From positions 1,300,575 through 1,364,574 of the forward strand of contig CP070837.1 in NCBI GenBank assembly GCA_020341815.1: 64,000 nucleotides of DNA, written 5' to 3'. This DNA is from Candidatus Omnitrophota bacterium (GTDB lineage: Bacteria > Omnitrophota > Gorgyraeia > JAFGHF01). Every line of letters begins with the position of its first letter. Within the stretch, counting starts at the first letter, position 1. Positions 1 through 64,000 of this stretch are shown here, one piece after another. Position numbers and translations under genes: made by a program. The notes under the pieces were generated by a model, which saw nothing but the letters and a program-made list of their open reading frames with translations, was not told where the DNA came from and made no database searches.

Positions 1-57
1 GTCTTATACTGGAAGTTTGGTTTAAATAAACCCGGTATATCTACGCAAAAAGTATCT

Positions 58-1173
58 GTGCAAAAGATGAAAAACGGCGAATTTCAGCTTTTAGCGAAGG
101 ATGAGCCTTACTTTGTAAAAGGAGCAGTCTATCATCCTATACCCATAGGGCAAAATCATCAGTACAACTTTTGGAACGATCCTAATCAACCCTGGATAGA
201 AGACGGGCGTCTGATGCATCGGATGGGGGTAAACACAGTGCGTTTTTTTCAACCGGGAGAAGAGGCTAAGGAAACTTGCAGAGTTATTGACCGTTTTTAT
301 CAGCTTTACGGAATCCGCACAATATTGGGCCACTGGATGGACTACTGGAATCCGGGAAATTATGCCGATACCCGCTATCGTGAAGATTTAACCAGACGGG
401 TATTGGAGATGGTCAATACATACAAAGACGAAGAAGGAGTTTTATTGTGGATACTGGGGAACGAAAACAATCTTTCCTGGCATTCCGGAGGGAAGGTTCC
501 CTGGACCTGCCCCGAAGTAGAGCAGATGCAAGACCCTCAGAAAAAAGAACAGGCCAAAGCCAAGATTTATTATTCTCTGGTTAATCAGATTGCCCGCGAG
601 ATTAAAAAGATAGACTCAGAACATCCGGTGGCCTTAGGTAATGCCGATTTCTATAGTCTGGAGGTGGCCGGGGAGGTTTGCCCGGATATCGATTTGATAG
701 CTCTTACTTGCTATCGCGGTAAAACCCTGGGCAATCTCTGGCGGGAAGTAGAGCGAAAGACCGGTAAGCCCGTCTTGGTTATGGAATTCGGTTGCGATAG
801 TTTTAATGCCAAGACAGGCCAGGAAGATCAGGAAATACAGTCTGTCTTCCTGAAAAGTCAATGGCAGGAAATCGAAGCTAATCGGGCCGGCTCAGGCGGT
901 GTGGGAAATGCTTTGGGTGGGTGTGTCTTTGAGTGGAACGATGAATGGTGGAAACACGATGAACATATGGTCTCCAGCTGGTTTGTGCACAATACCGAAG
1001 GCGACTGGTCCGCCGGCGGTTATTATTTCGATATCGCCGCGCCTAATAATATGAATGTCAATGAGGAATGGTGGGGAATTATCGCTTTAAGTCCGGAATT
1101 GGAAAACGGGATAAATAAACGCATTCCAAAGAGAGGGTATTATGAATTACAAGAAATATGGAAGCAGAAGTAA
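58..1173 (+). CDS. Glycoside hydrolase, TIM-barrel (clan GH-A-like). Possibly 5'-partial, because the frame stays open back to position 1.
   Basis: The 371-aa ORF carries an 'ILGNENN' acid/base-like motif and a 'VLVMEFGCDS' nucleophile-like motif typical of GH5/GH2-type (beta/alpha)8 hydrolases. No in-frame stop lies upstream of the window start. The 3' end overlaps the next gene. Confidence 0.45.
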   Translation: MQKMKNGEFQLLAKDEPYFVKGAVYHPIPIGQNHQYNFWNDPNQPWIEDGRLMHRMGVNTVRFFQPGEEAKETCRVIDRFYQLYGIRTILGHWMDYWNPGNYADTRYREDLTRRVLEMVNTYKDEEGVLLWILGNENNLSWHSGGKVPWTCPEVEQMQDPQKKEQAKAKIYYSLVNQIAREIKKIDSEHPVALGNADFYSLEVAGEVCPDIDLIALTCYRGKTLGNLWREVERKTGKPVLVMEFGCDSFNAKTGQEDQEIQSVFLKSQWQEIEANRAGSGGVGNALGGCVFEWNDEWWKHDEHMVSSWFVHNTEGDWSAGGYYFDIAAPNNMNVNEEWWGIIALSPELENGINKRIPKRGYYELQEIWKQK

Positions 1174-4100
1174 TTGCATCTGGAGAGTAATAAGATTTAT
1201 CACCATTTGCCTTACTCTTGTATTTCTGTTTAATACTCCGGCTTTTGCCTTGGGCTCAAGCGTGGCGGACTTCTTGTGTGAAATCGCAATAAAGTACTAT
1301 GAGCAGGGTAAATACGAAGACGCCCTGCACGAATTTAAAAAAGCTCTTATGGTTATGCCTCAGCATCCCCAGGCCCTGAAATATATTCAGGTTATTGAGC
1401 AGAAATTGGCTTTACTGAAACCGCAAAGAGAAATTATGCCGCCTGCAGAAGCAATTCAAGCCCTTGAGGTTTCCGAAGAGCTTGAGCGCAAAAAAGCGCT
1501 TAACCGGGCCCTGGATCAGGCAGAGGCATTAATTCTGGTGCCGGAAGCAGAAGCAGGCGAAGAAGAGGTAGAAGAAATAGAAGAATGGCAGATGCCTCAA
1601 GGTCCGCAGCCGGAGATGGAAGAAATATATCCGTCACCGGAAGAGGAAATTTATCCATACACAGCCGATGAAGAATTATATCCCTCGCCGCCAGAGGAAG
1701 CCTATTCCGAGCCGCTTATCGAAATGGCCAGAGCAGAAGACGAAGAACAATTTTATCCCCCCCATCCCGAAGACGAGGCAGAAACATCGATTTTTGTGCC
1801 GGAAGCAGAAGCAGGCGAAGAAGAGATGGAAGAGATAATACCGGAACCAATGGTTAAAAAAGGCGAAGAGGCTCCCGAAGAAACTTATGCGGCGAAGGAA
1901 GTGGAAAAGGAAAAAGATGAAGATACCTCCCCCATTAAAATTAGCGGAGAATTTTTGGTAAGCCTGGGCACTTCGGACAAGGAACTTATCTGGAAAGAGG
2001 CCAACGGCGATTACAATGAGGCCAACTGGCGCAGAATCGATGAGAGTTTTGGGGTTAATACATATGACAGGCGTATTTATGATAGATTACGCGTGAATAT
2101 CGATACGGAAAAGGAAGAAGGACTTAACTTCCATAGTAATATTACTATGGATCCCTGGACTTTTATCGGGAAATCAAATAAGATTAGAGCTACAAGTCTT
2201 GTAGGGGATGAGTCTGCCGAGATCCAGTTGAAATACTGGTCGGGCACAAGGTCGATAATAAATGAATCGGTTGATTTTACTACCGATGTTTTCAATATTC
2301 CCGAAACAAAAGTACTAGACGGGAAAGTTGCGCCTTTTAGGGCCAGAGGAATTGAATTCGCTGCGGATGCGTTTGATGTGGTGAATATTCCGGAACTGGA
2401 GATTCATCAGGATTACTGGCCGGTAAGAGAGTTGTGGTTTGATTATAAAAGTGAAGATAAATTCCATTTCCGCTTCTTTCCCGTTGCCTATCAGGACCAG
2501 GCCTTGAGTTCCGACGACCCCTTGAAGCTTTCCAACCATAGGATTTATTGGGAGGAAAGCCCCTGGCTGGACAGGTGGCAGTCGGGAAGGGTGCACACAG
2601 ACGTTGTGCCTGAGGATTTTACCAGGGGCCAGTGGGAGGATGATCTCTCCTTCTTTACCCGCGACAGCAATATGGTCTATCTGACTTCTCTGCGTGGCTA
2701 TTCTATGAAAAGCAAGCCTTGGGAAAATTTAACCATAGAATCGACAGCAGCCACCCCCAAAGGCCTGTGGCAGGATTACGATGCCGTGGATAATATTGCA
2801 GGGGCGACCAGGATCAAGTTTATACCGCAGGATGATTTACTTCTGGGTTTAATTCATACCTTTAGATATGGCTTGGAAAAGGGCGACCGTGATGCAGAGA
2901 ACAGGGTGGTCGGCGGCGATATTTGTTATAACTTTTTCTCCGACTTTCATGTAAAGGGTGAAGTCGCCCATAGCTGGGATGAACGCGATCTTACCCAGGA
3001 AACTTATGATACGGACAATGAAGGCAATGCCTATAAATTCGAACTTAAAAGAGGAAAGCTCAAGGAAGAAAGGCCGGAGAGATGGGATGAAGAGGCCTAT
3101 GCAAAGGCAGAGCCTTTTGATTACGCGCTGCGCCTTAGTTATACGCGTATGGATGAAGATTTTTATCCCGGCCTGGCCACTTATCGCATTACTCGCCGCG
3201 ACCCCTTCTGGGGAAGGCATATCCATTTTGAACAGCCCTATAGAGAATATTATGGCGGGCTTTATGAGCCCACCCTGACCTGGGACGACATCCGTCCCTT
3301 TCGTATCGGCGATTCCGTAGATATAGATAGAGAGGTGGCGGGCTTGAGACTGGAGAAGGCCTTCTTAGGAGGAGACCTGGAGACGCTCTTTGATTGCCGC
3401 CGGGCCCATGAAGTTTCCGAAGGCAAATATATTGAGACTATCGGCAGGACCGAAGCCGACTGGTATGCCAGCGAAAGACTCTTGATAAAATTTCTGGCCC
3501 TTTATCACGATTTGCCCGATACTACCGGCGGAATAGACCCTATCATTTACGATGTAGACAGCAATAAATTTTTACTTAACGATGAGATAGAGGATGGGGC
3601 AGATCCTTCTTTAAAAACGGTATCCGCGGGATTTCAGTATGGATTTTTTGATTGGCTGTCTTTCGATTGTATTTATGAACGTACCAATGATTTTACCGTG
3701 GCCCTGGATGATTATCCGCGCAGGCTGCTTAGTAACCCGAATTTTACCACTGTTACCGAAGATGGCTTAATCTGGCGGGAACCGGCGCCTTTTCTTTATA
3801 ACAATTATCTTTTTCCTTTGCCGTCTTATCCCTGGTTTAATATCTACAAGGCGGCATTGGAATTGGAGCCTAACGATGATTTGAAATTGAGAGTTGAGTT
3901 TACCAAGAATGATTATAAATTTGCCGGTCAAATAGACGATAATATTAACCATCTGGGCTTTGAGGCAGACTGGGATATTACCGAGAAGCTTTCTCTGCAA
4001 CTTAACTATACATATGCAAGAAGTTATAATCTATGGAAGCAGGTAAACGGGGTAGCCGACGGTGCATTGGAATACGAGAAGCACCACAATGCCTTTGTAA

Positions 4101-4264
4101 ATTTAAATTACAAAATGGATGATAAGGGGATTTTCACCGTGCAGTTCGGGGAAGGGGCGCTTATGCCTTATAGCGCAATGTTTACTACCAGCCCCTATTC
4201 CGGATTTATTCCGACCTTGGATACCGCCCACATCATCCGCGCCTATTTTAGCAGGAAATTTTAA
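1142..4264 (+). CDS. Large secreted outer-membrane protein: signal peptide, TPR-like N-terminus, acidic/proline-rich low-complexity repeats and a ~800-aa C-terminal beta-barrel-like domain ending in Phe.
   Basis: The N-terminus has a hydrophobic signal and a TPR-like motif ('YYEQGKYEDALHEFKKAL'). Residues ~130-250 hold PEAEAGEEE and E-I-Y-P repeats, encoded by a 45-bp near-identical DNA direct repeat at 1538-1588 and 1790-1840. The C-terminus '...RAYFSRKF' matches the outer-membrane beta-barrel C-terminal Phe signature. Architecture resembles TPR+porin exporters (BcsC/PgaA type), but no family is recognised. Confidence 0.4.
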   Translation: MNYKKYGSRSNCIWRVIRFITICLTLVFLFNTPAFALGSSVADFLCEIAIKYYEQGKYEDALHEFKKALMVMPQHPQALKYIQVIEQKLALLKPQREIMPPAEAIQALEVSEELERKKALNRALDQAEALILVPEAEAGEEEVEEIEEWQMPQGPQPEMEEIYPSPEEEIYPYTADEELYPSPPEEAYSEPLIEMARAEDEEQFYPPHPEDEAETSIFVPEAEAGEEEMEEIIPEPMVKKGEEAPEETYAAKEVEKEKDEDTSPIKISGEFLVSLGTSDKELIWKEANGDYNEANWRRIDESFGVNTYDRRIYDRLRVNIDTEKEEGLNFHSNITMDPWTFIGKSNKIRATSLVGDESAEIQLKYWSGTRSIINESVDFTTDVFNIPETKVLDGKVAPFRARGIEFAADAFDVVNIPELEIHQDYWPVRELWFDYKSEDKFHFRFFPVAYQDQALSSDDPLKLSNHRIYWEESPWLDRWQSGRVHTDVVPEDFTRGQWEDDLSFFTRDSNMVYLTSLRGYSMKSKPWENLTIESTAATPKGLWQDYDAVDNIAGATRIKFIPQDDLLLGLIHTFRYGLEKGDRDAENRVVGGDICYNFFSDFHVKGEVAHSWDERDLTQETYDTDNEGNAYKFELKRGKLKEERPERWDEEAYAKAEPFDYALRLSYTRMDEDFYPGLATYRITRRDPFWGRHIHFEQPYREYYGGLYEPTLTWDDIRPFRIGDSVDIDREVAGLRLEKAFLGGDLETLFDCRRAHEVSEGKYIETIGRTEADWYASERLLIKFLALYHDLPDTTGGIDPIIYDVDSNKFLLNDEIEDGADPSLKTVSAGFQYGFFDWLSFDCIYERTNDFTVALDDYPRRLLSNPNFTTVTEDGLIWREPAPFLYNNYLFPLPSYPWFNIYKAALELEPNDDLKLRVEFTKNDYKFAGQIDDNINHLGFEADWDITEKLSLQLNYTYARSYNLWKQVNGVADGALEYEKHHNAFVNLNYKMDDKGIFTVQFGEGALMPYSAMFTTSPYSGFIPTLDTAHIIRAYFSRKF

Positions 4265-4268
4265 AAAA

Positions 4269-6728
4269 ATGAAAGGAGAGAAAGGATTGAAGTACGGACA
4301 TTTTAGCAACGATGGTTTGGAATATGTTGTCACCACGCCAAACACGCCCCGCCCCTGGATTAATTATTTAACTAACGAAGAATATTGTGCCATTGTCTCA
4401 CAGACCGGCGGCGGTTACAGTTTCTTCAAAGACTGCCGTTCGGACAGGCTTACCCGCTGGCTTCCGGAGAACTGGCATTTTGACCGTCCCGGCCGCTATC
4501 TCTATCTCAAAGATGTTCATCCCACCGCAGCCCATGGCTCAAAAGTATGGGCGGCGACATATCAGCCTTTAAGAGTAAAACCGGATTTTTACGAATGCCG
4601 GCACGGATTGGGTTATACGACGATTGCAACGAAATATTTTGGCGTGCGTTCCGAGGTGACTTATTTTGTTCCGCGTCACGACAATTGCGAGCTCTGGCTG
4701 GCCAGGATTACCAATACAACCGATAAGGATAAAACCCTGGAGGTCTTTCCTTATGTAGAGTGGTTGCTCGGCGATTATCATCTGGAGTTACGTTACCGCA
4801 ATATTATGAATTTATACAATCGGGTCTGGTATGAAGCTAAAGATAGAGTTATTCTGGCCAAAAAGACCGCTGCCTGGGGCGATTTGAACATTAAGCCTTT
4901 TACCGATATTGCCTTTTTCGCAACGTCTTTGCCGGTAAAAGGTTATGCCACGCGCAAAAGCATATTTTTGGGCAAGTTCAATACCGAAGAAAATCCCGAA
5001 GGCCTGGTAATGAACGGCCGATTTAAAAATATCGGCTTTTGTTCGGGAGAAGACAGCATTGGTTGTCTGCGTCATACAATAAATCTTGCTCCAGGACAGA
5101 GTAAGGAATTTGCGGTGATTATGGGCCAGGTAGTTTCTCGGCCCAGCGCAAGAAATCTTATCCGGAAGTATCGCCAGGTTTCTAATGCAAAAAAGGAATT
5201 GTCCGAGGTGAAAAAAGTCTGGCGCAGGCGCATCGTTGATAATATCAAGATTGAGACGCCGGATAAGAATCTCGACCTAATAATGAATGTCTGGGTGAAA
5301 TACCAGCTTTATATCTGTAATTTCTGGTCGCGCTCGCCGTCTTTTTATCATGAGGGTTCAGGCGGACGGGGTTATCGCGATTCCTGTCAGGATAGTGAGG
5401 CTATTGTTTCTATTAACCCGGAGCTTACCCGTAAAAGAATCTTAACTTTGGCTTCTTTAATCAGGAAGGACGGCACCAGCGCTCCCGGGTTTTCCGAAGC
5501 GAATAAACCGCAAGGCCATCGGCCCAATAAAGACCATCCGATTTGGCTGACTACGACCGTCTCTGCTTATATTAAAGAGACCGGTGATAAAAAGATACTT
5601 CTGAAGAAATTACCTTATCTCAAAGACCGTTGGATTGACGGTTGGGAGATAGATGCGAACTTTAAAGGCTCTTCCAGATTTGAAGGAAGCGGGACTTTAT
5701 TCGAGCATCTGGAGAGGAACCTGAATTTCACCTTTAATGATGTGGGAAAACGAGGCCTGCCCTTAATCGGCCATGCAGATTGGAACGATGCCATTGACGC
5801 AGCCGGAATAAAGCTGAAAGGCGAAAGCGTCTGGCTGGCTCAGGGCCTGGTGCGCTCTTTAAAGCAGTTAAGCGAACTGGCCTGTCTTATCGGAAAAGAA
5901 AAGAGAGCGAAAGAACTCACCCGTAAAGCCGAAATTATGTCCGAGCGCATCAACAAATATTGCTGGGATGGGGCCTGGTACAAAAGAGGCTTTACCGATA
6001 ACGGCAGTGTATATGGAAGCAGGCAAAACACCGAAGGAAAGATTTATCTGAACAGCCAGTCCTGGGCAATACTTTCCGGTGTGGCCAAGAACGAAAGATT
6101 AAATAAGGTGTTAAGTTCGGTGAATAAATATTTAGACGGGCCGCACGGACTGGCTTTGTTTTATCCGGCTTATTCCAAGTTTGACTCAAGGCTGGGGAGA
6201 ATCAGTATGTTTGCCGAGGGTACAAAGGAAAATGCCGCCGTATTTTGTCATGCGGCAACCTTTATGGCTGTAGCTTATTGCCTGGCAGGCAGAGGTCAAG
6301 AGGCGTATGAGGCGTTAAGGAAGATTATGCCCAGCGCCCAGGCCGATTACGATGTCTATAAGACCGAGCCCTATGCCTATGCCGAATATTTAGTGGGGCC
6401 GGAGCACCCCTATCTTTATGGGGAAGGAGCCTTTACCTGGATTACCGGCACCGCCGGCTGGAACTTTATGGGTGCCTGTGAATATCTTTTAGGTATTCAG
6501 AGGGATTTTTCCGGATTAAGGATTAATCCTTGTATTCCCAAAGACTGGAAGGCATTTAAAATCAGGCGGCCATTTAGAGGCAACGTTTATGAAATAGAAG
6601 TGGAGAATCCGCATCAAGTCTCACGGGGAATAGAAAAGATTTTAGTAGACGGTCGGCCCATAAAAGGCAACCTCGTTCCTGCTTTTGCCGACGCAAAGAC
6701 GCACAAGGTTAAAGTAATAATGGGGTGA
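4269..6728 (+). CDS. GH94 glycoside phosphorylase (cellobiose/chitobiose phosphorylase family).
   Basis: The N-terminus 'MKGEKGLKYGHFSNDGLEYVVTTPNTPRPWINYLTNEEY...GGGYSFFKDCRSDRLTRW' is collinear with cellobiose phosphorylase N-termini, and the ~819-aa length is typical for CBP. The start was chosen at ATG 4269, just after the upstream gene's stop. The ORF-track start at 4119 overlaps that gene. Confidence 0.8.
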   Translation: MKGEKGLKYGHFSNDGLEYVVTTPNTPRPWINYLTNEEYCAIVSQTGGGYSFFKDCRSDRLTRWLPENWHFDRPGRYLYLKDVHPTAAHGSKVWAATYQPLRVKPDFYECRHGLGYTTIATKYFGVRSEVTYFVPRHDNCELWLARITNTTDKDKTLEVFPYVEWLLGDYHLELRYRNIMNLYNRVWYEAKDRVILAKKTAAWGDLNIKPFTDIAFFATSLPVKGYATRKSIFLGKFNTEENPEGLVMNGRFKNIGFCSGEDSIGCLRHTINLAPGQSKEFAVIMGQVVSRPSARNLIRKYRQVSNAKKELSEVKKVWRRRIVDNIKIETPDKNLDLIMNVWVKYQLYICNFWSRSPSFYHEGSGGRGYRDSCQDSEAIVSINPELTRKRILTLASLIRKDGTSAPGFSEANKPQGHRPNKDHPIWLTTTVSAYIKETGDKKILLKKLPYLKDRWIDGWEIDANFKGSSRFEGSGTLFEHLERNLNFTFNDVGKRGLPLIGHADWNDAIDAAGIKLKGESVWLAQGLVRSLKQLSELACLIGKEKRAKELTRKAEIMSERINKYCWDGAWYKRGFTDNGSVYGSRQNTEGKIYLNSQSWAILSGVAKNERLNKVLSSVNKYLDGPHGLALFYPAYSKFDSRLGRISMFAEGTKENAAVFCHAATFMAVAYCLAGRGQEAYEALRKIMPSAQADYDVYKTEPYAYAEYLVGPEHPYLYGEGAFTWITGTAGWNFMGACEYLLGIQRDFSGLRINPCIPKDWKAFKIRRPFRGNVYEIEVENPHQVSRGIEKILVDGRPIKGNLVPAFADAKTHKVKVIMG

Positions 6729-8128
6729 AAATGGAAAGAAGAGAGTCTATCCGTTTGGAAAAGACTCTGCCGGTAAAGTTTGACTTACCTGACGTACCCG
6801 CAACTGGCAGCGTTAATGCCTTAGCCAGAAATATCGCCGAGGGCGGAATATTTATTGAAACCGACCTTGTCCAGGATGAAGAAATCAGTTTAGTTAGAGA
6901 GTCGCCTTTAAATTTGGAGTTTGAGCTTTTAGGCCATATACAAAGAATAAAGCCGAAGGCGAGAATCGCCTGGATAAGCAGGAAATCCGCTACCCAAAAG
7001 GAAAGGAACGGCTTTGGCGTAAGATTTATTCAGCTGGGACCCAGAGAAAAAAGGATAATTTCATTATTTATCTCGAGAGAATCGCTGGCGAAAGACGAGC
7101 TTGTAGAAAAAGAAACACCCGTTATATCGGGAGAGCAAAAGTTAACCGACAGACAGCGCAGAAACTTAAAGATTCTGGATGTCATCAGAAAAAACAGGCT
7201 GATTTCGCGGGCTGAAATCTCCAAGAGCACCGGCATAAATATAGTTACGGTCTCTAATTATATTGACACCTATCTTAAAAAGGGCCTGGTTTTTGAAAGA
7301 GGCCTGGACATCTCAACAGGAGGCAGGCGTCCGGAACTGGTGGAGATAAATCCCGACTATGGATATGCCATCGGGGTAGATTTAGGCCCTTTAAGTGAAA
7401 GCCCTGCCCGGATAGCGGTAGCGGCCGTTGATTTTACCGGCCGCGTGAAGGCGAGCGCCTTGAGAGAAAGAGGCAGCGACAATATTGAAGATTCCGTGGT
7501 TGTCTCCAAGGACTTGATTAAAGAGATATTGGCAAATGACGCGCTTGATAAAAGACGGGTCAGGGGAATTGGCCTGGGTATTTCCGGAATAATGGATAAG
7601 TTCGGCGGTACCGTGCGCAATCCTTCTACAAAGGTTACCTACGCCAATTACCTGGCGATTAAAAAAGAATTAGAGGATGAGTTCGGTCTTCCGGTATTTA
7701 TTGAAAATGCCACCAGTTGTGCCTTGTTCGCCGAGAAATGGGTGGGCTTAAGCCCGGAGGCGAGAGCGGCCGATAATATTATTTATATCTTTTCGGAGCA
7801 TCAATGCGCAATTATGCTTAAGGGCGAGCTCTATACAGGGACCAGTAAAAGCGCTGGACTCTTAAATCTTGTCCAGGACCTGGGGATATCTCTGGATGTC
7901 AAGATTGCCTATCTGGTAAATATTTTTAATCCCCAGGTGGTCGTAATAGGCAGGAACTTTTTCCAGTCGCCGGATGCGTTTTCAGACACTATTCGCCGGA
8001 CAGTCAGCCGCTGGGCCTTTCGGGAAGGGGCGCAACAGGTGCGGATTATTCCTGCTACTTTGGAGGAGACAGCCACGGCCCGGGGAGCGGCCTCTTTAGT
8101 AATCGAGGCTGCTTTTGCGAATATATAA
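6725..8128 (+). CDS. PilZ-domain / ROK-family (NagC/XylR-like) fusion transcriptional regulator.
   Basis: The N-terminus has PilZ motifs: RRxxxR ('RRESIR') and a DxSxxG-like motif ('NIAEGG') about 30 aa later. The middle has a winged-HTH ('ILDVIRKNRLISRAEISKSTGINIVTVSNYID'). The C-terminus is a ROK sugar-kinase-like fold ('AIGVDLGP...') that lacks the Cys-rich zinc motif. The start overlaps the GH94 stop (ATGA). Confidence 0.55.
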   Translation: MKMERRESIRLEKTLPVKFDLPDVPATGSVNALARNIAEGGIFIETDLVQDEEISLVRESPLNLEFELLGHIQRIKPKARIAWISRKSATQKERNGFGVRFIQLGPREKRIISLFISRESLAKDELVEKETPVISGEQKLTDRQRRNLKILDVIRKNRLISRAEISKSTGINIVTVSNYIDTYLKKGLVFERGLDISTGGRRPELVEINPDYGYAIGVDLGPLSESPARIAVAAVDFTGRVKASALRERGSDNIEDSVVVSKDLIKEILANDALDKRRVRGIGLGISGIMDKFGGTVRNPSTKVTYANYLAIKKELEDEFGLPVFIENATSCALFAEKWVGLSPEARAADNIIYIFSEHQCAIMLKGELYTGTSKSAGLLNLVQDLGISLDVKIAYLVNIFNPQVVVIGRNFFQSPDAFSDTIRRTVSRWAFREGAQQVRIIPATLEETATARGAASLVIEAAFANI

Positions 8129-8305
8129 GTAAGGCCACGACTTAGTGAATGATAATGAAACTAAGTCGTCTGGCCGAACTTATCCCGATAGCTGCAAGAA
8201 AATTTATTCTAAATTTTCGCAGTGTTTTGCTATCGGGATTAATTCACACTTATCACTTACGTCACTATTGTTCCGTAAGTGATGTGCTCATTAAAAGGTG
8301 GGGGG

Positions 8306-9481
8306 ATGGATAAAAAGATTAAACTCCTTTTGGTTGTTTTGGGGTTGATTTCTCTGTTGGGGGCGGGTCTTTCGGCGTGGATTTATTTTTCCGCCCAGGA
8401 AGAAATTATCAGATACGAGGATAAGTATAGCGAATTAGAAAAGAATAATGCATATCTTCGCCAGGGATTGGATGTTGCCGAGAAGGAAAGCCGCCAGTGG
8501 CGGGAAAAGGCGGAGCTTGTAACTGCCACTCTCAATGAATTGAGCCAGAAGTTTAATCTCCTGCAGCAGCAGTATGTATCTTTGAATAAAGAGAAGGATT
8601 CGCTATTCGATGAAAATAAAAGCCTTCTTGAGCAATTGGAGAAAATGAAAGGATTTTATTCCAAAGTTCAGGAGGAAAGGTTAGAAATAATAGAAAAAGT
8701 AGAAGTAGATGCTTCGGATGAATTCTTATCTTCTCTCTTAAAGGAAAAGGCGGCCCTGCAGGTAGAAATAGAAAAGTTAAGAGGGCAGATTGAGAGCGTA
8801 AAGAAGCAAATACGGCCTTCGCAGAATGAATTTGTCAAACTGGAACTAGAAAAAGGCTCGGTGGAGAAAAAATTAAGCGATATGGAGCGTGCCTCAGGCC
8901 TCTTAAGCAGTGATCTTTTGCAGGAGAGAAAAAAGAGGAGTTCTTTAGAGGAGGAGTTAGTCAGAACCGAAGGCCGGCTTTACCGCATAACCCAGGAAAA
9001 AGATAAGCTCGCCGAGCAACTTACCAAGATGAAGCAGGCCCTGGAGAAGAGGCTTCTTGAGTTAAGCGATACGAAGAAGGTGTTGGAAAGCGCGGTCGAG
9101 GGGGCAAAGAAGGCGATGCAGAAGACAGATGCAGGTATCGGCTCCATTGAATTGTCGCCCATTGTGGTAAAGGCAGAGCCGCCGAAAAAAGAGGCGCAGG
9201 AAATTGCGCCGCCGGCGAAAGAACCGCCGAAAAAAGAGGTGCAAGAGAAGCACTTCACGATAGAAGGCCGCATTATTACGATTAACGACAAACATAAGTT
9301 TGTGGTAATTGATATAGGCCGGGATGCCGGCGTGGAAAAGAAAATGCCTTTTAGTGTCTATCGCCAGGATAAAGAAGTAGGAAAAATAGAAGTAATTGAG
9401 GCGCGCAAAAATATCGCTGCCTGCGATATTAAAGAGATGAAGGTCAAGAATTTCGAAATTAACGACAGCGTACGCAGATGA
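8306..9481 (+). CDS. Membrane-anchored coiled-coil protein with a PEPPKKE repeat and a C-terminal beta-rich domain.
   Basis: ATG at 8306 is preceded by the RBS AAAGGTGGGGGG. The product has an N-terminal TM helix, a long heptad-rich region, a 'PPKKEAQEIAPPAKEPPKKEVQEK' repeat and a C-terminal ~80-aa domain. Confidence 0.4.
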   Translation: MDKKIKLLLVVLGLISLLGAGLSAWIYFSAQEEIIRYEDKYSELEKNNAYLRQGLDVAEKESRQWREKAELVTATLNELSQKFNLLQQQYVSLNKEKDSLFDENKSLLEQLEKMKGFYSKVQEERLEIIEKVEVDASDEFLSSLLKEKAALQVEIEKLRGQIESVKKQIRPSQNEFVKLELEKGSVEKKLSDMERASGLLSSDLLQERKKRSSLEEELVRTEGRLYRITQEKDKLAEQLTKMKQALEKRLLELSDTKKVLESAVEGAKKAMQKTDAGIGSIELSPIVVKAEPPKKEAQEIAPPAKEPPKKEVQEKHFTIEGRIITINDKHKFVVIDIGRDAGVEKKMPFSVYRQDKEVGKIEVIEARKNIAACDIKEMKVKNFEINDSVRR

Positions 9482-9978
9482 GAAAGATAATAATTTATTT
9501 TTTGATTTCTGCAGCTTCTCTTGTCTTGCCGGCGAAAGAGACAGGGGCCGAAGAAGATAAGTACGCGCAGGTTATGCGCGAGATGGCTAAAATCCATTAT
9601 ACTCGCGCAAGGAGTTATTATCGTAATGCAGAATACATAAAGGCAAAGATAGAATTAAGAGAGGTTTTAAGACTCGCCCCCGGCCATCAGGGTGCCCTAT
9701 GGTATCTCGATTGCGTAGAAAGAGCCTTGGATAGTCAGAAAGAGGCCTGCGGAAGCCGCCAGGCGAAATTAGCGAAATTAGAAAGAGAAGACAGGCTCAG
9801 TGAGGTGCAGGTGGCATTAAGCGCAGCCCAAGAGATAGAAGTGGATGAGCGCGACGCCGAAAGGGACGAGATAATAAACGAACTTTACAGGAAAGGCAAG
9901 GACTATTTTTCCCGCGGCCTTTACGCGAAAGCCATTGCCTGTTTTGAAAAGGTAATAAAATTAGCAGGAAAATATTGA
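9478..9978 (+). CDS. Secreted TPR-like protein.
   Basis: Signal peptide plus TPR-like helices. The start overlaps the upstream stop (ATGA), suggesting translational coupling. Confidence 0.35.
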   Translation: MRKIIIYFLISAASLVLPAKETGAEEDKYAQVMREMAKIHYTRARSYYRNAEYIKAKIELREVLRLAPGHQGALWYLDCVERALDSQKEACGSRQAKLAKLEREDRLSEVQVALSAAQEIEVDERDAERDEIINELYRKGKDYFSRGLYAKAIACFEKVIKLAGKY

Positions 9979-9980
9979 GA

Positions 9981-10095
9981 TGAACCCCGCTCTTCCAAAA
10001 CATCACGCCTTGCATAAAAGATATGGGTGAAGGCGGTAGGAGGAAGGATGGGGATAAGGGTTTGGCATTACAAAGAAAGGAAGGGCGGGGTGAAG
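9981..10095 (+). repeat. MITE/REP-like inverted-repeat element, copy A (TIRs TGAACCCCGCTCTTCC ... GGAAGGGCGGGGTGAAG).
   Basis: It starts 2 nt after the upstream stop codon. Its interior is ~90% identical to copy B. The 3' terminus carries the GTG (10090) used as the bioY start. Confidence 0.7.
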
Positions 10096-10680
10096 GCCTT
10101 AGAGTTATCCCGGAGTTTTTTACATAGAGAAATCGCTCTTGATCGGACCGCATCAAGAGTAATAGGACTTTGCTGCTTTACTATCCTGACGGCTTTGGGG
10201 GCTTATGTGCGCATTCCCTTGCCGTTTACGCCGGTGCCTATTACCTTGCAGACCTTTTTTGTTTTGCTTTCCGGGGCAGTGCTGGGGAAGAAATGGGGAG
10301 CCTTGAGCCAGCTAAGCTATCTTTTGCTGGGCATTATGGGTTTGCCGGTCTTTACGGGGACTGGGGCGGGCCTATCTTACCTTTTTGGGCCCACGGGAGG
10401 ATATCTTCTGGGATTTGTTGCGGCCAGCTGGATAGTCGGGTCTGCGCTTGAGCGAAGGTCTGCAAATAATACAAGCCGGATTACGCTGGCGATACTCAGC
10501 GGCTCTTTAGCAGGAATTTATCTTTTCGGGATTTCGGGATTAAGGCTCTTTTTGCAGTGTAATTTCTCAAAGGCAGTGGCCTTGGGATTTTTACCTTTCA
10601 TACCCGGAGATATTATAAAGATTATTAGCGCAGTCTTTATCTATGGCAAAATTCAAAAAAGATGCCTAGAATTATTTTAA
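10090..10680 (+). CDS. bioY: Biotin transporter BioY (ECF S-component).
   Basis: 'TLQTFFVLLSGAVLGKKWGA...GLPVFTG...GPTGGYLLGF' is the BioY signature. The start is proposed at GTG 10090 inside the repeat terminus. The longer ORF-track start at 10027 would translate repeat sequence. Confidence 0.7.
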   Translation: MKALELSRSFLHREIALDRTASRVIGLCCFTILTALGAYVRIPLPFTPVPITLQTFFVLLSGAVLGKKWGALSQLSYLLLGIMGLPVFTGTGAGLSYLFGPTGGYLLGFVAASWIVGSALERRSANNTSRITLAILSGSLAGIYLFGISGLRLFLQCNFSKAVALGFLPFIPGDIIKIISAVFIYGKIQKRCLELF

Positions 10681-11291
10681 TTTCCTTGGCTATTCCGGTG
10701 TTTCTCATAGCCGCTTCCGCCTCAGCCGAAATGAAAGATGCGAGATTCCAGAACCGGCATGGAGTGAGAATCGCAACCAGCGACAGCGACGATAGTTTTT
10801 ATGTGACCCGGGCCGGGGCTCTTGTAGATTACAGTTTTCCCCGCTTGAATAAAATTATAAAAATTCTGCCCTTTTTCGAATACCAGCATAATCTCGATAA
10901 TGGCGCCTGGTGGAGAAAAGAAGCCGGCGTAGAAGTGGGCAGTTCTTTTTTTAATGATTGTTTTTACTGGGGTGCTTCCTTTCAGCATATCTGGCAGCAG
11001 GAGGAGAATTACGCTGTTGAGGCCAACGATGAGACCAGTGAATGGGAATCGCGTTTCGTGATTACCCCTCCCATAAAATGGTGGCTCTTTAAAGATAAAT
11101 TGACCTTGAAGCTTTTTGATGAATATACCTATGATTTCGAAAGAGGCCAGCCCACTATTAATGAAGTGGGCGTGAGTTTCGACTGGCAGATTAGCGAAAA
11201 AGTAAAAATGCCCCTTGGCTGGAGGCATATAGACAGGATTCATGATTTTGATTCTGACTTGATGGAAGTATCCGTATTGTTTTCCTTTTAA
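10662..11291 (+). CDS. Small secreted outer-membrane beta-barrel-like protein (hypothetical).
   Basis: Signal peptide; C-terminus '...SVLFSF' ends in Phe; alternating amphipathic strands. Confidence 0.3.
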   Translation: MPRIILISLAIPVFLIAASASAEMKDARFQNRHGVRIATSDSDDSFYVTRAGALVDYSFPRLNKIIKILPFFEYQHNLDNGAWWRKEAGVEVGSSFFNDCFYWGASFQHIWQQEENYAVEANDETSEWESRFVITPPIKWWLFKDKLTLKLFDEYTYDFERGQPTINEVGVSFDWQISEKVKMPLGWRHIDRIHDFDSDLMEVSVLFSF

Positions 11292-11307
11292 CCGGAGAGA
11301 GACAACT

Positions 11308-12267
11308 ATGAGACGACACATTGTATCTTTTGTAACGATGGTAATAATCTTAGGCAGCTATGCGAAGATTTCTTCTGCTTACTGGATCTGGACTCCCCAG
11401 ACCGGAAAGTTTATCAATCCCAAATATGCGGTAAAGGAGACGCCCCAGAAACAGTTTGACTGGGCGATGACTTTCTTTGAGGCCGAGGATTACAAAAAGG
11501 CAATCGCCGAATTCGAGAAGCTCATCAAGCATTATCCTCTTTCAAAGCTTGCGGCCTCCAGCCAGTTTCATCTGGCCTGGGCCCAGGAAAATACGGGGGA
11601 TTATTACAAGGCATTCAAGAGTTATCAACTGGTTATCGATAAATATCCCTACTCGGAACGGGTGGATGAGATAATCGAAAGGCAATACCGTATCGGTAAT
11701 CTCTTCTATAGCGGACAGAAGGCCAAGCTCTTAGGCGTGCCTATATTGCCCGCAAAAAAACAGGCCATAGAAATCTTTAGCGCAGTGGTTGAGAACGCCC
11801 CCTACGGCAAATACGCCCCTTATGCCCAGTACAAATTGGGTGAATGTTATATGGAGATAGAAGATTATATCAATGCGGCCTTGGCCTTTAAGAAAATTAT
11901 CGAGAGTTACCCCAAAAGCCCCTTAGTTGACGACGCCAAGTACCAGATAGCAATGTGCGCGGCAAATTCCACCAGCGGCCCGGAATACAATGAAGAGGAT
12001 ACGGATAAGGCGATTAAAGAATTTAAAGATTTCGTCAGGAGATATCCCGACAGCCAGATGGAAAAAGAGGCCCACCAGCTTATCGATAAACTGGAAGACC
12101 AGAAGGCCCAAAATCAATTCAATATTGCCCGTTTTTATGAAAAACAGAAAAACTTAGACAGTGCTATTATTTATTACGAGGAGATACTGGACAAATATCC
12201 CCAGAGTGAATGGGCGGTCAAGGCCCTGGAGCGGGTACAGATAATCCGCAAAGAGATGGAAAAGTAA
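11308..12267 (+). CDS. bamD: Outer membrane protein assembly factor BamD-like TPR lipoprotein.
   Basis: Signal sequence, multiple TPR motifs ('EDYKKAIAEFEKLIKHYP', 'ARFYEKQKNLDSAIIYYEEILDKYPQSEWA') and the ~300-aa size typical of BamD/YfiO. Confidence 0.5.
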   Translation: MRRHIVSFVTMVIILGSYAKISSAYWIWTPQTGKFINPKYAVKETPQKQFDWAMTFFEAEDYKKAIAEFEKLIKHYPLSKLAASSQFHLAWAQENTGDYYKAFKSYQLVIDKYPYSERVDEIIERQYRIGNLFYSGQKAKLLGVPILPAKKQAIEIFSAVVENAPYGKYAPYAQYKLGECYMEIEDYINAALAFKKIIESYPKSPLVDDAKYQIAMCAANSTSGPEYNEEDTDKAIKEFKDFVRRYPDSQMEKEAHQLIDKLEDQKAQNQFNIARFYEKQKNLDSAIIYYEEILDKYPQSEWAVKALERVQIIRKEMEK

Positions 12268-12270
12268 TTA

Positions 12271-12385
12271 TGAACCCCGCCCTTCCAAAACATCATACTT
12301 TGCATAATAGATATGGGCGAAGGTGGCAGGAGGAAGGATGGGGATAAGGGTTTGGCATTGCGAAGAAGGGAAGGGCGGGGTGAAG
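12271..12385 (+). repeat. MITE/REP-like element, copy B.
   Basis: It begins 3 nt after the bamD stop. The TIRs are TGAACCCCGCCCTTCC / GGAAGGGCGGGGTGAAG. The GTG at 12380 is the lptE start. Confidence 0.7.
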
Positions 12386-12940
12386 AGATTTAATTTTATA
12401 TTCTTATTATTGGCTATAGCATGCATGCAGGGTTGCGGCTATACCGCAGGTTCGCTGCTTCCTTCACACATCAAGACAATTCATATCCGCCCTTTCCGAA
12501 ATAAAATAGAGCTGACCGGGGAATTGAGACAGGAGGAATATCGTTTTCGCAGCTATCGCACGCATCTGGAAACGGATATCACCAAAGAGGTTATCTCGAG
12601 ATTCATAAACGACGGGCACCTCCAGGTGATTGATGAGAAAAATGCGGATGTAGTTTTGGAGGGTGAGCTGATCGATTATCTCAGCCAACCCGTGCGTTAC
12701 GGCTCCGATAACGAGACCGTCGAGGAATACAGAATCAGCATAGTCTGTTCCGTTAAGCTCAACGATATAAAGGAAAATAAACTTATGTGGCAGGAGTCGC
12801 GGATTATCGGCGATACCACTTATAGCGACAGCGACCAGAGTCAAGCGCGGGGATATTATACGAGCGAAAGCACTGCGGTATCCAGCGCTGTTTCCGATTT
12901 AGCCAGGCGCATTGTCAATCGCACCATTGAAGGATGGTAA
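12380..12940 (+). CDS. lptE: LPS-assembly lipoprotein LptE.
   Basis: From GTG 12380: 'VKRFNFIFLLLAIACMQGC|GY', a lipoprotein signal peptide with a lipobox. It lies immediately upstream of holA, the conserved lptE-holA synteny. ~185 aa. Confidence 0.55.
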   Translation: MKRFNFIFLLLAIACMQGCGYTAGSLLPSHIKTIHIRPFRNKIELTGELRQEEYRFRSYRTHLETDITKEVISRFINDGHLQVIDEKNADVVLEGELIDYLSQPVRYGSDNETVEEYRISIVCSVKLNDIKENKLMWQESRIIGDTTYSDSDQSQARGYYTSESTAVSSAVSDLARRIVNRTIEGW

Positions 12941-13806
12941 GCTCAAGAGAGGCACCAGTATATCTGCTCACCGGCAGCGAGCAATTCTTAAAAGAAGAAA
13001 ATCTCACTCGGATTAAATCCGCCCTTTTAGATGCGGCCTCGCGAGATTTCAACTTCAATGTCTTTTATGCAGGCTCCTGCGCGGTTAAGAAGATATTGGA
13101 ATGCGCCTCCACAGCGCCTTTTCTCGGGTCTAAAAGAGTGGTCCTGGTGCACCGAATCGAGGATTTTTCCGCCTCCGAAGAAAAGCTCATCCTTTCCTAT
13201 GTAAAAGTCCCCAATAAAGTTAGCGTGCTTATTCTAGAGACTTCAGAGAGCAATCTTAAACAGAGATTTTTTGCCGAGATTTGCAGGCATGCCCGGCTTA
13301 TTCGTTGTGATCCTCTTAAAGGAAGAGAGCTCGTCATTTGGCTTAAGAGGCAGGTTGCGGCCAAGGGTAAAAAAATAGAAGAGGCGGCCCTCCAGCTTTT
13401 ACTGGATACCTCAAGGCTTAGTTTGCAGGCTTTGGCTTTCTCTCTGGATAATCTTATTTTATATATCGGGCAGAAAGAGACGATTACCTGCGCTGACGTG
13501 GAGAAGTTAACCGGCTCAGACGATATGGCCTCAAGCGCATTTGAGCTTTATGATGCCGTTATTGCCGGTGAGAAAGAAAAATCTTTTGAGGTCCTGGAGA
13601 GTTTATGGAGAGATGGCGTAAGCTTCTCGCAGATCTTAGGGGCTTTAAGCTACAAGTTTATACTGAACAGGAATAGGATAAGTTCCGGCAGGCTCAAAGG
13701 CTATCTTTTGGATTTACAAAATACCGACAGGGATATCAAGACTTCAAGACAGGGACAAAAAATAGCGCTGGAACTTTTGACGGCGAGACTCTTAAACCTT
13801 GGTTAA
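12934..13806 (+). CDS. holA: DNA polymerase III delta subunit.
   Basis: N-terminus 'VYLLTGSEQFLKEE' with delta-subunit-like architecture; overlaps the lptE stop. Confidence 0.6.
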   Translation: MVSSREAPVYLLTGSEQFLKEENLTRIKSALLDAASRDFNFNVFYAGSCAVKKILECASTAPFLGSKRVVLVHRIEDFSASEEKLILSYVKVPNKVSVLILETSESNLKQRFFAEICRHARLIRCDPLKGRELVIWLKRQVAAKGKKIEEAALQLLLDTSRLSLQALAFSLDNLILYIGQKETITCADVEKLTGSDDMASSAFELYDAVIAGEKEKSFEVLESLWRDGVSFSQILGALSYKFILNRNRISSGRLKGYLLDLQNTDRDIKTSRQGQKIALELLTARLLNLG

Positions 13807-14052
13807 TTTTCGCATCAGGCGGGATTTTTTGCGCCAGGCTTTATTCTTATGAATTATCTTTTTGCTTGAGGCCTTATCTAATTTGGAGCTCAGCTGATTA
13901 AGTATCTTTTTTGCCTGCTCGACCTTTTTCTCATCCACAAGGGCTAAAAACTTCTTGTTTAAGGTCTTTAATTCAGAGATTGCCCCGATATTCCGCAGAT
14001 GTCTTTTTTTGGCCTTGCGCAGTTCTTTGAAGGCTGATTTTTTTATTGGCAT
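13792..14052 (-). CDS. rpsT: 30S ribosomal protein S20.
   Basis: 'MPIKKSAFKELRKAKKRHLRN...KKIIHKNKAWRKKSRL' is the S20 signature; divergent from murJ, as in many bacteria. Confidence 0.85.
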   Translation of the reverse strand: MPIKKSAFKELRKAKKRHLRNIGAISELKTLNKKFLALVDEKKVEQAKKILNQLSSKLDKASSKKIIHKNKAWRKKSRLMRKLTKV

Positions 14053-14118
14053 TATTTATTCCTCTTAATCTTTTGCCGCCTATTTGAGTACCAGTTAAGA
14101 TAACATATAAGGGGCGAT

Positions 14119-15759
14119 TTGTCAAGTATGGACGAAAATAAATCCCTGATAAAATCCACACGGGCAATCAGCGAGGCGACCTTTGCCAGCCGCATCCTGG
14201 GCTTTATCCGCGATGTTATCATCGCCCGGCTTTTTGGCACAGGCGTGCGCGCCCAGGCCTTTGTGGTGGCCTTTAGGATTCCTAACCTCTTGCGCAGCCT
14301 GGTGGGTGAAGGCGCCACAAATAGCGCCGTAGTGCCTGTCCTGGCCCGCCTGAATGAGCGGGGTAAAAGAGAGGAATTCTGGCAGGTGGCCAACTGCCTG
14401 TTGAATATCTTGATAGTAGTGCTGGCGGTCTTAACCTTACTGGGTGAGCTGCTTGCCCCGATTATCGTGCGCGCCATTGCCCCCGGCTTTATGAAGGACC
14501 CGCAGAAGCTATACCTGACTATACGGCTGACCAGATTTCTATTTCCTTATATTCTTCTGGTGGGCCTCTCCGCCTATGCGATGGCGGTATTGAACTCTCT
14601 TAAAAGCTTTGCCCTGCCAGCGCTTGCCCCCAGCATGCTTAATATCGCCCTGATTACCAGCGCCTTGATTTTCTGCCCGCGCTTAAAGGAGCCGGTTGAT
14701 GCCTTAGGCATAGGGGTGTTAAGCGGAGGGGTTCTGCAGTTAGCGGTCCAGGTGCCCCTGCTTCTCAAAAAGGGCCTGCTTAAAAAAAGAAGCTTTAGTT
14801 TTTTTCACCCCGCCCTTCTAAATACCACGCCTTACATAGGAGATGTGGGCGAAGGCAATAAAAAGAAGGGCGGGGTTCACCCCCGGGTAAAGGAGATGGG
14901 CAGGCTCTTTCTGCCGCGCACCTTAGGCATTGCAATATACCAGATTAATCTTTTTGTGGATACTATCTTTGCCTCTTTAACCTTTATAGTGGGTGAGGGC
15001 GCCCCGGCGGCCTTTCAGTATGCCAATCGCCTGGTGCAATTTCCCCTGGCCTTATTCGGCATAGCCTTAGCCCAGGCGGCACTGCCTGCTATGTCGGGCC
15101 TGGCCGCGCGCAAGGACTTTGCCCAGATGAGAAGGACGCTTTCCTTTTCTCTGCGCAGTGTTTTTACGATGATGCTGCCGGCCACGGTGGGGCTTATGGT
15201 GTTGGCACGCCCCCTGGTTAAGGTGATATTCGAGCGGGGCACCTTTAGCAGCTATTCTACGAACATCACCTCTTTTGTGCTTTTATTTTATTGTCTGGGG
15301 CTTACCGGCTATGCCGGCATAAAGGTGCTGGCCAGCTATTTCTACTCCCTGAAAGACACCTTTACCCCCAGTAAGGCAGCAGCCATTGCCCTGTTAATCA
15401 ATGTTATCTTAAACTTCCTTTTGATGCGGCCCTTAAAAATGGGGGGCCTGGCTTTGGCTACGGCAATCTCGGTTACAATTAATTTTGGCTGGCTTCTATT
15501 TGCCATGCGCAAGAGAATAGGAAAAATAGAGGGGCTTTTTGCTGCGCTGGGCAGGATTGTCTTGGCCGCCTCTATTATGGGGGCGGCTTTGTGGTTTGGC
15601 CTCTATCGCAGCGGGTTCCTCTGGGGCAGCGGGCTTATGCTTGCCTTTAAATTGTGCGCCTCTATTGCGCTGGGCGTATTGGTTTATTCGGGAGCCCTGA
15701 AGTTGCTTTCGCCTAGTGAGGCCGGGATATTTATCAGATGGATATTAAGGAGAAAATAA
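14119..15759 (+). CDS. murJ: Lipid II flippase MurJ, with a ~79-bp repeat element inserted in-frame.
   Basis: MurJ/MviN motifs ('RIPNLLRSLVGEGA', 'FLPRTLGIAIYQINLFVDTIFAS'). An extra ~25 aa ('SFSFFHPALLNTTPYIGDVGEGNKKKGGVHP') is encoded by the repeat copy at 14805-14883. Confidence 0.8.
   Translation: MSSMDENKSLIKSTRAISEATFASRILGFIRDVIIARLFGTGVRAQAFVVAFRIPNLLRSLVGEGATNSAVVPVLARLNERGKREEFWQVANCLLNILIVVLAVLTLLGELLAPIIVRAIAPGFMKDPQKLYLTIRLTRFLFPYILLVGLSAYAMAVLNSLKSFALPALAPSMLNIALITSALIFCPRLKEPVDALGIGVLSGGVLQLAVQVPLLLKKGLLKKRSFSFFHPALLNTTPYIGDVGEGNKKKGGVHPRVKEMGRLFLPRTLGIAIYQINLFVDTIFASLTFIVGEGAPAAFQYANRLVQFPLALFGIALAQAALPAMSGLAARKDFAQMRRTLSFSLRSVFTMMLPATVGLMVLARPLVKVIFERGTFSSYSTNITSFVLLFYCLGLTGYAGIKVLASYFYSLKDTFTPSKAAAIALLINVILNFLLMRPLKMGGLALATAISVTINFGWLLFAMRKRIGKIEGLFAALGRIVLAASIMGAALWFGLYRSGFLWGSGLMLAFKLCASIALGVLVYSGALKLLSPSEAGIFIRWILRRK
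14805..14883 (+). repeat. MITE/REP-like element, copy D (short variant), in-frame within murJ.
   Basis: The TIRs are TCACCCCGCCCTTC ... GAAGGGCGGGGTTCACCCC. The interior is homologous to copies A/B but with a ~45-bp deletion. Confidence 0.6.
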
Positions 15760-15871
15760 ACCCCGCCCTTCCTAAAAAACGTAAGTTAGGTATCAAAAAA
15801 AGAATTAGAGGACTTTACCTTTGCCAAAGAATATATGTAGACTAAGCAGAAAAATGAAGGGCGGGGTGAAG
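15757..15871 (+). repeat. MITE/REP-like element, copy C (divergent interior).
   Basis: It starts at the murJ stop (TAAACCCCGCCCTTCC) and ends GAAGGGCGGGGTGAAG. The uvrC ATG 15854 and GTG 15866 lie within it. Confidence 0.65.
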
Positions 15872-17263
15872 AGTTTTCCGGATAGCCCGGGCGTATATCT
15901 TATGAAGGATAAGCCCGGGCGCATACTTTATGTGGGCAAGGCCTCTTCCTTAAAGAGGCGAGTGAGCTCCTATTTCCAGAAGCCCCAAGCCGGCAAGACA
16001 CGAGTTTTGCTTTCGCGGACAAAAGATATAGAGTATATCCAGACCTCATCCAGCGCCCAGGCCTTATTGCTGGAGAATTCTTTAATCAAAAAGCACAGGC
16101 CTTATTATAACGCCGCCTTAAAAGACGATAAAAGTTATCCTTATGTGAAAGTCGACACGCCTCGTGCCTGGGGTGCAGTTACAATTACCAGAGGCAAAAA
16201 GGAAAAGGGCGCAAAATATTACGGGCCTTACACCAGTGTCAAATTGCTGAAGAGCGCAATCAAAACTTTAAGGGCGGTATTTCCCTTTAGAAGCTGCCGG
16301 CGCCTGCCTAAAAAACCCTGCCTTTATTTTCAGCTTAAGCTTTGTCCGGGGATGTGCATAAAAAAGATAGATAAAAAGGTTTATCGGGAAAACCTCAGGC
16401 AGCTGGGGTTATTCCTTGAGGGTAAGCACAAAGAGCTCATCTCGCAGCTCACGGATAAGATGCAAAAGGCCGCCAAGCGCGAATCCTTCGAAGAGGCGGC
16501 AATGCTGAGGGATAGAATTACCTCTTTATCGGAGATTATAACCCAGACCAAAGAGACGGGGCAGCAAGAGCTCATTTTTCAGCTTCAGAAGGAATTAAAT
16601 CTCACTCAAGCCCCCCGGCGCATCGAGGCCTTTGATGTTTCAGAGATTGCCGGAAGCGGCACAGTCGGCTCGATGGTTAGTTTCCTAGACGGAAAGCCCG
16701 ATAAAAACAATTATCGCAAGTTTAAGATAAAGACGGTAAAAGGCATTGATGACTATGCAATGATTTGTGAGGTCTTACGCCGCAGGTTCGCCAGGGCTCT
16801 CAAGAGCTCGCTTCCCGATTTGATTATGATTGACGGAGGGAAGGGCCATCTTTCATCAGCCCGTAAGGAATTGAGCGCTTTAGGGCTTTCGAAAATACCC
16901 GTTATTGCCCTGGCCAAGCGCCTGGAGAATATCTATACGCCTTCGGGTGAGGTCTTGAGCTTGCCTCGCGATTCAAAAGTATTACACCTCTTACAGCGCA
17001 TCCGTAATGAGGCGCACCGCTTTGCTATTTCCTATCACCGCAAATTGAGGCAAAAAGATATGCGCGCGTCTTTTCTGGATAAGATTGCCGGCATCGGCCC
17101 CAAAAAGAAAAGGGCTCTCCTGCGCCATTTTAAGTCTGCTCAGGCAATTAAAAAGGCAAGTGTAGAAGATTTGCTGAAGGTGAAAGGTATTGACAGGAAG
17201 ACAGCAGAAAGGATTATCAAATACTTAAAATTAAAGGATTTTTCTCAGTTTCCAACGAATTAA
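15854..17263 (+). CDS. uvrC: Excinuclease ABC subunit C.
   Basis: GIY-YIG module ('SPGVYLMKD...ILYVGKA'), a 'NEAHRFAISYHRKLR' endonuclease region and a C-terminal HhH ('KVKGIDRKTAERIIKYLK'). The start could instead be GTG 15866. Confidence 0.75.
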   Translation: MKGGVKSFPDSPGVYLMKDKPGRILYVGKASSLKRRVSSYFQKPQAGKTRVLLSRTKDIEYIQTSSSAQALLLENSLIKKHRPYYNAALKDDKSYPYVKVDTPRAWGAVTITRGKKEKGAKYYGPYTSVKLLKSAIKTLRAVFPFRSCRRLPKKPCLYFQLKLCPGMCIKKIDKKVYRENLRQLGLFLEGKHKELISQLTDKMQKAAKRESFEEAAMLRDRITSLSEIITQTKETGQQELIFQLQKELNLTQAPRRIEAFDVSEIAGSGTVGSMVSFLDGKPDKNNYRKFKIKTVKGIDDYAMICEVLRRRFARALKSSLPDLIMIDGGKGHLSSARKELSALGLSKIPVIALAKRLENIYTPSGEVLSLPRDSKVLHLLQRIRNEAHRFAISYHRKLRQKDMRASFLDKIAGIGPKKKRALLRHFKSAQAIKKASVEDLLKVKGIDRKTAERIIKYLKLKDFSQFPTN

Positions 17264-17321
17264 CTTAGTCTAGCTTATCAACTGTCCATCCTGTCTTTTA
17301 CGCCTAACGTCGCAAATAACC

Positions 17322-17373
17322 GATAGTCTAAAGCAGAGCGACGAAGAACGAGAAGCGCTGCTTTAGACTATCC
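17322..17373. repeat. 15-bp perfect inverted repeat (GATAGTCTAAAGCAG ... CTGCTTTAGACTATC) at the uvrC / low-GC island boundary.
   Basis: Direct reading; no downstream U-run, so not a canonical intrinsic terminator. Confidence 0.5.
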
Positions 17374-17433
17374 GAGTTAATTTACCTTGTTAGGTTTTGA
17401 CTAATTACCGCCTCCTGCTTAGGTGGTTTACAT

Positions 17434-18672
17434 TCATTTTATGTCGCTTCCATAGCTATAGAGGGAAAACTGCTTGAATGATGCTTCTTTATTACCCCAT
17501 AGTGCTGTTTTATTCAATGGGTCCCATTTCCAGGTACCGCTTTGATTGCTATATCTCGCCGCAGTTTCAATAACGTTACCACTACTCATTTTACGGATGT
17601 TCGCCATGATCATGGTTCCATTAGAGAGACTCGATATGTTGATTAAATTATCTCTGTTTGGATTTAAAAGAGAGGTTTTGCTATGCTCGGACCATGCGAC
17701 TCCGTCCGACGACTTATAAACAATAGTTCGCCATCCATGAAGAGAATCTCCGGCGCCAGAACCAGTTCCCGTTTGCTCACGATTCACTGCCAAAATGAAA
17801 CTGTCTGCGTCGTGAGTTACAGCAGGATTAGAATCTATTGTGGTGAACCCTGTGCTTGATAGATTAATTGCATTAATGTGTGAAGCCTGGAAAACTGGCA
17901 GGTTAAACGGAGGCATCATTTCCCCCACGGCTGTGACAACCTGGAAGGCCCCTGCCGAAAATTTGCGCCACGCGATTAGAATTTTTCCGTTACTGTGGTA
18001 TGTGACCGAAGGTCGGCCTTCAACGCCTGAGTTAAGTGTACCCTGCTCAAGAACTGGGGAAAAAAGGAAACTCCTTGAATTGTGATCGTAAATCTTTGCG
18101 ACAACTTTCTCGTTTTGTTGAAAAACGACCAATCGAAGGTCGCCACCCAGGTCTACTACGTCTGGCGCTGAATTTGTCTCGCCTGCTGGAAGAGCAGTAC
18201 CTGTAGTGTCCCAAATCGCCGGCCCAAGGCCCCAGACTGTTACTATCGTGTTCGGTTTGTCGAACAGAACCCATTGAAGTAGACCATCAAATCGCTTTGC
18301 TGTTGCACCAACTCCATGTGTGGCATTTAAGGTAGTGCTAACAGGGGAATAAACGTTCGGGAAGTTTCCATTCTCCCACATCAATCCATCCTTTGACCAA
18401 CGTACTTGGATCTTCGCCGTCGACCTGTTAGAGCCTGCTTCCATGAATGAAAAAACAAAATTCTCCTTGGATTCTGCGCTCTTGCCAACTAAGTCTTTTA
18501 TCATCTCTTGTCGTGCGGATTCAATAGTTTGAAGAACTTCCGGTTGAGCTCGTTCCAAAGTCTCAGCCCTTCTCAGAAGTGGATTGTCCTGTGCAACGAC
18601 ATTCTGAAGACTAAGAACTAATCCGATAAGTAATACAAATAGTAACTTCGTTGTAAACATTTGCTTTTTCAT
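17434..18672 (-). CDS. Secreted BNR/Asp-box beta-propeller protein (sialidase-like fold) encoded on an AT-rich island.
   Basis: Signal peptide 'MKKQMFTTKLLFVLLIGLVLSLQNVVAQ' and an Asp-box 'SSDGVAWSE'. Codon usage is visibly AT-richer at third positions than neighbouring genes. Confidence 0.4.
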   Translation of the reverse strand: MKKQMFTTKLLFVLLIGLVLSLQNVVAQDNPLLRRAETLERAQPEVLQTIESARQEMIKDLVGKSAESKENFVFSFMEAGSNRSTAKIQVRWSKDGLMWENGNFPNVYSPVSTTLNATHGVGATAKRFDGLLQWVLFDKPNTIVTVWGLGPAIWDTTGTALPAGETNSAPDVVDLGGDLRLVVFQQNEKVVAKIYDHNSRSFLFSPVLEQGTLNSGVEGRPSVTYHSNGKILIAWRKFSAGAFQVVTAVGEMMPPFNLPVFQASHINAINLSSTGFTTIDSNPAVTHDADSFILAVNREQTGTGSGAGDSLHGWRTIVYKSSDGVAWSEHSKTSLLNPNRDNLINISSLSNGTMIMANIRKMSSGNVIETAARYSNQSGTWKWDPLNKTALWGNKEASFKQFSLYSYGSDIK

Positions 18673-18780
18673 CTGTTCTCTCCTTTCGAATTAAAGATGG
18701 CTTCTCTGACAATCTAACTCTGCTCGTTTCTCACTAACGAATAAGGGAACTCACTTTTAATCTTCTAGTTACAACAGAAT

Positions 18781-19038
18781 CTAACGCCCAAAATGAGCGG
18801 TTTTTGGAGCAGCGAAGCTGCGTATATCTTTGACCGTTTTTTGGGGGAAGAGGTTACTCTGCATAAGGAAGCTCGCACCAGCAACAAGGGTTACTACTGA
18901 AAGAAGCTGAATACTTAACATCTTAACTGACCCGGCATGACCTATAGAGGCCGTGCTCAACGCTCGCATTATCGCTAAAGCGATAATGCCGCTAATTATC
19001 CCGACGAAAACACCAATACTGATTCCAATAAAATTCAA
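18781..19038 (-). CDS. Small two-TM membrane protein (hypothetical), same AT-rich island.
   Basis: Two hydrophobic helices; no recognisable family. Confidence 0.25.
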   Translation of the reverse strand: MNFIGISIGVFVGIISGIIALAIMRALSTASIGHAGSVKMLSIQLLSVVTLVAGASFLMQSNLFPQKTVKDIRSFAAPKTAHFGR

Positions 19039-19301
19039 GATGTTTCCTTTTCTTCTTCTTCCTTATGTTCTTCTTGCCCTAACATTCGAAATCAGGGGCA
19101 CAAGCCGCGCAATGGACCGCATCTGAATCGATGAGTGCCATATCTTCGATGGGTTTTATTTTAATATGTGGAATACATCTTTTCTGGATAGTTTTCAGTA
19201 ACTTTAGTCAATTATTTCATATTTCTCAGGCCTTGTCAAGAAAACCTTGCTTATTTTCTGCCTTTTCTTTATAATGCCACAAGAGGTAGATTCTGTTTAA
19301 A

Positions 19302-19637
19302 ATGAAAGAATATACCCCCTTCCAACGCAAGGTTTTCAAAGCAGTTTCGGCAGTTCCCTTTGGCCGGAGGCGCAGCTACCAGTGGGTGGCCAGGCGAATA
19401 GGCATGGGCCTTGCTTTGAAGAAAAACAAAGACTTATTTATTGTGCCCTGCCATAGGGTTGTAATGGCCGATGGCGCCCTCGGCGGTTATGTTTTGGGTA
19501 AAAAAATGAAGAAAATCCTTTTAGGTTTGGAGGAGAGATTGACGGGGGCAAGGGCCATCTTTCATCGGCCCTTAGAGGAGCTGCTCAAGGTAAAGGGTAT
19601 TGATAGAAAAGCCGCAAAAAATATTCTCAAATATTAG
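19302..19637 (+). pseudogene. Chimeric ORF: a paralog of the methylated-DNA-protein-cysteine methyltransferase DNA-binding domain fused to a uvrC 3' fragment.
   Basis: Residues 1-~80 are ~85% nt-identical to the intact ogt-like gene at 20500 and retain PCHRV, but 'RPHAARAV' is deleted. From 19540 the sequence matches uvrC 16832-16864 and then uvrC ~17165-17230 (…GKGHLSSA…LKVKGIDRK…). The junction falls at an ATTGAC microhomology. Confidence 0.5.
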
Positions 19638-19638
19638 A

Positions 19639-20364
19639 ATGAATGTTAAAGAATTATATCTAAAGAGCAAAGACAACAATCGCCTGGCGATAAACATAAT
19701 TTCCGGGGCTAAGGATAAGGTTATAATTATCTGTCCCGGATTTTTTCAAAGCAAAGATACGCCTACTTTTGGCGCCATTGCCAATTCTTTTGGGGAAGAT
19801 TTTGACATAATAAGCGTAGATATGAGGGGCCATGGACGAAGCGGCGGTCTGTGCACCTTTGGGGTAAAAGAGGAAGAGGACTTAAGCGTAATTATAGATT
19901 ACGCCAGAGAAAGATACAAGCGCATAGGGATGCTTGCCTTTTCTTTAGGCGCATTGGCATGCGTAAATTATGTCTCCGGAAGCGACAGGGTGAACAGTTT
20001 AGTTTTGGTAAGCGCCCCCATGGCCTTTGAGGAAATAGAAAACCAGTTCTGGAAGCCCTCGGCGGTAAAGACCGGCCTGCGCGGCCTGGAAAAGTCAGCG
20101 GGGGCAAGACTCGGCAATCCTTTCCTGGATAAGAAAAAGCCCATTGAGGTAATAGGTAAGGTTTCGCCTACCCCTGTATTGTTTATCCACGGGCAGGCAG
20201 ACCCTATTGTTAGCGTGCGGCACAGCAGGGCGCTGTATAAGGCAGCAGGTGAGCCTAAGAAACTGGTGATATTTGATAAGGGCAGCCATGCCCAGGAGTT
20301 ATTTCAGGATTGTAAAGAGAAGTTTGTAAGTGAAATACAGGCGTGGTTTAAAAAGACGTTATGA
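19639..20364 (+). CDS. Alpha/beta-hydrolase fold protein.
   Basis: A GxSxG-like nucleophile elbow ('AFSLGA') and a C-terminal 'GSHAQ' His. Start taken at ATG 19639, just after the chimeric ORF's stop. Confidence 0.5.
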   Translation: MNVKELYLKSKDNNRLAINIISGAKDKVIIICPGFFQSKDTPTFGAIANSFGEDFDIISVDMRGHGRSGGLCTFGVKEEEDLSVIIDYARERYKRIGMLAFSLGALACVNYVSGSDRVNSLVLVSAPMAFEEIENQFWKPSAVKTGLRGLEKSAGARLGNPFLDKKKPIEVIGKVSPTPVLFIHGQADPIVSVRHSRALYKAAGEPKKLVIFDKGSHAQELFQDCKEKFVSEIQAWFKKTL

Positions 20365-20499
20365 AAAATTATTATTTTTATCCATAACATCCGAAATAAC
20401 CGGCCAAAAAGCGTAGGGGACGGCCGGCTGGCCGCCCGATTTATTATAATTATATATTGTAGGGGCATGGTTTCCGCGCCCGTTAATTTTTTCTATAAA

Positions 20500-20775
20500 A
20501 TGAAAGAATATACCCCCTTCCAACGTAAAGTCTTTAAAGCGGTTTCGACAATCCCCTTTGGCCAGAGGCGCAGTTACCGGTGGGTGGCCAAGAGAATAGG
20601 TCGCCCTCATGCCGCCAGGGCCGTGGGGCTTGCCTTGAAGAAGAATAAAGACCTGTTTGTCGTGCCCTGCCACAGGGTAGTAAGGGCGGATGGCGCAATT
20701 GGGGGTTATGTCCTGGGTGGGGAAATCAAGAAGATGCTTTTGGATTTGGAGAAGAAATTGACTCAAAAGGCTTAG
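20500..20775 (+). CDS. ogt: Methylated-DNA-[protein]-cysteine S-methyltransferase, DNA-binding/active-site domain only (Ogt/Ada-C-like).
   Basis: 'TPFQRKVFKAV...RPHAARAVGLALKKN...VVPCHRVV' carries the PCHR active-site motif. About 90 aa, with no N-terminal domain. Confidence 0.65.
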   Translation: MKEYTPFQRKVFKAVSTIPFGQRRSYRWVAKRIGRPHAARAVGLALKKNKDLFVVPCHRVVRADGAIGGYVLGGEIKKMLLDLEKKLTQKA

Positions 20776-20777
20776 CT

Positions 20778-20786
20778 TGGTATAAT
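20778..20786 (+). promoter_or_regulatory. Extended -10 promoter element (TGgTATAAT) upstream of prfB.
   Basis: TGGTATAAT lies 25 nt upstream of the prfB ATG, and the RBS AGGGAGG is at 20803-20809. Confidence 0.4.
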
Positions 20787-20810
20787 ATTCTACTAACCCT
20801 TAGGGAGGAA

Positions 20811-21912
20811 ATGATGCTGGATGATTTGAAGGCAAGACTTAAAACTATGGCCGAGCGCCTGGAGCAGCTGCGAGGTTATCTTTGACGTAGACAAAAAAGG
20901 GGCGCGGATAAAGGATATCGAAGGCCGGATGTCTCATCCGCAATTCTGGAAGGACAGCAAAAAGGCCCAGGAGCTGATTGGTGAATTAAAGGGCTTAAGG
21001 AATAGCTGTCTGGGCTGGAAAAAGGCCAAGGAGCAGCACGCGGATTTGGAGGAGCTTGCCGAGGTTGTGGAGAGTGAGGATACTTCAAGTCTTGAGTATC
21101 TGGATAGAGACCTTAGGCAATTATCCAGCGATATAGATAAACTTGAGTTTACCACTCTGCTTAGCGGCGAGGAAGATAAAAATAACGCCATCCTGAGCAT
21201 TCACGCCGGGGCCGGAGGAACCGAATCCTGCGACTGGACAGGGATGCTTGCGCGGATGTATCTTCGCTGGACCGAGAGAAAAGGCTTTGTTGCCTCGACA
21301 CTGGACTTTCTGCCGGGTGAGGAAGCGGGCACAAAAAATATCACTATCCTGATAAAAGGCGAATACGCCTATGGCTACCTCAAAGCAGAGAGCGGGGTGC
21401 ACCGCCTGGTACGCATCTCTCCCTTTGATGCCAATAAGCGCCGGCATACCTCATTTGCCTCTGTAGATGTGATTGCCGAGATAAGTGATGAGATTAAAGT
21501 AGAAATAAAACCCGAAGATTTAAAGATAGATACTTTTCGCTCTTCCGGAGCCGGCGGACAGCACGTAAACGTGACTGATTCGGCGGTGCGCATAACTCAC
21601 CTGCCCACGGGCATCATTGTCCAGTGCCAGAACGAGAGATCGCAGTTTAAAAACAAGTCGCAGGCCTTGAAGGTATTGCGCGCCCGGCTTCACGAAAGAG
21701 AAAAGGAAGAGCAGAGGAAAAAGCTGGAGGCCGGTTACGCCGCCAAGCAGGATATTGCCTGGGGCAGCCAGATTCGCTCCTATGTCCTGCACCCTTATAC
21801 TATGGTCAAAGACCACCGCACCAATTACGAGAAGGGAAACGCAAGTGGCGTATTGGACGGCGATATCGATGAGTTTATCGAGGCCTATCTCAAATGGAAG
21901 GTTAAAAAATAA
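20811..21912 (+). CDS. prfB: Peptide chain release factor 2 with a programmed +1 ribosomal frameshift (frame 0 20811-20882; +1 frame 20884-21912).
   Basis: Frame 0 encodes 'MMLDDLKARLKTMAERLEQLRGYL' and then reaches CTT TGA C, the canonical RF2 autoregulatory frameshift site. The +1 frame continues 'DVDKKGARIKDIEGRMSHPQFW...' through the SPF and GGQ motifs. Confidence 0.85.
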
Positions 21913-24789
21913 ATGTTTGGATTTTTGCTGAACAAGATTGTCGGCTCACAAAGCGAGCGCACCTTAAAACGCTTTAAGCCCCTGGTGGATAGAATCAACG
22001 GCCTTGAAGGGACTGTATCTTCCCTTAGCGACGATGAGCTTAAAGGAAAGACCCGGGAGTTTAAAGAGCGTATCGCAAAAAGTGCCGCCGCCTATCAGGA
22101 CGCTTTAGGGGATTTGGAGCGTCAGCTGGGGGAGGTGGCTATCCCTCAGGAGAAGCAGAAAATAAAAGTCAAGATAAGGGACATCAATAACAAAATCTTA
22201 GAAGACGTTTTACCTGAGGCCTTTGCCGTGGTGCGCGAGGCGGCCCGCCGCACTATCGGCCTGCGCCATTACGATGTGCAGCTTATGGGGGCGATGACAC
22301 TGCATTACGGAATGATTGCCGAGATGAGTAACGGCGAGGGAAAGACCCTCGTGGCTACCCTTACCGCCTATCTCAATGCCTTAAGGGGCAGGGGCGTGCA
22401 CGTGGTCACGGTCAATGATTATCTCGCCCGGCGCGACCGCTACTGGATGGGGCCGGTTTATGAGTTTTTGGGTCTTTCCGTCGGTGTCATTCAGAACGAT
22501 ATGGATGATGAAGAAAGGCAAAAGGCCTACAATTGCGACATCACCTACGGCACGAATAATGAATTTGGCTTTGATTATCTGCGCGACAATATGAAGTTTC
22601 GCCGGGAGCAGATGGTTCAGAGAGAGTTTCATTACGCTATCGTCGATGAGGTGGACAGCATCTTAATCGATGAGGCCAGGACGCCTTTGATTATCTCCGG
22701 GCCGGCTGAGGAAGCCACCGATAAATATTATCAGGCCGATAAGATTGCCCGCAAATTAAAAGGGAAAAAGATTACCGATAAGGAAGAGATAGAAGCCAAA
22801 TACAGGGACATAGACTTAACCGCCGGCTTTGATTTTATCATCAAGGAAAAGGAGCATCTGGTTTATCTTACCGAGGAGGGTGAGAAAAAGGCAGCCGGGA
22901 TGTGGGGCGTGGATAACCTTAATACAATCGAGACAATGCCCCTTAAGCACCTCACCCAGCAGGCCCTGCGCGCCCACAGCGTCCTTTTCCAGCGCGATGT
23001 AAATTACATAGTCAAGGAAGGCCAGGTGATTATCGTCGATGAGTTTACCGGGCGCCTGATGCCCGGCAGGCGCTGGAGCGACGGGCTGCATCAGGCCGTT
23101 GAGGCCAAAGAGGGGGCAAAGATCGAAAGAGAAAATCAGACCTTAGCCACGGTTACTTTTCAGAACTATTTTCGTATGTATGAGAAACTCGCCGGAATGA
23201 CCGGAACGGGTTCCACCGAAGCCGCGGAGTTCGGCCACATCTATAGCCTGGATATAGTTACTATTCCCAATAACAGACCGCCGGTTCGCCAGGATTTGGC
23301 CGATGTTATCTATAAAACAGAAAAGGAAAAGTTCCGCTCAGTCGTGGAAGAGGTGGTCGAAAGCCGCAAAAAGGGGCGTCCGGTTCTGGTGGGCACTATC
23401 TCCATCGAGAAATCCGAACATTTAAGCGACCTCCTGAAGCAGCGCGGCATACCTCACAATGTCTTAAACGCCAAGTATCATGAAATGGAGGCGCACATCG
23501 TGGCCCAGGCCGGGCGCATAAATGCGGTTACTATCGCCACCAATATGGCCGGACGAGGCACCGATATCCGCTTGGGCGGAAATGCGGAGTTTATGGCCGA
23601 TGACATCTTGCGCCAGAAAAAGATCGGGCCGCATGATGCAGGTTATCACGAGGAGCGAAAAGGGCTTCTTGATGTTCTTATCCCTAAGGTTTCGGCGGAA
23701 CGCGAGAAGGTTTTGGAGTTAGGCGGGCTTTATGTCCTGGGCACAGAGCGCCATGAGTCGCGGCGGATAGATAATCAGCTGCGCGGGCGTTCCGGGCGCC
23801 AGGGTGTGGCCGGCGCCTCGCGATTTTATCTTTCGCTGGAGGATGATTTGATGCGTATCTTTGCCTCGGAGAGGATTTCCCGGGTTATGGATTTCTTCAA
23901 GTGGGAAGAGTCCGTGCCTATAGAGCATGCCTTGATTACCAGAAGCATCGAGACCGCCCAGAAAAGGGTAGAGGGACACAATTTCGAAATCAGAAAACAG
24001 CTTTTGCAGTATGACAATGTGATGAACCGCCAGAGAGAGGTGATTTATGATGAAAGGCGCCGCGTCCTGGAAAGCGCAAGGCTCAAAGAGCATATCTTTG
24101 AGATGATAGATGAAATGCTGGAGGCCATTTTCGGCCTTTATGCCAATGAAGGTATTCCTGCCGAGGAATGGAATCTGGTGGGACTGAAGAATCACATCAG
24201 GTCGAAGTTTTTCCTGGAGATGGAAGATTTTCCGGCGGGAAGACCCATTGGCCAGATGCGTCAGGATGTTCGGGACAAAATTTATGCCGCCTACGAACAG
24301 AAAGAGCTCGCTTTCGGCAGAGAGAAGTTGGAGCACATAGCCCACATTATTCTTCTTCAGGTGATTGACGCAAAATGGAAGGACCATTTATACAACATGG
24401 ATTTCCTGCGCGAAGGAATCGGCCTGCGCGGCTACGGGGGGCACGACCCTCTGGTGGAATATCAGCGCGAAGGATATGATATGTTTAGCCGGATGGTCGA
24501 GAGCATTAAAGATGAGGCCCTTGAGTTTATCTTTAAGGCCCGCCCGGTAAAAGAAGAGAGGGTCTCCGGTGTCTTTGCGCAGATTCCCCAGCAGTTTTTG
24601 CATCCGGAAAGCGCAAAAGTCAAGGATCTGCCTTCGCAAAAGGAAAAGCCTCTTCCGGAAGCTCCGCCCCGGCCCGCAACTGAGGCACCGCGTCCTTTTA
24701 AGAGAGAAAAAGATAAAATCGGCCGTAATCAACCCTGTCCCTGCGGCAGCGGTAAGAAGTATAAAAAGTGCTGTGGCAGGGACAGTTAA
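21913..24789 (+). CDS. secA: Preprotein translocase ATPase SecA.
   Basis: DEAD-motor motifs and a C-terminal zinc finger 'CPCGSGKKYKKCCG'; the start abuts the prfB stop. Confidence 0.9.
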   Translation: MFGFLLNKIVGSQSERTLKRFKPLVDRINGLEGTVSSLSDDELKGKTREFKERIAKSAAAYQDALGDLERQLGEVAIPQEKQKIKVKIRDINNKILEDVLPEAFAVVREAARRTIGLRHYDVQLMGAMTLHYGMIAEMSNGEGKTLVATLTAYLNALRGRGVHVVTVNDYLARRDRYWMGPVYEFLGLSVGVIQNDMDDEERQKAYNCDITYGTNNEFGFDYLRDNMKFRREQMVQREFHYAIVDEVDSILIDEARTPLIISGPAEEATDKYYQADKIARKLKGKKITDKEEIEAKYRDIDLTAGFDFIIKEKEHLVYLTEEGEKKAAGMWGVDNLNTIETMPLKHLTQQALRAHSVLFQRDVNYIVKEGQVIIVDEFTGRLMPGRRWSDGLHQAVEAKEGAKIERENQTLATVTFQNYFRMYEKLAGMTGTGSTEAAEFGHIYSLDIVTIPNNRPPVRQDLADVIYKTEKEKFRSVVEEVVESRKKGRPVLVGTISIEKSEHLSDLLKQRGIPHNVLNAKYHEMEAHIVAQAGRINAVTIATNMAGRGTDIRLGGNAEFMADDILRQKKIGPHDAGYHEERKGLLDVLIPKVSAEREKVLELGGLYVLGTERHESRRIDNQLRGRSGRQGVAGASRFYLSLEDDLMRIFASERISRVMDFFKWEESVPIEHALITRSIETAQKRVEGHNFEIRKQLLQYDNVMNRQREVIYDERRRVLESARLKEHIFEMIDEMLEAIFGLYANEGIPAEEWNLVGLKNHIRSKFFLEMEDFPAGRPIGQMRQDVRDKIYAAYEQKELAFGREKLEHIAHIILLQVIDAKWKDHLYNMDFLREGIGLRGYGGHDPLVEYQREGYDMFSRMVESIKDEALEFIFKARPVKEERVSGVFAQIPQQFLHPESAKVKDLPSQKEKPLPEAPPRPATEAPRPFKREKDKIGRNQPCPCGSGKKYKKCCGRDS

Positions 24790-24804
24790 TAAATAAAACC
24801 TTGT

Positions 24805-26295
24805 ATGCGAAGATTTTTAAGAGATATCTTTTTATGTATCTTTTCTGCTATTTTATTGATTCTTTCCTTTCCCAAACCCAACCTCTCGATTCTGGCCTGG
24901 GTTACTCTAGTGCCCTGGTTTTTTGCGCTGGATGAAAGAAGGCCGAAATCTGCTTTTTTCTTTTCTTATCTGACGGGTGTTATTTTCTTTTCGGGAGTTC
25001 TTTACTGGTTAACTCATGTCAGCACTCTGGGCTTTAGCATATTGGCGCTTTTTCTGGCGCTATTTTTTGCGGCCTTCGGGGTGCTTTTTTCTATTTGCAT
25101 GCGCCGCGGGCTTTGCGCTTTGCTGCTTTTGCCTTGCTTCTGGGTTTTCCTGGAATATATTCGCAATCATTTATTCACCGGCTTCGGCTGGGCGCTTCTG
25201 GGCCATTCTCAATATCAGAACTTGGCCTTTATTCAGATAAGCGATATTACCGCTGTTTACGGAGTCTCGTTTTTGATTGTCCTGGTGAATGCGGGGCTTT
25301 GGCAAATCCTTAAAAGGAATATTTTTCTTCCTGCAATTTGCATTTTTTCCTCTCTGGCCTTGACATTAAGTTACGGTTATATTAAATTACATTATCCTCC
25401 GCAAAAAGGAGAGGATATCAAAGTAGCGACAATACAGGGCAATATTCCCCAGATAGTAAAATGGGACCCGGACGCCCGGGGGTATATCCTGGAGAAATAT
25501 CTACGTTTGACTGAAATAGCTTCCGGGGAGCGCCCGGATATAATCATCTGGCCGGAGACCTCTGTGCCGGGATACCTGCAGAATGACCCGGCCCTGTTGC
25601 AAGAGATTTCCTCTTTATCCAAAAGGATTTATCCGGCCTATCTTTTGGTGGGTACGCCTCACGAAGGGGAAAGAGGAAAAATCTATAACAGCGCAACTCT
25701 GTTTTTTCAGGGCGGGATTATGCGGCGTTACGATAAGGTGCATCTTGTTCCTTTCGGAGAATTTATCCCGCTGCCTGCGATTTTTTCCCGTTTTTCATTT
25801 GCCGGGCTGATTGGGAATTTTACGCCGGCTGAAGATTATACGATATTCTGTTTTTCTAAGGAAAAGCAAAGGATACGCCTAGCCGCCCTGATTTGCTTTG
25901 AGGATGTTTTTCCTCATCTGGCCAGGCGCTTTACCAGAAGAGGCGCAGACCTTTTAGTAAATATGACAAATGACGCCTGGTTTAAGGATTCCTCCGAGCC
26001 CGAACAGCATCTTCAGGCCTCGGTGTTTCGGGCGGTGGAAAACAGGGTAAACCTGGTGCGCAGCGCCAATACAGGTGTCTCTTGTTTTATCAATCCCTGG
26101 GGTAAAGTATTAAGCAGGGTTCGTGATGCTTCCGGGCAAGATGTATTGGTTGAAGGGCAAAAGACAGAGAGTTTAAAAATTGTTTCTATGTACAGCTTTT
26201 ACCGCGCCTTTGGCGATGTCTTTGCCTGGGGTTGCTCTCTGGTTACTTTAGGCGCTTTAACTATTGCCCTGCGCAGAAAAAGGAAACCGTTATGA
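24805..26295 (+). CDS. lnt: Apolipoprotein N-acyltransferase.
   Basis: A multi-TM N-terminus followed by a CN-hydrolase domain ('KVATIQGNIPQ...'). Confidence 0.75.
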   Translation: MRRFLRDIFLCIFSAILLILSFPKPNLSILAWVTLVPWFFALDERRPKSAFFFSYLTGVIFFSGVLYWLTHVSTLGFSILALFLALFFAAFGVLFSICMRRGLCALLLLPCFWVFLEYIRNHLFTGFGWALLGHSQYQNLAFIQISDITAVYGVSFLIVLVNAGLWQILKRNIFLPAICIFSSLALTLSYGYIKLHYPPQKGEDIKVATIQGNIPQIVKWDPDARGYILEKYLRLTEIASGERPDIIIWPETSVPGYLQNDPALLQEISSLSKRIYPAYLLVGTPHEGERGKIYNSATLFFQGGIMRRYDKVHLVPFGEFIPLPAIFSRFSFAGLIGNFTPAEDYTIFCFSKEKQRIRLAALICFEDVFPHLARRFTRRGADLLVNMTNDAWFKDSSEPEQHLQASVFRAVENRVNLVRSANTGVSCFINPWGKVLSRVRDASGQDVLVEGQKTESLKIVSMYSFYRAFGDVFAWGCSLVTLGALTIALRRKRKPL

Positions 26296-26885
26296 CCTTT
26301 TATTGTTTGAGCAAATTTCTGTTCGGATTATTTGCCAAGATATTCTTACGCCTGAAAGTCGAAGGCGAGGAAAACTTGCCTGAGGAGGGAGGGTTTATAC
26401 TTGCCGCCAATCATGCAAGCAGCCTGGACCCCTTTATAGTTACAGCGGCAATTCCCCGCTATATCCGCTGGATGGTTGTTTATGAATATTATGACAAGTG
26501 GTATTTAAGACGTATCCTGAGGCGGATGCGCTTTATCCGCATAGAGAACAATTTGCCCAAAGAGGTCTTTCGCGCCCTTAAAAGCGGTGATATAGTGGGT
26601 TTTTTCCCTGAGGGAAGGCGCAGCTGGGACGGGCGCCTGGGCCAGGCCCGCTCGGGGGTGGCGGCTTTGGCCAGGGCAAGCTCCTGCCCCGTAATTCCCG
26701 TAGCAATCCGGGGGACGTTTGCGGCTTTGCCGCGAACGAGGAAATTCCTTAAGTTTTCTCCGGTTACCGTGCGTATCGGCGCGCCTTTAACCTTTGCCAA
26801 GGTCGCAAATAGAAAAGACAGGCAGAGGCGGGATGAGGAAAATACGGGCAAAATTATGGATGCCATTGCCAAATTGTTATATTGA
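26292..26885 (+). CDS. 1-acyl-sn-glycerol-3-phosphate acyltransferase family (PlsC-like) lysophospholipid acyltransferase.
   Basis: HX4D motif 'NHASSLD' and an 'FPEGRRS' block; the ATG overlaps the lnt stop (ATGA). Confidence 0.6.
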   Translation: MTFYCLSKFLFGLFAKIFLRLKVEGEENLPEEGGFILAANHASSLDPFIVTAAIPRYIRWMVVYEYYDKWYLRRILRRMRFIRIENNLPKEVFRALKSGDIVGFFPEGRRSWDGRLGQARSGVAALARASSCPVIPVAIRGTFAALPRTRKFLKFSPVTVRIGAPLTFAKVANRKDRQRRDEENTGKIMDAIAKLLY

Positions 26886-26941
26886 CAACCCTGATACCTT
26901 AGGATATAATAAGCTGGCTTATTAGTATATAAGGTAAAAAT

Positions 26942-28363
26942 ATGGATAAAATCAGACTGAAGAAATTAGAAGCAATACGCAGGAAAGGAATTTGCGCCTA
27001 CGGGCGGAGTTTTAATAAGTCCTCTGGTATCAAAGAGTTAGTGGACAATTTTCAGGAAGGAAAGTCCACCCAGACCGCCGGGCGGATTATGGCCTTGCGC
27101 AGCCACGGAAAGAGCATCTTTGGGGATTTGAAAGATGAGGCGGGGAGGATTCAGTTTTATCTTAAGCTGGATTCGGTGGGTGAGGAGAATTTTGAGCTTT
27201 TCCTCGACAATATGGATATCGGCGATATTATCGGCGTTAAGGGAAAACTTTTTAAGACGCGCACCCAGGAGCCCACCATAGAGGTTGCCGAATACAAGGT
27301 TTTGGCGAAGTCCTTAAGGCCGCTTCCGGAAAAATGGCACGGCTTAAAAGATATAGAGGTCAGGTTCCGCCAGCGATACTTGGACCTTCTGGCAAATGAC
27401 AGGGTGAGGGAAATATTCGTTCTGCGCAGCCGGATGATTACCAAGATTAAGGAATTTCTGGATAAGCGCGGGTATCTTGAGGTAGAGACGCCCATGCTGC
27501 ATCAGCTTGCCGGCGGGGCGGCGGGCAGCCCCTTTAAGACGCATCATCAGGCTCTGGATACGAATTTATTTTTAAGGATTGCCCCGGAGCTTTACTTAAA
27601 GCGCCTTTTGGTGGGCGGATTTGAGAAGGTCTATGAAATAAACCGCTCCTTCCGCAACGAAGGCATCTCCACTCGGCACAATCCGGAATTTACCATGCTT
27701 GAGACCTATACCGCTTACGCGGATTATGAGGAGGTAATGAAGCTGACCGAGGAGCTGATTGGCTTCTTGGCGCTTGAGCTTTTGGGAAAGACCGAGTTAA
27801 GCTATCAGGGAAAGACGATAGATTTTTCCCGCTGGGAAAGGCGCTCTTTTCAGGAGCTGATGGAGAAAAACTTCGATATCCATCCTCATGAAAATGAAAA
27901 GGTCTGGATTAGCAAGCTGAAGAAAAAAGGCATAAAGCTGGAGAAGGCCAAGCTTAGCCGTTCGCAGATTTTGAATATTATCGCCGATTTACTTTCGCCG
28001 GAGGAGACACATCCGGTGTTTGTAACCGACTTATATACGGAATTGTGCCCTCTTGCCAAAAGGAAAAAGGATAATCCGCTTTTGACCGAAAGGTTTGAGC
28101 TGTTTATCTCAGGCATGGAGGTGGCCAATGCCTATTCCGAATTAAACGATCCTCAGGAGCAGAGAAAAAGGTTTAGTGAGCAGCTGGGCGATTCCAAGGA
28201 AAAGCAGAAGATCGATGAGGATTTTCTGCGGGCCTTGGAATACGGCATGCCCCCGGCGGGCGGCTTAGGCATCGGCATTGACCGGCTGGTAATGTTATTT
28301 ACCGATTCGCCTTCTATCCGCGAGGTAATCCTTTTTCCCCAGTTGAAACCGGAGAAAAAATGA
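26942..28363 (+). CDS. lysS: Lysine-tRNA ligase (class II).
   Basis: OB-fold anticodon-binding N-terminus and class II motifs 1-3 ('FRNEGIS', 'GGLGIGIDRLVML'). Confidence 0.85.
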   Translation: MDKIRLKKLEAIRRKGICAYGRSFNKSSGIKELVDNFQEGKSTQTAGRIMALRSHGKSIFGDLKDEAGRIQFYLKLDSVGEENFELFLDNMDIGDIIGVKGKLFKTRTQEPTIEVAEYKVLAKSLRPLPEKWHGLKDIEVRFRQRYLDLLANDRVREIFVLRSRMITKIKEFLDKRGYLEVETPMLHQLAGGAAGSPFKTHHQALDTNLFLRIAPELYLKRLLVGGFEKVYEINRSFRNEGISTRHNPEFTMLETYTAYADYEEVMKLTEELIGFLALELLGKTELSYQGKTIDFSRWERRSFQELMEKNFDIHPHENEKVWISKLKKKGIKLEKAKLSRSQILNIIADLLSPEETHPVFVTDLYTELCPLAKRKKDNPLLTERFELFISGMEVANAYSELNDPQEQRKRFSEQLGDSKEKQKIDEDFLRALEYGMPPAGGLGIGIDRLVMLFTDSPSIREVILFPQLKPEKK

Positions 28364-29535
28364 AGTGGGAGCTGTTTATAAGCTGGAGATATTTTACCGC
28401 TAAGCGCAGAGAGAGGTTTATCTCTTTAATCAGCCTGATTTCCATTTTAGGGATTGCCTTGGGGGTAATGGCGCTGATTGTGGTTATCTCGGTGATGAAC
28501 GGCTTTGATAAGGAATTGCGCCAGAGGATTGTGGGGGTTAATCCCCATATCCAGATTGAGAAGCACGGCGGAATAGAAAATAGTGATGAGCTTTTGGCAA
28601 TTTTAAATAATACAGAAAACGTTACCGGTGCCAGCCCCTTTATTAACGGGCAGGCCTTATTTAAGGCGGATGAGGCGGTGACGGGGGTTCTGCTTCGCGG
28701 CATTGCGCCTGCTACTGAAGTGAGCGAGATAGAAAAATATCTGCTCGAGGGCAGTATGGATTTGAGTGATAACGATATAATTATCGGAAACGAGCTGGCC
28801 AAAAAATTTTATTTAAATTTGGGCGATAAGGTCTCGGTCATTTCACCGAGTGAGGGTAAGAACTTTAATTTTAATGTTGCCGGTATCTTCAGCTCCGGGA
28901 TGTATGAATATGATTTGAATCTGGTGTTGACCAATATCAAATCCGCCCAGGATATTTTTAATCTGCAGGGCCTGGTGGGAGGCATAGCGGTGCGCCTGGA
29001 TAGTCTTTATAAGGCATCTAGCATGCGCCAGCTGCTTCAGAGAAAGCTGGGATATCCCTACTGGGTAAGAGACTGGATGAGCATGAACAGAAATCTCTTC
29101 AGCGCATTGAAGCTGGAGAAGACAACAATGTTTGTTATTGTGGCCTTGATTGTGGTGGTGGCCTGTTTTAATATCGCCGGAAGCCTGATTATGGTGGTGA
29201 TGGAGAAGACCAAGGATATCGGAATACTTAAGGCTATAGGAGCGGCGAATAAGGCCATAAAAAAGATATTTATTATGGAGGGTGCGATTTTAGGATTTTT
29301 GGGAACTGCTTTGGGCGCAGCCTCGGGTCTTTTGCTTTGCTGGCTGCTCAAGACCTATAAGTTTATTCATCTGCCCCGCGATATTTATTATATTGAGAGC
29401 CTGCCTGTCCAGATGCGCTGGATGGATTCCATAGTTATCGTAACGGCTGCTGTGATAATTGCTCTTTTGGCCACGGTTTATCCGGCTCATCAGGCAGCTA
29501 AGCTTAATCCGGCCGATACGCTGCGTTATGAATAA
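28360..29535 (+). CDS. lolE: Lipoprotein-releasing system permease LolC/LolE (FtsX family).
   Basis: 'LISLISILGIALGVMALIVVISVMNGF' and the FtsX C-terminal four-TM bundle; followed by lolD. Confidence 0.7.
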   Translation: MKWELFISWRYFTAKRRERFISLISLISILGIALGVMALIVVISVMNGFDKELRQRIVGVNPHIQIEKHGGIENSDELLAILNNTENVTGASPFINGQALFKADEAVTGVLLRGIAPATEVSEIEKYLLEGSMDLSDNDIIIGNELAKKFYLNLGDKVSVISPSEGKNFNFNVAGIFSSGMYEYDLNLVLTNIKSAQDIFNLQGLVGGIAVRLDSLYKASSMRQLLQRKLGYPYWVRDWMSMNRNLFSALKLEKTTMFVIVALIVVVACFNIAGSLIMVVMEKTKDIGILKAIGAANKAIKKIFIMEGAILGFLGTALGAASGLLLCWLLKTYKFIHLPRDIYYIESLPVQMRWMDSIVIVTAAVIIALLATVYPAHQAAKLNPADTLRYE

Positions 29536-29553
29536 TATGCGGGGGGATTATTT

Positions 29554-30225
<672 letters not shown>

Positions 30226-30354
30226 TATTCAGTATCTTGTATTTAGTAAAATAGAAAATAGTAAAAACACTTATAAATATTTAAAGATTATATAAAAAAG
30301 TTTTTGACTAGATACTAGATACGAGCGACTAGCGACTATTATTAGGGAGGTAAA

Positions 30355-31227
30355 ATGAAGGTCTATATCAACGGCAAGTTTTATGAAAAGAAGGATGCCA
30401 AGATTTCCGTATTCGACCACGGCCTTCTCTACGGCGACGGTGTATTTGAGGGCATCCGCTCATACAACCGCCTGGTATTCAAGCTGAAAGAGCATATCGA
30501 CAGGCTCTTTGAATCCGCGCATACCCTGATGCTGGATATCCCTCTTACGAGAAAAGAGATGATGAAGGCGGTGCTTTCTACCTTAAAGACAAACGGGCTT
30601 AAAGATGCCTACATTAGAGTAGTGGTTACCAGAGGCGAAGGGGACCTGGGGCTGGACGTGCGCAAGTGCCGCGGCCGAGCCTGCATAATTATTATCACGG
30701 ATAAGATTACGCTTTACCCCGATAAGCTCTACAAAAAGGGGCTGGAGATAATAACCGTGCCCACGGTGAGAAATTTGCCTGAGGCCTTGAACCCGCAGAT
30801 AAAATCCCTGAATTACCTGAATAATATCCTGGCCAAGATCGAGGCGGTTAACTCGGGAGTCGAAGAGGCGATTATGCTCGATTCTTTGGGCTATGTTGCC
30901 GAATGCACCGGCGACAATATCTTTATTGCCAAGGGCGGACAGCTTTATACCCCGCCGCAGTGCATGGGCACATTAAGGGGGATTACCCGCGATACGGTCT
31001 TAGAGATTGCCGCAAAGAAAAAAATCCTCGGGCATGAGCACGTGCTTACCCGCCATGAACTGTATAATTCAACCGAGGCGTTTTTGACCGGCACCGCAGC
31101 GGAGATTATTCCGGTGGTAAAAGTCGACGGGCGCGTTATCGGAGGAGGAAAGCCGGGCGATATAACCTTAATGCTGATGAAAGAGTTTAAGAAGCTGACC
31201 AAAACAGAGGGCGTGAAATACAAATAA
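30355..31227 (+). CDS. ilvE: Class IV (branched-chain / D-amino-acid) aminotransferase, BCAT-like.
   Basis: 'LLYGDGVFEGIRSY' and a fold-type IV PLP region; 290 aa. Confidence 0.6.
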   Translation: MKVYINGKFYEKKDAKISVFDHGLLYGDGVFEGIRSYNRLVFKLKEHIDRLFESAHTLMLDIPLTRKEMMKAVLSTLKTNGLKDAYIRVVVTRGEGDLGLDVRKCRGRACIIIITDKITLYPDKLYKKGLEIITVPTVRNLPEALNPQIKSLNYLNNILAKIEAVNSGVEEAIMLDSLGYVAECTGDNIFIAKGGQLYTPPQCMGTLRGITRDTVLEIAAKKKILGHEHVLTRHELYNSTEAFLTGTAAEIIPVVKVDGRVIGGGKPGDITLMLMKEFKKLTKTEGVKYK

Positions 31228-31242
31228 GAGAAAGGGTAAAAT

Positions 31243-31770
31243 ATGGTATGTGATATATGTCATAAGAATGAAGCCAGTGTACATCTGACGGAGATAGTAG
31301 ATAATCAGATTACCGAACTTCACCTCTGTGAGGAATGCGCCCGGCAAAAAGGGGCGCAGATGGAGCAGCATTTTGGCCTGGCCGACCTTTTGGCGGGCCT
31401 GGCCGATTTGGGCCAGCAGTTTGAAGTGGGAGGTAAAAGCGAAATTAAATGTCCCGCCTGCGGCCTGACTTACGAGGACTTTCGGCGCATCGGCCGTCTT
31501 GGCTGCAGCGAGTGTTACGAGGCATTTAAAGACAGCTTAAGCGTTCTCTTAAAGAGAATCCACGGCTCTACGCAGCATCTGGGCCGCTCACCGGCCAAAG
31601 CCAAAACCGAGACGCCGGTTGAGAAAAAATCCGAGGTGAGTATATTGCGCATGAGGCTGCAAAGGGCGATTGAGATGGAGGAATTCGAAGAGGCCGCCCG
31701 CCTGCGGGATAAAATCAGGGCCCTGGAGGCCAAGGAGAAAAAAGAGAAAGAAAACAGGAGAGTGCGATGA
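31243..31770 (+). CDS. mcsA: Protein-arginine kinase activator McsA-like (zinc fingers plus a UVR domain).
   Basis: Two CxxC pairs near the N-terminus and a UvrB/C-type UVR motif ('EEFEEAARLRDKIRALE'); immediately upstream of mcsB and clpC. Confidence 0.6.
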   Translation: MVCDICHKNEASVHLTEIVDNQITELHLCEECARQKGAQMEQHFGLADLLAGLADLGQQFEVGGKSEIKCPACGLTYEDFRRIGRLGCSECYEAFKDSLSVLLKRIHGSTQHLGRSPAKAKTETPVEKKSEVSILRMRLQRAIEMEEFEEAARLRDKIRALEAKEKKEKENRRVR

Positions 31771-32822
31771 AGCTCAACGATCTAATTAATCAGAACTGCG
31801 AGTGGCTGAAGGGTACCGGGCCCAACTCCAATGTTGTAATCTCCAGCCGGATAAGGCTGGCCAGAAATTTAAGCCGCATTTCCTTTTCTCACTGGGCAAA
31901 TAAAAAGCAGAAAGAAGAGGTCCTCAAAAAGGCAAAAGAGGCCTTTGGCTCCAGCAATTATACAAAAGGGGCGCTTTTCCTGCAGCTGGCCGACCTGAAT
32001 AATCTGGATAAGCAATTCCTGATTGAGCGCCATCTTATCTCCCGGGAGCACGCCATGCGCAGCAATCATAAGGCCGTCTTGGTCGGCGACAGAGAAATCT
32101 TAAGCATTATGGTAAACGAAGAAGACCATTTGAGGATGCAGGTGATGCAGTCGGGCTTTAATCTGGGGGAGGCCTGGCAGATTACCAAAAGGCTTGATGA
32201 AGATTTTGAGAAAAGCTTACAGTTTGCTTATTCGCAGACCTGGGGATATCTGACCGCCTGCCCGACGAACACAGGAACGGGACTGCGGGCCTCGGTAATG
32301 CTGCATTTGCCCGCATTAGTGATGGCCAGGCAGATAAATAAGGTCCTGCAGGCAATTACTAAATTAAACCTGACCGCGCGCGGCTTCTACGGCGAAGGCA
32401 CCGAGGCCAGCGGGAATTTCTTCCAGATATCCAATCAGGTTACCCTGGGTCATTCCGAAGAGGATATCCTGGATAATATCGAAAGGGTCATCAAGCAGGT
32501 CATCGGGCATGAGCAGAATGCCAGACGGGCCCTCTTTGAGCAGGACAGGGCCAGGATTGAGGACCGCATCTGGCGCTCTTTTGCCACGTTAAAGAACGCC
32601 CACATTATTACCAGCAAAGAGGCTATTGATTTGTTTTCCAAGGTCCGCCTGGGCGTAGATATGGGCATACTCAAAGAAGGCCTGGATATCCAGACCATCA
32701 ACCGGATTTTTATTTTGATGCAGCCGGCGCATCTGCAGAAAATCGAACACAAGACACTTTCTGCCCAGGAGAGGGATATGAAACGGGCAGAACTGATCAG
32801 GAAAGAATTAGGAGGGAACTAG
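31767..32822 (+). CDS. mcsB: Protein arginine kinase McsB (ATP:guanido phosphotransferase).
   Basis: Phosphagen-kinase active-site motif 'CPTNTGTGLRAS'. Confidence 0.8.
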   Translation: MKLNDLINQNCEWLKGTGPNSNVVISSRIRLARNLSRISFSHWANKKQKEEVLKKAKEAFGSSNYTKGALFLQLADLNNLDKQFLIERHLISREHAMRSNHKAVLVGDREILSIMVNEEDHLRMQVMQSGFNLGEAWQITKRLDEDFEKSLQFAYSQTWGYLTACPTNTGTGLRASVMLHLPALVMARQINKVLQAITKLNLTARGFYGEGTEASGNFFQISNQVTLGHSEEDILDNIERVIKQVIGHEQNARRALFEQDRARIEDRIWRSFATLKNAHIITSKEAIDLFSKVRLGVDMGILKEGLDIQTINRIFILMQPAHLQKIEHKTLSAQERDMKRAELIRKELGGN

Positions 32823-32824
32823 AA

Positions 32825-35260
32825 ATGTTCAACCGCTTCACCGAACGGGCAAGAAAGGTGATTATTCTGGCCAAAGAAGAGGCCAAGCGTTTTAATCACG
32901 ACTATATCGGCACCGAGCACATCCTGCTGGGATTAATCCGCGAAGGCGAAGGTGTGGCCAGCGCGGTTTTACAAAATACAGGATTGAATCTGGATAAGAT
33001 AAGGCTGGAGATTGAAAAGCTTGTGCAGCCGGGGCCGACCACGGTTGTTTCCGGGGATATACCTTTTACCCCCCGGGCCAAACGGGTGGTGGAGTTATCA
33101 ATGGAAGAGGCCAGGCAGCTGGGGCATAACTATATCGGCACCGAACACCTGCTTCTGGGGCTTTTGCGCGAAGGCGAAGGCGTAGCCGCGCAGGTGCTCT
33201 TAGCCCTGGGTTTGGATTTAAATAAAGTGAGGACTGAGATAATGGAGCTTTTGGGCCAGGGGATACCCGGCGCTCAGCAGGAGGCAGGTCCCGCCGCAGC
33301 AAGGGCCAAGGGCAAGACCCCGGCTTTGGATGCCTTCGGACGAGATTTAACCGCCCTGGCCAGAGAGGCCAAGCTTGATCCGGTAATCGGCCGGAAAAAT
33401 GAGATTGAGCGGCTGGTTCAGATTTTAAGCCGGCGCACCAAAAACAACCCCGTGCTTTTGGGTGAGGCCGGCGTAGGCAAGACCGCTATCGTAGAGGGCC
33501 TGGCCCAGCAGATTGTCTCGGGAAATATCCCCGAGGTGCTCAAGGATAAACGCATTGTCATAATTGACTTGGCCTTGATGGTTGCCGGGACTAAGTACCG
33601 CGGGCAATTCGAAGAACGCATCAAGGCGGTAATGGACGAGATAAGAAGATCGGAAAACGTGGTAATGTTTATCGATGAGCTGCATACCTTAGTGGGCGCA
33701 GGAGGGGCGGAAGGGGCGATCGATGCCTCTAATATTCTAAAACCCGCTCTTTCCCGGGGAGAGATTCAGTGTATCGGCGCCACTACCATGGATGAATACC
33801 GCAAATATATCGAAAAAGACGCCGCCCTTGAGCGCAGATTCCAGACTATTATGGTGGATCCCCCGACGGTGGATGAGACAATACAGATATTAAAGGGCTT
33901 GAGAGACAAATACGAGGCCCATCACAAAGTCAAGTTTACCGACGAGGCTCTTGAGCAGGCGGTTAAGCTCTCCGATAGATATATCAGCGGCCGCTATTTG
34001 CCCGATAAGGCCGTTGACCTGATTGATGAGTCCGGGGCAAAGGCCAGGCTTTCAGCGCTTATGGCCCCTCCTGATTTGCAGGAGAAGGAGAAGAATATAG
34101 AGGAGCTGCATAAGGAAAAGCAGGCGGCGATAAAGAGTCAGGATTTTGAGAAGGCCGCCAAGTTCAGGGACGAGGAGCGCGAGGCTAAGGCCGAGCTGCA
34201 AAAACTAAAAGATACCTGGAACAAGAAAAAGGTAGAGGTAACACCCACCGTAACCGATGAAGATATTGCCCAGATAGTGTCCAAATGGACGGGTATTCCC
34301 ATCTCCAGACTGGAGGAGAAGGAGTCGGAGCGGCTTCTGAAGATGGAAGAGAACATACACAAAATGGTAGTCGGCCAGGATGAGGCTATTGCCGCTATTG
34401 CCCGCGCGGTAAGACGTTCCCGCGCCGGCATCAAAGACCCCCGCCGGCCTATCGGCTCTTTTGTGTTTTTGGGACCCACCGGCGTGGGAAAGACGCTACT
34501 GGCAAGAGCCCTGGCAGAGTTTATGTTCGGTAACGAGAATGCCCTGATTCAGCTGGATATGTCGGAGTATATGGAGAAGTTTAATGTCTCGCGTCTTGTG
34601 GGTGCGCCTCCGGGTTATGTGGGTTATGAAGAGGGAGGCCAGCTTACGGAGAAGGTAAGGCGCAGGCCTTATTCGGTGGTCCTGCTCGATGAAATCGAAA
34701 AGGCCCATCCGGATGTATTTAATATACTTCTTCAGGTCTTGGAAGACGGGCGGCTCACCGACAGCTTCGGCCGCAAAGTGGATTTTCGCAATACCATTTT
34801 GATTATGACCTCCAATATCGGCGCAGAGATACTCAAGAAGCAGGGCTCTTTGGGCTTCAAGTCGCAAAAAGAAGAGGTTACTTTTCAGGAGATGAAGAAG
34901 AAGTTATTGGATGAGGTGAGCCGAACCTTCAAACCGGAGTTCTTAAATCGTATCGACGATATAACCGTTTTTCACCCCTTAACAAAAGACGACCTCTATA
35001 AAATAATAGATATTGAGGTTGGGCACGTCCAGAAGAGGTTAAGCGAGCAGGACATTACGCTTGAGCTGACTAAAAGCGCCAAAGAGTTCCTCATCGATAA
35101 AGGATTTAATCCCGTATTCGGCGCCCGTCCCTTAAAACGGACCATCCAGAGGTATCTGGAAGATCCGCTTTCGGAGGAGATAATCAGCAAGAAATTTAAG
35201 AAATCCAGAAAGATAAAAGTATCTTGCGAAAAAGGAAAGAGTGAGCTTAGTTTTACTTAG
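32825..35260 (+). CDS. clpC: ATP-dependent Clp protease ATP-binding subunit ClpC.
   Basis: Tandem Clp_N repeats, two AAA+ modules, a UVR linker and a ClpB_D2-small domain. Confidence 0.85.
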
Positions 35261-35268
35261 GCCTTGTC

Positions 35269-36678
35269 ATGCGCAACAGGCATAGAAGCATTAAGAAGCT
35301 TGTGCTTTTTCTACTGCTGTTATCGACGGCGGTTGTTTTTGCTTACGGAAGAAGAGAGGCCTTTTTCCAGCAGGCGAAAAAGCTGATTAAGCAAAAACTG
35401 GAGAGGAGATTTTCACCCGCAGAGCTTTCCATCGGAAAGATAAAGGCGGGCCTGTTTTATGGCCTGGTGCTGAAAGAGGTGAAAATCAAGTTTTCCCATT
35501 TCAATGTCGAGATTGCCGAGGCTTTAGTTAATTATAACCTCTGGCAGAATGTTTTTGGCCTGGGGAAAGAAGCGGCGGACGGCTCAAGGCAGCGAGGCGA
35601 GCTTGTATGTACGCTTGATGGCGGAAAGATTTTTTTAGGCGAAGCCCCTCTGCTTAAAGATTTGGAGGGTAAACTCCTCTTGGGCCAAAAAGGATTAACT
35701 TTCGAGGAAATCAGCGGTTCTTTTAAGGGCGGCCCCCGCCAGGCCTTGAAATTGCATGGGGAGGCGACAGAGGAGGCCCTGACTCTTACGGCAAATCTTG
35801 AGCGTTCAAGCTTTGGCAGCCTCGATGTCTTAACCAATCTTAATTTGACTTTGGATAAAAAACTTAATCTTTATGACGATAGCGCCAAGACCTGCGGGAG
35901 GCTAACAACCTACGGCTCTGTACTGAATAAGCAGCCATTCCCTGAGCTTAACGCCTCTTTTGAGATTCAGGATGGAAAACTGCGCATACTTACCTGCAGC
36001 CTGGGAGACAGTTACGACTTGCGCGGTATTATCGGCTTATCGGCTCCCTATGAGGCAAATCTATCTTTAAACTTTAACCAGGCCGCACCCCACGAATTCA
36101 TATCTCGGCTGGGCCCGCTCTCAAAAGGCGCAAGGGCGCAGCTTGGCGTCGGGGGGCAGCCGGATTTTTCCGGTTTAGTCAACGGCCTGATTAAGGCCAG
36201 CGGCCCCCTCAAGCGCCCCAGGATAGAAGGGTGCCTGGAAGTGATGGAGGGACATATCGGCGATTTGGATTTTGCCAGCGCCGATATCAATATAAAAGGC
36301 CGCTATCCGCGACTTTTTGTCGTTGACTCGCGTATTTGCCGGGAGGATGGATTTTTCATTATGGAAGGGGAAATGGATTTCAGTAATTTAGCAGGGCAAA
36401 AAGTCCTGGATATAAAATTCAAGAGTGATAAAGGTATGCTCTGGCAGGGCTGGGATATAACGCGCAATTCCGACAACGACGTGCATGCCTCCAAAAGCAT
36501 CGCCGAGGATGTAAAGGTCACCTTTGACAGCTTTATGGAAGGAACAAGAGATAACCTGGAGAACGATTATACAAATGAATTGGGCCTGGAGTGCAGAATC
36601 TTTGGCGATAAACTCCTCAGACTGCGCCTGCGCAAAGAAGAGGAAATCTTAGGCGTTGAGCGCAAGATTAGGTTTTGA
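35269..36678 (+). CDS. Hypothetical membrane-anchored protein.
   Basis: One N-terminal TM helix, then a 440-aa beta-rich soluble region; no recognisable family. Confidence 0.25.
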   Translation: MRNRHRSIKKLVLFLLLLSTAVVFAYGRREAFFQQAKKLIKQKLERRFSPAELSIGKIKAGLFYGLVLKEVKIKFSHFNVEIAEALVNYNLWQNVFGLGKEAADGSRQRGELVCTLDGGKIFLGEAPLLKDLEGKLLLGQKGLTFEEISGSFKGGPRQALKLHGEATEEALTLTANLERSSFGSLDVLTNLNLTLDKKLNLYDDSAKTCGRLTTYGSVLNKQPFPELNASFEIQDGKLRILTCSLGDSYDLRGIIGLSAPYEANLSLNFNQAAPHEFISRLGPLSKGARAQLGVGGQPDFSGLVNGLIKASGPLKRPRIEGCLEVMEGHIGDLDFASADINIKGRYPRLFVVDSRICREDGFFIMEGEMDFSNLAGQKVLDIKFKSDKGMLWQGWDITRNSDNDVHASKSIAEDVKVTFDSFMEGTRDNLENDYTNELGLECRIFGDKLLRLRLRKEEEILGVERKIRF

Positions 36679-36817
36679 TTGAGGCTGTCCCTTGCTTAAA
36701 CAAGGGGAAATTCTCTTCGACAATTTCCCTCTTAAGCTGCGGGATTAATTCGCACAAGCTAACGTAGAAAAACTGAAGGAGATGAACTTACGAAAATTAT
36801 AAATTTTTGTAAGTTCA

Positions 36818-37606
36818 GTGCTCATTAAAATGAAAGATTGTCTTAGCATATTGGGAAAGAAAATGTTGGACGGCCTGCATTATACCGGAGAGCTTTTTCT
36901 TTTAGGTATAAGGGCTCTGCATGGAATATTCACAAGCCGCCTTAAACGCAGGCAGGTTATTGCCCAGATGAGCAAAATCGGCACAGATAGTTTGTTTATC
37001 GTCTCGCTCTGCTCTTTATTTGTAGGAATAGTTTTGGTTTTTCAGAGCGCCTATCAGATGCAGAAGCTGGGGGCGGAGAAGTTTATTGCCCATCTGGTGG
37101 CCCTTTCTATGTGCCGTGAGCTGGGGCCGGTTTTTACCGCATTGATAATAGCCGGAAGGGCCGGCGCTTCTATCAGCGCAGAGCTTGGCACAATGAAGGT
37201 TACCGAGCAAATCGATGCCTTGGAGACCATGGCCGCCAATCCCATTAAATATTTGATCTCTCCCAGATTTCTGGCTCTGGCGACCATGCTGCCTCTTTTG
37301 ACTATCTATGCCAATTTTATCGGCATAGTAGGCGGTTATATGGTGGCGGTCTGGAAATTAGGGCTCACCTCGGCTATGTATATAAACTCAACCTTCGATG
37401 CCTTAGTCTTAAAAGACATATTCAGCGGTCTTTTTAAGTCGGTAGTCTTTGCCATGATTATTTGTATCGTCTCCTGTTATCAGGGCCTGCGCACCGAAGG
37501 CGGGGCCGAAGGGGTGGGTAAAGCCACAACCTTGGCGGTAGTGGTTTCATTCGTGTTGATTATTGCTGCGGATTGCCTGTTTACCGCATTTTTCTATTTT
37601 ATATAA
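36818..37606 (+). CDS. mlaE: Mla/Ttg2-type ABC transporter permease MlaE.
   Basis: 'AYQMQKLGAEKFIAHLVALSMCRELGPVFTALIIAGRAGASI' matches MlaE. The start is either GTG 36818 or ATG 36830. Confidence 0.75.
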   Translation: MLIKMKDCLSILGKKMLDGLHYTGELFLLGIRALHGIFTSRLKRRQVIAQMSKIGTDSLFIVSLCSLFVGIVLVFQSAYQMQKLGAEKFIAHLVALSMCRELGPVFTALIIAGRAGASISAELGTMKVTEQIDALETMAANPIKYLISPRFLALATMLPLLTIYANFIGIVGGYMVAVWKLGLTSAMYINSTFDALVLKDIFSGLFKSVVFAMIICIVSCYQGLRTEGGAEGVGKATTLAVVVSFVLIIAADCLFTAFFYFI

Positions 37607-37608
37607 CT

Positions 37609-38352
37609 ATGATAGAAATCATTAATCTCTGCAAATCATTCGAGGAGCACCAGGTCTTAAAAAACCTTAATCTCACTATTAACAAGGGCGAGACTTCCGT
37701 AATTATCGGCTGTTCCGGCTGCGGCAAAAGCGTCTTGCTTAAAAGTATCATCGGCCTTTTGAAGCCCGACTCAGGCCAGGTGATTATCGATGAAGAGGAT
37801 GTAACCCGGCTTAATGAAGAAGGACTTAACCGCCTGCGGCTTAAGTTCGGGATGCTTTTTCAGGGCGCGGCCCTTTTTGATTCTCTGAGCGTGGGCGAGA
37901 ACGTGGGATTTATTTTGCGCGAACATACCGATACGGATGAGGCCACCATAGCAAAGAGGGTCAGGGAAAGCCTGGATTTAGTGGGCCTTGAAGGAATAGA
38001 GGATTTGATGCCCTCCGAATTGAGCGGAGGTATGAAAAAAAGAGCGGCCCTTGCCCGGGCGATTTGCGCCCGCCCGAAAATTATCCTGTATGATGAGCCG
38101 ACTACCGGGGTCGATCCTATCCGGGCCGATGCCATTAATACATTAATCCGCCGGCTCCATGATAAACTTGAGGTTACCTCTGTTGCCGTGACCCACGATA
38201 TGGTCAGCGCCTACAAGATTGCCGACAGAATCTGCATGCTTTATGACGGAAAGATTATAGAAAGCGGAAGCGTCGAAGAAATCAAAAACAGCAAACACCC
38301 TGTGGTGCAGCAGTTTATCAGCGGTGCAGCCCAGGGGCCTATTGAGACTTAA
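37609..38352 (+). CDS. mlaF: Mla-type ABC transporter ATPase MlaF.
   Basis: Walker A 'GCSGCGKS' and signature 'LSGGMKKRAALARA'; ATG 37609. Confidence 0.8.
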   Translation: MIEIINLCKSFEEHQVLKNLNLTINKGETSVIIGCSGCGKSVLLKSIIGLLKPDSGQVIIDEEDVTRLNEEGLNRLRLKFGMLFQGAALFDSLSVGENVGFILREHTDTDEATIAKRVRESLDLVGLEGIEDLMPSELSGGMKKRAALARAICARPKIILYDEPTTGVDPIRADAINTLIRRLHDKLEVTSVAVTHDMVSAYKIADRICMLYDGKIIESGSVEEIKNSKHPVVQQFISGAAQGPIET

Positions 38353-38382
38353 AGCCTTTATTTTTTAAATCGAGGAGGAGGT

Positions 38383-39027
38383 ATGATAAATAAGCAGAAC
38401 CTTGAATTGAAGGTAGGCATATTCGCTTTTATCGCTTTAGTAATTTTAATCCTGGCTATATTCTCTATCAGCGAAATTCATATCTTCCGTCCGGGGTATT
38501 TGATCGAGATAACTTTCGCTTTCGCCAGTGGCATCGATGTGGGGGCCATAGTAAGGGTCGCGGGGATAGAAGCGGGAGAGGTCAGGGATGTACAGATGTT
38601 TTATGATAAAAATAAAGCCGAACCCAAAATAGTGCTTTCGGTTTGGCTGAATAAGGATATAAAGATTCCTCGGGATTCCTGCGCCTATGTCAGCGTCTCC
38701 GGTTTTATCGGCGATACATACCTGGAGATTATTCCGGGTGGGGATTACACCCATTTATTAAAAGAGGGGGATGTATTAGTAGGGCGCGACCCTTTGAGTC
38801 CGGAGACCTTGATGGACCTGGCGCATAAGGTTGCCGCCGACCTCGACAATGTCCTGGGTTCGGTGGATGAGGTTTTGGATGAAGAGACAACAGTGGCCTT
38901 GAAAGAGACGATTCATAATTTCCGTGACTTTTCCCAGAGCCTTAAAGTTATAACCGGCCGCCTGGAACGCGGAGAGGGAAAGTTAGGCGCCTGGCTCAAG
39001 CCCAAGAAATCGCGCAAGAAGAAATAA
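38383..39027 (+). CDS. mlaD: MCE-domain periplasmic substrate-binding protein MlaD.
   Basis: An N-terminal TM helix followed by an MCE domain. Confidence 0.7.
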   Translation: MINKQNLELKVGIFAFIALVILILAIFSISEIHIFRPGYLIEITFAFASGIDVGAIVRVAGIEAGEVRDVQMFYDKNKAEPKIVLSVWLNKDIKIPRDSCAYVSVSGFIGDTYLEIIPGGDYTHLLKEGDVLVGRDPLSPETLMDLAHKVAADLDNVLGSVDEVLDEETTVALKETIHNFRDFSQSLKVITGRLERGEGKLGAWLKPKKSRKKK

Positions 39028-40416
39028 ATGGCTAAAGTAAAGAGTATATTTACCTGTCAGCAATGCGGATATCAATCAGCAAAGTGGTTAGGCCGCTGCC
39101 CCGATTGCAATAACTGGAATAGCTTAACAGAAGAGACCCAAATTAGGGAAACCCGTCCCTCCTTGCGTCAATTCGCCAATCCCCAGCCGCCTCAGCTTCT
39201 TTCGGATGTTCAGGGTTCCGATGAGATAAGGCAGTCCACCAATATAGAAGAATTGGACAGAATTCTGGGGGGAGGGATAGTTTCGGGTTCGGTGGTTTTG
39301 GTGGGAGGTGAGCCCGGTATCGGCAAATCCACCCTTTTGCTTCAGGCCTGCCTCGCCGCTTGCAGGCGGGCCTGCCAAAAACTTGCCAGCGCTTCCAGCT
39401 CTATCCTTTATGTAAGCGCAGAGGAATCAATTCAGCAGACCAAGCTCAGGGCTTTACGACTGGGTGAGATACCCAAAGACCTTTATATAGTCAGCGAAAC
39501 AAACGTAGACTTAATTACCCAATACGTCAGAAAGCTATCTCCGGCTTTGGTGGTGATTGACTCTATCCAGGTGATGTATAACCCGGATCTTTCTTCCGGA
39601 GCCGGCAGCGTCAGCCAGGTGAGGGAGTGCTCCGGAGTTCTTACGGCGCTGGCCAAAGCAAGCAACATCCCTGTATTTTTAGTCGGACACGTAACCAAAG
39701 AGGGGTATCTTGCCGGCCCCCGCGTCTTGGAGCATATGGTTGATACGGTGCTCTATTTTGAGGGCCAGAGAGAAACTTCTTTCAGGATTTTAAGGGCGGT
39801 AAAAAACAGATTTGGTTCAACTAATGAAATCGGGGTTTTTCAGATGACCGGTTGCGGCCTGGCTCAGGTAAACAACCCTTCCCAGCTTTTGCTTGCCCAG
39901 CGGCCGAAACAGGCCGCGGGCTCGGTGGTAGTTCCCTGCATTGAAGGGACGCGTCCGCTTCTGGTGGAAATTCAGGCTTTGGTCAGCCGCTCGGGGCTGG
40001 TAATGCCCCGGCGCTGGTGCTCGGGGTTAGACTATAACCGGATTGCCCTTTTGATTGCGGTTTTGGAGAAGCGCGCGGGGCTGGGCCTGGCGAGTCAGGA
40101 TATTTTTGTTAATGTGGTCGGAGGCATCAAGGTCCAGGAGCCGGCCATAGACTTAGGCATTGCCGTGGCAGTTGCCTCCAGTCTGAAAGAGGCGCCTGTC
40201 GAGCAGCAAGACATTGTTCTGGGAGAGATAGGTTTGGGGGCGGAGGTGCGCGGGGTAACCCAGCCTGAGGTTAGAATAAAGGAGGCCCAGAGACTGGGCT
40301 TTAAGCGTTGCATTATTGCCAAGAATAATCTTAAGAGCCTCAAAATCAAAGGCTCCATTGAACTGATAGGTGTGGAAACGGTAAGCGAAGCCCTGGAGGC
40401 GGTTTTAAAAAAATGA
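39028..40416 (+). CDS. radA: DNA repair protein RadA/Sms.
   Basis: N-terminal C4 zinc finger, Walker A 'GGEPGIGKST' and a Lon-protease-like C-terminus. Confidence 0.85.
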   Translation: MAKVKSIFTCQQCGYQSAKWLGRCPDCNNWNSLTEETQIRETRPSLRQFANPQPPQLLSDVQGSDEIRQSTNIEELDRILGGGIVSGSVVLVGGEPGIGKSTLLLQACLAACRRACQKLASASSSILYVSAEESIQQTKLRALRLGEIPKDLYIVSETNVDLITQYVRKLSPALVVIDSIQVMYNPDLSSGAGSVSQVRECSGVLTALAKASNIPVFLVGHVTKEGYLAGPRVLEHMVDTVLYFEGQRETSFRILRAVKNRFGSTNEIGVFQMTGCGLAQVNNPSQLLLAQRPKQAAGSVVVPCIEGTRPLLVEIQALVSRSGLVMPRRWCSGLDYNRIALLIAVLEKRAGLGLASQDIFVNVVGGIKVQEPAIDLGIAVAVASSLKEAPVEQQDIVLGEIGLGAEVRGVTQPEVRIKEAQRLGFKRCIIAKNNLKSLKIKGSIELIGVETVSEALEAVLKK

Positions 40417-41381
40417 AGATGAAAAGGATTGGTTTATTGACCAGCGGCGGGGATTGCCCCGGGATGAATGCCTGTATCCGCAGTGTGGTGCGCACGGCCA
40501 TCTATAAGGGCCTGGAGGTCTACGGCATTTTTAAAGGTTATCAGGGCTTGATTGAGGGTCAGGTTAAGGCGCTCGATCGCCGCTCGGTTTCCAATATCTT
40601 GACTCACGGAGGCACAATGCTTAAGACCGCCCGCTCTCCGGAGTTTAAGACCGCCGCCGGCCAGAACAAGGCTAAGCGCGTAATTGAGCAAAACGGGCTT
40701 GAGGGCCTGGTGGTAATCGGAGGGGACGGTTCATTTCGCGGGGCGCACCGGCTCTGGCAGAGATGGAAGTTTCCGGTAATAGGGGTGCCGGCCACTATCG
40801 ATAATGATATCAACGGCACCGACGCAACTATCGGCGCGGACACCGCGGTAGATACCGCACTATACGCAATAGATAAGATAAGGGATACGGTTACTTCCTT
40901 AGAAAGAATATTTGTCATTGAGGTTATGGGTAGAGGCTCAGGCTATATTGCCCTGGAGGTCGGGCTTGCCGGTGGGGCCGAGGATATCATTATCCCCGAG
41001 AGGCGCTATAATATAGATAAGATGTGCGCCGATATCCGCACAGGCCACAAAAAAGGAAAAATCAGCTGGATAATCGTTGTGGCCGAGGGTGCAGCAAGCG
41101 CTGCCGATGTAGCCGCAAAGATTACCCGCAAGACGCATCTTGAGACCAGAGTCAGCGTCTTAGGGCACATCCAGCGGGGCGGTTCTCCTTCGGCGGATGA
41201 TCGCATCCTGGCTACGCATCTGGGGGCGGAGGCGGTAAAGTGTCTGATCAGGGGTGAGCGGGATAAAATGGTGGGCATGGTCAATAATCGCGTCAAAACG
41301 GTGGATTTAAGTTATGCCGTCAAAAAGAAGAAAATAAATACAGAGGTTTTGTATCGTTTAATCCGCATACTAGCACTGTAA
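40413..41381 (+). CDS. pfkA: ATP-dependent 6-phosphofructokinase.
   Basis: 'GLLTSGGDCPGMNA', 'GGDGS' and 'MGR' motifs. Confidence 0.85.
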   Translation: MKMKRIGLLTSGGDCPGMNACIRSVVRTAIYKGLEVYGIFKGYQGLIEGQVKALDRRSVSNILTHGGTMLKTARSPEFKTAAGQNKAKRVIEQNGLEGLVVIGGDGSFRGAHRLWQRWKFPVIGVPATIDNDINGTDATIGADTAVDTALYAIDKIRDTVTSLERIFVIEVMGRGSGYIALEVGLAGGAEDIIIPERRYNIDKMCADIRTGHKKGKISWIIVVAEGAASAADVAAKITRKTHLETRVSVLGHIQRGGSPSADDRILATHLGAEAVKCLIRGERDKMVGMVNNRVKTVDLSYAVKKKKINTEVLYRLIRILAL

Positions 41382-41507
41382 CACTGAGAACACTGAATTG
41401 TTAACACTGAGAACACTGAAAGAAAAACTTCAGTGGTTTCAGTGGTTTCAGTGACAAAAGAAAAACTTCAGTGGTTTCAGTGGTTATTTTTCAGTGGTTT
41501 CAGTGAC
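41380..41507 (+). repeat. Complex direct/inverted repeat array: 2x AACACTGAGAACACTGAA, then 9-bp periodic TTCAGTGGT units.
   Basis: Repeats at 41380-97 and 41403-20 (A units), then 41429-55 and 41467-507 (B units). B is an imperfect reverse complement of A, and a ~33-bp tandem duplication lies within. The RBS AAAGGAGGT follows directly. Confidence 0.65.
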
Positions 41508-41520
41508 AAAAGGAGGTAAA

Positions 41521-42921
41521 ATGCTTTACAGAGACGTCAAGGATTTGCTTGAGAAAACCAGTAGTGCAATCAGGGTTTCAAAAGAGGGTGTAACAATAGA
41601 AGATAAGGCAAGACTTAAAGCCAAGGTTATAGACGAGCTGGTATATAATCTTTGTCTTAATGAAAATCAGGCGGTAAAGGACGCCTCGCGCTGGATTATC
41701 TGGGGGGCGGCCGCTGAACTCGGGATTTATCCCTCTTCTATCCAGGGGCTTTATGAGGCAAAGGGAAAGGACAAATACAGCCAGATTACTGTACCTGCGG
41801 TGAATATAAGAGGCCTGACATATGATGTGGCCCGCGCCTTGATCAGGACGGCAATGAAATTAAAATCGTTAAATTTTGTTTTTGAGATTGCCCGCTCGGA
41901 GATAGGTTATACCTTTCAGCGCCCGGCGGAATATGCGGCAATTTGCCTGGGGGCGGCAATTAAGGAGGGTTTTTCCGGTCCTTTATTTATTCTGGGGGAT
42001 CATTTCCAGCTTAAGGCCAAAAATTATGCTGCTGATGCCGCCAAAGAAATCGACTCGGCAAAGGAGCTTATCCGCGAGGCCATTGAGGGGGGATTCTATA
42101 ATATCGATATCGACAGCTCGACGCTGGTGGATTTAGATAAGAAGACGCTGAATGAACAGCAGTGGAATAACTACGATGTAACGGCAAAGTTGACCTCCTT
42201 TATCCGGGAGATTCAGCCTAAGGATATCACGGTTTCGGTAGGCGGAGAGATAGGCGAGGTCGGAGGAAAGAATACCACGCCTGAAGAGTTCCGGGCGTTT
42301 ATGGAGGGATACAAAAAAGAGCTGAATAAAAACGGCAAAGGCTCCAAAGGAATTAGTAAAATCAGCATCCAGACCGGGACCGCCCATGGGGGCGTGGTTC
42401 TGCCCGACGGAAGTATCGCCAAGGTAAGCCTGGATTTTGATGTCTTAAGGAAAGTCTCCGAAATTGCCCGCCATGAATACGGACTGGCCGGGACGGTGCA
42501 GCACGGGGCTTCAACCCTTCCGGATGATGCCTTCCATCACTTTCCCCAGACCGAGACTGCTGAGGTGCACCTGGCTACAGGCTTTCAGAACATTGTTTAT
42601 GAAAGCAGGTATTTCCCCCGGGATTTAAGAGATAAGATTTATGCCTGGCTTAAAGAAAATTGCAGTGCCGACAGAAAAGAAGGGATGAGTGATGAGCAGT
42701 TTATATACAAGACCCGCAAAAAGGGTTTTGGCCCCTTCAAGAAAGAGCTGATGAGCCTGCCGGAAGATGTGCGAAATAATATCGGCAAGGAATTGGAGGA
42801 AAAATTCACTTTTATTTTCCAGAAGCTCAATGCCGCCGATACCGAGGCCCTGACCAGGCGATACGTAAAGCCTGTTACTATTAAGAAGGCCTGCCCCGAA
42901 GGGTTAATCAAGGCCTTATAA
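41521..42921 (+). CDS. Class II aldolase-family protein (probable fructose-bisphosphate aldolase, long form).
   Basis: It lies downstream of pfkA. Segments 'VPAVNIRGL', 'GDHFQ' and 'QHGAST' are compatible with class II FBP aldolase cores. Assignment is tentative. Confidence 0.45.
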   Translation: MLYRDVKDLLEKTSSAIRVSKEGVTIEDKARLKAKVIDELVYNLCLNENQAVKDASRWIIWGAAAELGIYPSSIQGLYEAKGKDKYSQITVPAVNIRGLTYDVARALIRTAMKLKSLNFVFEIARSEIGYTFQRPAEYAAICLGAAIKEGFSGPLFILGDHFQLKAKNYAADAAKEIDSAKELIREAIEGGFYNIDIDSSTLVDLDKKTLNEQQWNNYDVTAKLTSFIREIQPKDITVSVGGEIGEVGGKNTTPEEFRAFMEGYKKELNKNGKGSKGISKISIQTGTAHGGVVLPDGSIAKVSLDFDVLRKVSEIARHEYGLAGTVQHGASTLPDDAFHHFPQTETAEVHLATGFQNIVYESRYFPRDLRDKIYAWLKENCSADRKEGMSDEQFIYKTRKKGFGPFKKELMSLPEDVRNNIGKELEEKFTFIFQKLNAADTEALTRRYVKPVTIKKACPEGLIKAL

Positions 42922-42933
42922 AAATAAAAAAAA

Positions 42934-42980
42934 GCCCCCCCGATGCTTTTTATAAAAAACAATCGGGGGGTTTTTATTTT
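42934..42980. terminator. Bidirectional intrinsic terminator between the convergent aldolase-like gene and lptG.
   Basis: A 9-bp GC stem (CCCCCCGAT…ATCGGGGGG) flanked by an A-run on one side and a T-run on the other. Confidence 0.65.
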
Positions 42981-44065
42981 GGTGCGCGGCGCATCAGCAT
43001 TATGGCGACGGTGGAGAAGAGGAAATTGGCAAACCACGCCGATATAATCGGCGGCAGAGTTCCGCCTTTACCTAAAGCAAGGCTTAGGGCCTCTACCGTG
43101 TAATAGAAGAAGGCAATGACTACCGAAAGCCCGATACTGGCTACTTTTCCGGTGCCTTGCGTAGAAAGGGCAAAAGGGATACCCAAGAATATAATTATCA
43201 AACTGACAAAGGGAAAAGAAATCTTATAATGCAAATCCACCAGCAGCTTCTGCACAATCTTGGCTCCGCTTCCCGAGAGCCTCCTGATATATTCTCTTAA
43301 TTTCTGGTAATTCATAAACTCAGCCGAGGCCTCCCGCCTTAGGAAGTCCTTGGGCTTTTCTTCGATACCGATGAGCATCTTCTTGAAAAAGGCCGGCTCG
43401 GCATTTTCCTCTTCCTTATCGTTAAAATTGTAAACAACGCAGTCATTGAATGCCCACTTATTTCCCTGCCATTGTGCGCTTTTGGCCTGAATCTTGGCGA
43501 TAACCCGTTCCTCATTATCCTGCTCCAGGATAGTTATTTCTTCAAGGAGGTTGCTCTTGGTGTAGAATTTGCGCACATGAATGAGGCGGTTGTGCGCCCC
43601 GTAAAGAGCGATATTTTCCACTATTCTCTCTTGGAGCTGTGCCTTTTCTTTATCAAGATGTTCTTCTTTTACGGTGGCCGAAACAAGGTTTGCCTGAGGA
43701 ACGATTTTATCGTTAATCACCAGCGTAGCCATGCTGATAACTATCCCCAGGAAGAAAAAAGGCAGCACCATTCTCCAGATGCTTAAGCCCGTTGCTTTAA
43801 GGGCGATTATTTCATTGTATTTACTGAGATTTCCCAGTATATAGAGGGTGGAAAGAAGTGCTGCGATAGGCGCGGTGCGCACAAAGATTATCGGCAGAAA
43901 GGCCCCGTAATACTGAAGAAGCACTGACCATTCCACATGGTGTTTAAGGATATCCTCCAGGCGGCCGCAGAGGTCAATAACTACATAGAGGCTAATAAAC
44001 ACCGTCAGGCAGTAGAAAAAGGGCACCAGGAATTCTCTGACTATATAGCGGTCGATTATTTTCAC
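42974..44065 (-). CDS. lptG: LPS export ABC permease LptG/LptF family (YjgP/YjgQ).
   Basis: 'KIIDRYIVREF' N-terminus with six TM helices. The GTG start at 44063-65 lies inside repeat copy E. Confidence 0.7.
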   Translation of the reverse strand: MKIIDRYIVREFLVPFFYCLTVFISLYVVIDLCGRLEDILKHHVEWSVLLQYYGAFLPIIFVRTAPIAALLSTLYILGNLSKYNEIIALKATGLSIWRMVLPFFFLGIVISMATLVINDKIVPQANLVSATVKEEHLDKEKAQLQERIVENIALYGAHNRLIHVRKFYTKSNLLEEITILEQDNEERVIAKIQAKSAQWQGNKWAFNDCVVYNFNDKEEENAEPAFFKKMLIGIEEKPKDFLRREASAEFMNYQKLREYIRRLSGSGAKIVQKLLVDLHYKISFPFVSLIIIFLGIPFALSTQGTGKVASIGLSVVIAFFYYTVEALSLALGKGGTLPPIISAWFANFLFSTVAIMLMRRAPK

Positions 44066-44196
44066 CCCGCCCTTCCTTTCATCTCATCGTAATCTTAGGT
44101 CCAATTTTAACTTTGCTAGACTGTCTCTGCATTGCTTTATAGCTTTTACCCTTGCCCTTAATTGTAAGTATGCGGTTTTAGGAAGAGCGGGGTTCA
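44062..44196 (-). repeat. MITE/REP-like element, copy E (between lptF stop and lptG start).
   Basis: The TIRs are TCACCCCGCCCTTCC ... GGAAGAGCGGGGTTCA with a unique interior. The GTG-bearing terminus faces lptG. Confidence 0.6.
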
Positions 44197-44201
44197 TCGT
44201 T

Positions 44202-45290
44202 TTATCTCTTATTGGTATGGAAAATCAGAATAAGGCCTGCTGCGGTAAGAGCAATATTGGCCAGCCACATACTCAAACCCGGATAGACTAATCCCCTGAC
44301 GGAAAGGACCTCTCCCGTCAGAAAGAGTACATAATAGGCAACGAATACCCCGATACTTAAGCCGATACCGACGAACTTCTCCCGCCTTCTGGTGCAGATT
44401 GCCAGGGGCAGCCCCAGGATAACAAAGGCAAAGGTTGAAAAGGAAAAGGAAAGCTTTTTGTTTATCTCGGTAACGATAGGGGTAACCTCGATGTTCTCTT
44501 TTTGCAGCTCGTGCATCTTCTGGCGCAGCTCGCGCACGCTCATATCCTTTAATTTTTTCTGCATATTTTCCGTATCGTCGGAGATATCCAGGGTCAGATA
44601 ATAGGTCTTGAAATTGAGCTTGTAAAAGACGCCGGGGTCTTTGGGGTTAGGTTCGTCGCTTGAGCCGTTTATTAATTTCAGTTTTATGATATCTTTTTCC
44701 GGAAGCGGCAGGAACTCCCCCTCGTTGGCAATAATGGTGCGCGTGGCTTTTCCCTCCTGGGGCTGATAAATTCTTATATTACTGAGCTTGTTCTGGTGAA
44801 TTCCGTAAATGAAGATAATGTAATTCTGGAAGCTGCGGATAAAGGTGCCGGCCTCAAGAAATGCTGCGGGAGTCTTCATGCCGATCTGCTTGACGATTTT
44901 TCGTGATGCGAATAAGGCCCGGGGCTTCAGTTTATCGTTAATGGGGATAGAGGCAAGTGAAGCCACCAGGCCCACTATGATTATGGGAAAGCATAACCTG
45001 TAGAGATTAATTCCGCTGGCCCTGATAGCGACAATCTCATTATCGGCGGAAAGCCTGCCGATAGTCAGGAGTGTGGCGCTGAGGATGGAAAGGGGCAGCG
45101 CATAAGTTAAGATATTGGGGATAAGCAGAAAGATTAATTTGACCACCAGCCCCAGGCTCACCCCTTTATTGACTACCAGATTAAAGAGGTTTACCAGACT
45201 GCCGATAAGCATTATAAAGATAAGAATAGCCAGCGACAGGATAAACGGCCAGAATAATTCTTTTAATAAATATGTTCTCAGGATTTTCAC
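44202..45290 (-). CDS. lptF: LPS export ABC permease LptF/LptG family.
   Basis: The start is proposed at GTG 45288-90 ('VKILRTYLLKE') inside repeat copy F. The ORF-track extension to 45332 would translate repeat sequence. Confidence 0.65.
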   Translation of the reverse strand: MKILRTYLLKELFWPFILSLAILIFIMLIGSLVNLFNLVVNKGVSLGLVVKLIFLLIPNILTYALPLSILSATLLTIGRLSADNEIVAIRASGINLYRLCFPIIIVGLVASLASIPINDKLKPRALFASRKIVKQIGMKTPAAFLEAGTFIRSFQNYIIFIYGIHQNKLSNIRIYQPQEGKATRTIIANEGEFLPLPEKDIIKLKLINGSSDEPNPKDPGVFYKLNFKTYYLTLDISDDTENMQKKLKDMSVRELRQKMHELQKENIEVTPIVTEINKKLSFSFSTFAFVILGLPLAICTRRREKFVGIGLSIGVFVAYYVLFLTGEVLSVRGLVYPGLSMWLANIALTAAGLILIFHTNKR

Positions 45291-45363
45291 CCCGCTCTTC
45301 CTTTCTTCCCAATACCACTTGCCTATCCCCAATCCTTCCGATGTTTAGGAAGGGCGGGGTTCA
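45287..45363 (-). repeat. MITE/REP-like element, copy F (between comF stop and lptF start).
   Basis: The TIRs are TCACCCCGCTCTTCC ... GGAAGGGCGGGGTTCA. Confidence 0.6.
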
Positions 45364-45368
45364 TTTTT

Positions 45369-46133
45369 TTATGCTTTGCGCGCTAAAGTAAATACCTCAA
45401 TTCTATTTGCCCCTGCTTTATGCAGTGCTTTTGCGCACTCATTTACCGTGGCGCCTGTTGTCAGGACGTCATCCACCAGTAAGACGTTTTTATTTTTAGG
45501 GACATTTTTATTTTTGACCTTAAAGGCGCCCTTAATGTTCTTAAGCCTTTCTGTGCGCGAGAGGTTAATCTGAGGCTGGGTAGCTTTAATTTTAATGAGC
45601 GTTTTATTATGCGCTTGTTTCGAGAAGGCCTTAGCTAAAGATTCGCTCAAGATGCCTGCCTGATTAAACTGCCTCCGGCGCTCTTTTGCGCTGTAAAGAG
45701 GCACAGGCAGAATCAAATCCACTTTTCTCATATCCAAAAACCTGCCCGCAAAATCGATCATCAATTCCGCCAGCGGCCCGCTTAAAGATAATTTACTGTT
45801 GTATTTAAATAGATGGATGCATTCTTTAATTACGCCCTCGTATATGCACGCAGAGTGCGCTTTCTTAAAGAAATACCCGGAGGCTTGACAATCCTTACAG
45901 ATAAATGCGTGATTTTGGCTTTTTGCGGGCCTGCCCGCCTTCATGCTGGCGGGCAGGTGCCTGGCGCATATGCGGCAAAAAGGCGGCAGATTGAACTTAA
46001 TCTTGTTCCAGCATATTTCACATAAGGGCTTATCGCTTAAGGGGTTTAGCCTCGCTCTGCATAGCAGGCAGGATAAAGGATAAATCAGATTTATAAAACT
46101 CCTTATCCAGGGCTTAAACACCGTGCTTGTCAA
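45369..46133 (-). CDS. comF: ComF family protein (phosphoribosyltransferase domain).
   Basis: N-terminal Cys-rich zinc finger and a C-terminal PRT motif 'LLVDDVLTTGATV'. Confidence 0.65.
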   Translation of the reverse strand: MTSTVFKPWIRSFINLIYPLSCLLCRARLNPLSDKPLCEICWNKIKFNLPPFCRICARHLPASMKAGRPAKSQNHAFICKDCQASGYFFKKAHSACIYEGVIKECIHLFKYNSKLSLSGPLAELMIDFAGRFLDMRKVDLILPVPLYSAKERRRQFNQAGILSESLAKAFSKQAHNKTLIKIKATQPQINLSRTERLKNIKGAFKVKNKNVPKNKNVLLVDDVLTTGATVNECAKALHKAGANRIEVFTLARKA

Positions 46134-46212
46134 TATACCATTTTATGCGTATCCTGTCAAGAAAATGTCTACTTGCAAAGAGGAGGGCTTTGTGGTAGGA
46201 TAACAACGAAAT

Positions 46213-46941
46213 ATGGGCGAAAAAATACGTTTACAGGTGGCCCTGGCGCAGTTGGGCTTTGCCTCGCGCAGAGCTGCCGCAGAGATTATAAAAAGCGGCA
46301 AGGTAAAGGTGGATGGCAAAATTATCCTTGAGCCGGGATACAGGGTCAGCTTAGAAAAAAACTCTATAATCGTCGAGGGCAGAAAGGCCTTATGTCCCAA
46401 AAAGGTCTATCTTTTACTCAATAAACCCAAAGGCGCGGTAAGCACAGTCAGGGATAGATATGCCCGGCGCACCGTGCTTGATTTACTGGGGAAAATAGAT
46501 ACGCGGGTTTATCCGGTGGGCCGCCTGGATAAGGATACGAGAGGGCTTTTGCTTTTGACTAACGACGGAGAACTCACCCACCGTCTGCTCCATCCCAAAT
46601 TCGGCATCAAAAAAGTTTATCGGGTTTCGGTGGAGGGTGAGATTCCTCGGCGCAAGATTGAAAAACTGGAAAAAGGCATTTATCTGGAAGGCAAAAAGAC
46701 CTTTCCCTGTAAAATCAGTATTCTTAATATAGTAAAGAAAACAACTTTATTGCGCGTTGAGCTCACCGAGGGGCGCAAGAGACAGATAAAGAAGATGTTT
46801 GCTTCTATGGGGCATCCGGTCTTGGATATAGAGAGGATAGCCTTCGGCCCTTTGAAGCTGGCTACCCTTAAGCCGGGGAAGTGGCGCCGCCTGAAAATGA
46901 ATGAAATTGCCAAGTTGAAAAGCTTAAGCGGGGTGATTTAG
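46213..46941 (+). CDS. rluB: rRNA pseudouridine synthase (RsuA/RluB family).
   Basis: S4 domain plus a catalytic 'GRLDKDTRGLLLLTNDGEL' block. Confidence 0.75.
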   Translation: MGEKIRLQVALAQLGFASRRAAAEIIKSGKVKVDGKIILEPGYRVSLEKNSIIVEGRKALCPKKVYLLLNKPKGAVSTVRDRYARRTVLDLLGKIDTRVYPVGRLDKDTRGLLLLTNDGELTHRLLHPKFGIKKVYRVSVEGEIPRRKIEKLEKGIYLEGKKTFPCKISILNIVKKTTLLRVELTEGRKRQIKKMFASMGHPVLDIERIAFGPLKLATLKPGKWRRLKMNEIAKLKSLSGVI

Positions 46942-46943
46942 TT

Positions 46944-48179
46944 TTGAGTCTATTCTGGCATATCCTGGGGCTGGTTATTTTACTTTTACTGTCCGGGCTT
47001 TTCTCAGGCACGGAGACCGCGCTTTTTTCCCTGTCCAAGATACAATTGCGCCGCTTGAAAGAGGCCTCACCTTTAAAGAGTGCCTTGATTGAGGAGCTCC
47101 TGGATTCTCCCCGCCGCACCTTAAACACTATCCTTACCGGCAATATGCTGGTGAATATCACTATCAGCGCCCTGATTACCGAGACCGTAATGTCTGTGAG
47201 CGGACAGAAAAAACTGGGTTTTTCCGTGGGGATAGCCACTTTTCTGCTCTTGGTATTCGGGGAGGTTACGCCTAAGACCTTTGCCATTTCGCATGCTGAG
47301 GGGTTAGCCTCTTTTGTTGCACGCCCTTTGCATATTTTTTCTAAGGTTATCTCGCCTGTTTGTCTTCTCTGGTCCAGGATTGCCGACTTTTTTTCTCAGC
47401 GTATAGTGGGCCCGCAGCACCTCAGGCAGCCGTTTCTCACCTCTGAGGAAATCCGGGGCCTGATTTCCATCGGAGAAAAAGGAGGTATAGTCAGCAGGGA
47501 AGAAGAGCAGATGATATACACGGTGTTTGATTTCGCGGAGAGGCATATCAATGAGATTATGACCCCGCGCGTGGACATCGTCAGCGTCGACGTGCAGCAG
47601 GATAGTTTTGGGCTTGAGAAGATACTCAAAGAAAGCCGTCATTCCAAAATCCCCGTATATAAAGACAGCGTGGATAATATCCTGGGGATTATCTATGCCA
47701 AGGAATATCTACTTTCGCCTTGTCGGGAGTGGCAGAACCTGATTAAGCCGGTCTTGTTTGCCCCGGAGACCAAAAAGATAGAAGAGCTTTTGCTTGAGTT
47801 TCAGGACAAAAAGTCCTATGTAGCTATAGTAAGCGACGAATACGGCGGGACCTCAGGCCTGATTACTATCGAGGATATCCTGGAAGAGATAGTGGGTGAG
47901 ATTCAGGACGAATACGATACCGAGGAGAAGCTTATCCTGAGAGTGGATGAAGAGACCGTCTCGGTCAGCGGAAAAACCAGCCTGTATGATTTAAACGAAG
48001 AACTGAAAACCCGTTTTAGGGCCAAAGAGATCCAGACCGTAGCCGGGTTTATAATTCATCTTTTCGGCAGAATCCCCAAGTCCGGGGAGAGCACCAGATA
48101 CAGGGATTATCTCTTTACGGTCGATGATGTGCGCAAGAACAGAATCCGTAAAGTTACGATAAGGAAAAAACAGAGATGA
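46944..48179 (+). CDS. CNNM/HlyC-CorC family transporter (DUF21 + CBS pair + CorC_HlyC).
   Basis: Four TM helices in DUF21, tandem CBS domains and a transporter-associated C-terminus. Confidence 0.7.
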   Translation: MSLFWHILGLVILLLLSGLFSGTETALFSLSKIQLRRLKEASPLKSALIEELLDSPRRTLNTILTGNMLVNITISALITETVMSVSGQKKLGFSVGIATFLLLVFGEVTPKTFAISHAEGLASFVARPLHIFSKVISPVCLLWSRIADFFSQRIVGPQHLRQPFLTSEEIRGLISIGEKGGIVSREEEQMIYTVFDFAERHINEIMTPRVDIVSVDVQQDSFGLEKILKESRHSKIPVYKDSVDNILGIIYAKEYLLSPCREWQNLIKPVLFAPETKKIEELLLEFQDKKSYVAIVSDEYGGTSGLITIEDILEEIVGEIQDEYDTEEKLILRVDEETVSVSGKTSLYDLNEELKTRFRAKEIQTVAGFIIHLFGRIPKSGESTRYRDYLFTVDDVRKNRIRKVTIRKKQR

Positions 48180-49144
48180 TTCTGGAAGTAATCTTATTCA
48201 TAGTATTTTTTGTTCTGCTTCAGGCCTTTTTCTCCGGCTCGGAGATGGCTGTCGTATCGGTTAATAGAATTAAAATGGAACAGCTGGCGCAAGCGAAGCT
48301 TTCCCAGGCGGTGCTTCTGAAGAAGATGCTCGCCTCACCCGACAAGCTCCTGAGCACGACTCTGGTGGGCACCAATCTTTCGGTGGTTACATCCTCGGCG
48401 GTGTTTACTACATTCATCGTGGCCTATTTTGGCCAGAGATATACCTGGCTTACCTCGGTAGTTATGACGCCGGTTATTTTGATTTTCGGCGAAGCAATCC
48501 CTAAGACCGTGTTCAGGCACTATGCCGATAAGATAACTTACAGGATAGTGGGTATTTTAAGGTTTTTCAGCGTTATTTTTTGGCCGTTGGTTATAGTTAT
48601 GGCTTTTATTTCGCGGATAATTTTATTCCCCTTCAAGACAAAGAAGGCAAAAAAGGTCAGTCCTTTCGTCAGCCGGGAAGAGTTGAAATTACTGATCAGG
48701 GAAATCAAAAAAGACGAGATAATCAAGCCGCATGAGCGCGCTATCATCCACAGAATATTTGAATTCGGCAGCAAAAAGGTCAAGGAGATTATGGTGCCGC
48801 TTAAGGATATAGTAAGCATGGAGGCCGGGGAGGGCGCCTTGCGCCTGAAGGAATTGTCCCGGGAAAAGGGATTTTCCCGTATCCTGGTTTATGAAGGCGA
48901 AAAAGATAACATCACCGGCTTTGCCAATGTGTTCGATGCCCTTTATGAAGAAGGCGCCTACAGCAGGGTGGGTGAGCGTCTGCGCCCGGTGTTACATATG
49001 TCTTCGGAAAGCCCCATTGATAAGGTATTTTACGCTTTGCAGTTAAAAAGGATGCAGGTTGCCGTCCTTGAGGATGAGAATAAGAAAAATATAGGCATGG
49101 TCACCTTTAAAGACCTGCTCGATGAGATTACGGGAGAGATGTAG
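48176..49144 (+). CDS. Second CNNM-type protein (DUF21 + CBS pair, no CorC C-terminus).
   Basis: A paralogous architecture; its start overlaps the upstream stop. Confidence 0.6.
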   Translation: MILEVILFIVFFVLLQAFFSGSEMAVVSVNRIKMEQLAQAKLSQAVLLKKMLASPDKLLSTTLVGTNLSVVTSSAVFTTFIVAYFGQRYTWLTSVVMTPVILIFGEAIPKTVFRHYADKITYRIVGILRFFSVIFWPLVIVMAFISRIILFPFKTKKAKKVSPFVSREELKLLIREIKKDEIIKPHERAIIHRIFEFGSKKVKEIMVPLKDIVSMEAGEGALRLKELSREKGFSRILVYEGEKDNITGFANVFDALYEEGAYSRVGERLRPVLHMSSESPIDKVFYALQLKRMQVAVLEDENKKNIGMVTFKDLLDEITGEM

Positions 49145-49884
49145 TGCTCATTAAATATATCTTTTTAGGGATTATTCAGGGACTGACGGAGTTTTTGCCG
49201 GTGAGCAGTTCCGCGCACCTGGTAATCTTTCAGGAGTTATTTGGGCTTTCGCAGGATAAGGTTGTCTTGAGCATCGCTTTACACCTGGGGAGCCTGGCGG
49301 CGCTGATTGTATTTTTATTTAAAGATATAAAGCGTTTTCTTAAACCCAGGATTGTCTCATCCATATTGCTGGCTACCTTTGTAACGGCAGTAATTGTTAT
49401 TTTGGGACAAGATTATTTTGAAAGCATGTTCTCATCGGGCCGGTTAATCTTACCGCTTATTGTCAGCGGGATAATTTTACTGAGCACAAAGAAGTTTGGC
49501 GGAGGCTTGCGGGGTGCGGATGATTTGAAGCTGGCGGACGGTTTCTGGCTGGGTCTTGTCCAGGGGCTTTCGGTAATCCCCGGGCTTTCCCGCTCGGGCG
49601 TTACGATTTCAACGCTTCTCTTTCGCGGTGTGGAAAGAGAAACCGCTTTTAAGTTTTCCTTTCTGGCTTCGATATTGGCTATTTTAGGGGCGCTTTTTTT
49701 CAAAGTAAAAGATTTTGCCTCGCCCGCTTGCTTTGATAGATATATGCTTTTTGGTTTTCTGGGGGCCTTCTTAAGCGGCCTTCTGGCCTTAAAGGTTCTG
49801 CTGGCAATTATTCGCCGGGCGCGCTTCTACCTGTTCGGCTATTACTGCCTGGCGCTGGCTCTAGTGTTATGGAGGTTATTATGA
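49144..49884 (+). CDS. uppP: Undecaprenyl-diphosphatase.
   Basis: 'GIIQGLTEFLPVSSSAHL' is the BacA/UppP signature. The GTG start overlaps the upstream stop. Confidence 0.75.
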   Translation: MLIKYIFLGIIQGLTEFLPVSSSAHLVIFQELFGLSQDKVVLSIALHLGSLAALIVFLFKDIKRFLKPRIVSSILLATFVTAVIVILGQDYFESMFSSGRLILPLIVSGIILLSTKKFGGGLRGADDLKLADGFWLGLVQGLSVIPGLSRSGVTISTLLFRGVERETAFKFSFLASILAILGALFFKVKDFASPACFDRYMLFGFLGAFLSGLLALKVLLAIIRRARFYLFGYYCLALALVLWRLL

Positions 49885-51230
49885 GGCACTTATCGATAAT
49901 GCTTCCCGAAATCAGGGAGCTGTTGAAATTGAATAAGAAGGAAGAGCTGAACGAGGCCCTGCGCGAGATGCACCCGGCCGATATAGCTGACGCCCTTTTC
50001 GATCTGCATATAAAAGAGCAGGTTGCCCTGATCAGCCGCATCGATAAGGAGCAGATGATTAAGGTCTTTGATGAGCTGGATGAAGAGGAGCAGTTTGAGC
50101 TTCTGGATAAATTGGAGAAAGAGCTCTCCGCCTATCTTTTGAACGAGATGTCTCCGGATGAAAGAGCCGACCTTTTAAGCAGTCTGCCGGATGAGGTGGT
50201 AAATAAATTTCTCAACCTGATGAGCGAGAACGAACGAAAAGATGTGGAGAAGCTGCTGAGGTATCCTGCCAACTCCGCCGGCAGTATTATGACTACGGAA
50301 TATATCTCGCTCACCCCTGAGCTTATGGTGTCTCAGGCCGCTGAGCTCATCAGGCAGGCCGCCCCCAAAAAAGAGACCATTTATTACACTTATGTTACCG
50401 ACCATGAGCACAGATTGGTGGGATTTGTTTCGCTTAAAGATATATTCATGGCCAGGGAAGATGTGCCTATCAAGAAGCTTATGCACCGCAGGGTATTTAA
50501 GGCCTTTGCCGAGCACGATCAGGAAGAGGTAGCCCAGACGGTGCGCAAATATAATCTGCTGGCCCTTCCGGTAATAGATAAGGATAAGAAGCTCGTGGGC
50601 ATAGTTACCGTCGATGATATCATGGATGTCTTGCGCCAGGAAAACACCGAAGACGTTTACAAGATGGCGGCTATGCTTGCGCCAAAGGAAGAATACTTCA
50701 ATACCGGATTTTTTACTCTCGTCAGGCGCAGGATAGTCTGGCTGGTAATCTTACTGATAGCTGTACAGTTTTCCGGGCAAATCCTCAAAAACTACGGCTT
50801 TGCCCTGGAGGCCGTCGTGGCCCTGGCCTTTTTTATTCCCCTGCTTCTTAATACAGCCGGTAATGCCGGGACCCAGTCCAGCACCACCATTATCCGCGGG
50901 CTGGCCACGGGTGAAATAACAATCAATCAGGTCTTAAAGGTTGTGCGTCGGGAGATAGGCTTAGGATTAGTCCTGGGAGGGGCTTTGGGTGTGCTGGGCG
51001 CAGGAAGGGCGCTGCTTTTGCAAGGCAACCCCTTTGTGAGCCTTGCCGTGGGTCTTGCGCTTGCGGCGACTATTGTGATGGCTACCCTGACCGGGGCTTT
51101 TCTGCCGCTTCTTCTAAAGAAACTCAAGATTGACCCGGCGGTGGCAGCCGGCCCTTTTATTTCTACGGTGGTGGATATAACCGCCTTGATAGTCTATTTT
51201 GAAATAGCCAAAGCATTGCTTCATCTGTGA
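49881..51230 (+). CDS. mgtE: Magnesium transporter MgtE.
   Basis: MgtE_N, CBS pair and five-TM channel domains. The start is ATG 49881 or 49869. Confidence 0.8.
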   Translation: MRHLSIMLPEIRELLKLNKKEELNEALREMHPADIADALFDLHIKEQVALISRIDKEQMIKVFDELDEEEQFELLDKLEKELSAYLLNEMSPDERADLLSSLPDEVVNKFLNLMSENERKDVEKLLRYPANSAGSIMTTEYISLTPELMVSQAAELIRQAAPKKETIYYTYVTDHEHRLVGFVSLKDIFMAREDVPIKKLMHRRVFKAFAEHDQEEVAQTVRKYNLLALPVIDKDKKLVGIVTVDDIMDVLRQENTEDVYKMAAMLAPKEEYFNTGFFTLVRRRIVWLVILLIAVQFSGQILKNYGFALEAVVALAFFIPLLLNTAGNAGTQSSTTIIRGLATGEITINQVLKVVRREIGLGLVLGGALGVLGAGRALLLQGNPFVSLAVGLALAATIVMATLTGAFLPLLLKKLKIDPAVAAGPFISTVVDITALIVYFEIAKALLHL

Positions 51231-51246
51231 TATGGAGGTATGAGGA

Positions 51247-52656
51247 ATGAGCGGGATTTTTGGAGTGGTCTCTGCTGAGGATTGCACCCAGACCCTTTTT
51301 TGCGGCACGGATTACCACTCGCATTTAGGGACCGAATATGCGGGGCTGGCTGTTCTGGGTGAGGACTTTTCCCGTCAGATACACAGCATAGGGCAAAGCC
51401 AGTTTAAATCGAAGTTTTATGAAGATTATAAAAAGATGCGGGGCAATAAAGGTATCGGCGTAATCAGCGCCTTTGATGAGCAGCCGATATATCTGCATTC
51501 GCGCTTTGGGCCCTTTTGCATCGTCACAAACGGTTTAGTTGAAAATGCCCAGGAACTGGTTAATGAGCTGTTAAACAAGGGTATATCTTTCAGTGAGGTA
51601 AGCAGGGATACGGTGAATATGCCCGAGTTAGTTGCCAAGCTAATCAATCAGGGCCAGACTCTGGTCGAGGGCATAGAGAAGATGTTCGAGGCGATTGAGG
51701 GCTCCTGCTCGCTTCTGTTGCTGAATAACGAGGGCATTTATGCGGCCAGGGATAAACTGGGTTACACCCCTCTTGTAGTAGGCAGGCGCGGGAATGATTG
51801 GGCGGTAACTACCGAGACCAGCGCCTTTCCCAATATCGATTTTGAAGTCGTAAAATATCTTCAGCCGGGCGAGATAGTTTTATTAAAGGAGGAAGGCCTG
51901 GCTGATAAAAAACCGGGCTCTGGCCTGGCCCAGGTCTGCACCTTTCTCTGGATATATACAGGATTTCCCGCCTCCAGTTACGAAGGGATAAACGTGGAGG
52001 TGGTCCGTGAGCGCTCGGGGCGCGCCTTAGCCAGGAAGGATAAGGATATAAATATAGATTTGGTCTCGGGCGTGCCTGATTCGGGTACGGGCCATGCCTT
52101 AGGTTATTCTGCTGAGTCAGGTAAGCCCTATCGGCGACCCCTGGTTAAATATACGCCCGGATACGGCCGCAGTTACACTCCGCCCTCGCAGGAGGCGCGC
52201 GATTTAATCGCCCGGATGAAGCTGATTCCGGTCAGGGAAATAATCGAGGGCAACAGGATTGTGGTTTGTGAGGATTCTATCGTCCGCGGCACGCAATTAA
52301 AGAACTTCACCGTTAAAAAATTATGGGAGGCCGCAGCGCGCGAAGTGCACGTGCGCCCGGCGTGTCCGCCTTTGATGTTTCCCTGCAGGTTTAATCTTTC
52401 CACCCGCAGTATCCGCGAGCTGGCTGCCCGCAGGGCTATCCATAGCCTGGAGGGGCATGAATTGGAAGATGTCTCAAAGTATCTCAATCATCACACCCAG
52501 GAATATAAGAGAATGGTGGAATGGATTGCCCGGGACTTAGAGGTGACTACGCTTAGATATCAAACCGTGGATGATATGGTTAAAGCCATAGGCCTGCCTA
52601 AAGAGAGGCTCTGCCTCTATTGCTGGAATGGGCAGTGCCCCCTGAAAGGGATATGA
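51247..52656 (+). CDS. Amidophosphoribosyltransferase-like protein (class II glutamine-amidotransferase/PRTase fold) with Ser in place of the N-terminal Cys.
   Basis: The N-terminus is 'MSGIFGV' where PurF has 'MCGIVGI'. The C-terminus carries a PRPP motif 'VVCEDSIVRGTQL'. Confidence 0.55.
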   Translation: MSGIFGVVSAEDCTQTLFCGTDYHSHLGTEYAGLAVLGEDFSRQIHSIGQSQFKSKFYEDYKKMRGNKGIGVISAFDEQPIYLHSRFGPFCIVTNGLVENAQELVNELLNKGISFSEVSRDTVNMPELVAKLINQGQTLVEGIEKMFEAIEGSCSLLLLNNEGIYAARDKLGYTPLVVGRRGNDWAVTTETSAFPNIDFEVVKYLQPGEIVLLKEEGLADKKPGSGLAQVCTFLWIYTGFPASSYEGINVEVVRERSGRALARKDKDINIDLVSGVPDSGTGHALGYSAESGKPYRRPLVKYTPGYGRSYTPPSQEARDLIARMKLIPVREIIEGNRIVVCEDSIVRGTQLKNFTVKKLWEAAAREVHVRPACPPLMFPCRFNLSTRSIRELAARRAIHSLEGHELEDVSKYLNHHTQEYKRMVEWIARDLEVTTLRYQTVDDMVKAIGLPKERLCLYCWNGQCPLKGI

Positions 52657-53366
52657 TGCTTCTATACGGAAAGAACTCTGTTCTTGAGCGGCTGAAGGTC
52701 AATCCCGCCAGCATAAAAAAGATATGCCTGCAGGATAATTTTTCTTCAGGCTCCATAGAGAAATTAATAAAGGAAAATAAGATTCCTCAGGAACGCCTCT
52801 CTGCCCGGAAATTAGCCAGAATAAAACCCGCCAAAGATTTGCAAGGCATAGTCGCTAGGATAGATAACTTTACATATATCCCCTTTGATGATTTGTTAAA
52901 AGAGGCGCGTCTTTCGCTTATATTTTTGGATAGAGTAAACGACCCCCATAACTTAGGGGTTATTATCCGCACCGCCGCCTGCTTCGGCGGCAATGCCGTG
53001 ATTATCCCTAAATATAAGGCCTGCGAGGTAAATGAGACGGTTCTGCATGTGGCCTCGGGAGGAGAGAATTATATTCCGGTGTCGCTCGTCTCCAATCTTT
53101 CCAATGCCTTAATCAAGGCCAAGAAGCGCGGATACTGGATTGCAGGCGCTGTTGTAAGTAATGAGGCCCAGGATATAAGTAAGGTTTCTCTGCCTTTTCC
53201 CCTGGCGCTTCTTTTGGGCTCAGAGGGTGAGGGTATTCGCAGGGGATTAGAAAAGCGCCTTGATATAAGCCTGAGTATTCCGATGAAGGGGGCGGGGCTT
53301 TCCTTTAACGTGGGTATGGCTTGTGCCATTTTCTGTTATGAGATATCCAGACAAAGACATACTTAA
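52653..53366 (+). CDS. rlmB: TrmH/SpoU-family RNA 2'-O-methyltransferase (RlmB-like).
   Basis: SpoU motifs ('DRVNDPHNLGVIIRTA', 'LLLGSEGEGI'). The ATG overlaps the upstream stop. Confidence 0.7.
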   Translation: MMLLYGKNSVLERLKVNPASIKKICLQDNFSSGSIEKLIKENKIPQERLSARKLARIKPAKDLQGIVARIDNFTYIPFDDLLKEARLSLIFLDRVNDPHNLGVIIRTAACFGGNAVIIPKYKACEVNETVLHVASGGENYIPVSLVSNLSNALIKAKKRGYWIAGAVVSNEAQDISKVSLPFPLALLLGSEGEGIRRGLEKRLDISLSIPMKGAGLSFNVGMACAIFCYEISRQRHT

Positions 53367-53922
53367 TTTTATTGCCGAGGCGGGCTTACTTAAGCGCCTG
53401 CGGCGTTCGGGTTGGTCGGTGATGGGAGTTAAAGACGCAGAGACCGTTGCCGAGCACAGCTTCAGGTGCGCGGTGATAGCCTATCTCCTTGCCCGCATGG
53501 AGGGCGTTTCGCCTTATAAGGTATTGCTGATGGCCCTGTTTAACGATATCCAGGAGGCGCGGATTACCGATTTACACAAGATGGCCCAGCGCTATATAGA
53601 GGCGCATGCAGCAGAGGACAAATCCTTTAACGAGCAAATCAGCTCTTTACCCAAGAATATAAAGAAAGAGTTGAAAGATATGTATAGGGAGTATAAAGCT
53701 CAACAGAGCAAAGAAAGCATTATCGCCAGGGATGCCGATATCCTGGAGTGCCTGATTCAGGCCAAGGAGTATTATGAATACGGCTATCCCGAGGCCACCA
53801 AGTTTATGAAAAAGGCCCCGCGCTTTCTCAAGACAAAAAGCGCCCGAAGCGTCTGGCGGCAGGGGAAAAATATGAGCCTTAACGAGTGGTGGTTTGAGTT
53901 AAGCGATTTTAAGCGCTTGTAG
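53323..53922 (+). CDS. HD-domain phosphohydrolase (YfbR-like 5'-nucleotidase family).
   Basis: HD motif context ('AEHSFR...', 'ITDL'). Confidence 0.5.
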   Translation: MPFSVMRYPDKDILNFIAEAGLLKRLRRSGWSVMGVKDAETVAEHSFRCAVIAYLLARMEGVSPYKVLLMALFNDIQEARITDLHKMAQRYIEAHAAEDKSFNEQISSLPKNIKKELKDMYREYKAQQSKESIIARDADILECLIQAKEYYEYGYPEATKFMKKAPRFLKTKSARSVWRQGKNMSLNEWWFELSDFKRL

Positions 53923-53957
53923 AGAATCATTGCGCTAAAAATTTTCAATAAATAGTC

Positions 53958-54116
53958 TTGCATAAATATGCAAGAGGGTATACAATATGCCCCTGTGGAG
54001 AAGGGCAGGCCTTTTGCCTGTCGCGGGTAGAACCGTGTTAAAACAAATAAAGATCTCAATGTCAGAATGGATCTTTCACCCATTATTGCCAATGGTGAAA
54101 GATCCTTTTGTTTTTA
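53958..54116 (+). promoter_or_regulatory. Sigma70-type promoter with a palindromic -35, followed by a leader carrying mutually exclusive antiterminator and intrinsic-terminator hairpins upstream of kamA.
   Basis: The -35 TTGCAT sits inside the palindrome TTGCATAAATATGCAA, then 17 bp, then the -10 TACAAT. The terminator is GGATCTTTCACC…GGTGAAAGATCC (54069-54105) with a T-run at 54106-54116. The alternative hairpin AAGATC (54050-55) / GATCTT (54070-75) overlaps the terminator's 5' arm. Confidence 0.5.
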
Positions 54117-54151
54117 TGAGGTAAACCTTTCATAAGGAGGGGAAAAGTGCC

Positions 54152-55276
54152 ATGGGCACAGAAGTAAAAGAATTGTTGTTAGAGAGGGATGAACCTCCAG
54201 GTAGTTTGAACTGGAACAGCTGGAGGTGGCAATTACGAAATGCCGTAAGAAATGCAGAGACATTAGAAAAAATAATTCCCTTGAACTCTGAACAAAAGCA
54301 GAGCTTAAGCAAGGTTATTGCCAAATATCCCCTGGCAATAACGCCTTATTATTTATCGCTCATTGATAGAAATAACCCGCAGGATGCCGTGAGGATGCAA
54401 TGCGTGCCTTCAGCTGAGGAAATGAAGCTGTATTTTGAAATGCACGACGACCCTCTCGGCGAGGAAGATGATTCCGTGCTCCCCGGGCTTATTCATCGCT
54501 ATCCCGACAGGGTGCTTTTGGTCCTGACTAATATGTGCCCTGTTTATTGCAGGCACTGCACCCGAAAAAGGCAGTGGTGTAAGGGTAATTGGATCAGCCG
54601 CCCCAAGGAGCTGGAGAATACATATCGCTATATCGAGATGCACACGGAGATTCGGGATGTTATTCTCTCAGGGGGCGACCCGCTTATCCTATCTACGGCG
54701 ATGCTGGAAGGGGTATTAAGCAGGCTCAGGCAAATCAGGCATGTTGAGATTGTCAGGATCGGCACGCGTTGTCCGGTTGTCCTTCCCCAGAGGATAGACG
54801 CAGAGTTGGTTGCCATGCTTAAGAAATACCGACCCCTGTGGGTAAATACGCATTTTAATCACCCCAATGAAATAACGAAGGAATCCGCCAGGGCGGCTGA
54901 TATGATGCTTTGCGCGGGGCTTGCGCTTAATAATCAGAGTGTGCTTCTAAAGGGGATAAATGACAGCGTAGAGATTATGACCAGGCTTTGCCAGAGGCTG
55001 CTTGGGATTGGAGTAAGGCCTTATTATCTTTTCCAGTGCGACCCCGTAAGCGGCACGGCCCATTTCAGGACTTCGGTGGAAAAGGGCATAGAGATTATAA
55101 GGGCCATGCGGGGATTTACCTCAGGCCTGTGCGTGCCTACTTTTGTAGTGGACGGACTCAAAGGTCAGGGAAAGGTGCCTCTTGCGCCCAATTACTTAGT
55201 CTCCAAAGAAGATAACTATATGCTGCTTGAGGGATATGAGGGGAAGCGGTTTAAGTATTACAATCCGGAGGATTAG
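54152..55276 (+). CDS. kamA: L-lysine 2,3-aminomutase (radical SAM, KamA/AblA-like).
   Basis: 'CPVYCRHCTRK' radical-SAM cluster motif and a KamA-like core; 374 aa. Confidence 0.7.
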   Translation: MGTEVKELLLERDEPPGSLNWNSWRWQLRNAVRNAETLEKIIPLNSEQKQSLSKVIAKYPLAITPYYLSLIDRNNPQDAVRMQCVPSAEEMKLYFEMHDDPLGEEDDSVLPGLIHRYPDRVLLVLTNMCPVYCRHCTRKRQWCKGNWISRPKELENTYRYIEMHTEIRDVILSGGDPLILSTAMLEGVLSRLRQIRHVEIVRIGTRCPVVLPQRIDAELVAMLKKYRPLWVNTHFNHPNEITKESARAADMMLCAGLALNNQSVLLKGINDSVEIMTRLCQRLLGIGVRPYYLFQCDPVSGTAHFRTSVEKGIEIIRAMRGFTSGLCVPTFVVDGLKGQGKVPLAPNYLVSKEDNYMLLEGYEGKRFKYYNPED

Positions 55277-56317
55277 GTGAAGATAGGCATAACTTACAAC
55301 CTGAAAGACGACTTATCCCCCGATGCCATCGTTAACGATGAGTTTGCCGAGGAGTTCGATAGCGCCGCAACTATTGACGCCATATGCGGAGTTTTGCAGC
55401 AGGAAGGCTATGACAGCGTAAAGTTGGGCGGGACACTTGATATCGTCGGCAGAATAAATAAAGAAAATATAGATTTCGTATTTAATATCGCAGAAGGCGC
55501 ATGCGGCAGAAACCGCGAATCGCACGTCCCTTCACTTTTAGAGATGTGTGATATGCCTTATTCCGGCTCCGACCCTCTGACGCTGGGGCTTACGCTGGAT
55601 AAGATTATGACCAAGAAGATTGCCTATTATGCGGGCATTCCCACGCCCAATTATAAGGTAATATGGCAATCGGAAGACCTGAAAACAATAGAAAATGTCT
55701 TGAGGTATCCCCTGATAACAAAACCGGCCTGGGAGGGCTCCAGCAAAGGGATATATAATTCATCCAAAGTATCCGATGGGGATAATTTGAAGAAGAACGT
55801 AAAGCTGCTTCGAGAGAAGTATCCGCATCAGCCGATACTGGTTGAGGAATACATCGAGGGCAAGGAAATCACCGTCGGCGTAATAGGCAATAACCCTGCG
55901 CAAATCTTAGGGGTTATGGAGATTGTAAATAAACATTTGCCGGGTGAGGATTTGCTTTATTCGCTTGAGGTGAAGAAAGACTGGAGGAACTTAGTTGATT
56001 ATCTGGTGCCGGCGAATGTAGGTAAATTAGAGGACAGACATATAAGGCATTATGCGCTTTCGGCCTTCCGGGAGTTTGGCTGCCGGGATATCGCAAGAGT
56101 AGATTTTAAGCTTTCCCGAAGCCAAAACAAGATATTTCTGCTGGAGATAAATCCGCTTCCGGGTTTATCGCCCGAATATGCCGACCTTGTGATAATGAGC
56201 CGAAAGGCGGGAATAGAATACAGGGACCTGGTTCTGTCTATTCTGTATCAGGGGTTTTCACGTTATGAATCTTTGGGGAAAATGGTAAAAATTTCAAGGG
56301 TGGGTCTTAAACTATGA
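55277..56317 (+). CDS. D-alanine-D-alanine ligase-family ATP-grasp enzyme.
   Basis: An N-terminal Ddl-like 'FNIAEGACGRNRES…LEMCDMPYSGS' block and a C-terminal ATP-grasp fold. Confidence 0.55.
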   Translation: MKIGITYNLKDDLSPDAIVNDEFAEEFDSAATIDAICGVLQQEGYDSVKLGGTLDIVGRINKENIDFVFNIAEGACGRNRESHVPSLLEMCDMPYSGSDPLTLGLTLDKIMTKKIAYYAGIPTPNYKVIWQSEDLKTIENVLRYPLITKPAWEGSSKGIYNSSKVSDGDNLKKNVKLLREKYPHQPILVEEYIEGKEITVGVIGNNPAQILGVMEIVNKHLPGEDLLYSLEVKKDWRNLVDYLVPANVGKLEDRHIRHYALSAFREFGCRDIARVDFKLSRSQNKIFLLEINPLPGLSPEYADLVIMSRKAGIEYRDLVLSILYQGFSRYESLGKMVKISRVGLKL

Positions 56318-57303
56318 AGCAATATGATTTTGCCTTAGCCTGGAACAGCGGAAGCAAGGAAAAGTTTGTTACGTGGACACGGAAGGAATGCACCGTCAGG
56401 GGGATGAAATTCCATCTGATAACCGAAAAGAACGTGGAAGGGACAATTGAGGACCTCGAGAAGAATAAATTGAAGATAAAGTTTCTTCTGGATAATGAGT
56501 CCGATTACGAGGATAAGAGAAATTTATTTGCCCGGCTCTGTTATGCGGTCAAGGATAACGGGGGTACTGTGGTCTGCGACCCGGACGATGCCCGCCAGGC
56601 GGCAAATAAGGCGATTACGCACTATGATTTGGTGAAGGCGAAGCTTCCCGTTCCCTATACGGTTGTTGTGCGTAACTGGGAGCCGGATGATTTTAAATTG
56701 ACCAAGGATGAGCTGAAGTCATTAGGCGCGCCCTTTATAATAAAACCGGCCTCAGGGTTTGGTCAGCAGGGCGTGCTTAAAAATGCCAACGGCTCTATTA
56801 CAGAGATAGCCCAGGCAAGGCATTTCAGCAGGGGCGATGATTTTCTCCTGCAGGAAAAGGTTAATCCGCTTATCCTGGGGGATAGGCAGGCCTGGTTCAG
56901 GACGTATTTTCTGTTTGGCGAGATTATCCCCTGCTGGTGGGATACCGAAAGCGGCCGCTACGCCCACGTTACCCTGCGCCAGATGTATAATTATAAGCTG
57001 CTTCCGCTTGCCCGGATTATTTCCGAGATAGCACGGATAACCAATATGGATTTCTTCTCATCGGAGATTGCCATTACCGGCAAAGAAAAAAAGAAGCATT
57101 TCATGGCCATAGACTATGTAAACGACCAGCCCGAGCTCTGCGTGCGTTCTCAAAAGGGCGGGGAAGGGCCGGTATCCGAGATAGTGCAGCATATTTCCGA
57201 AAAAATAGTAGAGACGGCCTGGCGCATCTCCAGAGGCGTATATACCGGAATGCACCGTTCGATATGGCTTGCAAAGGCAACGCATGAGGATGAGAGCATC
57301 TAG
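56314..57303 (+). CDS. Second ATP-grasp-family ligase (RimK-like core).
   Basis: 'FIIKPASGFGQQGV' ATP-grasp glycine-rich loop. The start overlaps the upstream stop. Confidence 0.45.
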   Translation: MKQYDFALAWNSGSKEKFVTWTRKECTVRGMKFHLITEKNVEGTIEDLEKNKLKIKFLLDNESDYEDKRNLFARLCYAVKDNGGTVVCDPDDARQAANKAITHYDLVKAKLPVPYTVVVRNWEPDDFKLTKDELKSLGAPFIIKPASGFGQQGVLKNANGSITEIAQARHFSRGDDFLLQEKVNPLILGDRQAWFRTYFLFGEIIPCWWDTESGRYAHVTLRQMYNYKLLPLARIISEIARITNMDFFSSEIAITGKEKKKHFMAIDYVNDQPELCVRSQKGGEGPVSEIVQHISEKIVETAWRISRGVYTGMHRSIWLAKATHEDESI

Positions 57304-57320
57304 GCCCATGAGCAGGAGAG

Positions 57321-57740
57321 ATGAGGTTTCCCAGAAGCACCCGCAAATTCGACGAAATCTTCAAAAAGGCGCATTGCCCCGCTCCCTCAGAGCTTAAGGG
57401 CGAATACTTCGTCGATATGCTCAGTGCCCTTCCCACCTTAAGAGGCTTTTTCCACCGCAAGGTTTTTATCCCCGAAGGAGACGGAGTTTCAGGTTACAAT
57501 CTGCTTTTTGCCGACAAAAAGTGGGGCGCTTTTTTTCTGGAGAAAGGGATTTGTAATGAGCTGGGCTCGATAGAGGCAATGGTAATAAATTACGATAGAG
57601 AAGAAAATTCCTTTCTCACCAATAAAATCAGGGATTATATAAGATGTATCGAGCCGGGAAGGTTATACATCGGCCGCTTCAATTACCTTTTTATGGGAAA
57701 ATTGCGCTTTCTGGGATATTTTAGTTTGAGCAAGGCATAG
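57321..57740 (+). CDS. Hypothetical protein, last gene of the kamA/ATP-grasp cluster.
   Basis: 139-aa ORF with no recognisable motifs. Confidence 0.25.
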
Positions 57741-57754
57741 AAAAGGGGGCCTCT

Positions 57755-58798
57755 ATGTATAAGATAATTTTACTGGGATTGCTTATGGCATTTATAGCCC
57801 AACGAAGTTCTTTTGCCGATGAGAAAAAGGCCACTTTTGCCGGAGGGTGCTTCTGGTGCATGGAGCCGCCTTTTGAAGCCTTAAAAGGCGTAAGCGAAGT
57901 TACCTCAGGCTATATGGGCGGCACCAGGAAAAATCCCACATATGAAGAGGTTTCATCAGGCAAGACAGGGCACAGAGAGGTGGTTCAGGTTACTTATGAT
58001 GCCTCTAAAATAAGCTATACAGAGCTTCTGGATGTTTTTTGGAAGCAGATAGACCCGACTGATGCAAGCGGGCAATTCGCCGATCGCGGCTCACAATACA
58101 AAACCGCCATATTTTACCACGACCAGCAGCAGAGGCGCCTGGCGGAGGAGTCCAAAAGCAAACTCGAAGAGTCGGGAAAGTTTGAAAAACCAATCGTCAC
58201 CGAAATCCTAAAGGCCTCTACATTTTATCCGGCCGAAGAGTATCACCAGGACTATTATAAGAAATGCCCCTTCAAATACGATAGTTATAAAAAGGGCTCC
58301 GGCAGGGATGAGTTCATTAAGGAAAAATGGAGCGGTAAAGCCCCCGGTAATCCTAATGAGTATCGCAAGCCATCCGAGGCAGAGATCAAGGAAAAGCTTA
58401 CGCCTTTGGAATATCAGGTTACCCAGCAATGCGGCACAGAGCCGCCGTTTAACAATAAATACTGGGACAATAAAAAAGAAGGTATTTATGTAGATATTGT
58501 TTCCGGTGAGCCGCTGTTCAGCTCTCTGGATAAATTCGATTCCGGAACCGGCTGGCCCAGCTTTACCAGGCCGCTTGAGGCGGACAATGTCGTGAGGAAA
58601 GAAGACAGAAGGTTCTTCGGTATGCGCACCGAGGTAAGAAGCAAAGACGCCGATTCCCACCTGGGCCATGTATTTGATGACGGGCCCGAACCTACGGGCC
58701 TGCGTTACTGCATAAACTCCGCGGCCTTACGTTTTATACCGAAAGAGGATCTGGAAAAGGAAGGCTACGGGGAATATAAAAAGCTTTTTGAGAAATAG
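57755..58798 (+). CDS. msrAB: Bifunctional peptide methionine sulfoxide reductase MsrA-MsrB with an N-terminal signal/anchor.
   Basis: MsrA 'GGCFWCME' motif, MsrB 'RYCINSAAL' motif and a hydrophobic N-terminus. Confidence 0.8.
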
Positions 58799-58810
58799 CA
58801 GGAGGAAGTT

Positions 58811-60052
58811 ATGTCCGCAAAATTGAAGGTCAGGCAATTCGCTGCCGGCAGCTGCTATTCTTACATTTTGAATTGTCAATCCGAGGCGTTTATTATCGAT
58901 CCGCATATAAGCCTGCCGGAGGAATATATCGGCTATCTCGATAAGCACGGATTAACGCTTAAATATATAGTGGATACGCATACCCATGCGGACCATTTTT
59001 CTCTGGCGGCGATATTGAAGGAAAGATTCAAGGCGCCCGTATTGATGCACGAGAGGGCTATGTCCGAGGTGGCCGATAGACGCCTTAAAGAAGGCGATGA
59101 AATCTCTATCGGCCCAAAGCATTTTAAGATTTTGTATGCGCCCGGGCACACGGATGACACCATAAATATTTACGGAGAAGGCATGATTTTTACCGCCGAT
59201 GTGCTTTTGATAGGCAGCGTGGGGCGCACCGACTTCCAGAACGGCTCGCCGGAATCGATGTTCGATACCCTGGAGAAATTAAGGGCCCTTCCCGATGAGA
59301 CGATAGTATTTCCCGTGCACGACTATAACGGCAGGAAATCCTCTACTATCGGCAGGGAAAAGGCGCGCAACCCCTTTATGCGCGAAAGAAATAAAGAGGC
59401 CTTTGTGCGTAATGCCCGCTCAAAAAAGCTACCCAAACCCTTCAATATCGATAACATCATCAGGGTAAATCAGAAAGGGCAGGCCAGGACTCTGGAGATG
59501 GTTTCTCCCAAAGAAGCTCAAGAGGTTATTTTGCGGGATGAGCAGGTTAAGCTGCTGGATGTGCGTTCTCCTCTGGAGTTTCATGAGGTCCACATCAAGG
59601 ATTCGCTTAATGTGCCCATAGATACCATAGGCCTTAAACTGAAAGACCTGAGTGAGTCCGGAAAGAGTTATATAGTGCTCTGCCGCACCGGAAACCGCTC
59701 ACCCATGGCCGCAGATATGCTATTGCAATCCGGTCTTCATACGGTAAAAGTTATGCAAGGGGGCATGACGCGCTGGCAGAAGGAAAGGCTCCCCGTTATA
59801 AAGGGAGAAGGTGGCGTGTCTCTGGAGCGGCAGGTCAGATTTACTGCAGGCGCTGTAGTGCTTTTTGGCATAATAATGAGCTGGTTTGTAAACAGGGCCT
59901 TTATCTGGATTCCCATAGGCGTCTCCTGCGGGCTTATCTTTTCCGGATTGAGCGACAATTGCCTTCTGAGCGCGTTGTTGATGAGGCTCCCCTACAATAA
60001 AAAATTATATAAGACCAAAACAGGGGGCGGCACCTGCTCCATCAGTCAGTAA
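58811..60052 (+). CDS. Metallo-beta-lactamase-fold (persulfide-dioxygenase-like) - rhodanese - DUF2892 (YgaP-like membrane tail) fusion protein.
   Basis: 'HTHADHF' MBL motif, rhodanese active site 'CRTGNRS' and a C-terminal two-TM tail. Confidence 0.6.
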   Translation: MSAKLKVRQFAAGSCYSYILNCQSEAFIIDPHISLPEEYIGYLDKHGLTLKYIVDTHTHADHFSLAAILKERFKAPVLMHERAMSEVADRRLKEGDEISIGPKHFKILYAPGHTDDTINIYGEGMIFTADVLLIGSVGRTDFQNGSPESMFDTLEKLRALPDETIVFPVHDYNGRKSSTIGREKARNPFMRERNKEAFVRNARSKKLPKPFNIDNIIRVNQKGQARTLEMVSPKEAQEVILRDEQVKLLDVRSPLEFHEVHIKDSLNVPIDTIGLKLKDLSESGKSYIVLCRTGNRSPMAADMLLQSGLHTVKVMQGGMTRWQKERLPVIKGEGGVSLERQVRFTAGAVVLFGIIMSWFVNRAFIWIPIGVSCGLIFSGLSDNCLLSALLMRLPYNKKLYKTKTGGGTCSISQ

Positions 60053-60086
60053 AAAAGTTTTTATTTAACCGGGGAGGGCTGAAGGA

Positions 60087-60716
60087 ATGAAAAAACTATT
60101 GCATATTATAGCTACCTGCCGGGGCAAGGAATCAAGGACCTTAAAGGTAAGCGATGCCTTTATTAAGGCCTTTAAGCTGAAGCATCCGGAGTGTAATATC
60201 GATGAGCTTAACTTGTTTGATGCAAAGCTGCCCGAGCTCACCGTAAAAAAATTGGACGGAAAGTATGTGCTTTTGGGCGGGGGTGAGCTTGCGGGAGAAT
60301 TAAAAGAGGCCTGGAAGGATATAGAGGCCCATATAGAGCGCTTCCTTGCGGCCGATATTTACTTAATCAGCACCCCGATGTGGAATTTCAACATCCCCTA
60401 TATCCTGAAGCATTATATTGATATAATAGTCCAGCCCAAATATCTTTTCCGATACACCCAAAAGGGCCCCGAGGGCCTGGCGAAGAATAAAAAGATGATT
60501 GTTATTACCAGCCGCGGCGGTGATTACAGCGAAAATAGCCCATTTCACGCCTATGACCTCCAGGAGCCTTATCTGCGCACCATATTCGGCTTTACGGGGA
60601 TTACCGATATCACCTTTGTTATTGCCCAGCCCATGGATGCACTTGGCCCTGAGGTAGCCGCTCAAAAGATTAAAGAGGCCGAAGGGCGCGCCGTAAAAGT
60701 AGCTCAAGAGATATGA
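60087..60716 (+). CDS. azoR: FMN-dependent NADH-azoreductase / flavodoxin-like quinone reductase.
   Basis: 'STPMWNFNIPYILKHYIDII' is the AzoR signature. Confidence 0.7.
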   Translation: MKKLLHIIATCRGKESRTLKVSDAFIKAFKLKHPECNIDELNLFDAKLPELTVKKLDGKYVLLGGGELAGELKEAWKDIEAHIERFLAADIYLISTPMWNFNIPYILKHYIDIIVQPKYLFRYTQKGPEGLAKNKKMIVITSRGGDYSENSPFHAYDLQEPYLRTIFGFTGITDITFVIAQPMDALGPEVAAQKIKEAEGRAVKVAQEI

Positions 60717-60728
60717 AGGAGGCGAGTT

Positions 60729-61001
60729 ATGAGCTCTAAAAAAAGCTTCACTGCCGAGGAAGCCAAAAAGATCGGAGAAAAGCTGGGGATAAAGTGGGAT
60801 AAGTTTGATGTGGAGCAATTCAGGCGGGGGATGGATGTGGAATTGGAGCACGGTTTGCATGATGTCTTAACAAATGTTACGGGAGATGACGCCTTAATCA
60901 CAGGTAAGATTGCCCTGGCCCATCTTAATGAGTTTCCCGATTATTATACCCGGCTTGATAAGATGGAAAAGGAAGCCGAGGAGTTCTGGGAAGGAAAATA
61001 A
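60729..61001 (+). CDS. Small hypothetical protein.
   Basis: 90-aa charged protein; no family recognised. Confidence 0.3.
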   Translation: MSSKKSFTAEEAKKIGEKLGIKWDKFDVEQFRRGMDVELEHGLHDVLTNVTGDDALITGKIALAHLNEFPDYYTRLDKMEKEAEEFWEGK

Positions 61002-61018
61002 AGAAAAGGAGCTAAGCC

Positions 61019-61504
61019 ATGACCAGAAAGAAAAAGGGTCAGTTTCCGGCAAAATGGGATCCCTTTATGAATGAGATGGCCTCGTTTAAGAAATCCATTG
61101 ACCAGGCCTTTGACAGTTTCTTCAAGCATCCCTTATTGGCTAAGATGCCTTCGGTATTCAAGGGCGCCTTTGGCGTCTGGAGGCCTGCGATCGATGTCTA
61201 TGAGACCGAAAGAGAAGTGGTGGTAAAGGCAAGCGTGCCCGGTTGCGACAAAAAGGCCATAAAGGTCGATGTAAAGAACAATCTGCTTACCATCACAGGC
61301 CAGAGAAAAGAAGAAAAAGAGATTAAAAAGAAAAACTTCTACCATAAAGAGCAGACTATGGGCGCTTTCCAGAGAAGCATAACCCTGCCCCAGAACATCA
61401 ATCCCGAGAAAGCCAAGGCCACATGCGAAAACGGAGTGCTCAAGATTGTCTTTCCCCGGACCAAGTCCCCCGGGGGAAAGGGAAAAAACATAGAAATCGA
61501 GTAA
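61019..61504 (+). CDS. Hsp20/alpha-crystallin small heat-shock protein.
   Basis: Alpha-crystallin domain ('WRPAIDVYETEREVVVKASVPG…TCENGVLKIVFP'). Confidence 0.8.
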   Translation: MTRKKKGQFPAKWDPFMNEMASFKKSIDQAFDSFFKHPLLAKMPSVFKGAFGVWRPAIDVYETEREVVVKASVPGCDKKAIKVDVKNNLLTITGQRKEEKEIKKKNFYHKEQTMGAFQRSITLPQNINPEKAKATCENGVLKIVFPRTKSPGGKGKNIEIE

Positions 61505-61522
61505 AATTCCAAAGGAGCGCAT

Positions 61523-62428
61523 ATGGGAGAAAAAAGGCCCTTAAATCCGGTTGAGGAATTAAGAAGAGATAAATTAGAGAAGCTAAAGAAGTGTTTTTCA
61601 GAGCTTGAAGGCTATAAGCGGAATAAGCTTACTTTACAGTATCCTGTCTTTTTCGTTCCCGGCTGGACATGCGAAGATTGCGCCGCATGGAAAAAGCCTT
61701 ATGAAAAAATTCCCAAAAAATACAAGGAATATTATAAACCCGCAAAATACTGGATAGATGAGATTATCGAGAATAAAGAGCAGGCTCATTTTATCGAATT
61801 TACGGATCAGGAAAGCAAGGATTCTCCGAGTTTCATGAAATTGGGAGAATATCTTAAGAAAAAATTAATAGCTATAACTCAAGAAAGGCCTATTAACCTG
61901 GTTGGACACAGTATGGGCGGTTTGGACATAAGGTCTGCTATTTCGGATGTTAAAGAGCCGGCTTTAAACACAAGGAATGTTATAACGGTAGGCACTCCCA
62001 ATAACGGAACTCTTGAGGCCGGACTGCTTAACTGGAAGTTTGTTCAAGATATGGTAAAAAAGTTTAAAAAAATGAAGGATTATCACATAATTCAGGGATG
62101 CAATCTCTATAGAGGAAGCAATCCCATAAGAGAGATTAACGAGCCTAAAGAGCGTCTTAATTTGCTGGAAAAAATTGACAAATTCTATGTTTTTATGGGT
62201 TTAAGAGACAGCACGGTCAAAAGCAGCCCCAAGCTGAAAAAAGACGGCATTTCGGAAGATTTATACGAAGAAAAGGTAAAAATAATTCAGACAGCCAGCG
62301 CCGAACATTCGGGCAAGGACGGAATAACCCAGGATCCGAGACTTTTTCTTCCTATAATTAAGATTTTGTGCGGCATCGAGCTAAAGGACGATTTCAATCA
62401 CGGGTATATTTACAGAAAAGAGACTTAA
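61523..62428 (+). CDS. Alpha/beta-hydrolase lipase/esterase-like protein.
   Basis: Nucleophile elbow 'GHSMGG' with an 'FFVPGW' N-terminal block. Confidence 0.45.
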   Translation: MGEKRPLNPVEELRRDKLEKLKKCFSELEGYKRNKLTLQYPVFFVPGWTCEDCAAWKKPYEKIPKKYKEYYKPAKYWIDEIIENKEQAHFIEFTDQESKDSPSFMKLGEYLKKKLIAITQERPINLVGHSMGGLDIRSAISDVKEPALNTRNVITVGTPNNGTLEAGLLNWKFVQDMVKKFKKMKDYHIIQGCNLYRGSNPIREINEPKERLNLLEKIDKFYVFMGLRDSTVKSSPKLKKDGISEDLYEEKVKIIQTASAEHSGKDGITQDPRLFLPIIKILCGIELKDDFNHGYIYRKET

Positions 62429-62442
62429 AGAAGGTTTTGAAT

Positions 62443-62994
62443 ATGGGCTATGAAGCTGCATTATCAAAAGGCTGGAGTGATGTAGAAAGCTTAAGCCAGG
62501 AAAAGACGCATCAGGTGCAGTTCTTAAATGATACTTATACGCTCAATGTTGAGGATAAGAGCATATTATCCGATGCCTGCAATATAGCGGCCAAGCCCTA
62601 TTTAAGTATCTTATTGCTGCATTATCTGGCCCAATCCCTGAAAGGCTTATCGTCAGTCAAAGGAGAATGGATTACATTTCAGCAATTAAGCGGGGGCCAG
62701 GCGTATTATCCTGTTTTCAGTAAAAGGGTAGTTGAACCGCTTATAGCCAAATACGGCAGTAATCCGCAAGCCTTGCTTGATGCGCTTAAGCCCTACAGGG
62801 CTGAACCTTCCGGGATGGCCGATGCCAGCGTTATCTTAAATGTCCTTGAAGGAGTGCCCATCCTTATTCAGCTCTGGGGCGGCGATGAGGAATTCAAGCC
62901 CAACGCCAATATGCTGTTCGATAAGAGCATAATGGATATTTTTCCCACCGAAGATGTAGTCATCCTGGCCGAAATCATAGTGCGGACTATTTAA
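62443..62994 (+). CDS. Hypothetical protein.
   Basis: ATG 62443; no recognisable motifs; 183 aa. Confidence 0.25.
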   Translation: MGYEAALSKGWSDVESLSQEKTHQVQFLNDTYTLNVEDKSILSDACNIAAKPYLSILLLHYLAQSLKGLSSVKGEWITFQQLSGGQAYYPVFSKRVVEPLIAKYGSNPQALLDALKPYRAEPSGMADASVILNVLEGVPILIQLWGGDEEFKPNANMLFDKSIMDIFPTEDVVILAEIIVRTI

Positions 62995-63323
62995 TGAGAA
63001 TTTGGGATATCCATCCGAAAAAATTATGCAGGAATCACCTTCTCGGTGAACATAGAGAGCTCCACGGCATTTGGGCAATCTTAACCAAACACAAAAAAGG
63101 ATATGCGCATCATCCGGAAACAAAAAGATGGCGCGGTAAGTTAAAGGCATTATATCTGCGCCATCAGGCCTTGGCCGTCGAAATGAATAAAAGGCGATAT
63201 GAGCATAACAGTCCCCTGGATAAAAAAATGGCAAAAGGCGCCTCTGCGCAAAATATATATCTTCATACCCCGAATAAACAGGTAAAAATATTACGTAATA
63301 AGAAGTGTAATTGTAAAATATAG
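62994..63323 (+). CDS. Pyrimidine-dimer DNA glycosylase-family (T4 endonuclease V-like) small protein.
   Basis: The N-terminus 'MRIWDIHPKKLCRNHLLGEHRELHGIW' matches the short bacterial Pyr_excise-type family pattern (MRxWxxHP…L…EHRE). Confidence 0.45.
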   Translation: MRIWDIHPKKLCRNHLLGEHRELHGIWAILTKHKKGYAHHPETKRWRGKLKALYLRHQALAVEMNKRRYEHNSPLDKKMAKGASAQNIYLHTPNKQVKILRNKKCNCKI

Positions 63324-63344
63324 ATAATAAGGGGGTGGGTTAAG

Positions 63345-63653
63345 ATGTTGGCAGAGTTCAGTATTATACCCGTTGGGGATGGGATATCTATCAGCTCCCA
63401 TGTGGCAAAGGTCGCAAAGATTATAGATGAAAGCGGCCTGAATTATCGCATCAACCCTATGGCTACGGTGGTGGAAGGTGAGATTGATGAGGTCTTTTCC
63501 CTGATTAAGAAGTGCCATCAAAGAATGATGCAGGATGTGCAGAGGGTCTCAATCAGCATCACCATCGACGACCGCAAGGATAAAAAATCACCCCGTATGG
63601 ATAAGAAACTGGCCTCGGTTGAAGAAAAAATAGGGAAGAGCCTTAGAAAATAG
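63345..63653 (+). CDS. MTH1187/YkoF-family (UPF0045) ligand-binding protein.
   Basis: 'MLAEFSIIPVGDGISISSHVAKVAKIIDESGLNYRINPMATVVEGE' matches the family N-terminus. Confidence 0.6.
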   Translation: MLAEFSIIPVGDGISISSHVAKVAKIIDESGLNYRINPMATVVEGEIDEVFSLIKKCHQRMMQDVQRVSISITIDDRKDKKSPRMDKKLASVEEKIGKSLRK

Positions 63654-63661
63654 AAAACATA

Positions 63662-63809
63662 TTGACCTGATTAGGATTGCATGATATATTAATATCAATA
63701 ATAATAAAGTGGTGAGTTTGAAGGGGGAACCTCCACATATCCGCCAGAGGCGGATCAGCTTCAGGCTGAAAATAAGTAAAACCTTCGCTGAATAAGCGGA
63801 GGTTTTTTT
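63662..63809 (+). ncRNA. Candidate small RNA or cis-regulatory leader, promoter to intrinsic terminator (~120-150 nt), class unknown.
   Basis: The -35 TTGACC (63662-67), a 17-bp spacer and the -10 TATATT (63685-90). Internal hairpins (GGTGAGTTTGAAGGGGGAACCTCCAC; CCGCCAGAGGCGG). Terminator AACCTTCGC…GCGGAGGTT plus a T7 run (63780-63809). The ORF6N gene's RBS and ATG follow immediately. Confidence 0.3.
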
Positions 63810-63827
63810 GTTTAAAAGGAGGGATAA

Positions 63828-64000
63828 ATGAAAACATTAGTCAGGCAAGCTACAATTGAGAAAAAAATATTTTTGATAAGAAATCACAGAGTCATGATAG
63901 ATAGAGATTTAGCAGAAGTTTATGGTGTTCCAACTAAAGCTTTAAATCAAGCGGTTAAAAGAAATATAAAGAGATTTCCCGACGATTTTATGTTTAGTTT
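63828..64000 (+). CDS. ORF6N/KilA-N-like domain protein (3'-truncated by the window end).
   Basis: 'IFLIRNHRVMIDRDLAEVYGVPTKALNQAVKRNIKRFPDDFMF' matches the ORF6N domain consensus. Confidence 0.55.
   Translation, partial: MKTLVRQATIEKKIFLIRNHRVMIDRDLAEVYGVPTKALNQAVKRNIKRFPDDFMFS

Follow-up and report, generated by a model that had tools for sequence, protein, structure and literature searches.

The murJ gene, which codes for the lipid II flippase, occupies positions 14119–15759 on the forward strand of the window, i.e. the whole 64-kb stretch of Candidatus Omnitrophota DNA that was analysed. Its product is a 100% match to the MurJ of a Candidatus Omnitrophota MAG and carries Pfam PF03023; the database protein (P0001, 543 aa) starts at ATG 14128. 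An earlier note on this DNA had claimed that a copy of a repeat sits inside murJ with the frame kept, and this was borne out: the ORF is unbroken, its translation includes SFSFFHPALLNTTPYIGDVGEGNKKKGGVHP and the residues quoted in that note are present. The insertion itself thus stood, but its size, given as ~79 nt and ~25 residues, had to be corrected to 72 nt and 24 residues, made up in frame of a 68-nt core and one copy of TTCA. The core (14808–14875, forward strand) runs from CCCCGCCCTTCT to AGAAGGGCGGGG with CCCC...GGGG ends, and its purine-rich strand, which carries a mini-ORF, lies in the murJ sense. On both sides it is bordered by TTCA, at 14804–14807 and 14876–14879, which together form a 4-nt target-site duplication; in orthologues the F-(I/L)-H-P site occurs only once. 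Two terminal inverted repeats on the forward strand, ACCCCGCCCTTCT at 14807–14819 and AGAAGGGCGGGGT at 14864–14876, are 13 nt long and 100% complementary to each other, and the RNA fold has an energy of -36.2 kcal/mol (z = -5.5). The 24 extra codons, HPALLNTTPYIGDVGEGNKKKGGV, are placed at 14806–14877 on the forward strand (residues 230–253 of the 546-aa ORF), in a register that the repeat makes ambiguous.

Alignment with orthologues, a check proposed earlier, confirmed the extra segment and refined its boundaries. The closest orthologues (P0002, P0003, P0005 and P0007; 519–520 aa, 72–75% identity) lack the 24 residues; their site is empty and bordered by the same codons, and no copy of the palindromic family was found at the related murJ loci L121–L127. 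When the 72 nt were removed in silico, the sequence read KKRSFSFFHPRVKEMGRLF and the protein became collinear with its orthologues. When the core was flipped in silico, an in-frame TAG appeared, whereas the sense orientation contains no stop codon. The core itself is identical to copies at other loci in 60 of 68 positions (L153) and 58 of 67 positions (L163), and to the first part of the window copy at 9984–10091 in 55 of 69. The empty site in the orthologues and the 4-nt direct repeats, which flank this copy as they do others, agree with the claim that the repeat is or was mobile.

In a search against solved MurJ structures (E. coli-type; E=2e-85), the insert fell into the TM6–TM7 gap, i.e. 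the cytoplasmic loop preceding TM7 in which it had been predicted to lie. Both PF03023 and the structure matches place the protein among the MVF lipid II flippases with the 14-TM MOP-superfamily fold. The AlphaFold model (mean pLDDT 83, pTM 0.82) was helical throughout except in the insert; pLDDT fell below 50 only at residues 226–251, between the helices 192–218 and 255–286. Although the earlier note called murJ essential, it may not be strictly so here, as the organism is represented by a single MAG and a second lipid II flippase elsewhere is conceivable. Extra residues in the same loop were also seen in the Omnitrophota orthologues P0006, P0011, P0013, P0022 and P0102. The loop extras of other orthologues are unrelated hairpin-forming inserts, one of which matches a dispersed repeat elsewhere; such unrelated hairpin inserts occur at this loop in four other Omnitrophota lineages.

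The 12-nt arm sequence occurs 12 times in the window against 0.41 expected, a number reached in none of 100 shuffles. These 12 matches make up six arm pairs and thus six copies in 64 kb, and the five copies outside murJ all lie at gene starts: bioY, lptE, uvrC and two lptF/lptG genes. On the forward strand, a 108-nt copy lies at the start of bioY (9984–10091; old ATG 9980, new GTG 10090; BioY Pfam E=9e-46) and another at the start of lptE (12274–12381; old ATG 12270, new GTG 12380), and the two are identical at 97 of 108 positions despite the different genes. The N-terminus of LptE reads VKRFNFIF in the window and MKRINFIF in the orthologue. A further 108-nt copy on the same strand (15760–15867), borne out by the junctions in L121, L123 and L124, follows directly 3' of the murJ stop codon and removes the first 7 codons of uvrC (ancestral ATG 15738); the new start is ATG 15854 or GTG 15866, within the right arm, and an independent gene call chose 15854. 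UvrC in the window has lost these 7 codons and gained MKGGV. On the reverse strand we found a 130-nt copy at the start of one lptF/lptG gene (44064–44193; GTG 44065), whose mini-ORF ends in DSLAKLKLDLRLR and resembles the C-terminal tail of a GIY-YIG protein, and a 72-nt copy at the start of the second (45289–45360; GTG 45290), whose interior matches the latter half of the 108-nt type. The stems had energies of -25 to -38 kcal/mol (z = -2.4 to -5.5). Searches of the window for tRNA and tmRNA found nothing, and no intact GIY-YIG copy was found within these 64 kb of the 1.55-Mb contig. ORFs cover about 95% of the window.

A metagenome scan with a two-arm pattern matched at least 120 contigs, and all named carriers of the family are Omnitrophota. 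The single 14-mer GAAGGGCGGGGTGA is not specific in 596 Gb; it gave 120 unrelated single matches (L001–L120), and these loci were left out. No copy of the palindromic family was found in viral contigs. When the copies were oriented by their purine-rich interior strand, 92 had the flanks (A/G)TGAA...TGAA, with junctions that can be written TGAA/CCCCGCCCTTCC and TGAA/CCCAGCCCTTCC...GGAAGGGCTGGG/TGAA. Non-canonical flank repeats were TTCA (two copies), TTGA (two copies), TCAA and TAAA. The flanking 4-mers thus match on both sides of a copy but vary between copies, as predicted for a true 4-bp duplication. The murJ copy and L237 go against the orientation rule, since with the interior in sense their flanks are TTCA and not the TGAA of the 92 copies.

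A second set, kept separate, comprised 95 copies bearing TGAA or TTCA on both sides and was oriented by these flanks. The codon to the left of the element was ATG in 77 of them and GTG in 18, and in 86 of the 95 the last G of the element together with TG formed a new GTG from which a long ORF starts (60 codons or more, or running to the contig end), whereas the other two frames at the same junction gave 0 and 3 long ORFs. Five of seven proteins predicted from the new GTG were present exactly in a public collection, where their named cluster-mates are from Omnitrophota. The orthologues of lptE and uvrC bear out the junctions, and relatives at 68–75% MurJ identity have no copies there. In 63 of 74 copies, the upstream ORF ended within -4 to +22 nt, 29 of those using the TGA of ATGA. 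The normal site of the family is therefore the start codon, and only about 5 of about 100 copies are intragenic and in frame, which agrees with the claim that such insertions are rare. Orthologous GH2 genes carry one copy in one case and two tandem copies in the other. Orthologous insertion sites are too few to tell ancient retention from recurrent insertion.

Additionally, a mini-ORF of the form MNPALPK...KGRAG-stop spans the element, and its usual stop is a TGA overlapping the new GTG. Of 74 copies, 42 had an open ATG frame, compared with 15% when the interiors were shuffled, and copy length modulo 3 was 0, 1 and 2 in 44, 18 and 12 copies, respectively. Polymorphisms in the arms, which are conserved far better than the interiors, are synonymous in the mini-ORF. 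Two of the 108-nt window copies have premature stops in the mini-ORF. The read-through frame may serve to preserve translational coupling. In a protein search with the 44-aa mini-ORF of L159, only the query itself and P0122 matched. We also considered the internal 'third arm' of many copies as an alternative-pairing switch, but it is better read as a remnant of the region coding for the C-terminal ...R-L-G-I... of the nuclease.

Longer copies contain parts or all of a GIY-YIG nuclease gene. The interiors of the 111-nt copies L147 and L214 match positions 2–25 of the Pfam profile (E=4e-4 and 5e-3, respectively). Full-length copies of ~290 nt carry intact GIY-YIG nucleases of 93–99 aa as the sole gene between the repeats, and the first (M-N-P-A-L-P) and last (G-R-A-G-stop) codons of the nuclease are themselves the 12–14-nt terminal inverted repeats. 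The full-length proteins were found by an exhaustive representative search with P0122. P0123, P0129, P0134 and P0137–P0144 begin with M(N/S)PA(L/P)P, and most of these, as well as P0126, end with GRAG or a variant of it; Pfam PF01541 is precomputed for P0129 and P0137–P0147. The arrangement (A/G)TGA(A/G)-arm-ORF-arm-TGAA inside operons was seen in the DNA of L248, L250, L251–253, L228 and L163. The last two came from a profile HMM search; scans of the loci for motifs and for long-range arm pairing did not detect their full-length copies. Among the full-length copies, those retrieved with an intact ORF have the arm variants CCCAGCCC or CCCCGCCCCTCC, and the only one whose arms are exactly those of the window, L163, has an internal stop. 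No ORF other than the GIY-YIG gene was found between the repeats in the copies examined.

That these proteins belong to the GIY-YIG superfamily, with its GIY...YIG motif pair and conserved active-site Arg, His and Glu, is clear from Y12, Y23, G25, R33, H37 and E57, none of which varies among 15 sequences. Closest among solved structures are the UPF0213 proteins BH0048 (PDB 1zg2, E=5e-10) and EF2693 (PDB 1ywl, E=4e-7), followed by SLX1. The protein consists of the catalytic domain only, without a DNA-binding domain. The distant relatives P0145–P0147 have neither the MNPALP and GRAG ends nor repeat-encoded termini. We know of no transposition chemistry or strand transfer by GIY-YIG nucleases. 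A 2006 survey of the superfamily has no transposase in its list (PMC1564403). From its position as the only ORF between the repeats, we infer that the nuclease may mobilise the element.

The family has terminal inverted repeats, a target-site duplication of fixed length and dispersed near-identical copies at unrelated loci. The murJ copy is short, within the MITE limit of about 500 bp, and has no complete transposition gene, with a 68-nt core and a 24-codon read-through segment, and the longer GIY-YIG-coding copies of ~290 nt, with a putative mobilising role, have the same or co-varied termini. The label 'MITE' given to it earlier is therefore a fair one; the start-codon preference and the GIY-YIG partner are additions to that account. 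The murJ segment is probably a non-autonomous, internally deleted, MITE-like copy of a small mobile element family of Omnitrophota with a GIY-YIG full-length form, a start-codon site and a proposed translational relay. The family appears to be descended from a tiny gene-sized element encoding the nuclease.

The full-length element consists of a single stand-alone nuclease gene of the Slx1/UPF0213 type, 93–99 codons long. Its usual target is TGAA within ATGAA, i.e. the start codon at a tight operon junction, and TGAA is duplicated on insertion. The left copy of TGAA retains the old ATG and often the TGA stop of the upstream gene, and the final G of the element with the right TGAA gives GTG-AA as the new start of the host gene. 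The ORF of the element, or the mini-ORF in deleted copies, stops at the TGA overlapping this GTG. The relay could work as follows. Ribosomes starting from the old ATG would cross the hairpin and re-initiate at the GTG, a step proposed from sequence statistics only, so that the host gene would still be expressed and the nuclease would be expressed for free.

The murJ copy seems to have entered a non-canonical TTCA in the F-H-P codons of the cytoplasmic TM6–TM7 linker. It probably survives because 68 + 4 = 72 nt keeps the frame, because the sense orientation has no stop and because the 24 residues sit in a disordered, insertion-tolerant loop. In our reading it is a rare intragenic insertion of a non-autonomous derivative that has been filtered by selection, and our expectation is that it is a passenger, either neutral or of slight cost, and no adaptation.

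A more far-reaching version of this proposal is possible and we advance it tentatively: that there is an undescribed autonomous element of ~290 nt which is nothing but an Slx1/UPF0213-type GIY-YIG gene whose end codons form the inverted repeats. It would transpose into the ATGA(A) stop/start junctions of operons, duplicating the 4 bp TGAA, borrow the RBS and ATG of the host gene and return the ribosome via a re-created UGA/GUG overlap. Were this so, prokaryotes would have their first transposon-like element that a GIY-YIG nuclease drives, part of the UPF0213 family, to which no function has been assigned to our knowledge, would acquire a biological role, and the murJ insertion would be one rare off-target, in-frame landing of the element.

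The family might instead be moved by a conventional transposase of the DDE or HUH type, unlinked to the element and acting on its 12–14-nt inverted repeats, the GIY-YIG gene being cargo or a separate selfish coloniser. A 4-bp duplication together with terminal inverted repeats is the classical signature of DDE enzymes, and strand-transfer activity is not known for GIY-YIG enzymes. We nevertheless regard this as unlikely, since the GIY-YIG ORF is the only one ever seen between the repeats and no transposase gene was noticed, on unsystematic inspection, beside any copy. Moreover, the repeats are the end codons of the nuclease and compensatory changes in them are also synonymous, which is hard to explain for cargo.

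It is decidedly improbable that the repeats are REP-like regulatory hairpins of the host at operon junctions, acting on mRNA stability or translation, conserved and immobile, with the murJ copy as an old relic. The strong stems, the position of the copies exactly at start codons in sense orientation and arms that are so much better conserved than the interiors would all suit such a role. However, mismatches between the arms on the sense strand are C·A in 24 copies and the wobble-compatible U·G in only 10, so that pairing in the mRNA is not visibly selected. In addition, the orthologous junctions of the relatives have no copies, tandem copies and differences in copy number between orthologues occur, the interiors are decayed fragments of the nuclease gene, and a search of the whole window against Rfam 15 at the gathering threshold gave no family match.

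An assembly artefact, in which repeat-induced mis-joining put a repeat copy into murJ, might be suspected in a metagenome-assembled genome, as repeats may mislead assemblers. It is very improbable, as the Logan assembly of run SRR14739666, which was built independently, shows 100% identity along 3,632 nt with the insertion included, and the insert keeps the frame exactly, is accompanied by a target duplication and has flanks that are collinear with orthologues on both sides. The notion that the 24 residues are a native, lineage-specific expansion of a variable loop, suggested by the extra residues of several Omnitrophota orthologues, can hardly be maintained and is already refuted by nucleotide identity to the repeat family (85–88% to copies at unrelated loci); the perfect 13-nt inverted repeats shared with the five other window copies, the flanking direct repeat and the unrelated nature of the other orthologues' inserts also speak against it.

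Other known structures were also considered and rejected. In attC sites of integrons, R''/R' core sites (RYYYAAC / GTTRRRY) flank gene cassettes beside an integrase; here the arms ACCCCGCCCTTC / GAAGGGCGGGGT are the wrong core sites, and the flanking genes are syntenic housekeeping genes (lptE, holA, rpsT, murJ and uvrC) in relatives without the element. Translational bypass of the T4 gene 60 or 'byp' type is unneeded with an insert that is open and in frame, and an intrinsic terminator would have a U-run after the stem, which is absent.

The murJ copy resembles the Rickettsia palindromic elements (RPEs) in being a palindrome inserted in frame into a conserved gene. RPEs are about 100–150 bp long, belong to Rickettsiales, and in-frame intragenic insertion is their common state; we know of no autonomous partner or enzyme for them. 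In the Omnitrophota family, by contrast, the intragenic position is the exception and the start codon the norm, and there is a nuclease-encoding full-length form; with Candidatus Omnitrophota as the host, outside the Rickettsiales of RPE families 1–10, the likeness is functional only, and relatedness in sequence is not to be expected. RPEs have been described as short palindromic repeats, present many times per genome and in frame in conserved, even essential genes, where the added peptide is tolerated by the fold (PMC10969869). Bacterial MITEs such as Correia/NEMIS, ERIC/IRU, BOX and Nezha have in common with our family the terminal inverted repeats, a target duplication of fixed length, internal-deletion derivatives, near-identical copies at different loci and occasional in-frame fusions (PMC10969869). 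Known MITEs, however, have the same ends as IS elements with genes for DDE-type transposases, whereas here there is only a gene for a ~95-aa GIY-YIG nuclease with the repeats within its coding sequence, and insertion is tied to ATGAA start codons, with the start codon re-created.

IS200/IS605 elements and their PATE/REP derivatives are similar in their hairpin-forming ends, specific tetranucleotide, preferred orientation and tiny non-autonomous derivatives; in IS200/IS605 and REP-RAYT systems, the conserved 5' tetranucleotide acts as a guide. Their enzyme is an HUH Y1 transposase, their target is not duplicated and each end has a subterminal hairpin of its own; in our family one end pairs with the other, the target duplication is 4 bp long and the only ORF has another fold, that of GIY-YIG. 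GIY-YIG homing endonucleases (I-TevI, and the free-standing Seg and Mob genes of T4-like phages) are likewise selfish nuclease genes that lie between conserved operon genes without disrupting them. They have long C-terminal, sequence-specific DNA-binding domains and occupy one cognate allele by recombinational repair, with neither inverted repeats nor target duplication, unlike the present nucleases of 93–99 aa, which are a catalytic domain only, are bounded by repeats and duplications and occupy many unrelated genes. Stand-alone Slx1-like or UPF0213 proteins such as BH0048 and EF2693 have the same minimal single-domain architecture as the family nuclease, and in the 2006 survey they count as housekeeping genes with vertical inheritance (PMC1564403). 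Nothing relevant on a repeat of Omnitrophota, a MITE that targets start codons or a transposon with a GIY-YIG enzyme came up in the literature searched, whose coverage is incomplete and no proof of novelty.

Taken alone, the murJ insertion is a further example of a known phenomenon, comparable to the RPEs, in which an in-frame palindrome is tolerated in a flexible loop, and it shows that the TM6–TM7 linker of MurJ is a permissive site. Of more interest is the family to which the insertion belongs. Through it, tiny stand-alone GIY-YIG nucleases become linked with DNA mobility, and it affects annotation, since dozens of genes start at a GTG built by the element and the N-termini of some proteins are lengthened or shortened. 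Should the nuclease indeed be what moves the element, the two would offer a very small, experimentally tractable system for sequence- or structure-directed DNA insertion. The family also shows how a very compact genome can accommodate a selfish element: its target is the ATGA(A) stop/start junction, the one place at which neither neighbour is damaged by a 4-bp duplication.

The reading frame at 14119-15759 was unbroken across the repeat element, and its translation was 100% identical to the MurJ annotated on a 1.55-Mb contig of a Candidatus Omnitrophota MAG; the earlier note had called the element in frame within murJ, and the peptide it quoted was also right. A perfect 13-nt inverted repeat, ACCCCGCCCTTCT (14807-14819) and AGAAGGGCGGGGT (14864-14876), lies within the gene, and the 68-nt core (CCCC...GGGG, 14808-14875) is bordered on either side by the direct repeat TTCA (14804-14807 and 14876-14879). 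Because the core is accompanied by the flanking TTCA repeat, the net insertion is 72 nt, or 24 codons, and not the ~79 nt and ~25 residues first proposed. The closest MurJ orthologues (72-75% identity, 519-520 aa) have an empty site here: in the alignment their motif ...KKRSF(G/R)F(I/L)HPKVKE... stands opposite ...KKRSFSFF[HPALLNTTPYIGDVGEGNKKKGGV]HPRVKE... of the window, and their DNA has a single F-(I/L)-H-P site. When the core and one TTCA were removed in silico, the protein became collinear with the orthologues. In addition, an independent Logan contig from run SRR14739666, spanning the murJ copy and the next copy, was identical over 3,632 nt, insertion included. The duplicated target and the empty site of the orthologues make it clear that the 24 residues are an insertion rather than a native loop, and the earlier interpretation was supported overall once its boundaries were corrected.

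The insertion had been placed before TM7, and in an alignment to solved MurJ structures the extra residues indeed fell in the gap that separates the TM6 block from the TM7 block, a linker that is cytoplasmic in the established MurJ topology. The AlphaFold model (mean pLDDT 83, pTM 0.82) was helical throughout, and the only segment with pLDDT below 50 was residues 226-251, flanked by helices 192-218 and 255-286. The RNA of the copy folded into a strong hairpin (-36.2 kcal/mol, z = -5.5), which ribosomes must unwind; any consequence for murJ expression is a matter of conjecture. The copy would appear to be a tolerated passenger. In four other Omnitrophota MurJ orthologues (related-genome loci L121, 4060-4116; L125, 2283-2351; L126, 1203-1274; L127, about 4412-4501), this TM6-TM7 loop also holds in-frame insertions, of 19-24 codons, which form hairpins but are unrelated to the element. 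That of L121 occupies the very same F-H-P site as the window copy. The L126 insert belongs to another dispersed repeat family, since its second half shares 97% identity with L127 7250-7286, at a different locus.

With one mismatch allowed, the 12-mer arm occurred 12 times in the window, compared with 0.41 expected from shuffles, and these matches form six arm pairs. Besides the murJ copy (14807-14876), five copies were found, all at gene boundaries and sense to the downstream gene: on the starts of bioY (9984-10091), lptE (12274-12381), an lptF/lptG gene (44064-44193) and a second lptF/lptG gene (45289-45360), and at the murJ/uvrC junction (15760-15867). Four of the five have the form stop-(1-5 nt)-ATGAA/CCCC...GGGG/TGAAR; the exception is the junction copy, whose flanks, TAAA on the left and TGAA on the right, are not a perfect repeat. 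Copies 9984 and 12274 are identical at 97 of 108 positions despite their different host genes, and the murJ copy aligns to the first part of this 108-nt type (55/69) and copy 45289 to the second. None of the window's copies was present in the related genomes L121-L127. The lptE orthologue of L124 starts ATG AAA AGA (MKRINFIF), whereas the window reads GTG AAG AGA (VKRFNFIF) directly 3' of the element. In relatives uvrC, with the start MDIKEKIKAFPDSPGVY, shares 22 nt with the 3' end of murJ; in the window (15738-15867) the element follows ...ATA AA and so deprives uvrC of its first 7 codons (MDIKEKI in relatives). The gene now begins ATG AAG GGC GGG GTG AAG AGT inside the right arm, with the arm-encoded MKGGV replacing the lost codons, and its ATG at 15854 arose by a G-to-T change adjoining that arm.

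Gene order in window 9400-16000 (TPR/BamD-like, lptE, holA, rpsT on the minus strand, murJ, uvrC) was conserved in L121, L124 and L127; the PilZ gene preceding the BamD-like gene in relatives is absent from the window, and bioY is nearer there. Two further repeats were seen in the window. At 30204-30343, inverted and direct repeats made of ACTAGATACTAG / TAGTCGCTAGT-like units form an AT-rich cluster, with 37-nt arms that are 78% complementary and separated by 66 nt. At 42926-42980, where ORF 42974-44065 ends, the palindrome AAAAAAAAGCCCCCCCGATGC...AATCGGGGGGTTTTTATTTT is bordered by an A-run and a T-run and resembles an intrinsic terminator that acts in both directions.

In JGI metagenomes, a scan for the two-arm pattern gave at least 120 matching contigs. 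Among the matches listed, 95 copies had matching TGAA or TTCA flanks and were oriented by them; the left codon was ATG in 77 of them and, mostly in tandem copies, GTG in the other 18. The frame opened by the element's last G and the adjoining TG gave an ORF of at least 60 codons, or one running to the contig end, in 86 of the 95, against 0 and 3 for the other two frames, and in 93 the gene-sense strand of the interior was rich in purines. Of 74 copies among the matches listed, 63 had an upstream ORF ending within -4 to +22 nt, and in 29 of those 63 its stop was the TGA of the left ATGAA. Of seven proteins predicted to start at the junction GTG, five were matched exactly in a public collection, where the named cluster-mates were Omnitrophota. 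The family is widespread and has a start-codon habit. Neutral survival alone is insufficient for this bias, since of the window's 538 TGAA/TTCA sites at least 36 lie outside stop-to-stop ORFs. Non-canonical sites carried the same 4-mer on both sides (TTCA in murJ and metagenome locus L237, TTGA in L168 and L223, TCAA in L190, TAAA in L230), as a real 4-bp target duplication predicts.

The matches listed contained two repeat classes, that of the window and another with ACCA..TGGT flanks and long nested palindromes, which is probably a different family. Members of this second class have the 12-mer arm in common with the window's class, are flanked by ACCA..TGGT or CCCA..TGGG, and are nested palindromes ACCACCCCGCCCTTCGGGCACCCCTCC...GGAGGGGTGCCCGAAGGGCGGGGTGGT whose lengths of 84, 87, 93 or 99 nt are all divisible by 3; many of them lie in frame inside long ORFs, a behaviour like that of RPEs (L133, 5104-5196; L142, 592-675; L161, 5693-5791; L195, 7875-7973; L200, 1603-1701; L213, 4437-4520; also L232 and L235).

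The frame that runs from the old left ATG through the element, here termed the mini-ORF, begins MNPALP(K)... in every copy and ends ...(K)KGRAG in most. In 74 distinct copies among the matches listed, the pattern length modulo 3 was 0, 1 and 2 in 44, 18 and 12 copies, respectively, and the ATG frame was open across the element in 42 of the 74, compared with 15% when interiors were shuffled. Of the 44 mod-0 copies 31 were open, with the right-hand TGAA supplying a TGA stop that overlaps the new GTG (GTGA); some mod-1 copies were fused in frame with the host protein. Neither the GCC/GCT and AGG/AGA polymorphisms of the arms nor the variant CCCAGCCC/GGGCTGGG alters the amino acids encoded in this frame, and in the variant the change in one arm is compensated in the other. 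We infer a translational relay in which the old SD/ATG leads through the mini-ORF to re-initiation at UGA/GUG, although in two 108-nt window copies early stops cut the mini-ORF short.

Intragenic copies were rare, as the earlier note had supposed, and all were in frame: besides murJ, we found a 75-nt insertion with a TTCA duplication in a DUF72 gene (L237), and copies in GH2 glycosidase orthologues, two tandem 105-nt copies in L181 (11419-11626) and one in L165 (2125-2227), encoding EPRPSQEGSPSAVSSGRTNRVSSIPTVHFDNEGRG. The latter pair is a copy-number polymorphism within coding sequence. The murJ copy combines TTCA flanks with a sense interior, the reverse of 92 start-codon copies among the matches listed. 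Because flipping its core in silico gives an in-frame TAG, selection can account for this configuration, which may have arisen through lax control of orientation, from the use of a non-canonical target or when the segment between the perfect arms was inverted.

Copies of 111-129 nt encode MNPALPKNWYYVYLLKSNTRSWIYIGCTNDL... and match positions 2-25 of the Pfam GIY-YIG profile (E=4e-4, 5e-3); a C-terminal tail is kept in the mini-ORF-type protein P0122 and in window copy 44064 (...GSGLAGLKLRLGIKRKGRAG and ...DSLAKLKLDLRLR). P0122 served as query in an exhaustive profile-free search and the full-length nuclease P0129 in a subsequent one; these recovered proteins of 93-110 aa annotated as 'GIY-YIG nuclease family protein [Candidatus Omnitrophica]', with the N-terminus M(N/S)PA(L/P)P, mostly the C-terminus (E/G)GRAG, and invariant catalytic Tyr, Tyr-Gly, Arg, His and Glu. 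Their nearest solved structures were UPF0213 BH0048 and EF2693, and next SLX1. At the DNA level these genes have the architecture of the short copies, so that full-length, nuclease-encoding relatives of the element exist. That of L251 reads taaaATGAA/CCCAGCCCTTCC...ORF...GGAAGGGCTGGG/TGAAta and separates a nuoK-like gene from the ORF that follows it in an Mbh/Mrp-type operon; that of L248 lies between the ferredoxin and alpha subunit genes of a 2-oxoacid:ferredoxin oxidoreductase operon. L228 has a further co-varied arm pair, and in L163 a murJ-type 68-nt copy is in tandem with a stop-containing full-length copy whose arms are exactly the window's. A profile search of the 64-kb window detected no intact GIY-YIG copy. 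It seems likely that the GIY-YIG elements are the parent of the short copies, and we infer that their nuclease mobilises them. Near the full-length element of L251, at 18018-20291, a gene for a reverse transcriptase (RVT_1)-TIR fusion is followed by a DUF4917 gene, which looks like a defence-system pair.

The element is not a homing endonuclease, as it is without a DNA-binding domain and has many target loci; it differs from IS200/IS605 in enzyme type and in making a duplication, and from attC sites in core sequence and in its housekeeping synteny. In a 2006 superfamily survey (PMC1564403), the stand-alone Slx1-like proteins of prokaryotes are treated as minimal enzymes that are inherited vertically. 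Our literature search, of incomplete coverage, found no account of an inverted-repeat-bounded, GIY-YIG-only element aimed at start codons, which we provisionally consider novel. In-frame intragenic MITEs are already documented (RPEs, ERIC, BOX, QMITE1 and Anabaena MITEs; PMC10969869), and the murJ finding therefore adds to a known phenomenon; the event exposes an element family of greater interest than the event itself.

Follow-up and report, generated by a model that had tools for sequence, protein, structure and literature searches.

A chimeric ogt/uvrC open reading frame at a microhomology joint in a Candidatus Omnitrophota bacterium

The uvrC-ogt region and its relatives

The window analysed here is the whole stretch of 64,000 nucleotides from a Candidatus Omnitrophota contig. 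As listed in Table 1, uvrC is followed by an islet with two minus-strand ORFs, a promoter module, a chimeric ogt/uvrC ORF, a hydrolase gene and an intact ogt-like gene, downstream of which lies prfB. In an independent assembly of the locus (L081, below), uvrC was called with 469 aa, and the HHH_5-type C-terminal profile of uvrC scored 55.9 bits. The Rfam scan of the region gave no match, no tRNA was found in 13000-23000, and none of the 28 scanned ORFs of the window encoded a tyrosine recombinase or integrase.

Table 1. Features of the uvrC-ogt region, in window coordinates.
Feature	Position	Strand	Remark
uvrC, full length, parent of both fragments	15854..17263	+	Pfam GIY-YIG, UVR, UvrC_RNaseH, HHH_5
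uvrC source of piece 1	16828..16869	+	starts GATTGAC, codons of the conserved MIDGGKGH motif
uvrC source of piece 2	17163..17234	+	second HhH motif to the old uvrC stop
r0, degenerate third ogt 5' copy (-4 to +33)	17226..17262	+	now the uvrC C-terminal extension
attC-like imperfect palindrome, 94 nt	17302..17395	-	downstream of the beta-propeller gene
Secreted beta-propeller protein, 412 aa	17434..18672	-	coding part of the mobile unit 17305-18779
85-aa ORF, two hydrophobic segments	18781..19038	-	islet ORF
Ancestral ogt promoter module	19192..19297		aligns to L082 104-209, directly 5' of the intact ogt of L082
Chimeric ogt/uvrC ORF, 111 aa	19302..19637	+	unique fusion of an ogt copy and two uvrC 3' pieces
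21-nt deletion site	19403..19404	+	removes RPHAARAV (start of recognition helix, arginine finger), M in its place
Joint 1, (G)ATTGAC microhomology	19537..19543	+	ogt +262 joined to uvrC +1008
Joint 2, TAGAGGA, imperfect microhomology (TA-AGGA / TAGAAGA)	19573..19579	+	overlap of two BLAST alignments
Alpha/beta-hydrolase gene, 241 aa, inserted	19639..20364	+	ATG 1 nt past the chimera stop
Possible weak relic, 3' half of attC-like/terminator element	20376..20412	-	hydrolase-ogt spacer
Intact ogt-like gene, 91 aa, MGMT C-terminal domain only	20500..20775	+	PF01035 101 bits, TIGR00589 103 bits

The synteny murJ-uvrC-(ogt)-prfB runs across Omnitrophota, and uvrC directly abuts ogt in four relatives (L001, L002, L004 and L027). 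A hydrolase between uvrC and ogt was absent in every relative among the 80 genome loci. This comparison identifies uvrC adjacent to ogt as the ancestral state; given the adjacency in relatives, the hydrolase is an insertion, as is the islet. The first-pass annotation had implied an ancestral order uvrC-hydrolase-ogt and suggested looking for relatives with this order and no islet. None was found in the 80 loci and the hydrolase homologues lie elsewhere, so that order was rejected. In L083, DUF2442/DUF4160 sit between uvrC and ogt; in L082, the gene at this boundary is another one, on the minus strand. The boundary is a variable spot in this clade, with unrelated gene units gained and lost there.

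No Shine-Dalgarno motif was found at the hydrolase start. The hydrolase homologues lie in unrelated contexts, and the best non-self homologue is 54% identical and at another locus. Derivation of the hydrolase start from the ogt start was considered and rejected: the nearest homologue, P0027, begins MPIEEFYLE compared with MNVKELYLK here, and at most ATGAA is common to ogt. Because the nearest homologue starts similarly, the hydrolase N-terminus is native.

The last 12 codons of uvrC form an extension unseen in relatives, whose UvrC ends ...IIKHLR* or ...IKYFR*. This extension is r0 (LKLKDFSQFPTN). In a fixed-register global alignment against the two other ogt 5' ends (19298-19333 and 20496-20531), r0 scored 10, compared with -7.6 +/- 3.5 for shuffled sequences. 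At most 1 of 20000 shuffles and 0 of 12720 other windows reached this score. When the uvrC tail and the ogt start were aligned locally across a wide search space, no alignment reached significance; the fixed-register test alone did. We read r0 as a mark of the ancestral adjacency of uvrC and ogt.

The core of the promoter module is ~90% identical to that of L082, the nearest relative. It contains a predicted plus-strand promoter (TTGCTT-17-TATAAT) and a predicted divergent minus-strand promoter (TTGACA-17-AATAAT, 19239-19211). The ancestral ogt promoter therefore stands 5' of the chimera and not of the intact ogt, while L082 has the module with a single intact ogt and no duplication. The intact ogt of the window aligns to M. 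tuberculosis OGT (4bhb) and keeps its ancestral downstream neighbour prfB. Together, intact ogt and prfB are 90.5% identical to L082.

The islet and its attC-like element

The AT shift of the islet is real but modest. GC3 was 0.42 in the beta-propeller ORF (412 aa) and 0.44 in the 85-aa one, compared with 0.549 +/- 0.053 for 50 long ORFs (z about -2.4, tied lowest among long ORFs), and total GC was 0.45 compared with 0.47. The AT-rich codon usage reported for this stretch was thus confirmed. Classical genomic islands have a border tRNA or integrase and a marked shift in composition; here neither border element is present and the GC3 z is only about -2.4.

The 412-aa protein had been described as a secreted BNR/Asp-box protein. 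Its N-terminus resembles a signal peptide, and it carries a single Asp-box that is invariant in the family (S321-x-D323-G324-x-x-W327), but no BNR match in Pfam or NCBIfam was found. AlphaFold models it as a generic beta-propeller (pLDDT 81). The 85-aa ORF matched no family and has no homologue in the beta-propeller units of relatives. The islet is composite, with just 17305-18779 common to homologous units elsewhere. Such units occur in L087 (89% nucleotide identity), L088 and L089, each with different neighbours, and homology to the L087 unit stops at 17305, within R' GTTAGGC.

The element downstream of the beta-propeller gene reads, on the gene strand, R'' ACCTAAC ... R' GTTAGGC; no other RYYYAAC-N40-130-GTTRRRY pair occurs in the window. 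attC sites are imperfect palindromes of 57-141 nt with RYYYAAC and GTTRRRY ends (PMC5027507). The fold energy of the element is -41 kcal/mol (z -6.4), and compensatory changes were seen at 13 of 25 pairs over four homologous units. The inverted repeat noted in the first-pass annotation at 17322-17373 does contain 15 perfect base pairs; the whole repeat is 18 bp with one mismatch (17322-17339 / 17355-17372). It had been taken for the left boundary of the islet. It is instead the central stem of this attC-like or terminator hairpin.

As in integron cassettes (PMC5027507; IntegronFinder papers), the beta-propeller unit ends in an attC-like palindrome and occurs in four contexts with homology ending in R'; its variable, compensated central stem may be a further resemblance. 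The L089 element has canonical 5/6-nt spacers and a bulged base, and L087 carries two co-oriented elements, the second one upstream and weak (20 bits, E 0.02). In contrast to integron cassettes, the window has no integrase and only one clear site, its spacers are atypical (internal loops of 3/3 nt), and the unit lies between housekeeping genes. Neither two or more attC sites (the CALIN criterion) nor an integrase with a nearby attI accompanies the unit. The attC-like end nevertheless hints at integron-type cassettes circulating in Omnitrophota.

With the covariance model, no second significant attC-like copy was found in the 64 kb. The best additional hit, 20379-20458, scored 11 bits (E 0.2). 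The possible relic in the hydrolase-ogt spacer is identical to 17296-17322 at 21 of 27 positions (p ~0.006) and resembles the L087 element (p ~0.012).

The chimeric reading frame

We searched 19250-19700 against the window with BLASTN, and three matches were returned. The first aligned 19298-19543 with 20496-20762 at 203/246 (82.5%) identity outside one 21-nt gap (E 4e-56). The high identity to ogt and the internal deletion described in the first-pass annotation were thus recovered, with 82.5% in place of ~85% and 21 nt (RPHAARAV to M) in place of 24 nt. The spacing of the matching segments in the two copies shows the deletion as well (1219 compared with 1198). Piece 1, 19537-19579, matched uvrC 16828-16869 at 38/43 (88%, E 7e-9), and piece 2, 19573-19643, matched uvrC 17163-17234 at 54/72 (75%, E 3e-7). 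After DUST masking both uvrC matches persisted (E 2e-9 and 7e-8), and both exceeded 1000 shuffles (z 13.7 and 12.0). The similarity to uvrC, for which masking of low complexity had been named as the critical check, is far above chance. The annotation was therefore right that an ogt paralog is fused to two non-contiguous uvrC 3' pieces at ATTGAC.

The ogt part of the chimera comprises ogt codons 1-88, followed by the ATTGAC joint to the uvrC fragments. At the protein level, residues 1-81 are ogt-derived, 82-91 come from piece 1 and 92-111 from piece 2. Piece 1 is out of the uvrC frame and reads GARAIFHRPL; piece 2 (EELLKVKGIDRKAAKNILKY) is the only piece read in the uvrC frame. The (G)ATTGAC of joint 1 is present in both parents, at 16828-16834 in uvrC and at 20757-20762 in ogt, where the ATTGAC falls in the -35 box of a prfB promoter predicted by the promoter scan. 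Joint 2 marks a 293-nt deletion within the uvrC fragment. After the uvrC tail follows an ogt-start remnant, TTAGAATGAA. A separate candidate, TAACATYCGAAAT as a genome-wide repeat, was rejected, as only 3 copies exist, one of them in a coding region.

The source is a metagenome assembly, and microhomology joints are typical of chimeric reads, so an assembly or chimeric-read artefact was considered. However, the pieces match their parents at 75-89% and not at 100%; being 11-25% diverged, they are not assembly copies. A k-mer assembler cannot be led astray by overlaps as short as 6-7 nt, and the ORF has remained open, with changes that favour synonymous sites. Moreover, the independent Logan assembly (L081, SRR14739666) gives the same 9.5 kb with 100% identity across window positions 12330-21786. 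We regard an artefact as hardly credible.

The chimera passes the MGMT cut-offs (PF01035 67.9 bits, cut-off 27; TIGR00589 70.4 bits, cut-off 46.4). In an alignment of 24 sequences it retains most invariant family positions, and PCHRV (P49 C50 H51 R52 V53) is invariant with the chimera included. The recognition helix with the arginine finger (P-x-A-A/V-R-A-V) is missing, whereas all 23 other sequences keep P-x-A-x-R. According to established structures of human and mycobacterial MGMT, this arginine is the finger that flips the base. The deleted RPHAARAV aligns to the GAARAV / AARAV recognition helix of M. tuberculosis OGT (4bhb).

The tail is the second HhH motif only (residues 92-111), that is, half of an (HhH)2 domain. 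It scored 14-17 bits against HHH_5, HHH_3 and HHH (E 0.007-0.05), below the cut-offs of 24-27, and the chimera does not carry the two HhH motifs of the UvrC (HhH)2 domain (PF14520, PF12826). The AlphaFold model has a pLDDT of 60, below 50 in the active-site region, and is uninformative without an intact control. The first-pass annotation correctly noted PCHRV and one HhH-like motif. Its suggestion of a decoy or DNA-binding protein is unsupported, given the loss of the recognition helix and arginine finger and a tail below the Pfam thresholds. Because the helix and arginine finger are deleted, the chimera is most likely a decaying, probably non-functional ogt copy that presumably cannot act as a normal alkyltransferase. 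Like the chimera, ATL proteins (S. pombe Atl1, PDB 3gva, matched in the search) are small MGMT-fold proteins with no canonical alkyltransferase activity. ATLs, however, lack the cysteine but retain the helix and arginine finger, and they bind damaged DNA; the chimera has the cysteine and has lost both helix and arginine. For annotation, the chimera is a warning that an ORF can score above the MGMT thresholds without the part needed for DNA binding.

The two ogt copies differ with dN/dS 0.105, as low as between orthologues. On the chimera branch, nonsynonymous and synonymous changes numbered ~10 and ~8, respectively (P = 0.034 in a test against neutrality). These values indicate that selection constrained the left copy over a large part of its history, something not expected of a simple dead-on-arrival relic. 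This bears on the possibility that the chimera is a selected gene, an MGMT fold with a reactive cysteine, without the helix and with a single HhH, serving as a regulator, sensor or hydrolase partner. In its favour, besides the branch counts, PCHRV and most invariant positions are kept, the ORF has stayed open 3' of a conserved promoter through ~0.4 synonymous divergence per site on the branch, and piece 2 is in the uvrC frame with mostly synonymous differences (10 compared with 6 nonsynonymous; hand count on the BLASTN alignment). However, a segment kept by every relative is missing, and of the ~10 replacements 6 fall close together within the final 15 codons of the ogt part. The linker comes from uvrC read out of frame, the HhH motif does not reach the profile cut-offs and the AlphaFold confidence is low. 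After 25-40 random substitutions, a frame this long would still be free of stops with P 0.2-0.3, so the intactness of the chimera was rejected as proof of selection. Low dN/dS is also expected if the copy worked as ogt until recently. Among 5.8e9 proteins there was no second example bar one identical copy, and JGI metagenome contigs gave 0 matches to a degenerate joint pattern and 0 to the promoter core. We consider a selected gene unlikely. The decaying copy may persist as a promoter-proximal leader of the hydrolase.

Origin of the joint

Our preferred explanation, to which we give roughly an even chance, is that a duplicative rearrangement at the uvrC|ogt boundary produced the chimera as its novel joint. 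The topology agrees with this: ogt, the downstream gene, runs into uvrC, the upstream one, without a change of orientation, at ogt +262 and uvrC +1008, and the complete parents lie outside. The first-pass annotation had likewise proposed duplication with illegitimate joining, and ATTGAC stands at the joint and in both parents. It is also conserved in the uvrC and ogt of relatives. Colinear remnants, a uvrC tail and then an ogt-start remnant (r0 in one copy, the remnant after the chimera in the other), occur in both copies, and both may also carry the tail of an attC-like/terminator element. Synonymous divergence is roughly equal for the two repeat pairs, with pS 0.52 between the ogt copies and ~0.56 for the uvrC pieces (hand count, 13 of ~23 sites). 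On the other side, the copy interiors (islet and hydrolase) differ almost entirely, and only the ends and short relics match. The duplication reading must therefore assume several later events. The colinear relic in the hydrolase-ogt spacer, one of these matches, is weak by the p values and covariance-model E given above.

Under the duplication reading, the interval from uvrC +1008 to ogt +262 would have been duplicated head to tail, with its ends joined at ATTGAC. This hexamer would have been kept by uvrC for the I-D codons of MIDGGKGH and by ogt for the -35 box of the prfB promoter. The left ogt copy would have retained the ancestral promoter, lost its last 4 codons and gained 30 uvrC codons. 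The right copy would have retained the native 3' end and prfB, and is taken as the working gene. A later 293-nt deletion at the second microhomology would have shortened the uvrC fragment, and the interior of the right-hand copy would have been remodelled by gain of the hydrolase and loss of most other sequence. The 21-nt deletion in the left copy would have removed the DNA-recognition helix and arginine finger. The sequences themselves show the anatomy, the original adjacency, where the promoter lies and the helix loss; the order of these steps and an origin within this genome are what we infer. The chimera now probably matters only as a promoter-proximal ORF, which would be transcribed from the old ogt promoter. 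Since the hydrolase has no Shine-Dalgarno motif and starts 1 nt past the chimera stop, we propose that the two may be coupled.

Codon 74 (AAA compared with GGG) and four further sites place the chimera outside a group of intact ogt and L082. This tree implies that the duplication predates the split from L082 and that L082 later lost it, perhaps through recombination within the 5' stretch of 30 identical nt. Synonymous divergence between the two copies is ~0.9. Bacterial RecA-independent tandem duplications reportedly have join points at short homologies or microhomologies. As in those join points, the joint here is head to tail, shares few bases and creates a fusion ORF with intact parents outside. 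In contrast, the interiors no longer match, and the joint is old (~0.9 synonymous divergence), whereas most described duplications are young and unstable. On this reading, the rearrangement is an ordinary, readable duplication scar of a known kind, and our understanding of DNA repair and recombination is unchanged by it. It does provide a clean, datable case of a microhomology joint creating a fusion ORF in a streamlined genome (1.55-Mb contig) of an uncultured phylum.

The unlike interiors would follow in one step from homology-facilitated illegitimate recombination (HFIR), as described for natural transformation. In this process, uvrC-hydrolase-ogt-prfB DNA of a related strain would have entered the cell, recombined homologously in ogt/prfB at its right end, and been joined in uvrC at its left end to the resident ogt at ATTGAC. 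The ogt part of the chimera would then be the resident orthologue and the intact ogt that of the donor. This accounts for the orthologue-like dN/dS of 0.105, and the position of the chimera outside intact ogt and L082 needs no loss in L082. The boundary is also a site of unit turnover among relatives. HFIR joints are given as 3-10 bp of microhomology in the summary in PMC6382021, which cites de Vries & Wackernagel 2002, and the 6 bp here lie inside this range. However, a uvrC-hydrolase-ogt strain is absent from the 80 genome loci and the protein database, where the best non-self hydrolase is the 54% homologue from another locus. Identity to L082 was examined along ogt-prfB for a step of the kind a crossover would leave, and none was seen. 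pS to L082 is similar for the chimera (0.37) and the intact ogt (0.41), so no foreign half is seen, and natural competence in Omnitrophota is presupposed. As far as that summary describes the process (de Vries & Wackernagel 2002; Prudhomme 2002; PMC6382021), HFIR likewise combines a homologous anchor with a 3-10 bp joint and thereby places foreign DNA beside conserved genes. Its usual outcome there is replacement or deletion, whereas a partial duplication is found here. We regard HFIR as possible but somewhat unlikely, and retain duplication as the preferred reading.

The first-pass annotation viewed the chimera as collateral damage of a horizontal insertion of the low-GC islet. The islet is indeed adjacent, absent from relatives at this position and slightly AT-shifted. 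However, the joint faces the hydrolase side, and the ancestral promoter module, present in L082 without the duplication, parts the islet from the chimera. The joint is therefore not a by-product of islet arrival. The islet also has its own flanking repeat (r0 / ogt start) and is composite. We consider this link very improbable.

A broader joint reading would combine three claims. The uvrC|ogt boundary would be a dedicated landing site for integron-type cassettes or single-gene units, with no local integrase; each insertion would survive only by duplicating the uvrC-stop/ogt-start overlap, which would account for three nested ogt 5' copies; and one event would have made a chimeric protein with the cysteine, an MGMT fold without the helix and an HhH motif, on which selection would act, for instance in a role as leader coupled to the hydrolase or as its partner. 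We consider this combination quite unlikely. More generally, this normally stop-start coupled housekeeping boundary can be a recurrent site of gene-unit turnover.

Composition of the chimeric ORF

The host is an uncultured Omnitrophota bacterium whose UvrC shares 69% and 65% identity with those of the nearest species representatives (L001 and L002). Its ogt product is recorded at NCBI as "MGMT family protein" (P0003), on a 1,553,238-bp contig.

Positions of genes and elements in the window, and of attC-like elements in loci with beta-propeller homologues
Feature	Position	Strand	Remark
murJ	14119-15759		first of the listed order
uvrC	15854-17263
attC-like element	17302-17395	minus	after the beta-propeller gene
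Secreted protein	17434-18672	minus	412 aa
Hydrophobic ORF	18781-19038	minus	85 aa
Chimeric ORF	19302-19637	plus
Alpha/beta hydrolase	19639-20364
ogt-like gene	20500-20775		91 aa; MGMT C-terminal domain only
prfB, then secA			downstream of ogt
attC-like elements, L087	221-289, 1688-1781
attC-like element, L088	1981-2076
attC-like element, L089	1703-1789
Repeat family copies	9984-10091, 12274-12381, 14807-14876, 15760-15867, 44064-44193, 45289-45360

We searched the chimera region against the whole window by BLASTN. The stretch 19298-19543 matches ogt (20496-20762) with 203/246 identities and a single 21-nt gap (E = 4e-56), 19537-19579 matches uvrC 16828-16869 at 88% (E = 7e-9), and 19573-19643 matches uvrC 17163-17234 at 75% (E = 3e-7). 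Both uvrC matches were kept under DUST masking and each exceeded 1000/1000 shuffles (z of 13.7 and 12.0). The ogt/uvrC chimera with two non-contiguous uvrC pieces, described in the first-pass annotation, is thus confirmed; its internal deletion in the ogt part is 21 nt by alignment instead of 24 nt.

Neighbouring segments share GATTGAC (19537-19543) at the first joint and TAGAGGA (19573-19579) at the second, so both joints lie on microhomologies. At the first, ogt +262 meets uvrC +1008; the two run in one direction, and each complete parent lies outside the joint. The second is a 293-nt deletion inside the uvrC fragment. In the chimera's reading frame, the first uvrC piece is out of the uvrC frame and the second is in frame. 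The fragment is followed by TTAGAATGAA, matching the old junction TTAAAATGAA, ahead of the hydrolase sequence proper. The layout of the first joint is characteristic of join points left by head-to-tail duplication. The proposed duplication with illegitimate joining did occur, so the original interpretation is right in part. An artefact would be a remote explanation, less likely than both main readings discussed below; an independent Logan assembly (L081, SRR14739666) is identical across 9.5 kb.

In M. tuberculosis OGT (4bhb) the counterpart of the deleted RPHAARAV is, by alignment, GAARAV, known from structural work as the recognition helix with its arginine finger. P-x-A-x-R is kept at this position in 23/23 other short-MGMT family members. 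The chimera retains PCHRV and an MGMT profile match (68-70 bits), and its tail is a single HhH motif under every Pfam threshold. With the helix segment deleted and the tail sub-threshold, its suggested function as a decoy or DNA-binding protein needs revision. Among 5.8 billion collected protein sequences, the architecture recurs only in an identical copy called from an internal Met, and a degenerate joint pattern gave no matches in JGI contigs. Since the chimera stops 1 nt before a hydrolase start that lacks a Shine-Dalgarno sequence, its most plausible residual role would be as first ORF of a putative promoter-chimera-hydrolase(-ogt) unit.

Both ogt copies share an identical 30-nt 5' stretch (TAAAATGAAAGAATATACCCCCTTCCAACG; 19298-19327 and 20496-20525), with synonymous divergence of about 50% elsewhere; the stretch may have been kept alike by gene conversion, or the region where translation starts may be constrained. 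The ATTGAC of ogt is conserved because it belongs to the -35 box of a strong promoter-like site before prfB (TTGACT-17-(TG)TATAAT, 20757-20786), which is embedded in the ogt 3' end and conserved in L001, L002, L082 and L083. prfB has a classical programmed +1 frameshift site, CTT TGA C, at 20880-20886 (region 20811-20886), so the mechanical ORF list holds its downstream 327 codons only.

The uvrC-ogt boundary in relatives

The Omnitrophota-wide order is murJ-uvrC-(ogt)-prfB, and ogt starts at, or a few bases from, the uvrC stop in four relatives (L001, L002, L004 and L027). Neither the hydrolase nor the 412-aa gene lies between uvrC and ogt in any relative examined. Hydrolase homologues are common in the phylum in unrelated contexts (best non-self match, 54%). 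The hydrolase must therefore have been inserted too, and the uvrC-hydrolase-ogt ancestor that had been expected is not borne out. The N-terminus of the hydrolase is the one native to its family. L083 (6421-6934) and L084 have two opposite-strand genes, DUF2442 and DUF4160, between uvrC and ogt. The boundary is variable, and the pair in L083 shows that it was struck independently. The UvrC match of L004, L027 and L036-L039 ends near residue 412, short of the (HhH)2 domain, which may be absent or strongly diverged there; ogt follows about 20-45 nt later in L004 and L027.

The 12 codons that extend the window's uvrC at its end (17226-17262) form a degenerate copy of the ogt start, positions -4 to +33. 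Their score under global alignment in fixed register was 10 (shuffles, -7.6 +/- 3.5), a value reached by at most 1/20000 shuffles and 0/12720 other windows. This third ogt fragment marks the old uvrC|ogt adjacency, and the ogt start thus lies on both sides of the islet as a direct repeat of 37 nt. We infer that uvrC stop and ogt start abutted or overlapped, so that only insertions duplicating the junction would have left both genes intact and survived.

In the nearest relative, L082 (90.5% identity over ogt-prfB), another minus-strand gene is followed by a promoter module and a single intact ogt. The counterpart of this module (TTGCTT-17-TATAAT plus divergent TTGACA-17-AATAAT) in the window is 19192-19297 by alignment, so that it precedes the chimera instead of the intact ogt. 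The chimera therefore occupies the ancestral ogt position, and the intact ogt has the ancestral downstream side.

Divergence of the ogt copies and origin of the joint

By Nei-Gojobori, the chimera and the intact ogt differ with dS 0.89, dN 0.093 and omega 0.105; dS to L082 is 0.51 for the chimera and 0.60 for the intact copy. Site patterns (16, 26 and 8) and shared derived states favour the tree ((intact ogt, L082), chimera). Codon 74 is clearest: AAA in the chimera and outgroups, GGG in the intact copy and L082. The copies thus split at about the time of the L082 split or slightly earlier.

On the chimera branch, about 10 nonsynonymous and 8 synonymous changes could be polarised (P = 0.034 against neutrality), and six of the replacements lie among the final 15 ogt codons. 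By chance, an ORF this long would stay open with P 0.2-0.3. Together with the low omega, these values show constraint during part of the copy's history; they do not imply selection on the present helix-less form. A selected neo-protein seems improbable, less so than an artefact but below both main readings.

Equal synonymous divergence of both repeat pairs, colinear remnants and the promoter position fit a single duplication. One head-to-tail duplication of the uvrC-to-ogt interval would have been followed by deletions and unit turnover within the copies, a history to which we give about an even chance. Its main rival is homology-facilitated illegitimate recombination, a process described in PMC6382021, with DNA of a related strain bearing the hydrolase between uvrC and ogt. 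This accounts more economically for the tree, for interiors that differ between the copies and for an omega like that of orthologues, but the donor arrangement is known nowhere among the data searched and an identity step is not visible; we hold it possible but rather unlikely. Under duplication or recombination alike, the chimera is today an ogt copy, truncated and without the helix, that sits behind the old promoter. The locus is a fresh instance of known processes: microhomology-mediated duplication joints or such recombination, fusion pseudogenes and cassette-like gene turnover. The claimed tie to islet insertion needs revision, as a chimera formed as its collateral is very improbable, again below both main readings.

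The islet and its attC-like element

A switch to AT-rich third positions had been reported. Such a shift is real, though slight: the two minus-strand ORFs have GC3 values of 0.42 and 0.44 vs 0.549 +/- 0.053 for the window. The 412-aa protein is modelled as a generic beta-propeller with one invariant Asp-box. Close homologues of its gene (86, 83 and 72% aa) sit beside other neighbours on their contigs, and nucleotide homology to L087 (89%) is limited to 17305-18779.

The inverted repeat once read as the islet's left boundary forms the central stem within an imperfect palindrome of 94 nt. On the 412-aa gene's strand this palindrome starts with ACCTAAC and ends with GTTAGGC, as do integron attC sites with their RYYYAAC and GTTRRRY termini (PMC5027507). 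Its fold energy is -41 kcal/mol (z of -6.4), and 13/25 pairs show compensatory changes across four homologous units. The L089 version has canonical 5/6-nt spacers and ...TCAAAC-GTTAGGT. L087 homology stops inside the GTTAGGC core, and a second co-oriented element lies upstream of the L087 gene. In four different contexts a homologous beta-propeller gene is followed by such an element, its central stem compensated, which suggests that integron-type cassettes occur in Omnitrophota. There was no integrase among 28 window ORFs scanned and no second significant attC-like element in the window. We therefore class the beta-propeller unit as probably a lone integron-type cassette; at a minimum it is a mobile unit of gene plus terminator. 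A 27-nt stretch past the hydrolase (20376-20402) resembles the element's 3' tail (p about 0.006 and 0.012), with a weak covariance-model score.

A separate family of repeats also occurs in the window; its members measure about 70-130 nt and carry 13-bp inverted repeats at their ends (ACCCCGCCCTTCC ... GGAAGGGCGGGGT). Its half-sites number 12 vs 0.17 expected, and two copies are about 95% identical across 100 nt. One copy lies within the murJ ORF and another between murJ and uvrC. The family had no Rfam match; it may represent a structured RNA or an element of MITE or REP type.

Follow-up and report, generated by a model that had tools for sequence, protein, structure and literature searches.

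REP and BIME elements are small, dispersed intergenic palindromes that show no gene-specific association and are frequently located at the 3′ ends of genes or between the cistrons of one operon, where they are co-transcribed, as in the E. coli malE-malF REPs. Their presence turns over fast between relatives, and in BIMEs the units are clustered in alternating orientation. Described relatives include the GTAG- and CGTC-tagged REP superfamilies (PMC3733652) and the REPINs (PMC3116915). In a REP, the tag ends a 20–40-bp G+C-rich palindrome that forms a single stem. Modular MITE-like repeats, such as pneumococcal BOX, Neisseria Correia, and Rickettsia RPE, are likewise small, structured, and co-transcribed with their neighbors, vary in internal unit number, and can change mRNA stability or processing (PMC3184786). 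Rho-independent terminators and inverted pairs of DNA uptake sequences are also palindromes that lie just 3′ of stop codons and are usable from either strand. Cyanobacterial STRR sequences are reportedly short tandemly repeated repetitive heptamers of unknown function that occur in intergenic regions in both orientations.

An array of very short repeats occupies the pfkA-fba junction of the window, by which we mean the whole 64,000-nt stretch of the 1.55-Mb Candidatus Omnitrophota genome that was analyzed. The array extends from the pfkA stop codon to the Shine-Dalgarno (SD) sequence of fba and is made up of two A blocks, identical and 19 nt long, and of three B blocks in which the unit TTCAGTGGT recurs. 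The features of the junction are as follows.

40413..41381, forward strand: pfkA, ATP-phosphofructokinase of 322 aa (PF00365, E 4.5e-111; synteny in relatives)
41379..41397, forward strand: A1 block, the pfkA stop codon TAA plus two CACTGA modules, TAACACTGAGAACACTGAA (from the sequence and repeat comparison)
41402..41420, forward strand: A2 block, 5′ arm of the core hairpin, a copy of A1 including its TAA at 100% identity
41421..41428, forward strand: loop of the A2-B1 core hairpin, AGAAAAAC, A-rich as is the matching loop in L211, an Elusimicrobiota copy (below)
41429..41455, forward strand: B1 block, 3′ arm of the core hairpin, three TCAGTG modules TTCAGTGGT TTCAGTGGT TTCAGTGAC (TRF period 9)
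41456..41484, forward strand: duplicated spacer and B2 block (two TCAGTG modules; B2 itself 41467-41484), where 41457-41485 is a 29-nt copy of 41419-41447
41490..41507, forward strand: B3 block, two TCAGTG modules, where 41489-41512 is a 24-nt copy of 41437-41460
41508..41523, forward strand: fba ribosome-binding region AAAAGGAGGTAAAATG, with the SD at 41512-41516 and the ATG at 41521, outside the hairpin
41521..42921, forward strand: fba, class II fructose-bisphosphate aldolase of 466 aa (Pfam and homology search)
42926..42979, no strand assigned: bidirectional intrinsic terminator, a G/C-rich stem between an A tract and a T tract, shared by the convergent fba and lptG

All elements of the CAGTG/CACTG array that the original prediction had described were found where it placed them. 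Its count of 11 pentamers in 128 bp was reproduced: positions 41380-41507 contain four CACTG and seven CAGTG cores, against an expectation of 0.09 in 128 nt based on the 45 cores in the remaining 63.9 kb of the window. A twelfth CACTG core, at 41374-41378, falls within the final codons of pfkA (GCA CTG TAA). The two copies reported directly after the pfkA stop are the identical A blocks at 41379-41397 and 41402-41420, and the reported 9-bp periodicity is exact in the TTCAGTGGT units, with a 100% TRF match in B1. The further duplication of a whole block is likewise present, more precisely as two separate perfect duplications: 41457-85 repeats the 29 nt of 41419-47, and 41489-512 repeats the 24 nt of 41437-60, so that the array holds three perfect internal duplications (19, 29, and 24 nt), one of which copies the pfkA TAA. 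The A and B sets are, as proposed, imperfect reverse complements, with 39-nt arms that are 77% complementary. The blocks occur in the order A1 A2 B1 B2 B3, giving 4(+1) A modules vs 7 B modules and thus unbalanced arms, and the array ends 4 nt 5′ of GGAGG (41512-16), with the fba ATG at 41521. The fba product matches the Candidatus Omnitrophota MAG protein UCB56828.1 at 100%; a longer fba ORF called by the ORF tool from a GTG at 41494 is an artefact of the repeats.

The array is present as one copy within the 64 kb examined. The exact TTCAGTGGT unit is absent from the window outside the array, and a relaxed scan of the window for CACNGA/TCNGTG clusters matched the array alone, with 0.1 clusters per shuffle. 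The repeats are not the simple-sequence noise that the original prediction had named as a caveat. A DNA uptake sequence was rejected, as the unit is not enriched in the window outside the array. An integron attC site was rejected as well, since the neighbors are housekeeping genes and attC sites lack 9-nt modules.

Compared with described elements, the array is like REPs and BIMEs in all of the respects listed above, including alternating orientation of its units, but no GTAG or CGTC occurs in 41379-41511, and its A/T-rich arms consist not of a single G+C-rich stem but of 9-nt modules in tandem, each combining a conserved hexamer with a variable triplet. It shares very short tandem units, intergenic location, and both orientations with the STRR sequences but differs from them in period (9 vs 7 nt), in taxa, and in having no sequence in common; moreover, two inverted arrays forming a hairpin are obligatory in the family to which we assign it. 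The modular makeup recalls BOX, Correia, and RPE, but at 50–130 nt these hairpins are much shorter, and neither terminal inverted repeats separable from the body nor a target-site duplication nor a related IS turned up. The whole array is palindromic, and its borders (TGTAA | ... | AAAAGG) show no flanking duplication. Unlike a Rho-independent terminator, it has no G+C-rich stem or U tract, while this genome's own terminator 3′ of fba is canonical. The original prediction had excluded CRISPR, and we agree. A CRISPR array consists of 24–48-nt direct repeats with unique spacers of similar length, whereas here 9-nt units are found in either orientation and unique spacers are lacking.

The start of pfkA overlaps the radA stop, and the array lies inside an mlaD-radA-pfkA-fba unit that ends at the terminator after fba (42926-42979), so it is likely transcribed. 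This terminator marks the operon end and provides an example of a canonical terminator in this genome; no promoter or terminator consensus was found in the array, including by a terminator scan of the forward strand. Folding of the junction gave a minimum free energy of -50 kcal/mol (z -3.45), and the spacer alone gave -44.4 kcal/mol (z -3.94). The transcript is therefore predicted to be able to form the long bulged or interrupted hairpin that had been proposed, ending just 5′ of the fba ribosome-binding site. In the predicted ensemble, A2 pairs mainly with B1 (11.2 expected pairs) and B2 mainly with A1 (9.3), while B3 is an alternative partner of A1 (3.8). Predicted accessibility of the fba SD is unchanged by the array, with an unpaired probability of 0.45 vs 0.41 in an array-deleted construct.

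The array was originally proposed to be a device specific to pfkA and the aldolase gene, and positional conservation had been set beforehand as the test of this claim. We found none. Eight related Omnitrophota lineages keep the gene order mlaD-radA-pfkA-fba<-lptG<-lptF, with aldolases 72–78% identical to that of the window, and the array occurs in 0/8 of them. Their pfkA-fba spacers are either short and unstructured (15, 22, 26, and 31 nt) or consist of unrelated sequences of 74, 113, and 409 nt; they carry an equivalent A-rich/GGAG ribosome-binding sequence, and no CACNGA modules were found in the spacers of any of the eight lineages. As similar module hairpins in archaea and other phyla also adjoin genes unrelated to these, the gene-specific reading fails.

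Three or four of the eight relatives do have unrelated palindromes or hairpins at the same junction, including a perfect 16-bp stem in L253 (z -7.3), a palindrome of ~200 nt in L005 (z -6.8), and a weaker hairpin in L251. Their presence could stem from selection for a hairpin between the two cistrons and not from neutral insertion, and the array may, whatever its origin, be kept as an RNA hairpin that sets the pfkA:fba expression ratio. Such a hairpin could stabilize the pfkA segment as a 3′-exonuclease barrier, offer a cleavage site to an RNase, or stall ribosomes at the pfkA stop; REPs within 15 nt of stop codons are reportedly able to stall ribosomes. The strong folding potential of the array, its extent from the stop codon to just before an accessible SD, the hairpins at this junction in L253, L005, and L251, and the location of archaeal family members likewise between co-directional genes of one cluster are consistent with this possibility. 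It is countered by the four of eight relatives with unstructured 15–31-nt spacers, which indicate that a hairpin is dispensable here, and by predicted SD accessibility that the array does not affect. In addition, the recent perfect duplications and unbalanced arms look unstable rather than tuned, and the family as a whole has no sense-strand bias (below). We consider a selected expression-setting hairpin unlikely.

The array belongs to a family of intergenic hairpins, widespread and apparently not described before, whose arms consist of 9-nt CACTGA/TCAGTG modules. We define its members by at least two CACTGA-type hexamers with an 8–10-nt period, followed within ~35 nt by at least two TCAGTG with the same period. 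The modules are CACTGA plus 3 nt in the 5′ arm and 3 nt plus TCAGTG in the 3′ arm, with the polarity 5′-CACTGA...TCAGTG-3′. Positions 41382-41453 of the window match this definition, with a period of 9 within blocks. Searching metagenome contigs with the pattern CACTGA-N3-CACTGA-N(3-33)-TCAGTG-N3-TCAGTG, which has 24 fixed bases and was derived from the window array, returned at least 120 loci against about 0.1–1 expected, on contigs with GC contents of 0.28–0.73; viral contigs gave 0 matches. Among the matches listed, hairpins have 2–6 units per arm with a period of 9±1 nt, and ~60% carry same-core modules beyond the pattern, up to six per arm, spaced by 8 nt (28 cases), 9 nt (62), or 10 nt (47). 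The core variants CACAGA, CACCGA, and CACGAA occur in the same genomes.

Also among the matches listed, and based on crude ORF calls, ~86% of hairpins with a classifiable position are intergenic, between co-directional (47), convergent (17), or divergent (8) gene pairs. The window array is likewise intergenic. The 143 flanking ORFs of the matches listed fall into 145 Pfam families, none of which appears more than four times, and contain no recurrent transposase family or IS partner. RAYT genes, which encode Y1 transposases, are typically flanked by REPs; none was identified here. A candidate autonomous element between two identical hairpins of locus L173 proved to be only a 3.77-kb tandem segmental duplication.

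Taxa with these hairpins include Verrucomicrobiota, Elusimicrobiota, and archaea encoding PriL/PriS, so that, unlike REPs and BIMEs, the family is distributed over several bacterial phyla as well as archaea. The Elusimicrobiota copy, L211, was assigned on the basis of an nth protein 87–90% identical to Elusimicrobia MAG proteins. It is identical to 41402-41453 of the window at 47/51 positions, including 23/27 positions not fixed by the pattern, and shares the loop type and third module. In Elusimicrobia relatives, the 3′ end of the orthologous nth gene carries either another hairpin, of the CACAGA type, or none at all. In a Luteolibacter MAG, at least 12 loci have a 15-nt A arm, CACTGAGAACACTGA, identical to that of the window, with a shared arm of ~110 nt adjoining the hairpin; multiple copies per genome or contig also occur on archaeal and Elusimicrobia contigs. 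Two archaeal loci with 2+3 vs 3+3 modules lie 13–17 nt 3′ of priL.

These similarities bear on the possibility that the array arose by unrelated local simple-sequence slippage or is a mis-assembled repeat. The perfect internal duplications, the native pfkA codons that supply the outermost CACTG, and the single copy in 64 kb would fit such an origin, as would the lack of a second strain for comparison: the aldolase 90%-identity cluster has one member, and a window-specific 23-mer had no match in metagenomes. However, local slippage or mis-assembly does not account for the near-identity to the Elusimicrobiota hairpin, loop type and third module included, for the identical A arm in Luteolibacter, or for the at least 120 hairpins of the same architecture elsewhere, and the array is merely 128 nt on a 1.55-Mb contig. 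We regard this explanation as very improbable.

Database comparisons gave no described counterpart. In Rfam 15, the window matched only eukaryotic miRNA-precursor hairpins below threshold (18 bits vs a gathering score of 95), and 15 family loci had no match. Plasmid BLAST returned solely coding repeats of IncI1 trbA, and the searchable literature held no relevant match for the sequences, or for repeats in Verrucomicrobia, Akkermansia, or Omnitrophica. Resemblances to K-turns, BHB motifs, and the D or T arm of tRNA were considered, and no test supported them.

Oriented selection on RNA in the family was also rejected. The test of sense vs antisense stability and of G-U vs A-C pairs was negative, with no sense-strand stability bias (16 vs 13; G-U pairs 44 vs 41). 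In a shuffle test with cores held fixed, spacer complementarity exceeded that of shuffles (z < -2) in 36% of family hairpins, and the window copy had z +1.0; a naive covariation count is diluted by mis-registered module pairing. An arrangement-blind scan of genome contigs with the 18-mer TTCAGTGGTTTCAGTGGT gave matches listed that are mostly coding repeats (NusG GPFSGFSG, DnaJ, and T/E-rich proteins), and among the matches listed the 5′-CACTGA...TCAGTG-3′ polarity is strongly preferred over the reverse.

Based on this preference, the missing strand bias, the conservation of hexamer core and inverted arrangement rather than of full stem complementarity, and the retention of cores across GC contents of 0.28–0.73, the modules might instead act at the DNA level, as head-to-head 9-bp sites of a multimerizing DNA-binding protein. 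Putative candidates are an element-end transposase or recombinase, a ribbon-helix-helix repressor similar to omega, MetJ, or ParR, or a nucleoid or topoisomerase factor. Omega, MetJ, and ParR repressors polymerize on short tandem sites, and nucleoid or topoisomerase factors have been reported as REP/BIME binders. Nevertheless, no candidate protein was identified, the 143 flanking ORFs include no recurrent neighboring gene or transposase, no promoter that a repressor could control lies in or adjoins the window array, and a 9-bp spacing would place successive sites on different faces of B-DNA. A protein-binding array is thus, in our estimation, quite improbable.

We consider it probable that a small, dispersed palindromic repeat of the REP/BIME kind, a member of the module-hairpin family, inserted at this site in a lineage-specific event and was subsequently amplified locally to give the array. 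We infer insertion from the array's presence here and absence in relatives, having found neither a mobilizing gene nor a target-site duplication nor a terminal tag for it. The outermost module coincides with native C-terminal codons of pfkA, and the array could instead have been seeded locally.

The ancestral copy was probably a symmetric 3+3-module hairpin abutting the pfkA stop codon, with the arrangement GCACTG-TAA-CACTGAGAACACTGAA / loop AGAAAAAC / TTCAGTGGT x2 + TTCAGTGAC. Slipped or unequal recombination among its modules would have generated the three perfect duplications and left an unbalanced, BIME-resembling cluster. Co-transcribed as an intercistronic hairpin, the RNA would adopt mainly the A2:B1 pairing nested in A1:B2 or A1:B3 and leave the fba SD free. 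As for other intercistronic REP-like hairpins, the likeliest effect would be to serve as a 3′-exonuclease barrier and/or a target for double-strand RNase, possibly uncoupling pfkA and fba mRNA levels. Such a generic role in processing or stability, which the original prediction had included among its options, is plausible by analogy and gains a little from the unrelated hairpins that three or four of the eight relatives have at this junction. The element need not be adaptive, and it is not a dedicated regulator of glycolysis.

These results remove a tempting account of glycolytic riboregulation at the pfkA-fba junction and put in its place an intercistronic palindromic repeat of a kind able to change the stability of operon mRNA. 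The broader point is the family, as hairpins of CACTGA-type 9-nt modules are found repeatedly at the ends of genes, both in several bacterial phyla and on primase-encoding archaeal contigs. We raise as a speculative idea, with the odds against it, that the CACNGA/TCNGTG modules are recognition units of machinery common to Omnitrophota, Elusimicrobiota, Verrucomicrobiota, and archaea; by analogy, this could be a RAYT-like mobilizing enzyme or a factor binding to hairpins or to the 3′ ends of genes. If a single mechanism, whether mobilization, 3′-end formation, or protein binding, is at work, the REP/RAYT-type paradigm would come to include poorly known phyla and possibly a second domain, and the modules would provide a sequence tag for spotting such elements in metagenomes. 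If the machinery is indeed shared, the array would be a single representative of a new class of modular palindromic elements spanning both domains, and the near-identity between the Omnitrophota and Elusimicrobiota hairpins would reflect horizontal spread.

The array between the phosphofructokinase gene (pfkA) and the class II FBP aldolase gene (fba) is built from 9-nt modules, with CACTGA modules in the 5' arm (A blocks) and TCAGTG modules in the 3' arm (B blocks), arranged as follows:

41379-97, + strand: A1, TAACACTGAGAACACTGAA, starting right after the pfkA coding end and followed by TTGT
41402-20, + strand: A2, a 19-mer identical to A1, followed by AGAAAAAC
41429-55, + strand: B1, TTCAGTGGT TTCAGTGGT TTCAGTGAC, followed by AAAAGAAAAAC
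41467-84, + strand: B2, TTCAGTGGT TTCAGTGGT, followed by TATTT
41490-507, + strand: B3, TTCAGTGGT TTCAGTGAC, followed by AAAAGGAGGTAAAATG, fba start codon included

The blocks, 9-nt period, and inverted sets described in the original prediction are all present in the sequence. Tandem Repeats Finder gives B1 as a perfect (100% match) repeat of period 9, and a repeat finder delimits three perfect duplications (19, 29, and 24 nt) as well as inverted arms of 39 nt that are 77% complementary. The interval holds 4 CACTG and 7 CAGTG cores, versus 0.09 predicted from their density elsewhere in the window, and the last pfkA codons, GCA CTG TAA, hold one more CACTG. Exact TTCAGTGGT does not occur elsewhere within the 64-kb window, and a relaxed CACNGA/TCNGTG cluster scan of the window returned the array as the sole locus. 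Other repeats in the window (direct-repeat pairs at 1518-1579/1776-1837, 62 nt, 85% identical, and at 32876-32959/33104-33187, 84 nt, 75% identical; an A/G-rich array of 15-nt period at 9175-9246) are not similar to it.

The module period equals three codons, and at 41379-41396 the pfkA frame reads TAA CAC TGA GAA CAC TGA, the A modules supplying two further in-frame TGA after the TAA; any CACTGA arm has stops at in-frame spacing in one frame, whichever strand is read. The aldolase matches UCB56828.1 (Candidatus Omnitrophota MAG, 1.55-Mb contig) at 100% identity. Its start is the ATG at 41521, which has GGAGG 5 nt upstream and on which all homologues agree; the GTG at 41494, given as the start in a mechanical ORF list (41494-42921), lies inside the repeat and was rejected.

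The gene order mlaE-ABC-mlaD-radA-pfkA-fba, convergent with lptG and lptF, is kept in eight related Omnitrophota lineages (72–78% identity), the closest at 78% aldolase identity in a 5.8-billion-cluster protein collection. A window-specific 23-mer did not occur in metagenome contigs. The pfkA-fba spacers of these relatives are:

L252: 15 nt, unstructured
L256: 22 nt, unstructured
L002-4: 26 nt, unstructured
L001: 31 nt, unstructured
L253, 7958-8031: 74 nt, unrelated perfect 16-bp hairpin AATTCGGGACAGGTCC/GGACCTGTCCCGAATT, z -7.3
L251, 2388-2500: 113 nt, weak stems, z -0.8
L005, 2592-3000: 409 nt, unrelated palindrome of ~200 nt (long hairpin) plus a 26-nt inverted repeat, z -6.8

Since CACNGA modules were found neither in these spacers nor in the ~100 kb around them, the array is a derived, lineage-specific feature, apparently inserted behind the pfkA stop codon and just ahead of an ancestral ribosome-binding region (A-rich/GGAGG). 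Judging by these spacers, the junction has gathered palindromes repeatedly, and would be either a hotspot for palindromic insertion or selected for a hairpin. Selection for an intercistronic hairpin is kept as a live alternative: unrelated hairpins recur at the junction in L253, L005, and perhaps L251, but four related lineages do without one.

Folded as RNA, the array region is predicted to form a strong hairpin (-50 kcal/mol, z -3.45; spacer folded alone, z -3.94). Across the Boltzmann ensemble, 11.2 pairs are expected between A2 and B1 and, as alternatives for A1, 9.3 with B2 or 3.8 with B3, leaving the surplus B modules partly unpaired. The predicted unpaired probability of the fba SD is 0.45 with the array versus 0.41 in an array-deleted construct, so the insertion respects fba translation initiation; the model thus predicts folding potential with the SD left free. 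Neither a sigma-70-like promoter nor a terminator-like site was found on the coding strand of the array, while a textbook bidirectional intrinsic terminator (AAAAAAAAGCCCCCCCGATG...CAATCGGGGGGTTTTTATTT, 42926-42979), absent from a simple terminator scan because of its long loop, separates fba from lptG, which converge. Most likely, then, the array is transcribed as part of the operon, and it is not a terminator of this organism's kind. Of the proposed stability element, the hairpin is borne out by prediction and a possible role in stability is plausible.

The proposed search for other arrays yielded nothing further in the window and same-build hairpins in other phyla. In a scan of a genome collection with the 18-mer TTCAGTGGTTTCAGTGGT, the matches listed were mostly coding repeats, and also included hairpins with CACTG modules in one arm and CAGTG in the other, carried by a MAG of Luteolibacter (on at least 12 contigs), one of Akkermansiaceae, and two others. 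The window array and the Luteolibacter hairpins share one A arm, CACTGAGAACACTGA, down to the two positions at which it is not fully complementary to the B arm. A generic pattern derived from the window array (CACTGA-N3-CACTGA, a gap of 3-33 nt, TCAGTG-N3-TCAGTG), by which the family was collected, matched at least 120 loci in metagenome contigs and none in 2.9 million viral contigs; with 24 bases fixed and 31 lengths allowed for the gap, ~0.1-1 matches are expected by chance in 10^12-10^13 bases. Among the matches listed, contig GC ranges from 0.28 to 0.73, ~60% carry extra same-core modules beyond those demanded by the pattern (up to 6 per arm), and spacings free of its constraint are 8 nt (28 cases), 9 nt (62), or 10 nt (47). 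As same-build hairpins in the same loci use CACAGA, CACCGA, CACGAA, CGCAGA, and ACAGGA cores, the module is better given as CACNGA+3. Three Prevotellaceae genomes (L024 3461-3493, L073 1578-1610, L093 137-169) conserve another kind of 9-nt periodic repeat, whose core is the palindrome ACTAGT (TTTCCTAGTGAAACTAGTTGCACTAGTCATACTAGTTAAACTAGTTTTGACTAGAAA), and in Bacillus sp. FJAT-27264 TTCAGTGGT is repeated perfectly in tandem more than 60 times (L051 4461-5055).

One carrier, L211, is assigned to Elusimicrobiota by an endonuclease III (nth) 87–90% identical to Elusimicrobia MAG proteins. Its hairpin matches window 41402-41453 at 47 of 51 positions, and at 23 of the 27 not fixed by the pattern, including the A-rich loop and a third B module. 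Intergenic DNA by nth and tRNA-Met in L211 (159-250 and 1000-1225) is dense in further 9-nt modules (ACCACAGAG, AACACGGAG, GACCACGAA/TTCGTGGTT, CTCTGTGAC...), so several core variants occur within one genome. Two further carriers, L052 and L117/L033, have genes for a GINS protein and for the PriL and PriS subunits of archaeal primase. The priL stop is followed, 13-17 nt on, by a CACTGA hairpin in L052 as well as in L117 (2+3 versus 3+3 modules), and further hairpins with CACAGA, CACCGA, and CGCAGA cores occur between co-directional replication genes. The archaeal module hairpins are:

L052: 797-938 and 3023-3073
L117: 2791-2870 and 6865-6925
L033: 6406-6479

On these assignments the family appears to span at least Omnitrophota, Elusimicrobiota, Verrucomicrobiota, and one archaeal lineage, although the archaeal hairpins may be of convergent origin. 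In the Luteolibacter MAG (JBILFE01) a composite repeat occurs at least 12 times (L039, L044, L057, L070, L087, L095, L112, L122, and others); in it a CACTGA-module hairpin is joined in either orientation to a conserved arm of ~110 nt (..AAAAATCGTCATCCACAATCCCC-A7-CCTTAGCTTGACCGCACCTTCGGGGAATTTAACTTGCTCGCC..CTGAGTTC) containing a TTGACC...TAACTT promoter-like stretch.

The 143 ORFs adjoining the listed hairpins contain 145 different Pfam families, the commonest (sulfatase) only 4 times, and no recurrent transposase. By GC3-filtered ORF calls, which are crude, the listed hairpins fall between co-directional (47), convergent (17), or divergent (8) genes, with another 12 within called ORFs; placement leans to gene 3' ends, as for REP elements. 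The array thus belongs to a dispersed family not tied to particular genes. The gene-specific regulation of pfkA versus aldolase expression put forward in the original prediction is unsupported, the array being absent in eight related lineages and the family not gene-tied. At the nth 3' end of Elusimicrobia relatives (nth 88% identical) there is a different (CACAGA) hairpin or none, indicating fast turnover. Hairpins between co-directional genes show no strand bias (sense more stable in 16, antisense in 13; G-U pairs 44 versus 41), hence no sign of selection on oriented RNA. When shuffled with cores fixed, 36% of the listed hairpins fold better than z -2, and the window copy has z +1.0; pairing resides mainly in the cores, and conservation concerns the hexamer together with its inverted, periodic layout. 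Conservation of cores rather than pairing would be better explained by a possible alternative reading, in which the modules are protein-binding sites acting at the DNA level.

The array is best filed with small dispersed palindromes of the REP/BIME/MITE type, among which its family is unusual in its 9-nt modular build and in its breadth across phyla, possibly across domains. Rfam holds no family for the module hairpins, and a literature search found no paper containing the module sequences; as far as these searches reach, the family is undescribed. A REP survey that included PVC bacteria reported only GTAG- and CGTC-tagged palindromes (PMC3733652), in contrast to the 9-nt CACNGA units described here.

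The simplest ancestral state would be a symmetric 3+3 hairpin like that of L211, counting the CACTG within the last pfkA codons. Such an element would have arrived at the pfkA end by insertion or microhomology and been amplified in place, three perfect duplications, one copying the TAA, producing the present unbalanced cluster; as the duplicates are perfectly identical, slippage or unequal exchange among modules would be recent. REP elements such as that of malE-malF affect the abundance of mRNA segments as 3'-exonuclease barriers or RNase targets, and in E. coli, REPs close to a stop codon reportedly lower expression of the upstream gene by confronting the terminating ribosome with a hairpin to melt. 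By analogy, any present action of the array would resemble that of an intercistronic REP: the hairpin starts at the stop codon, where a terminating ribosome would need to melt A1, and it may block 3'-exonucleases or be cut by a double-strand RNase, uncoupling the abundance of the upstream and downstream segments.
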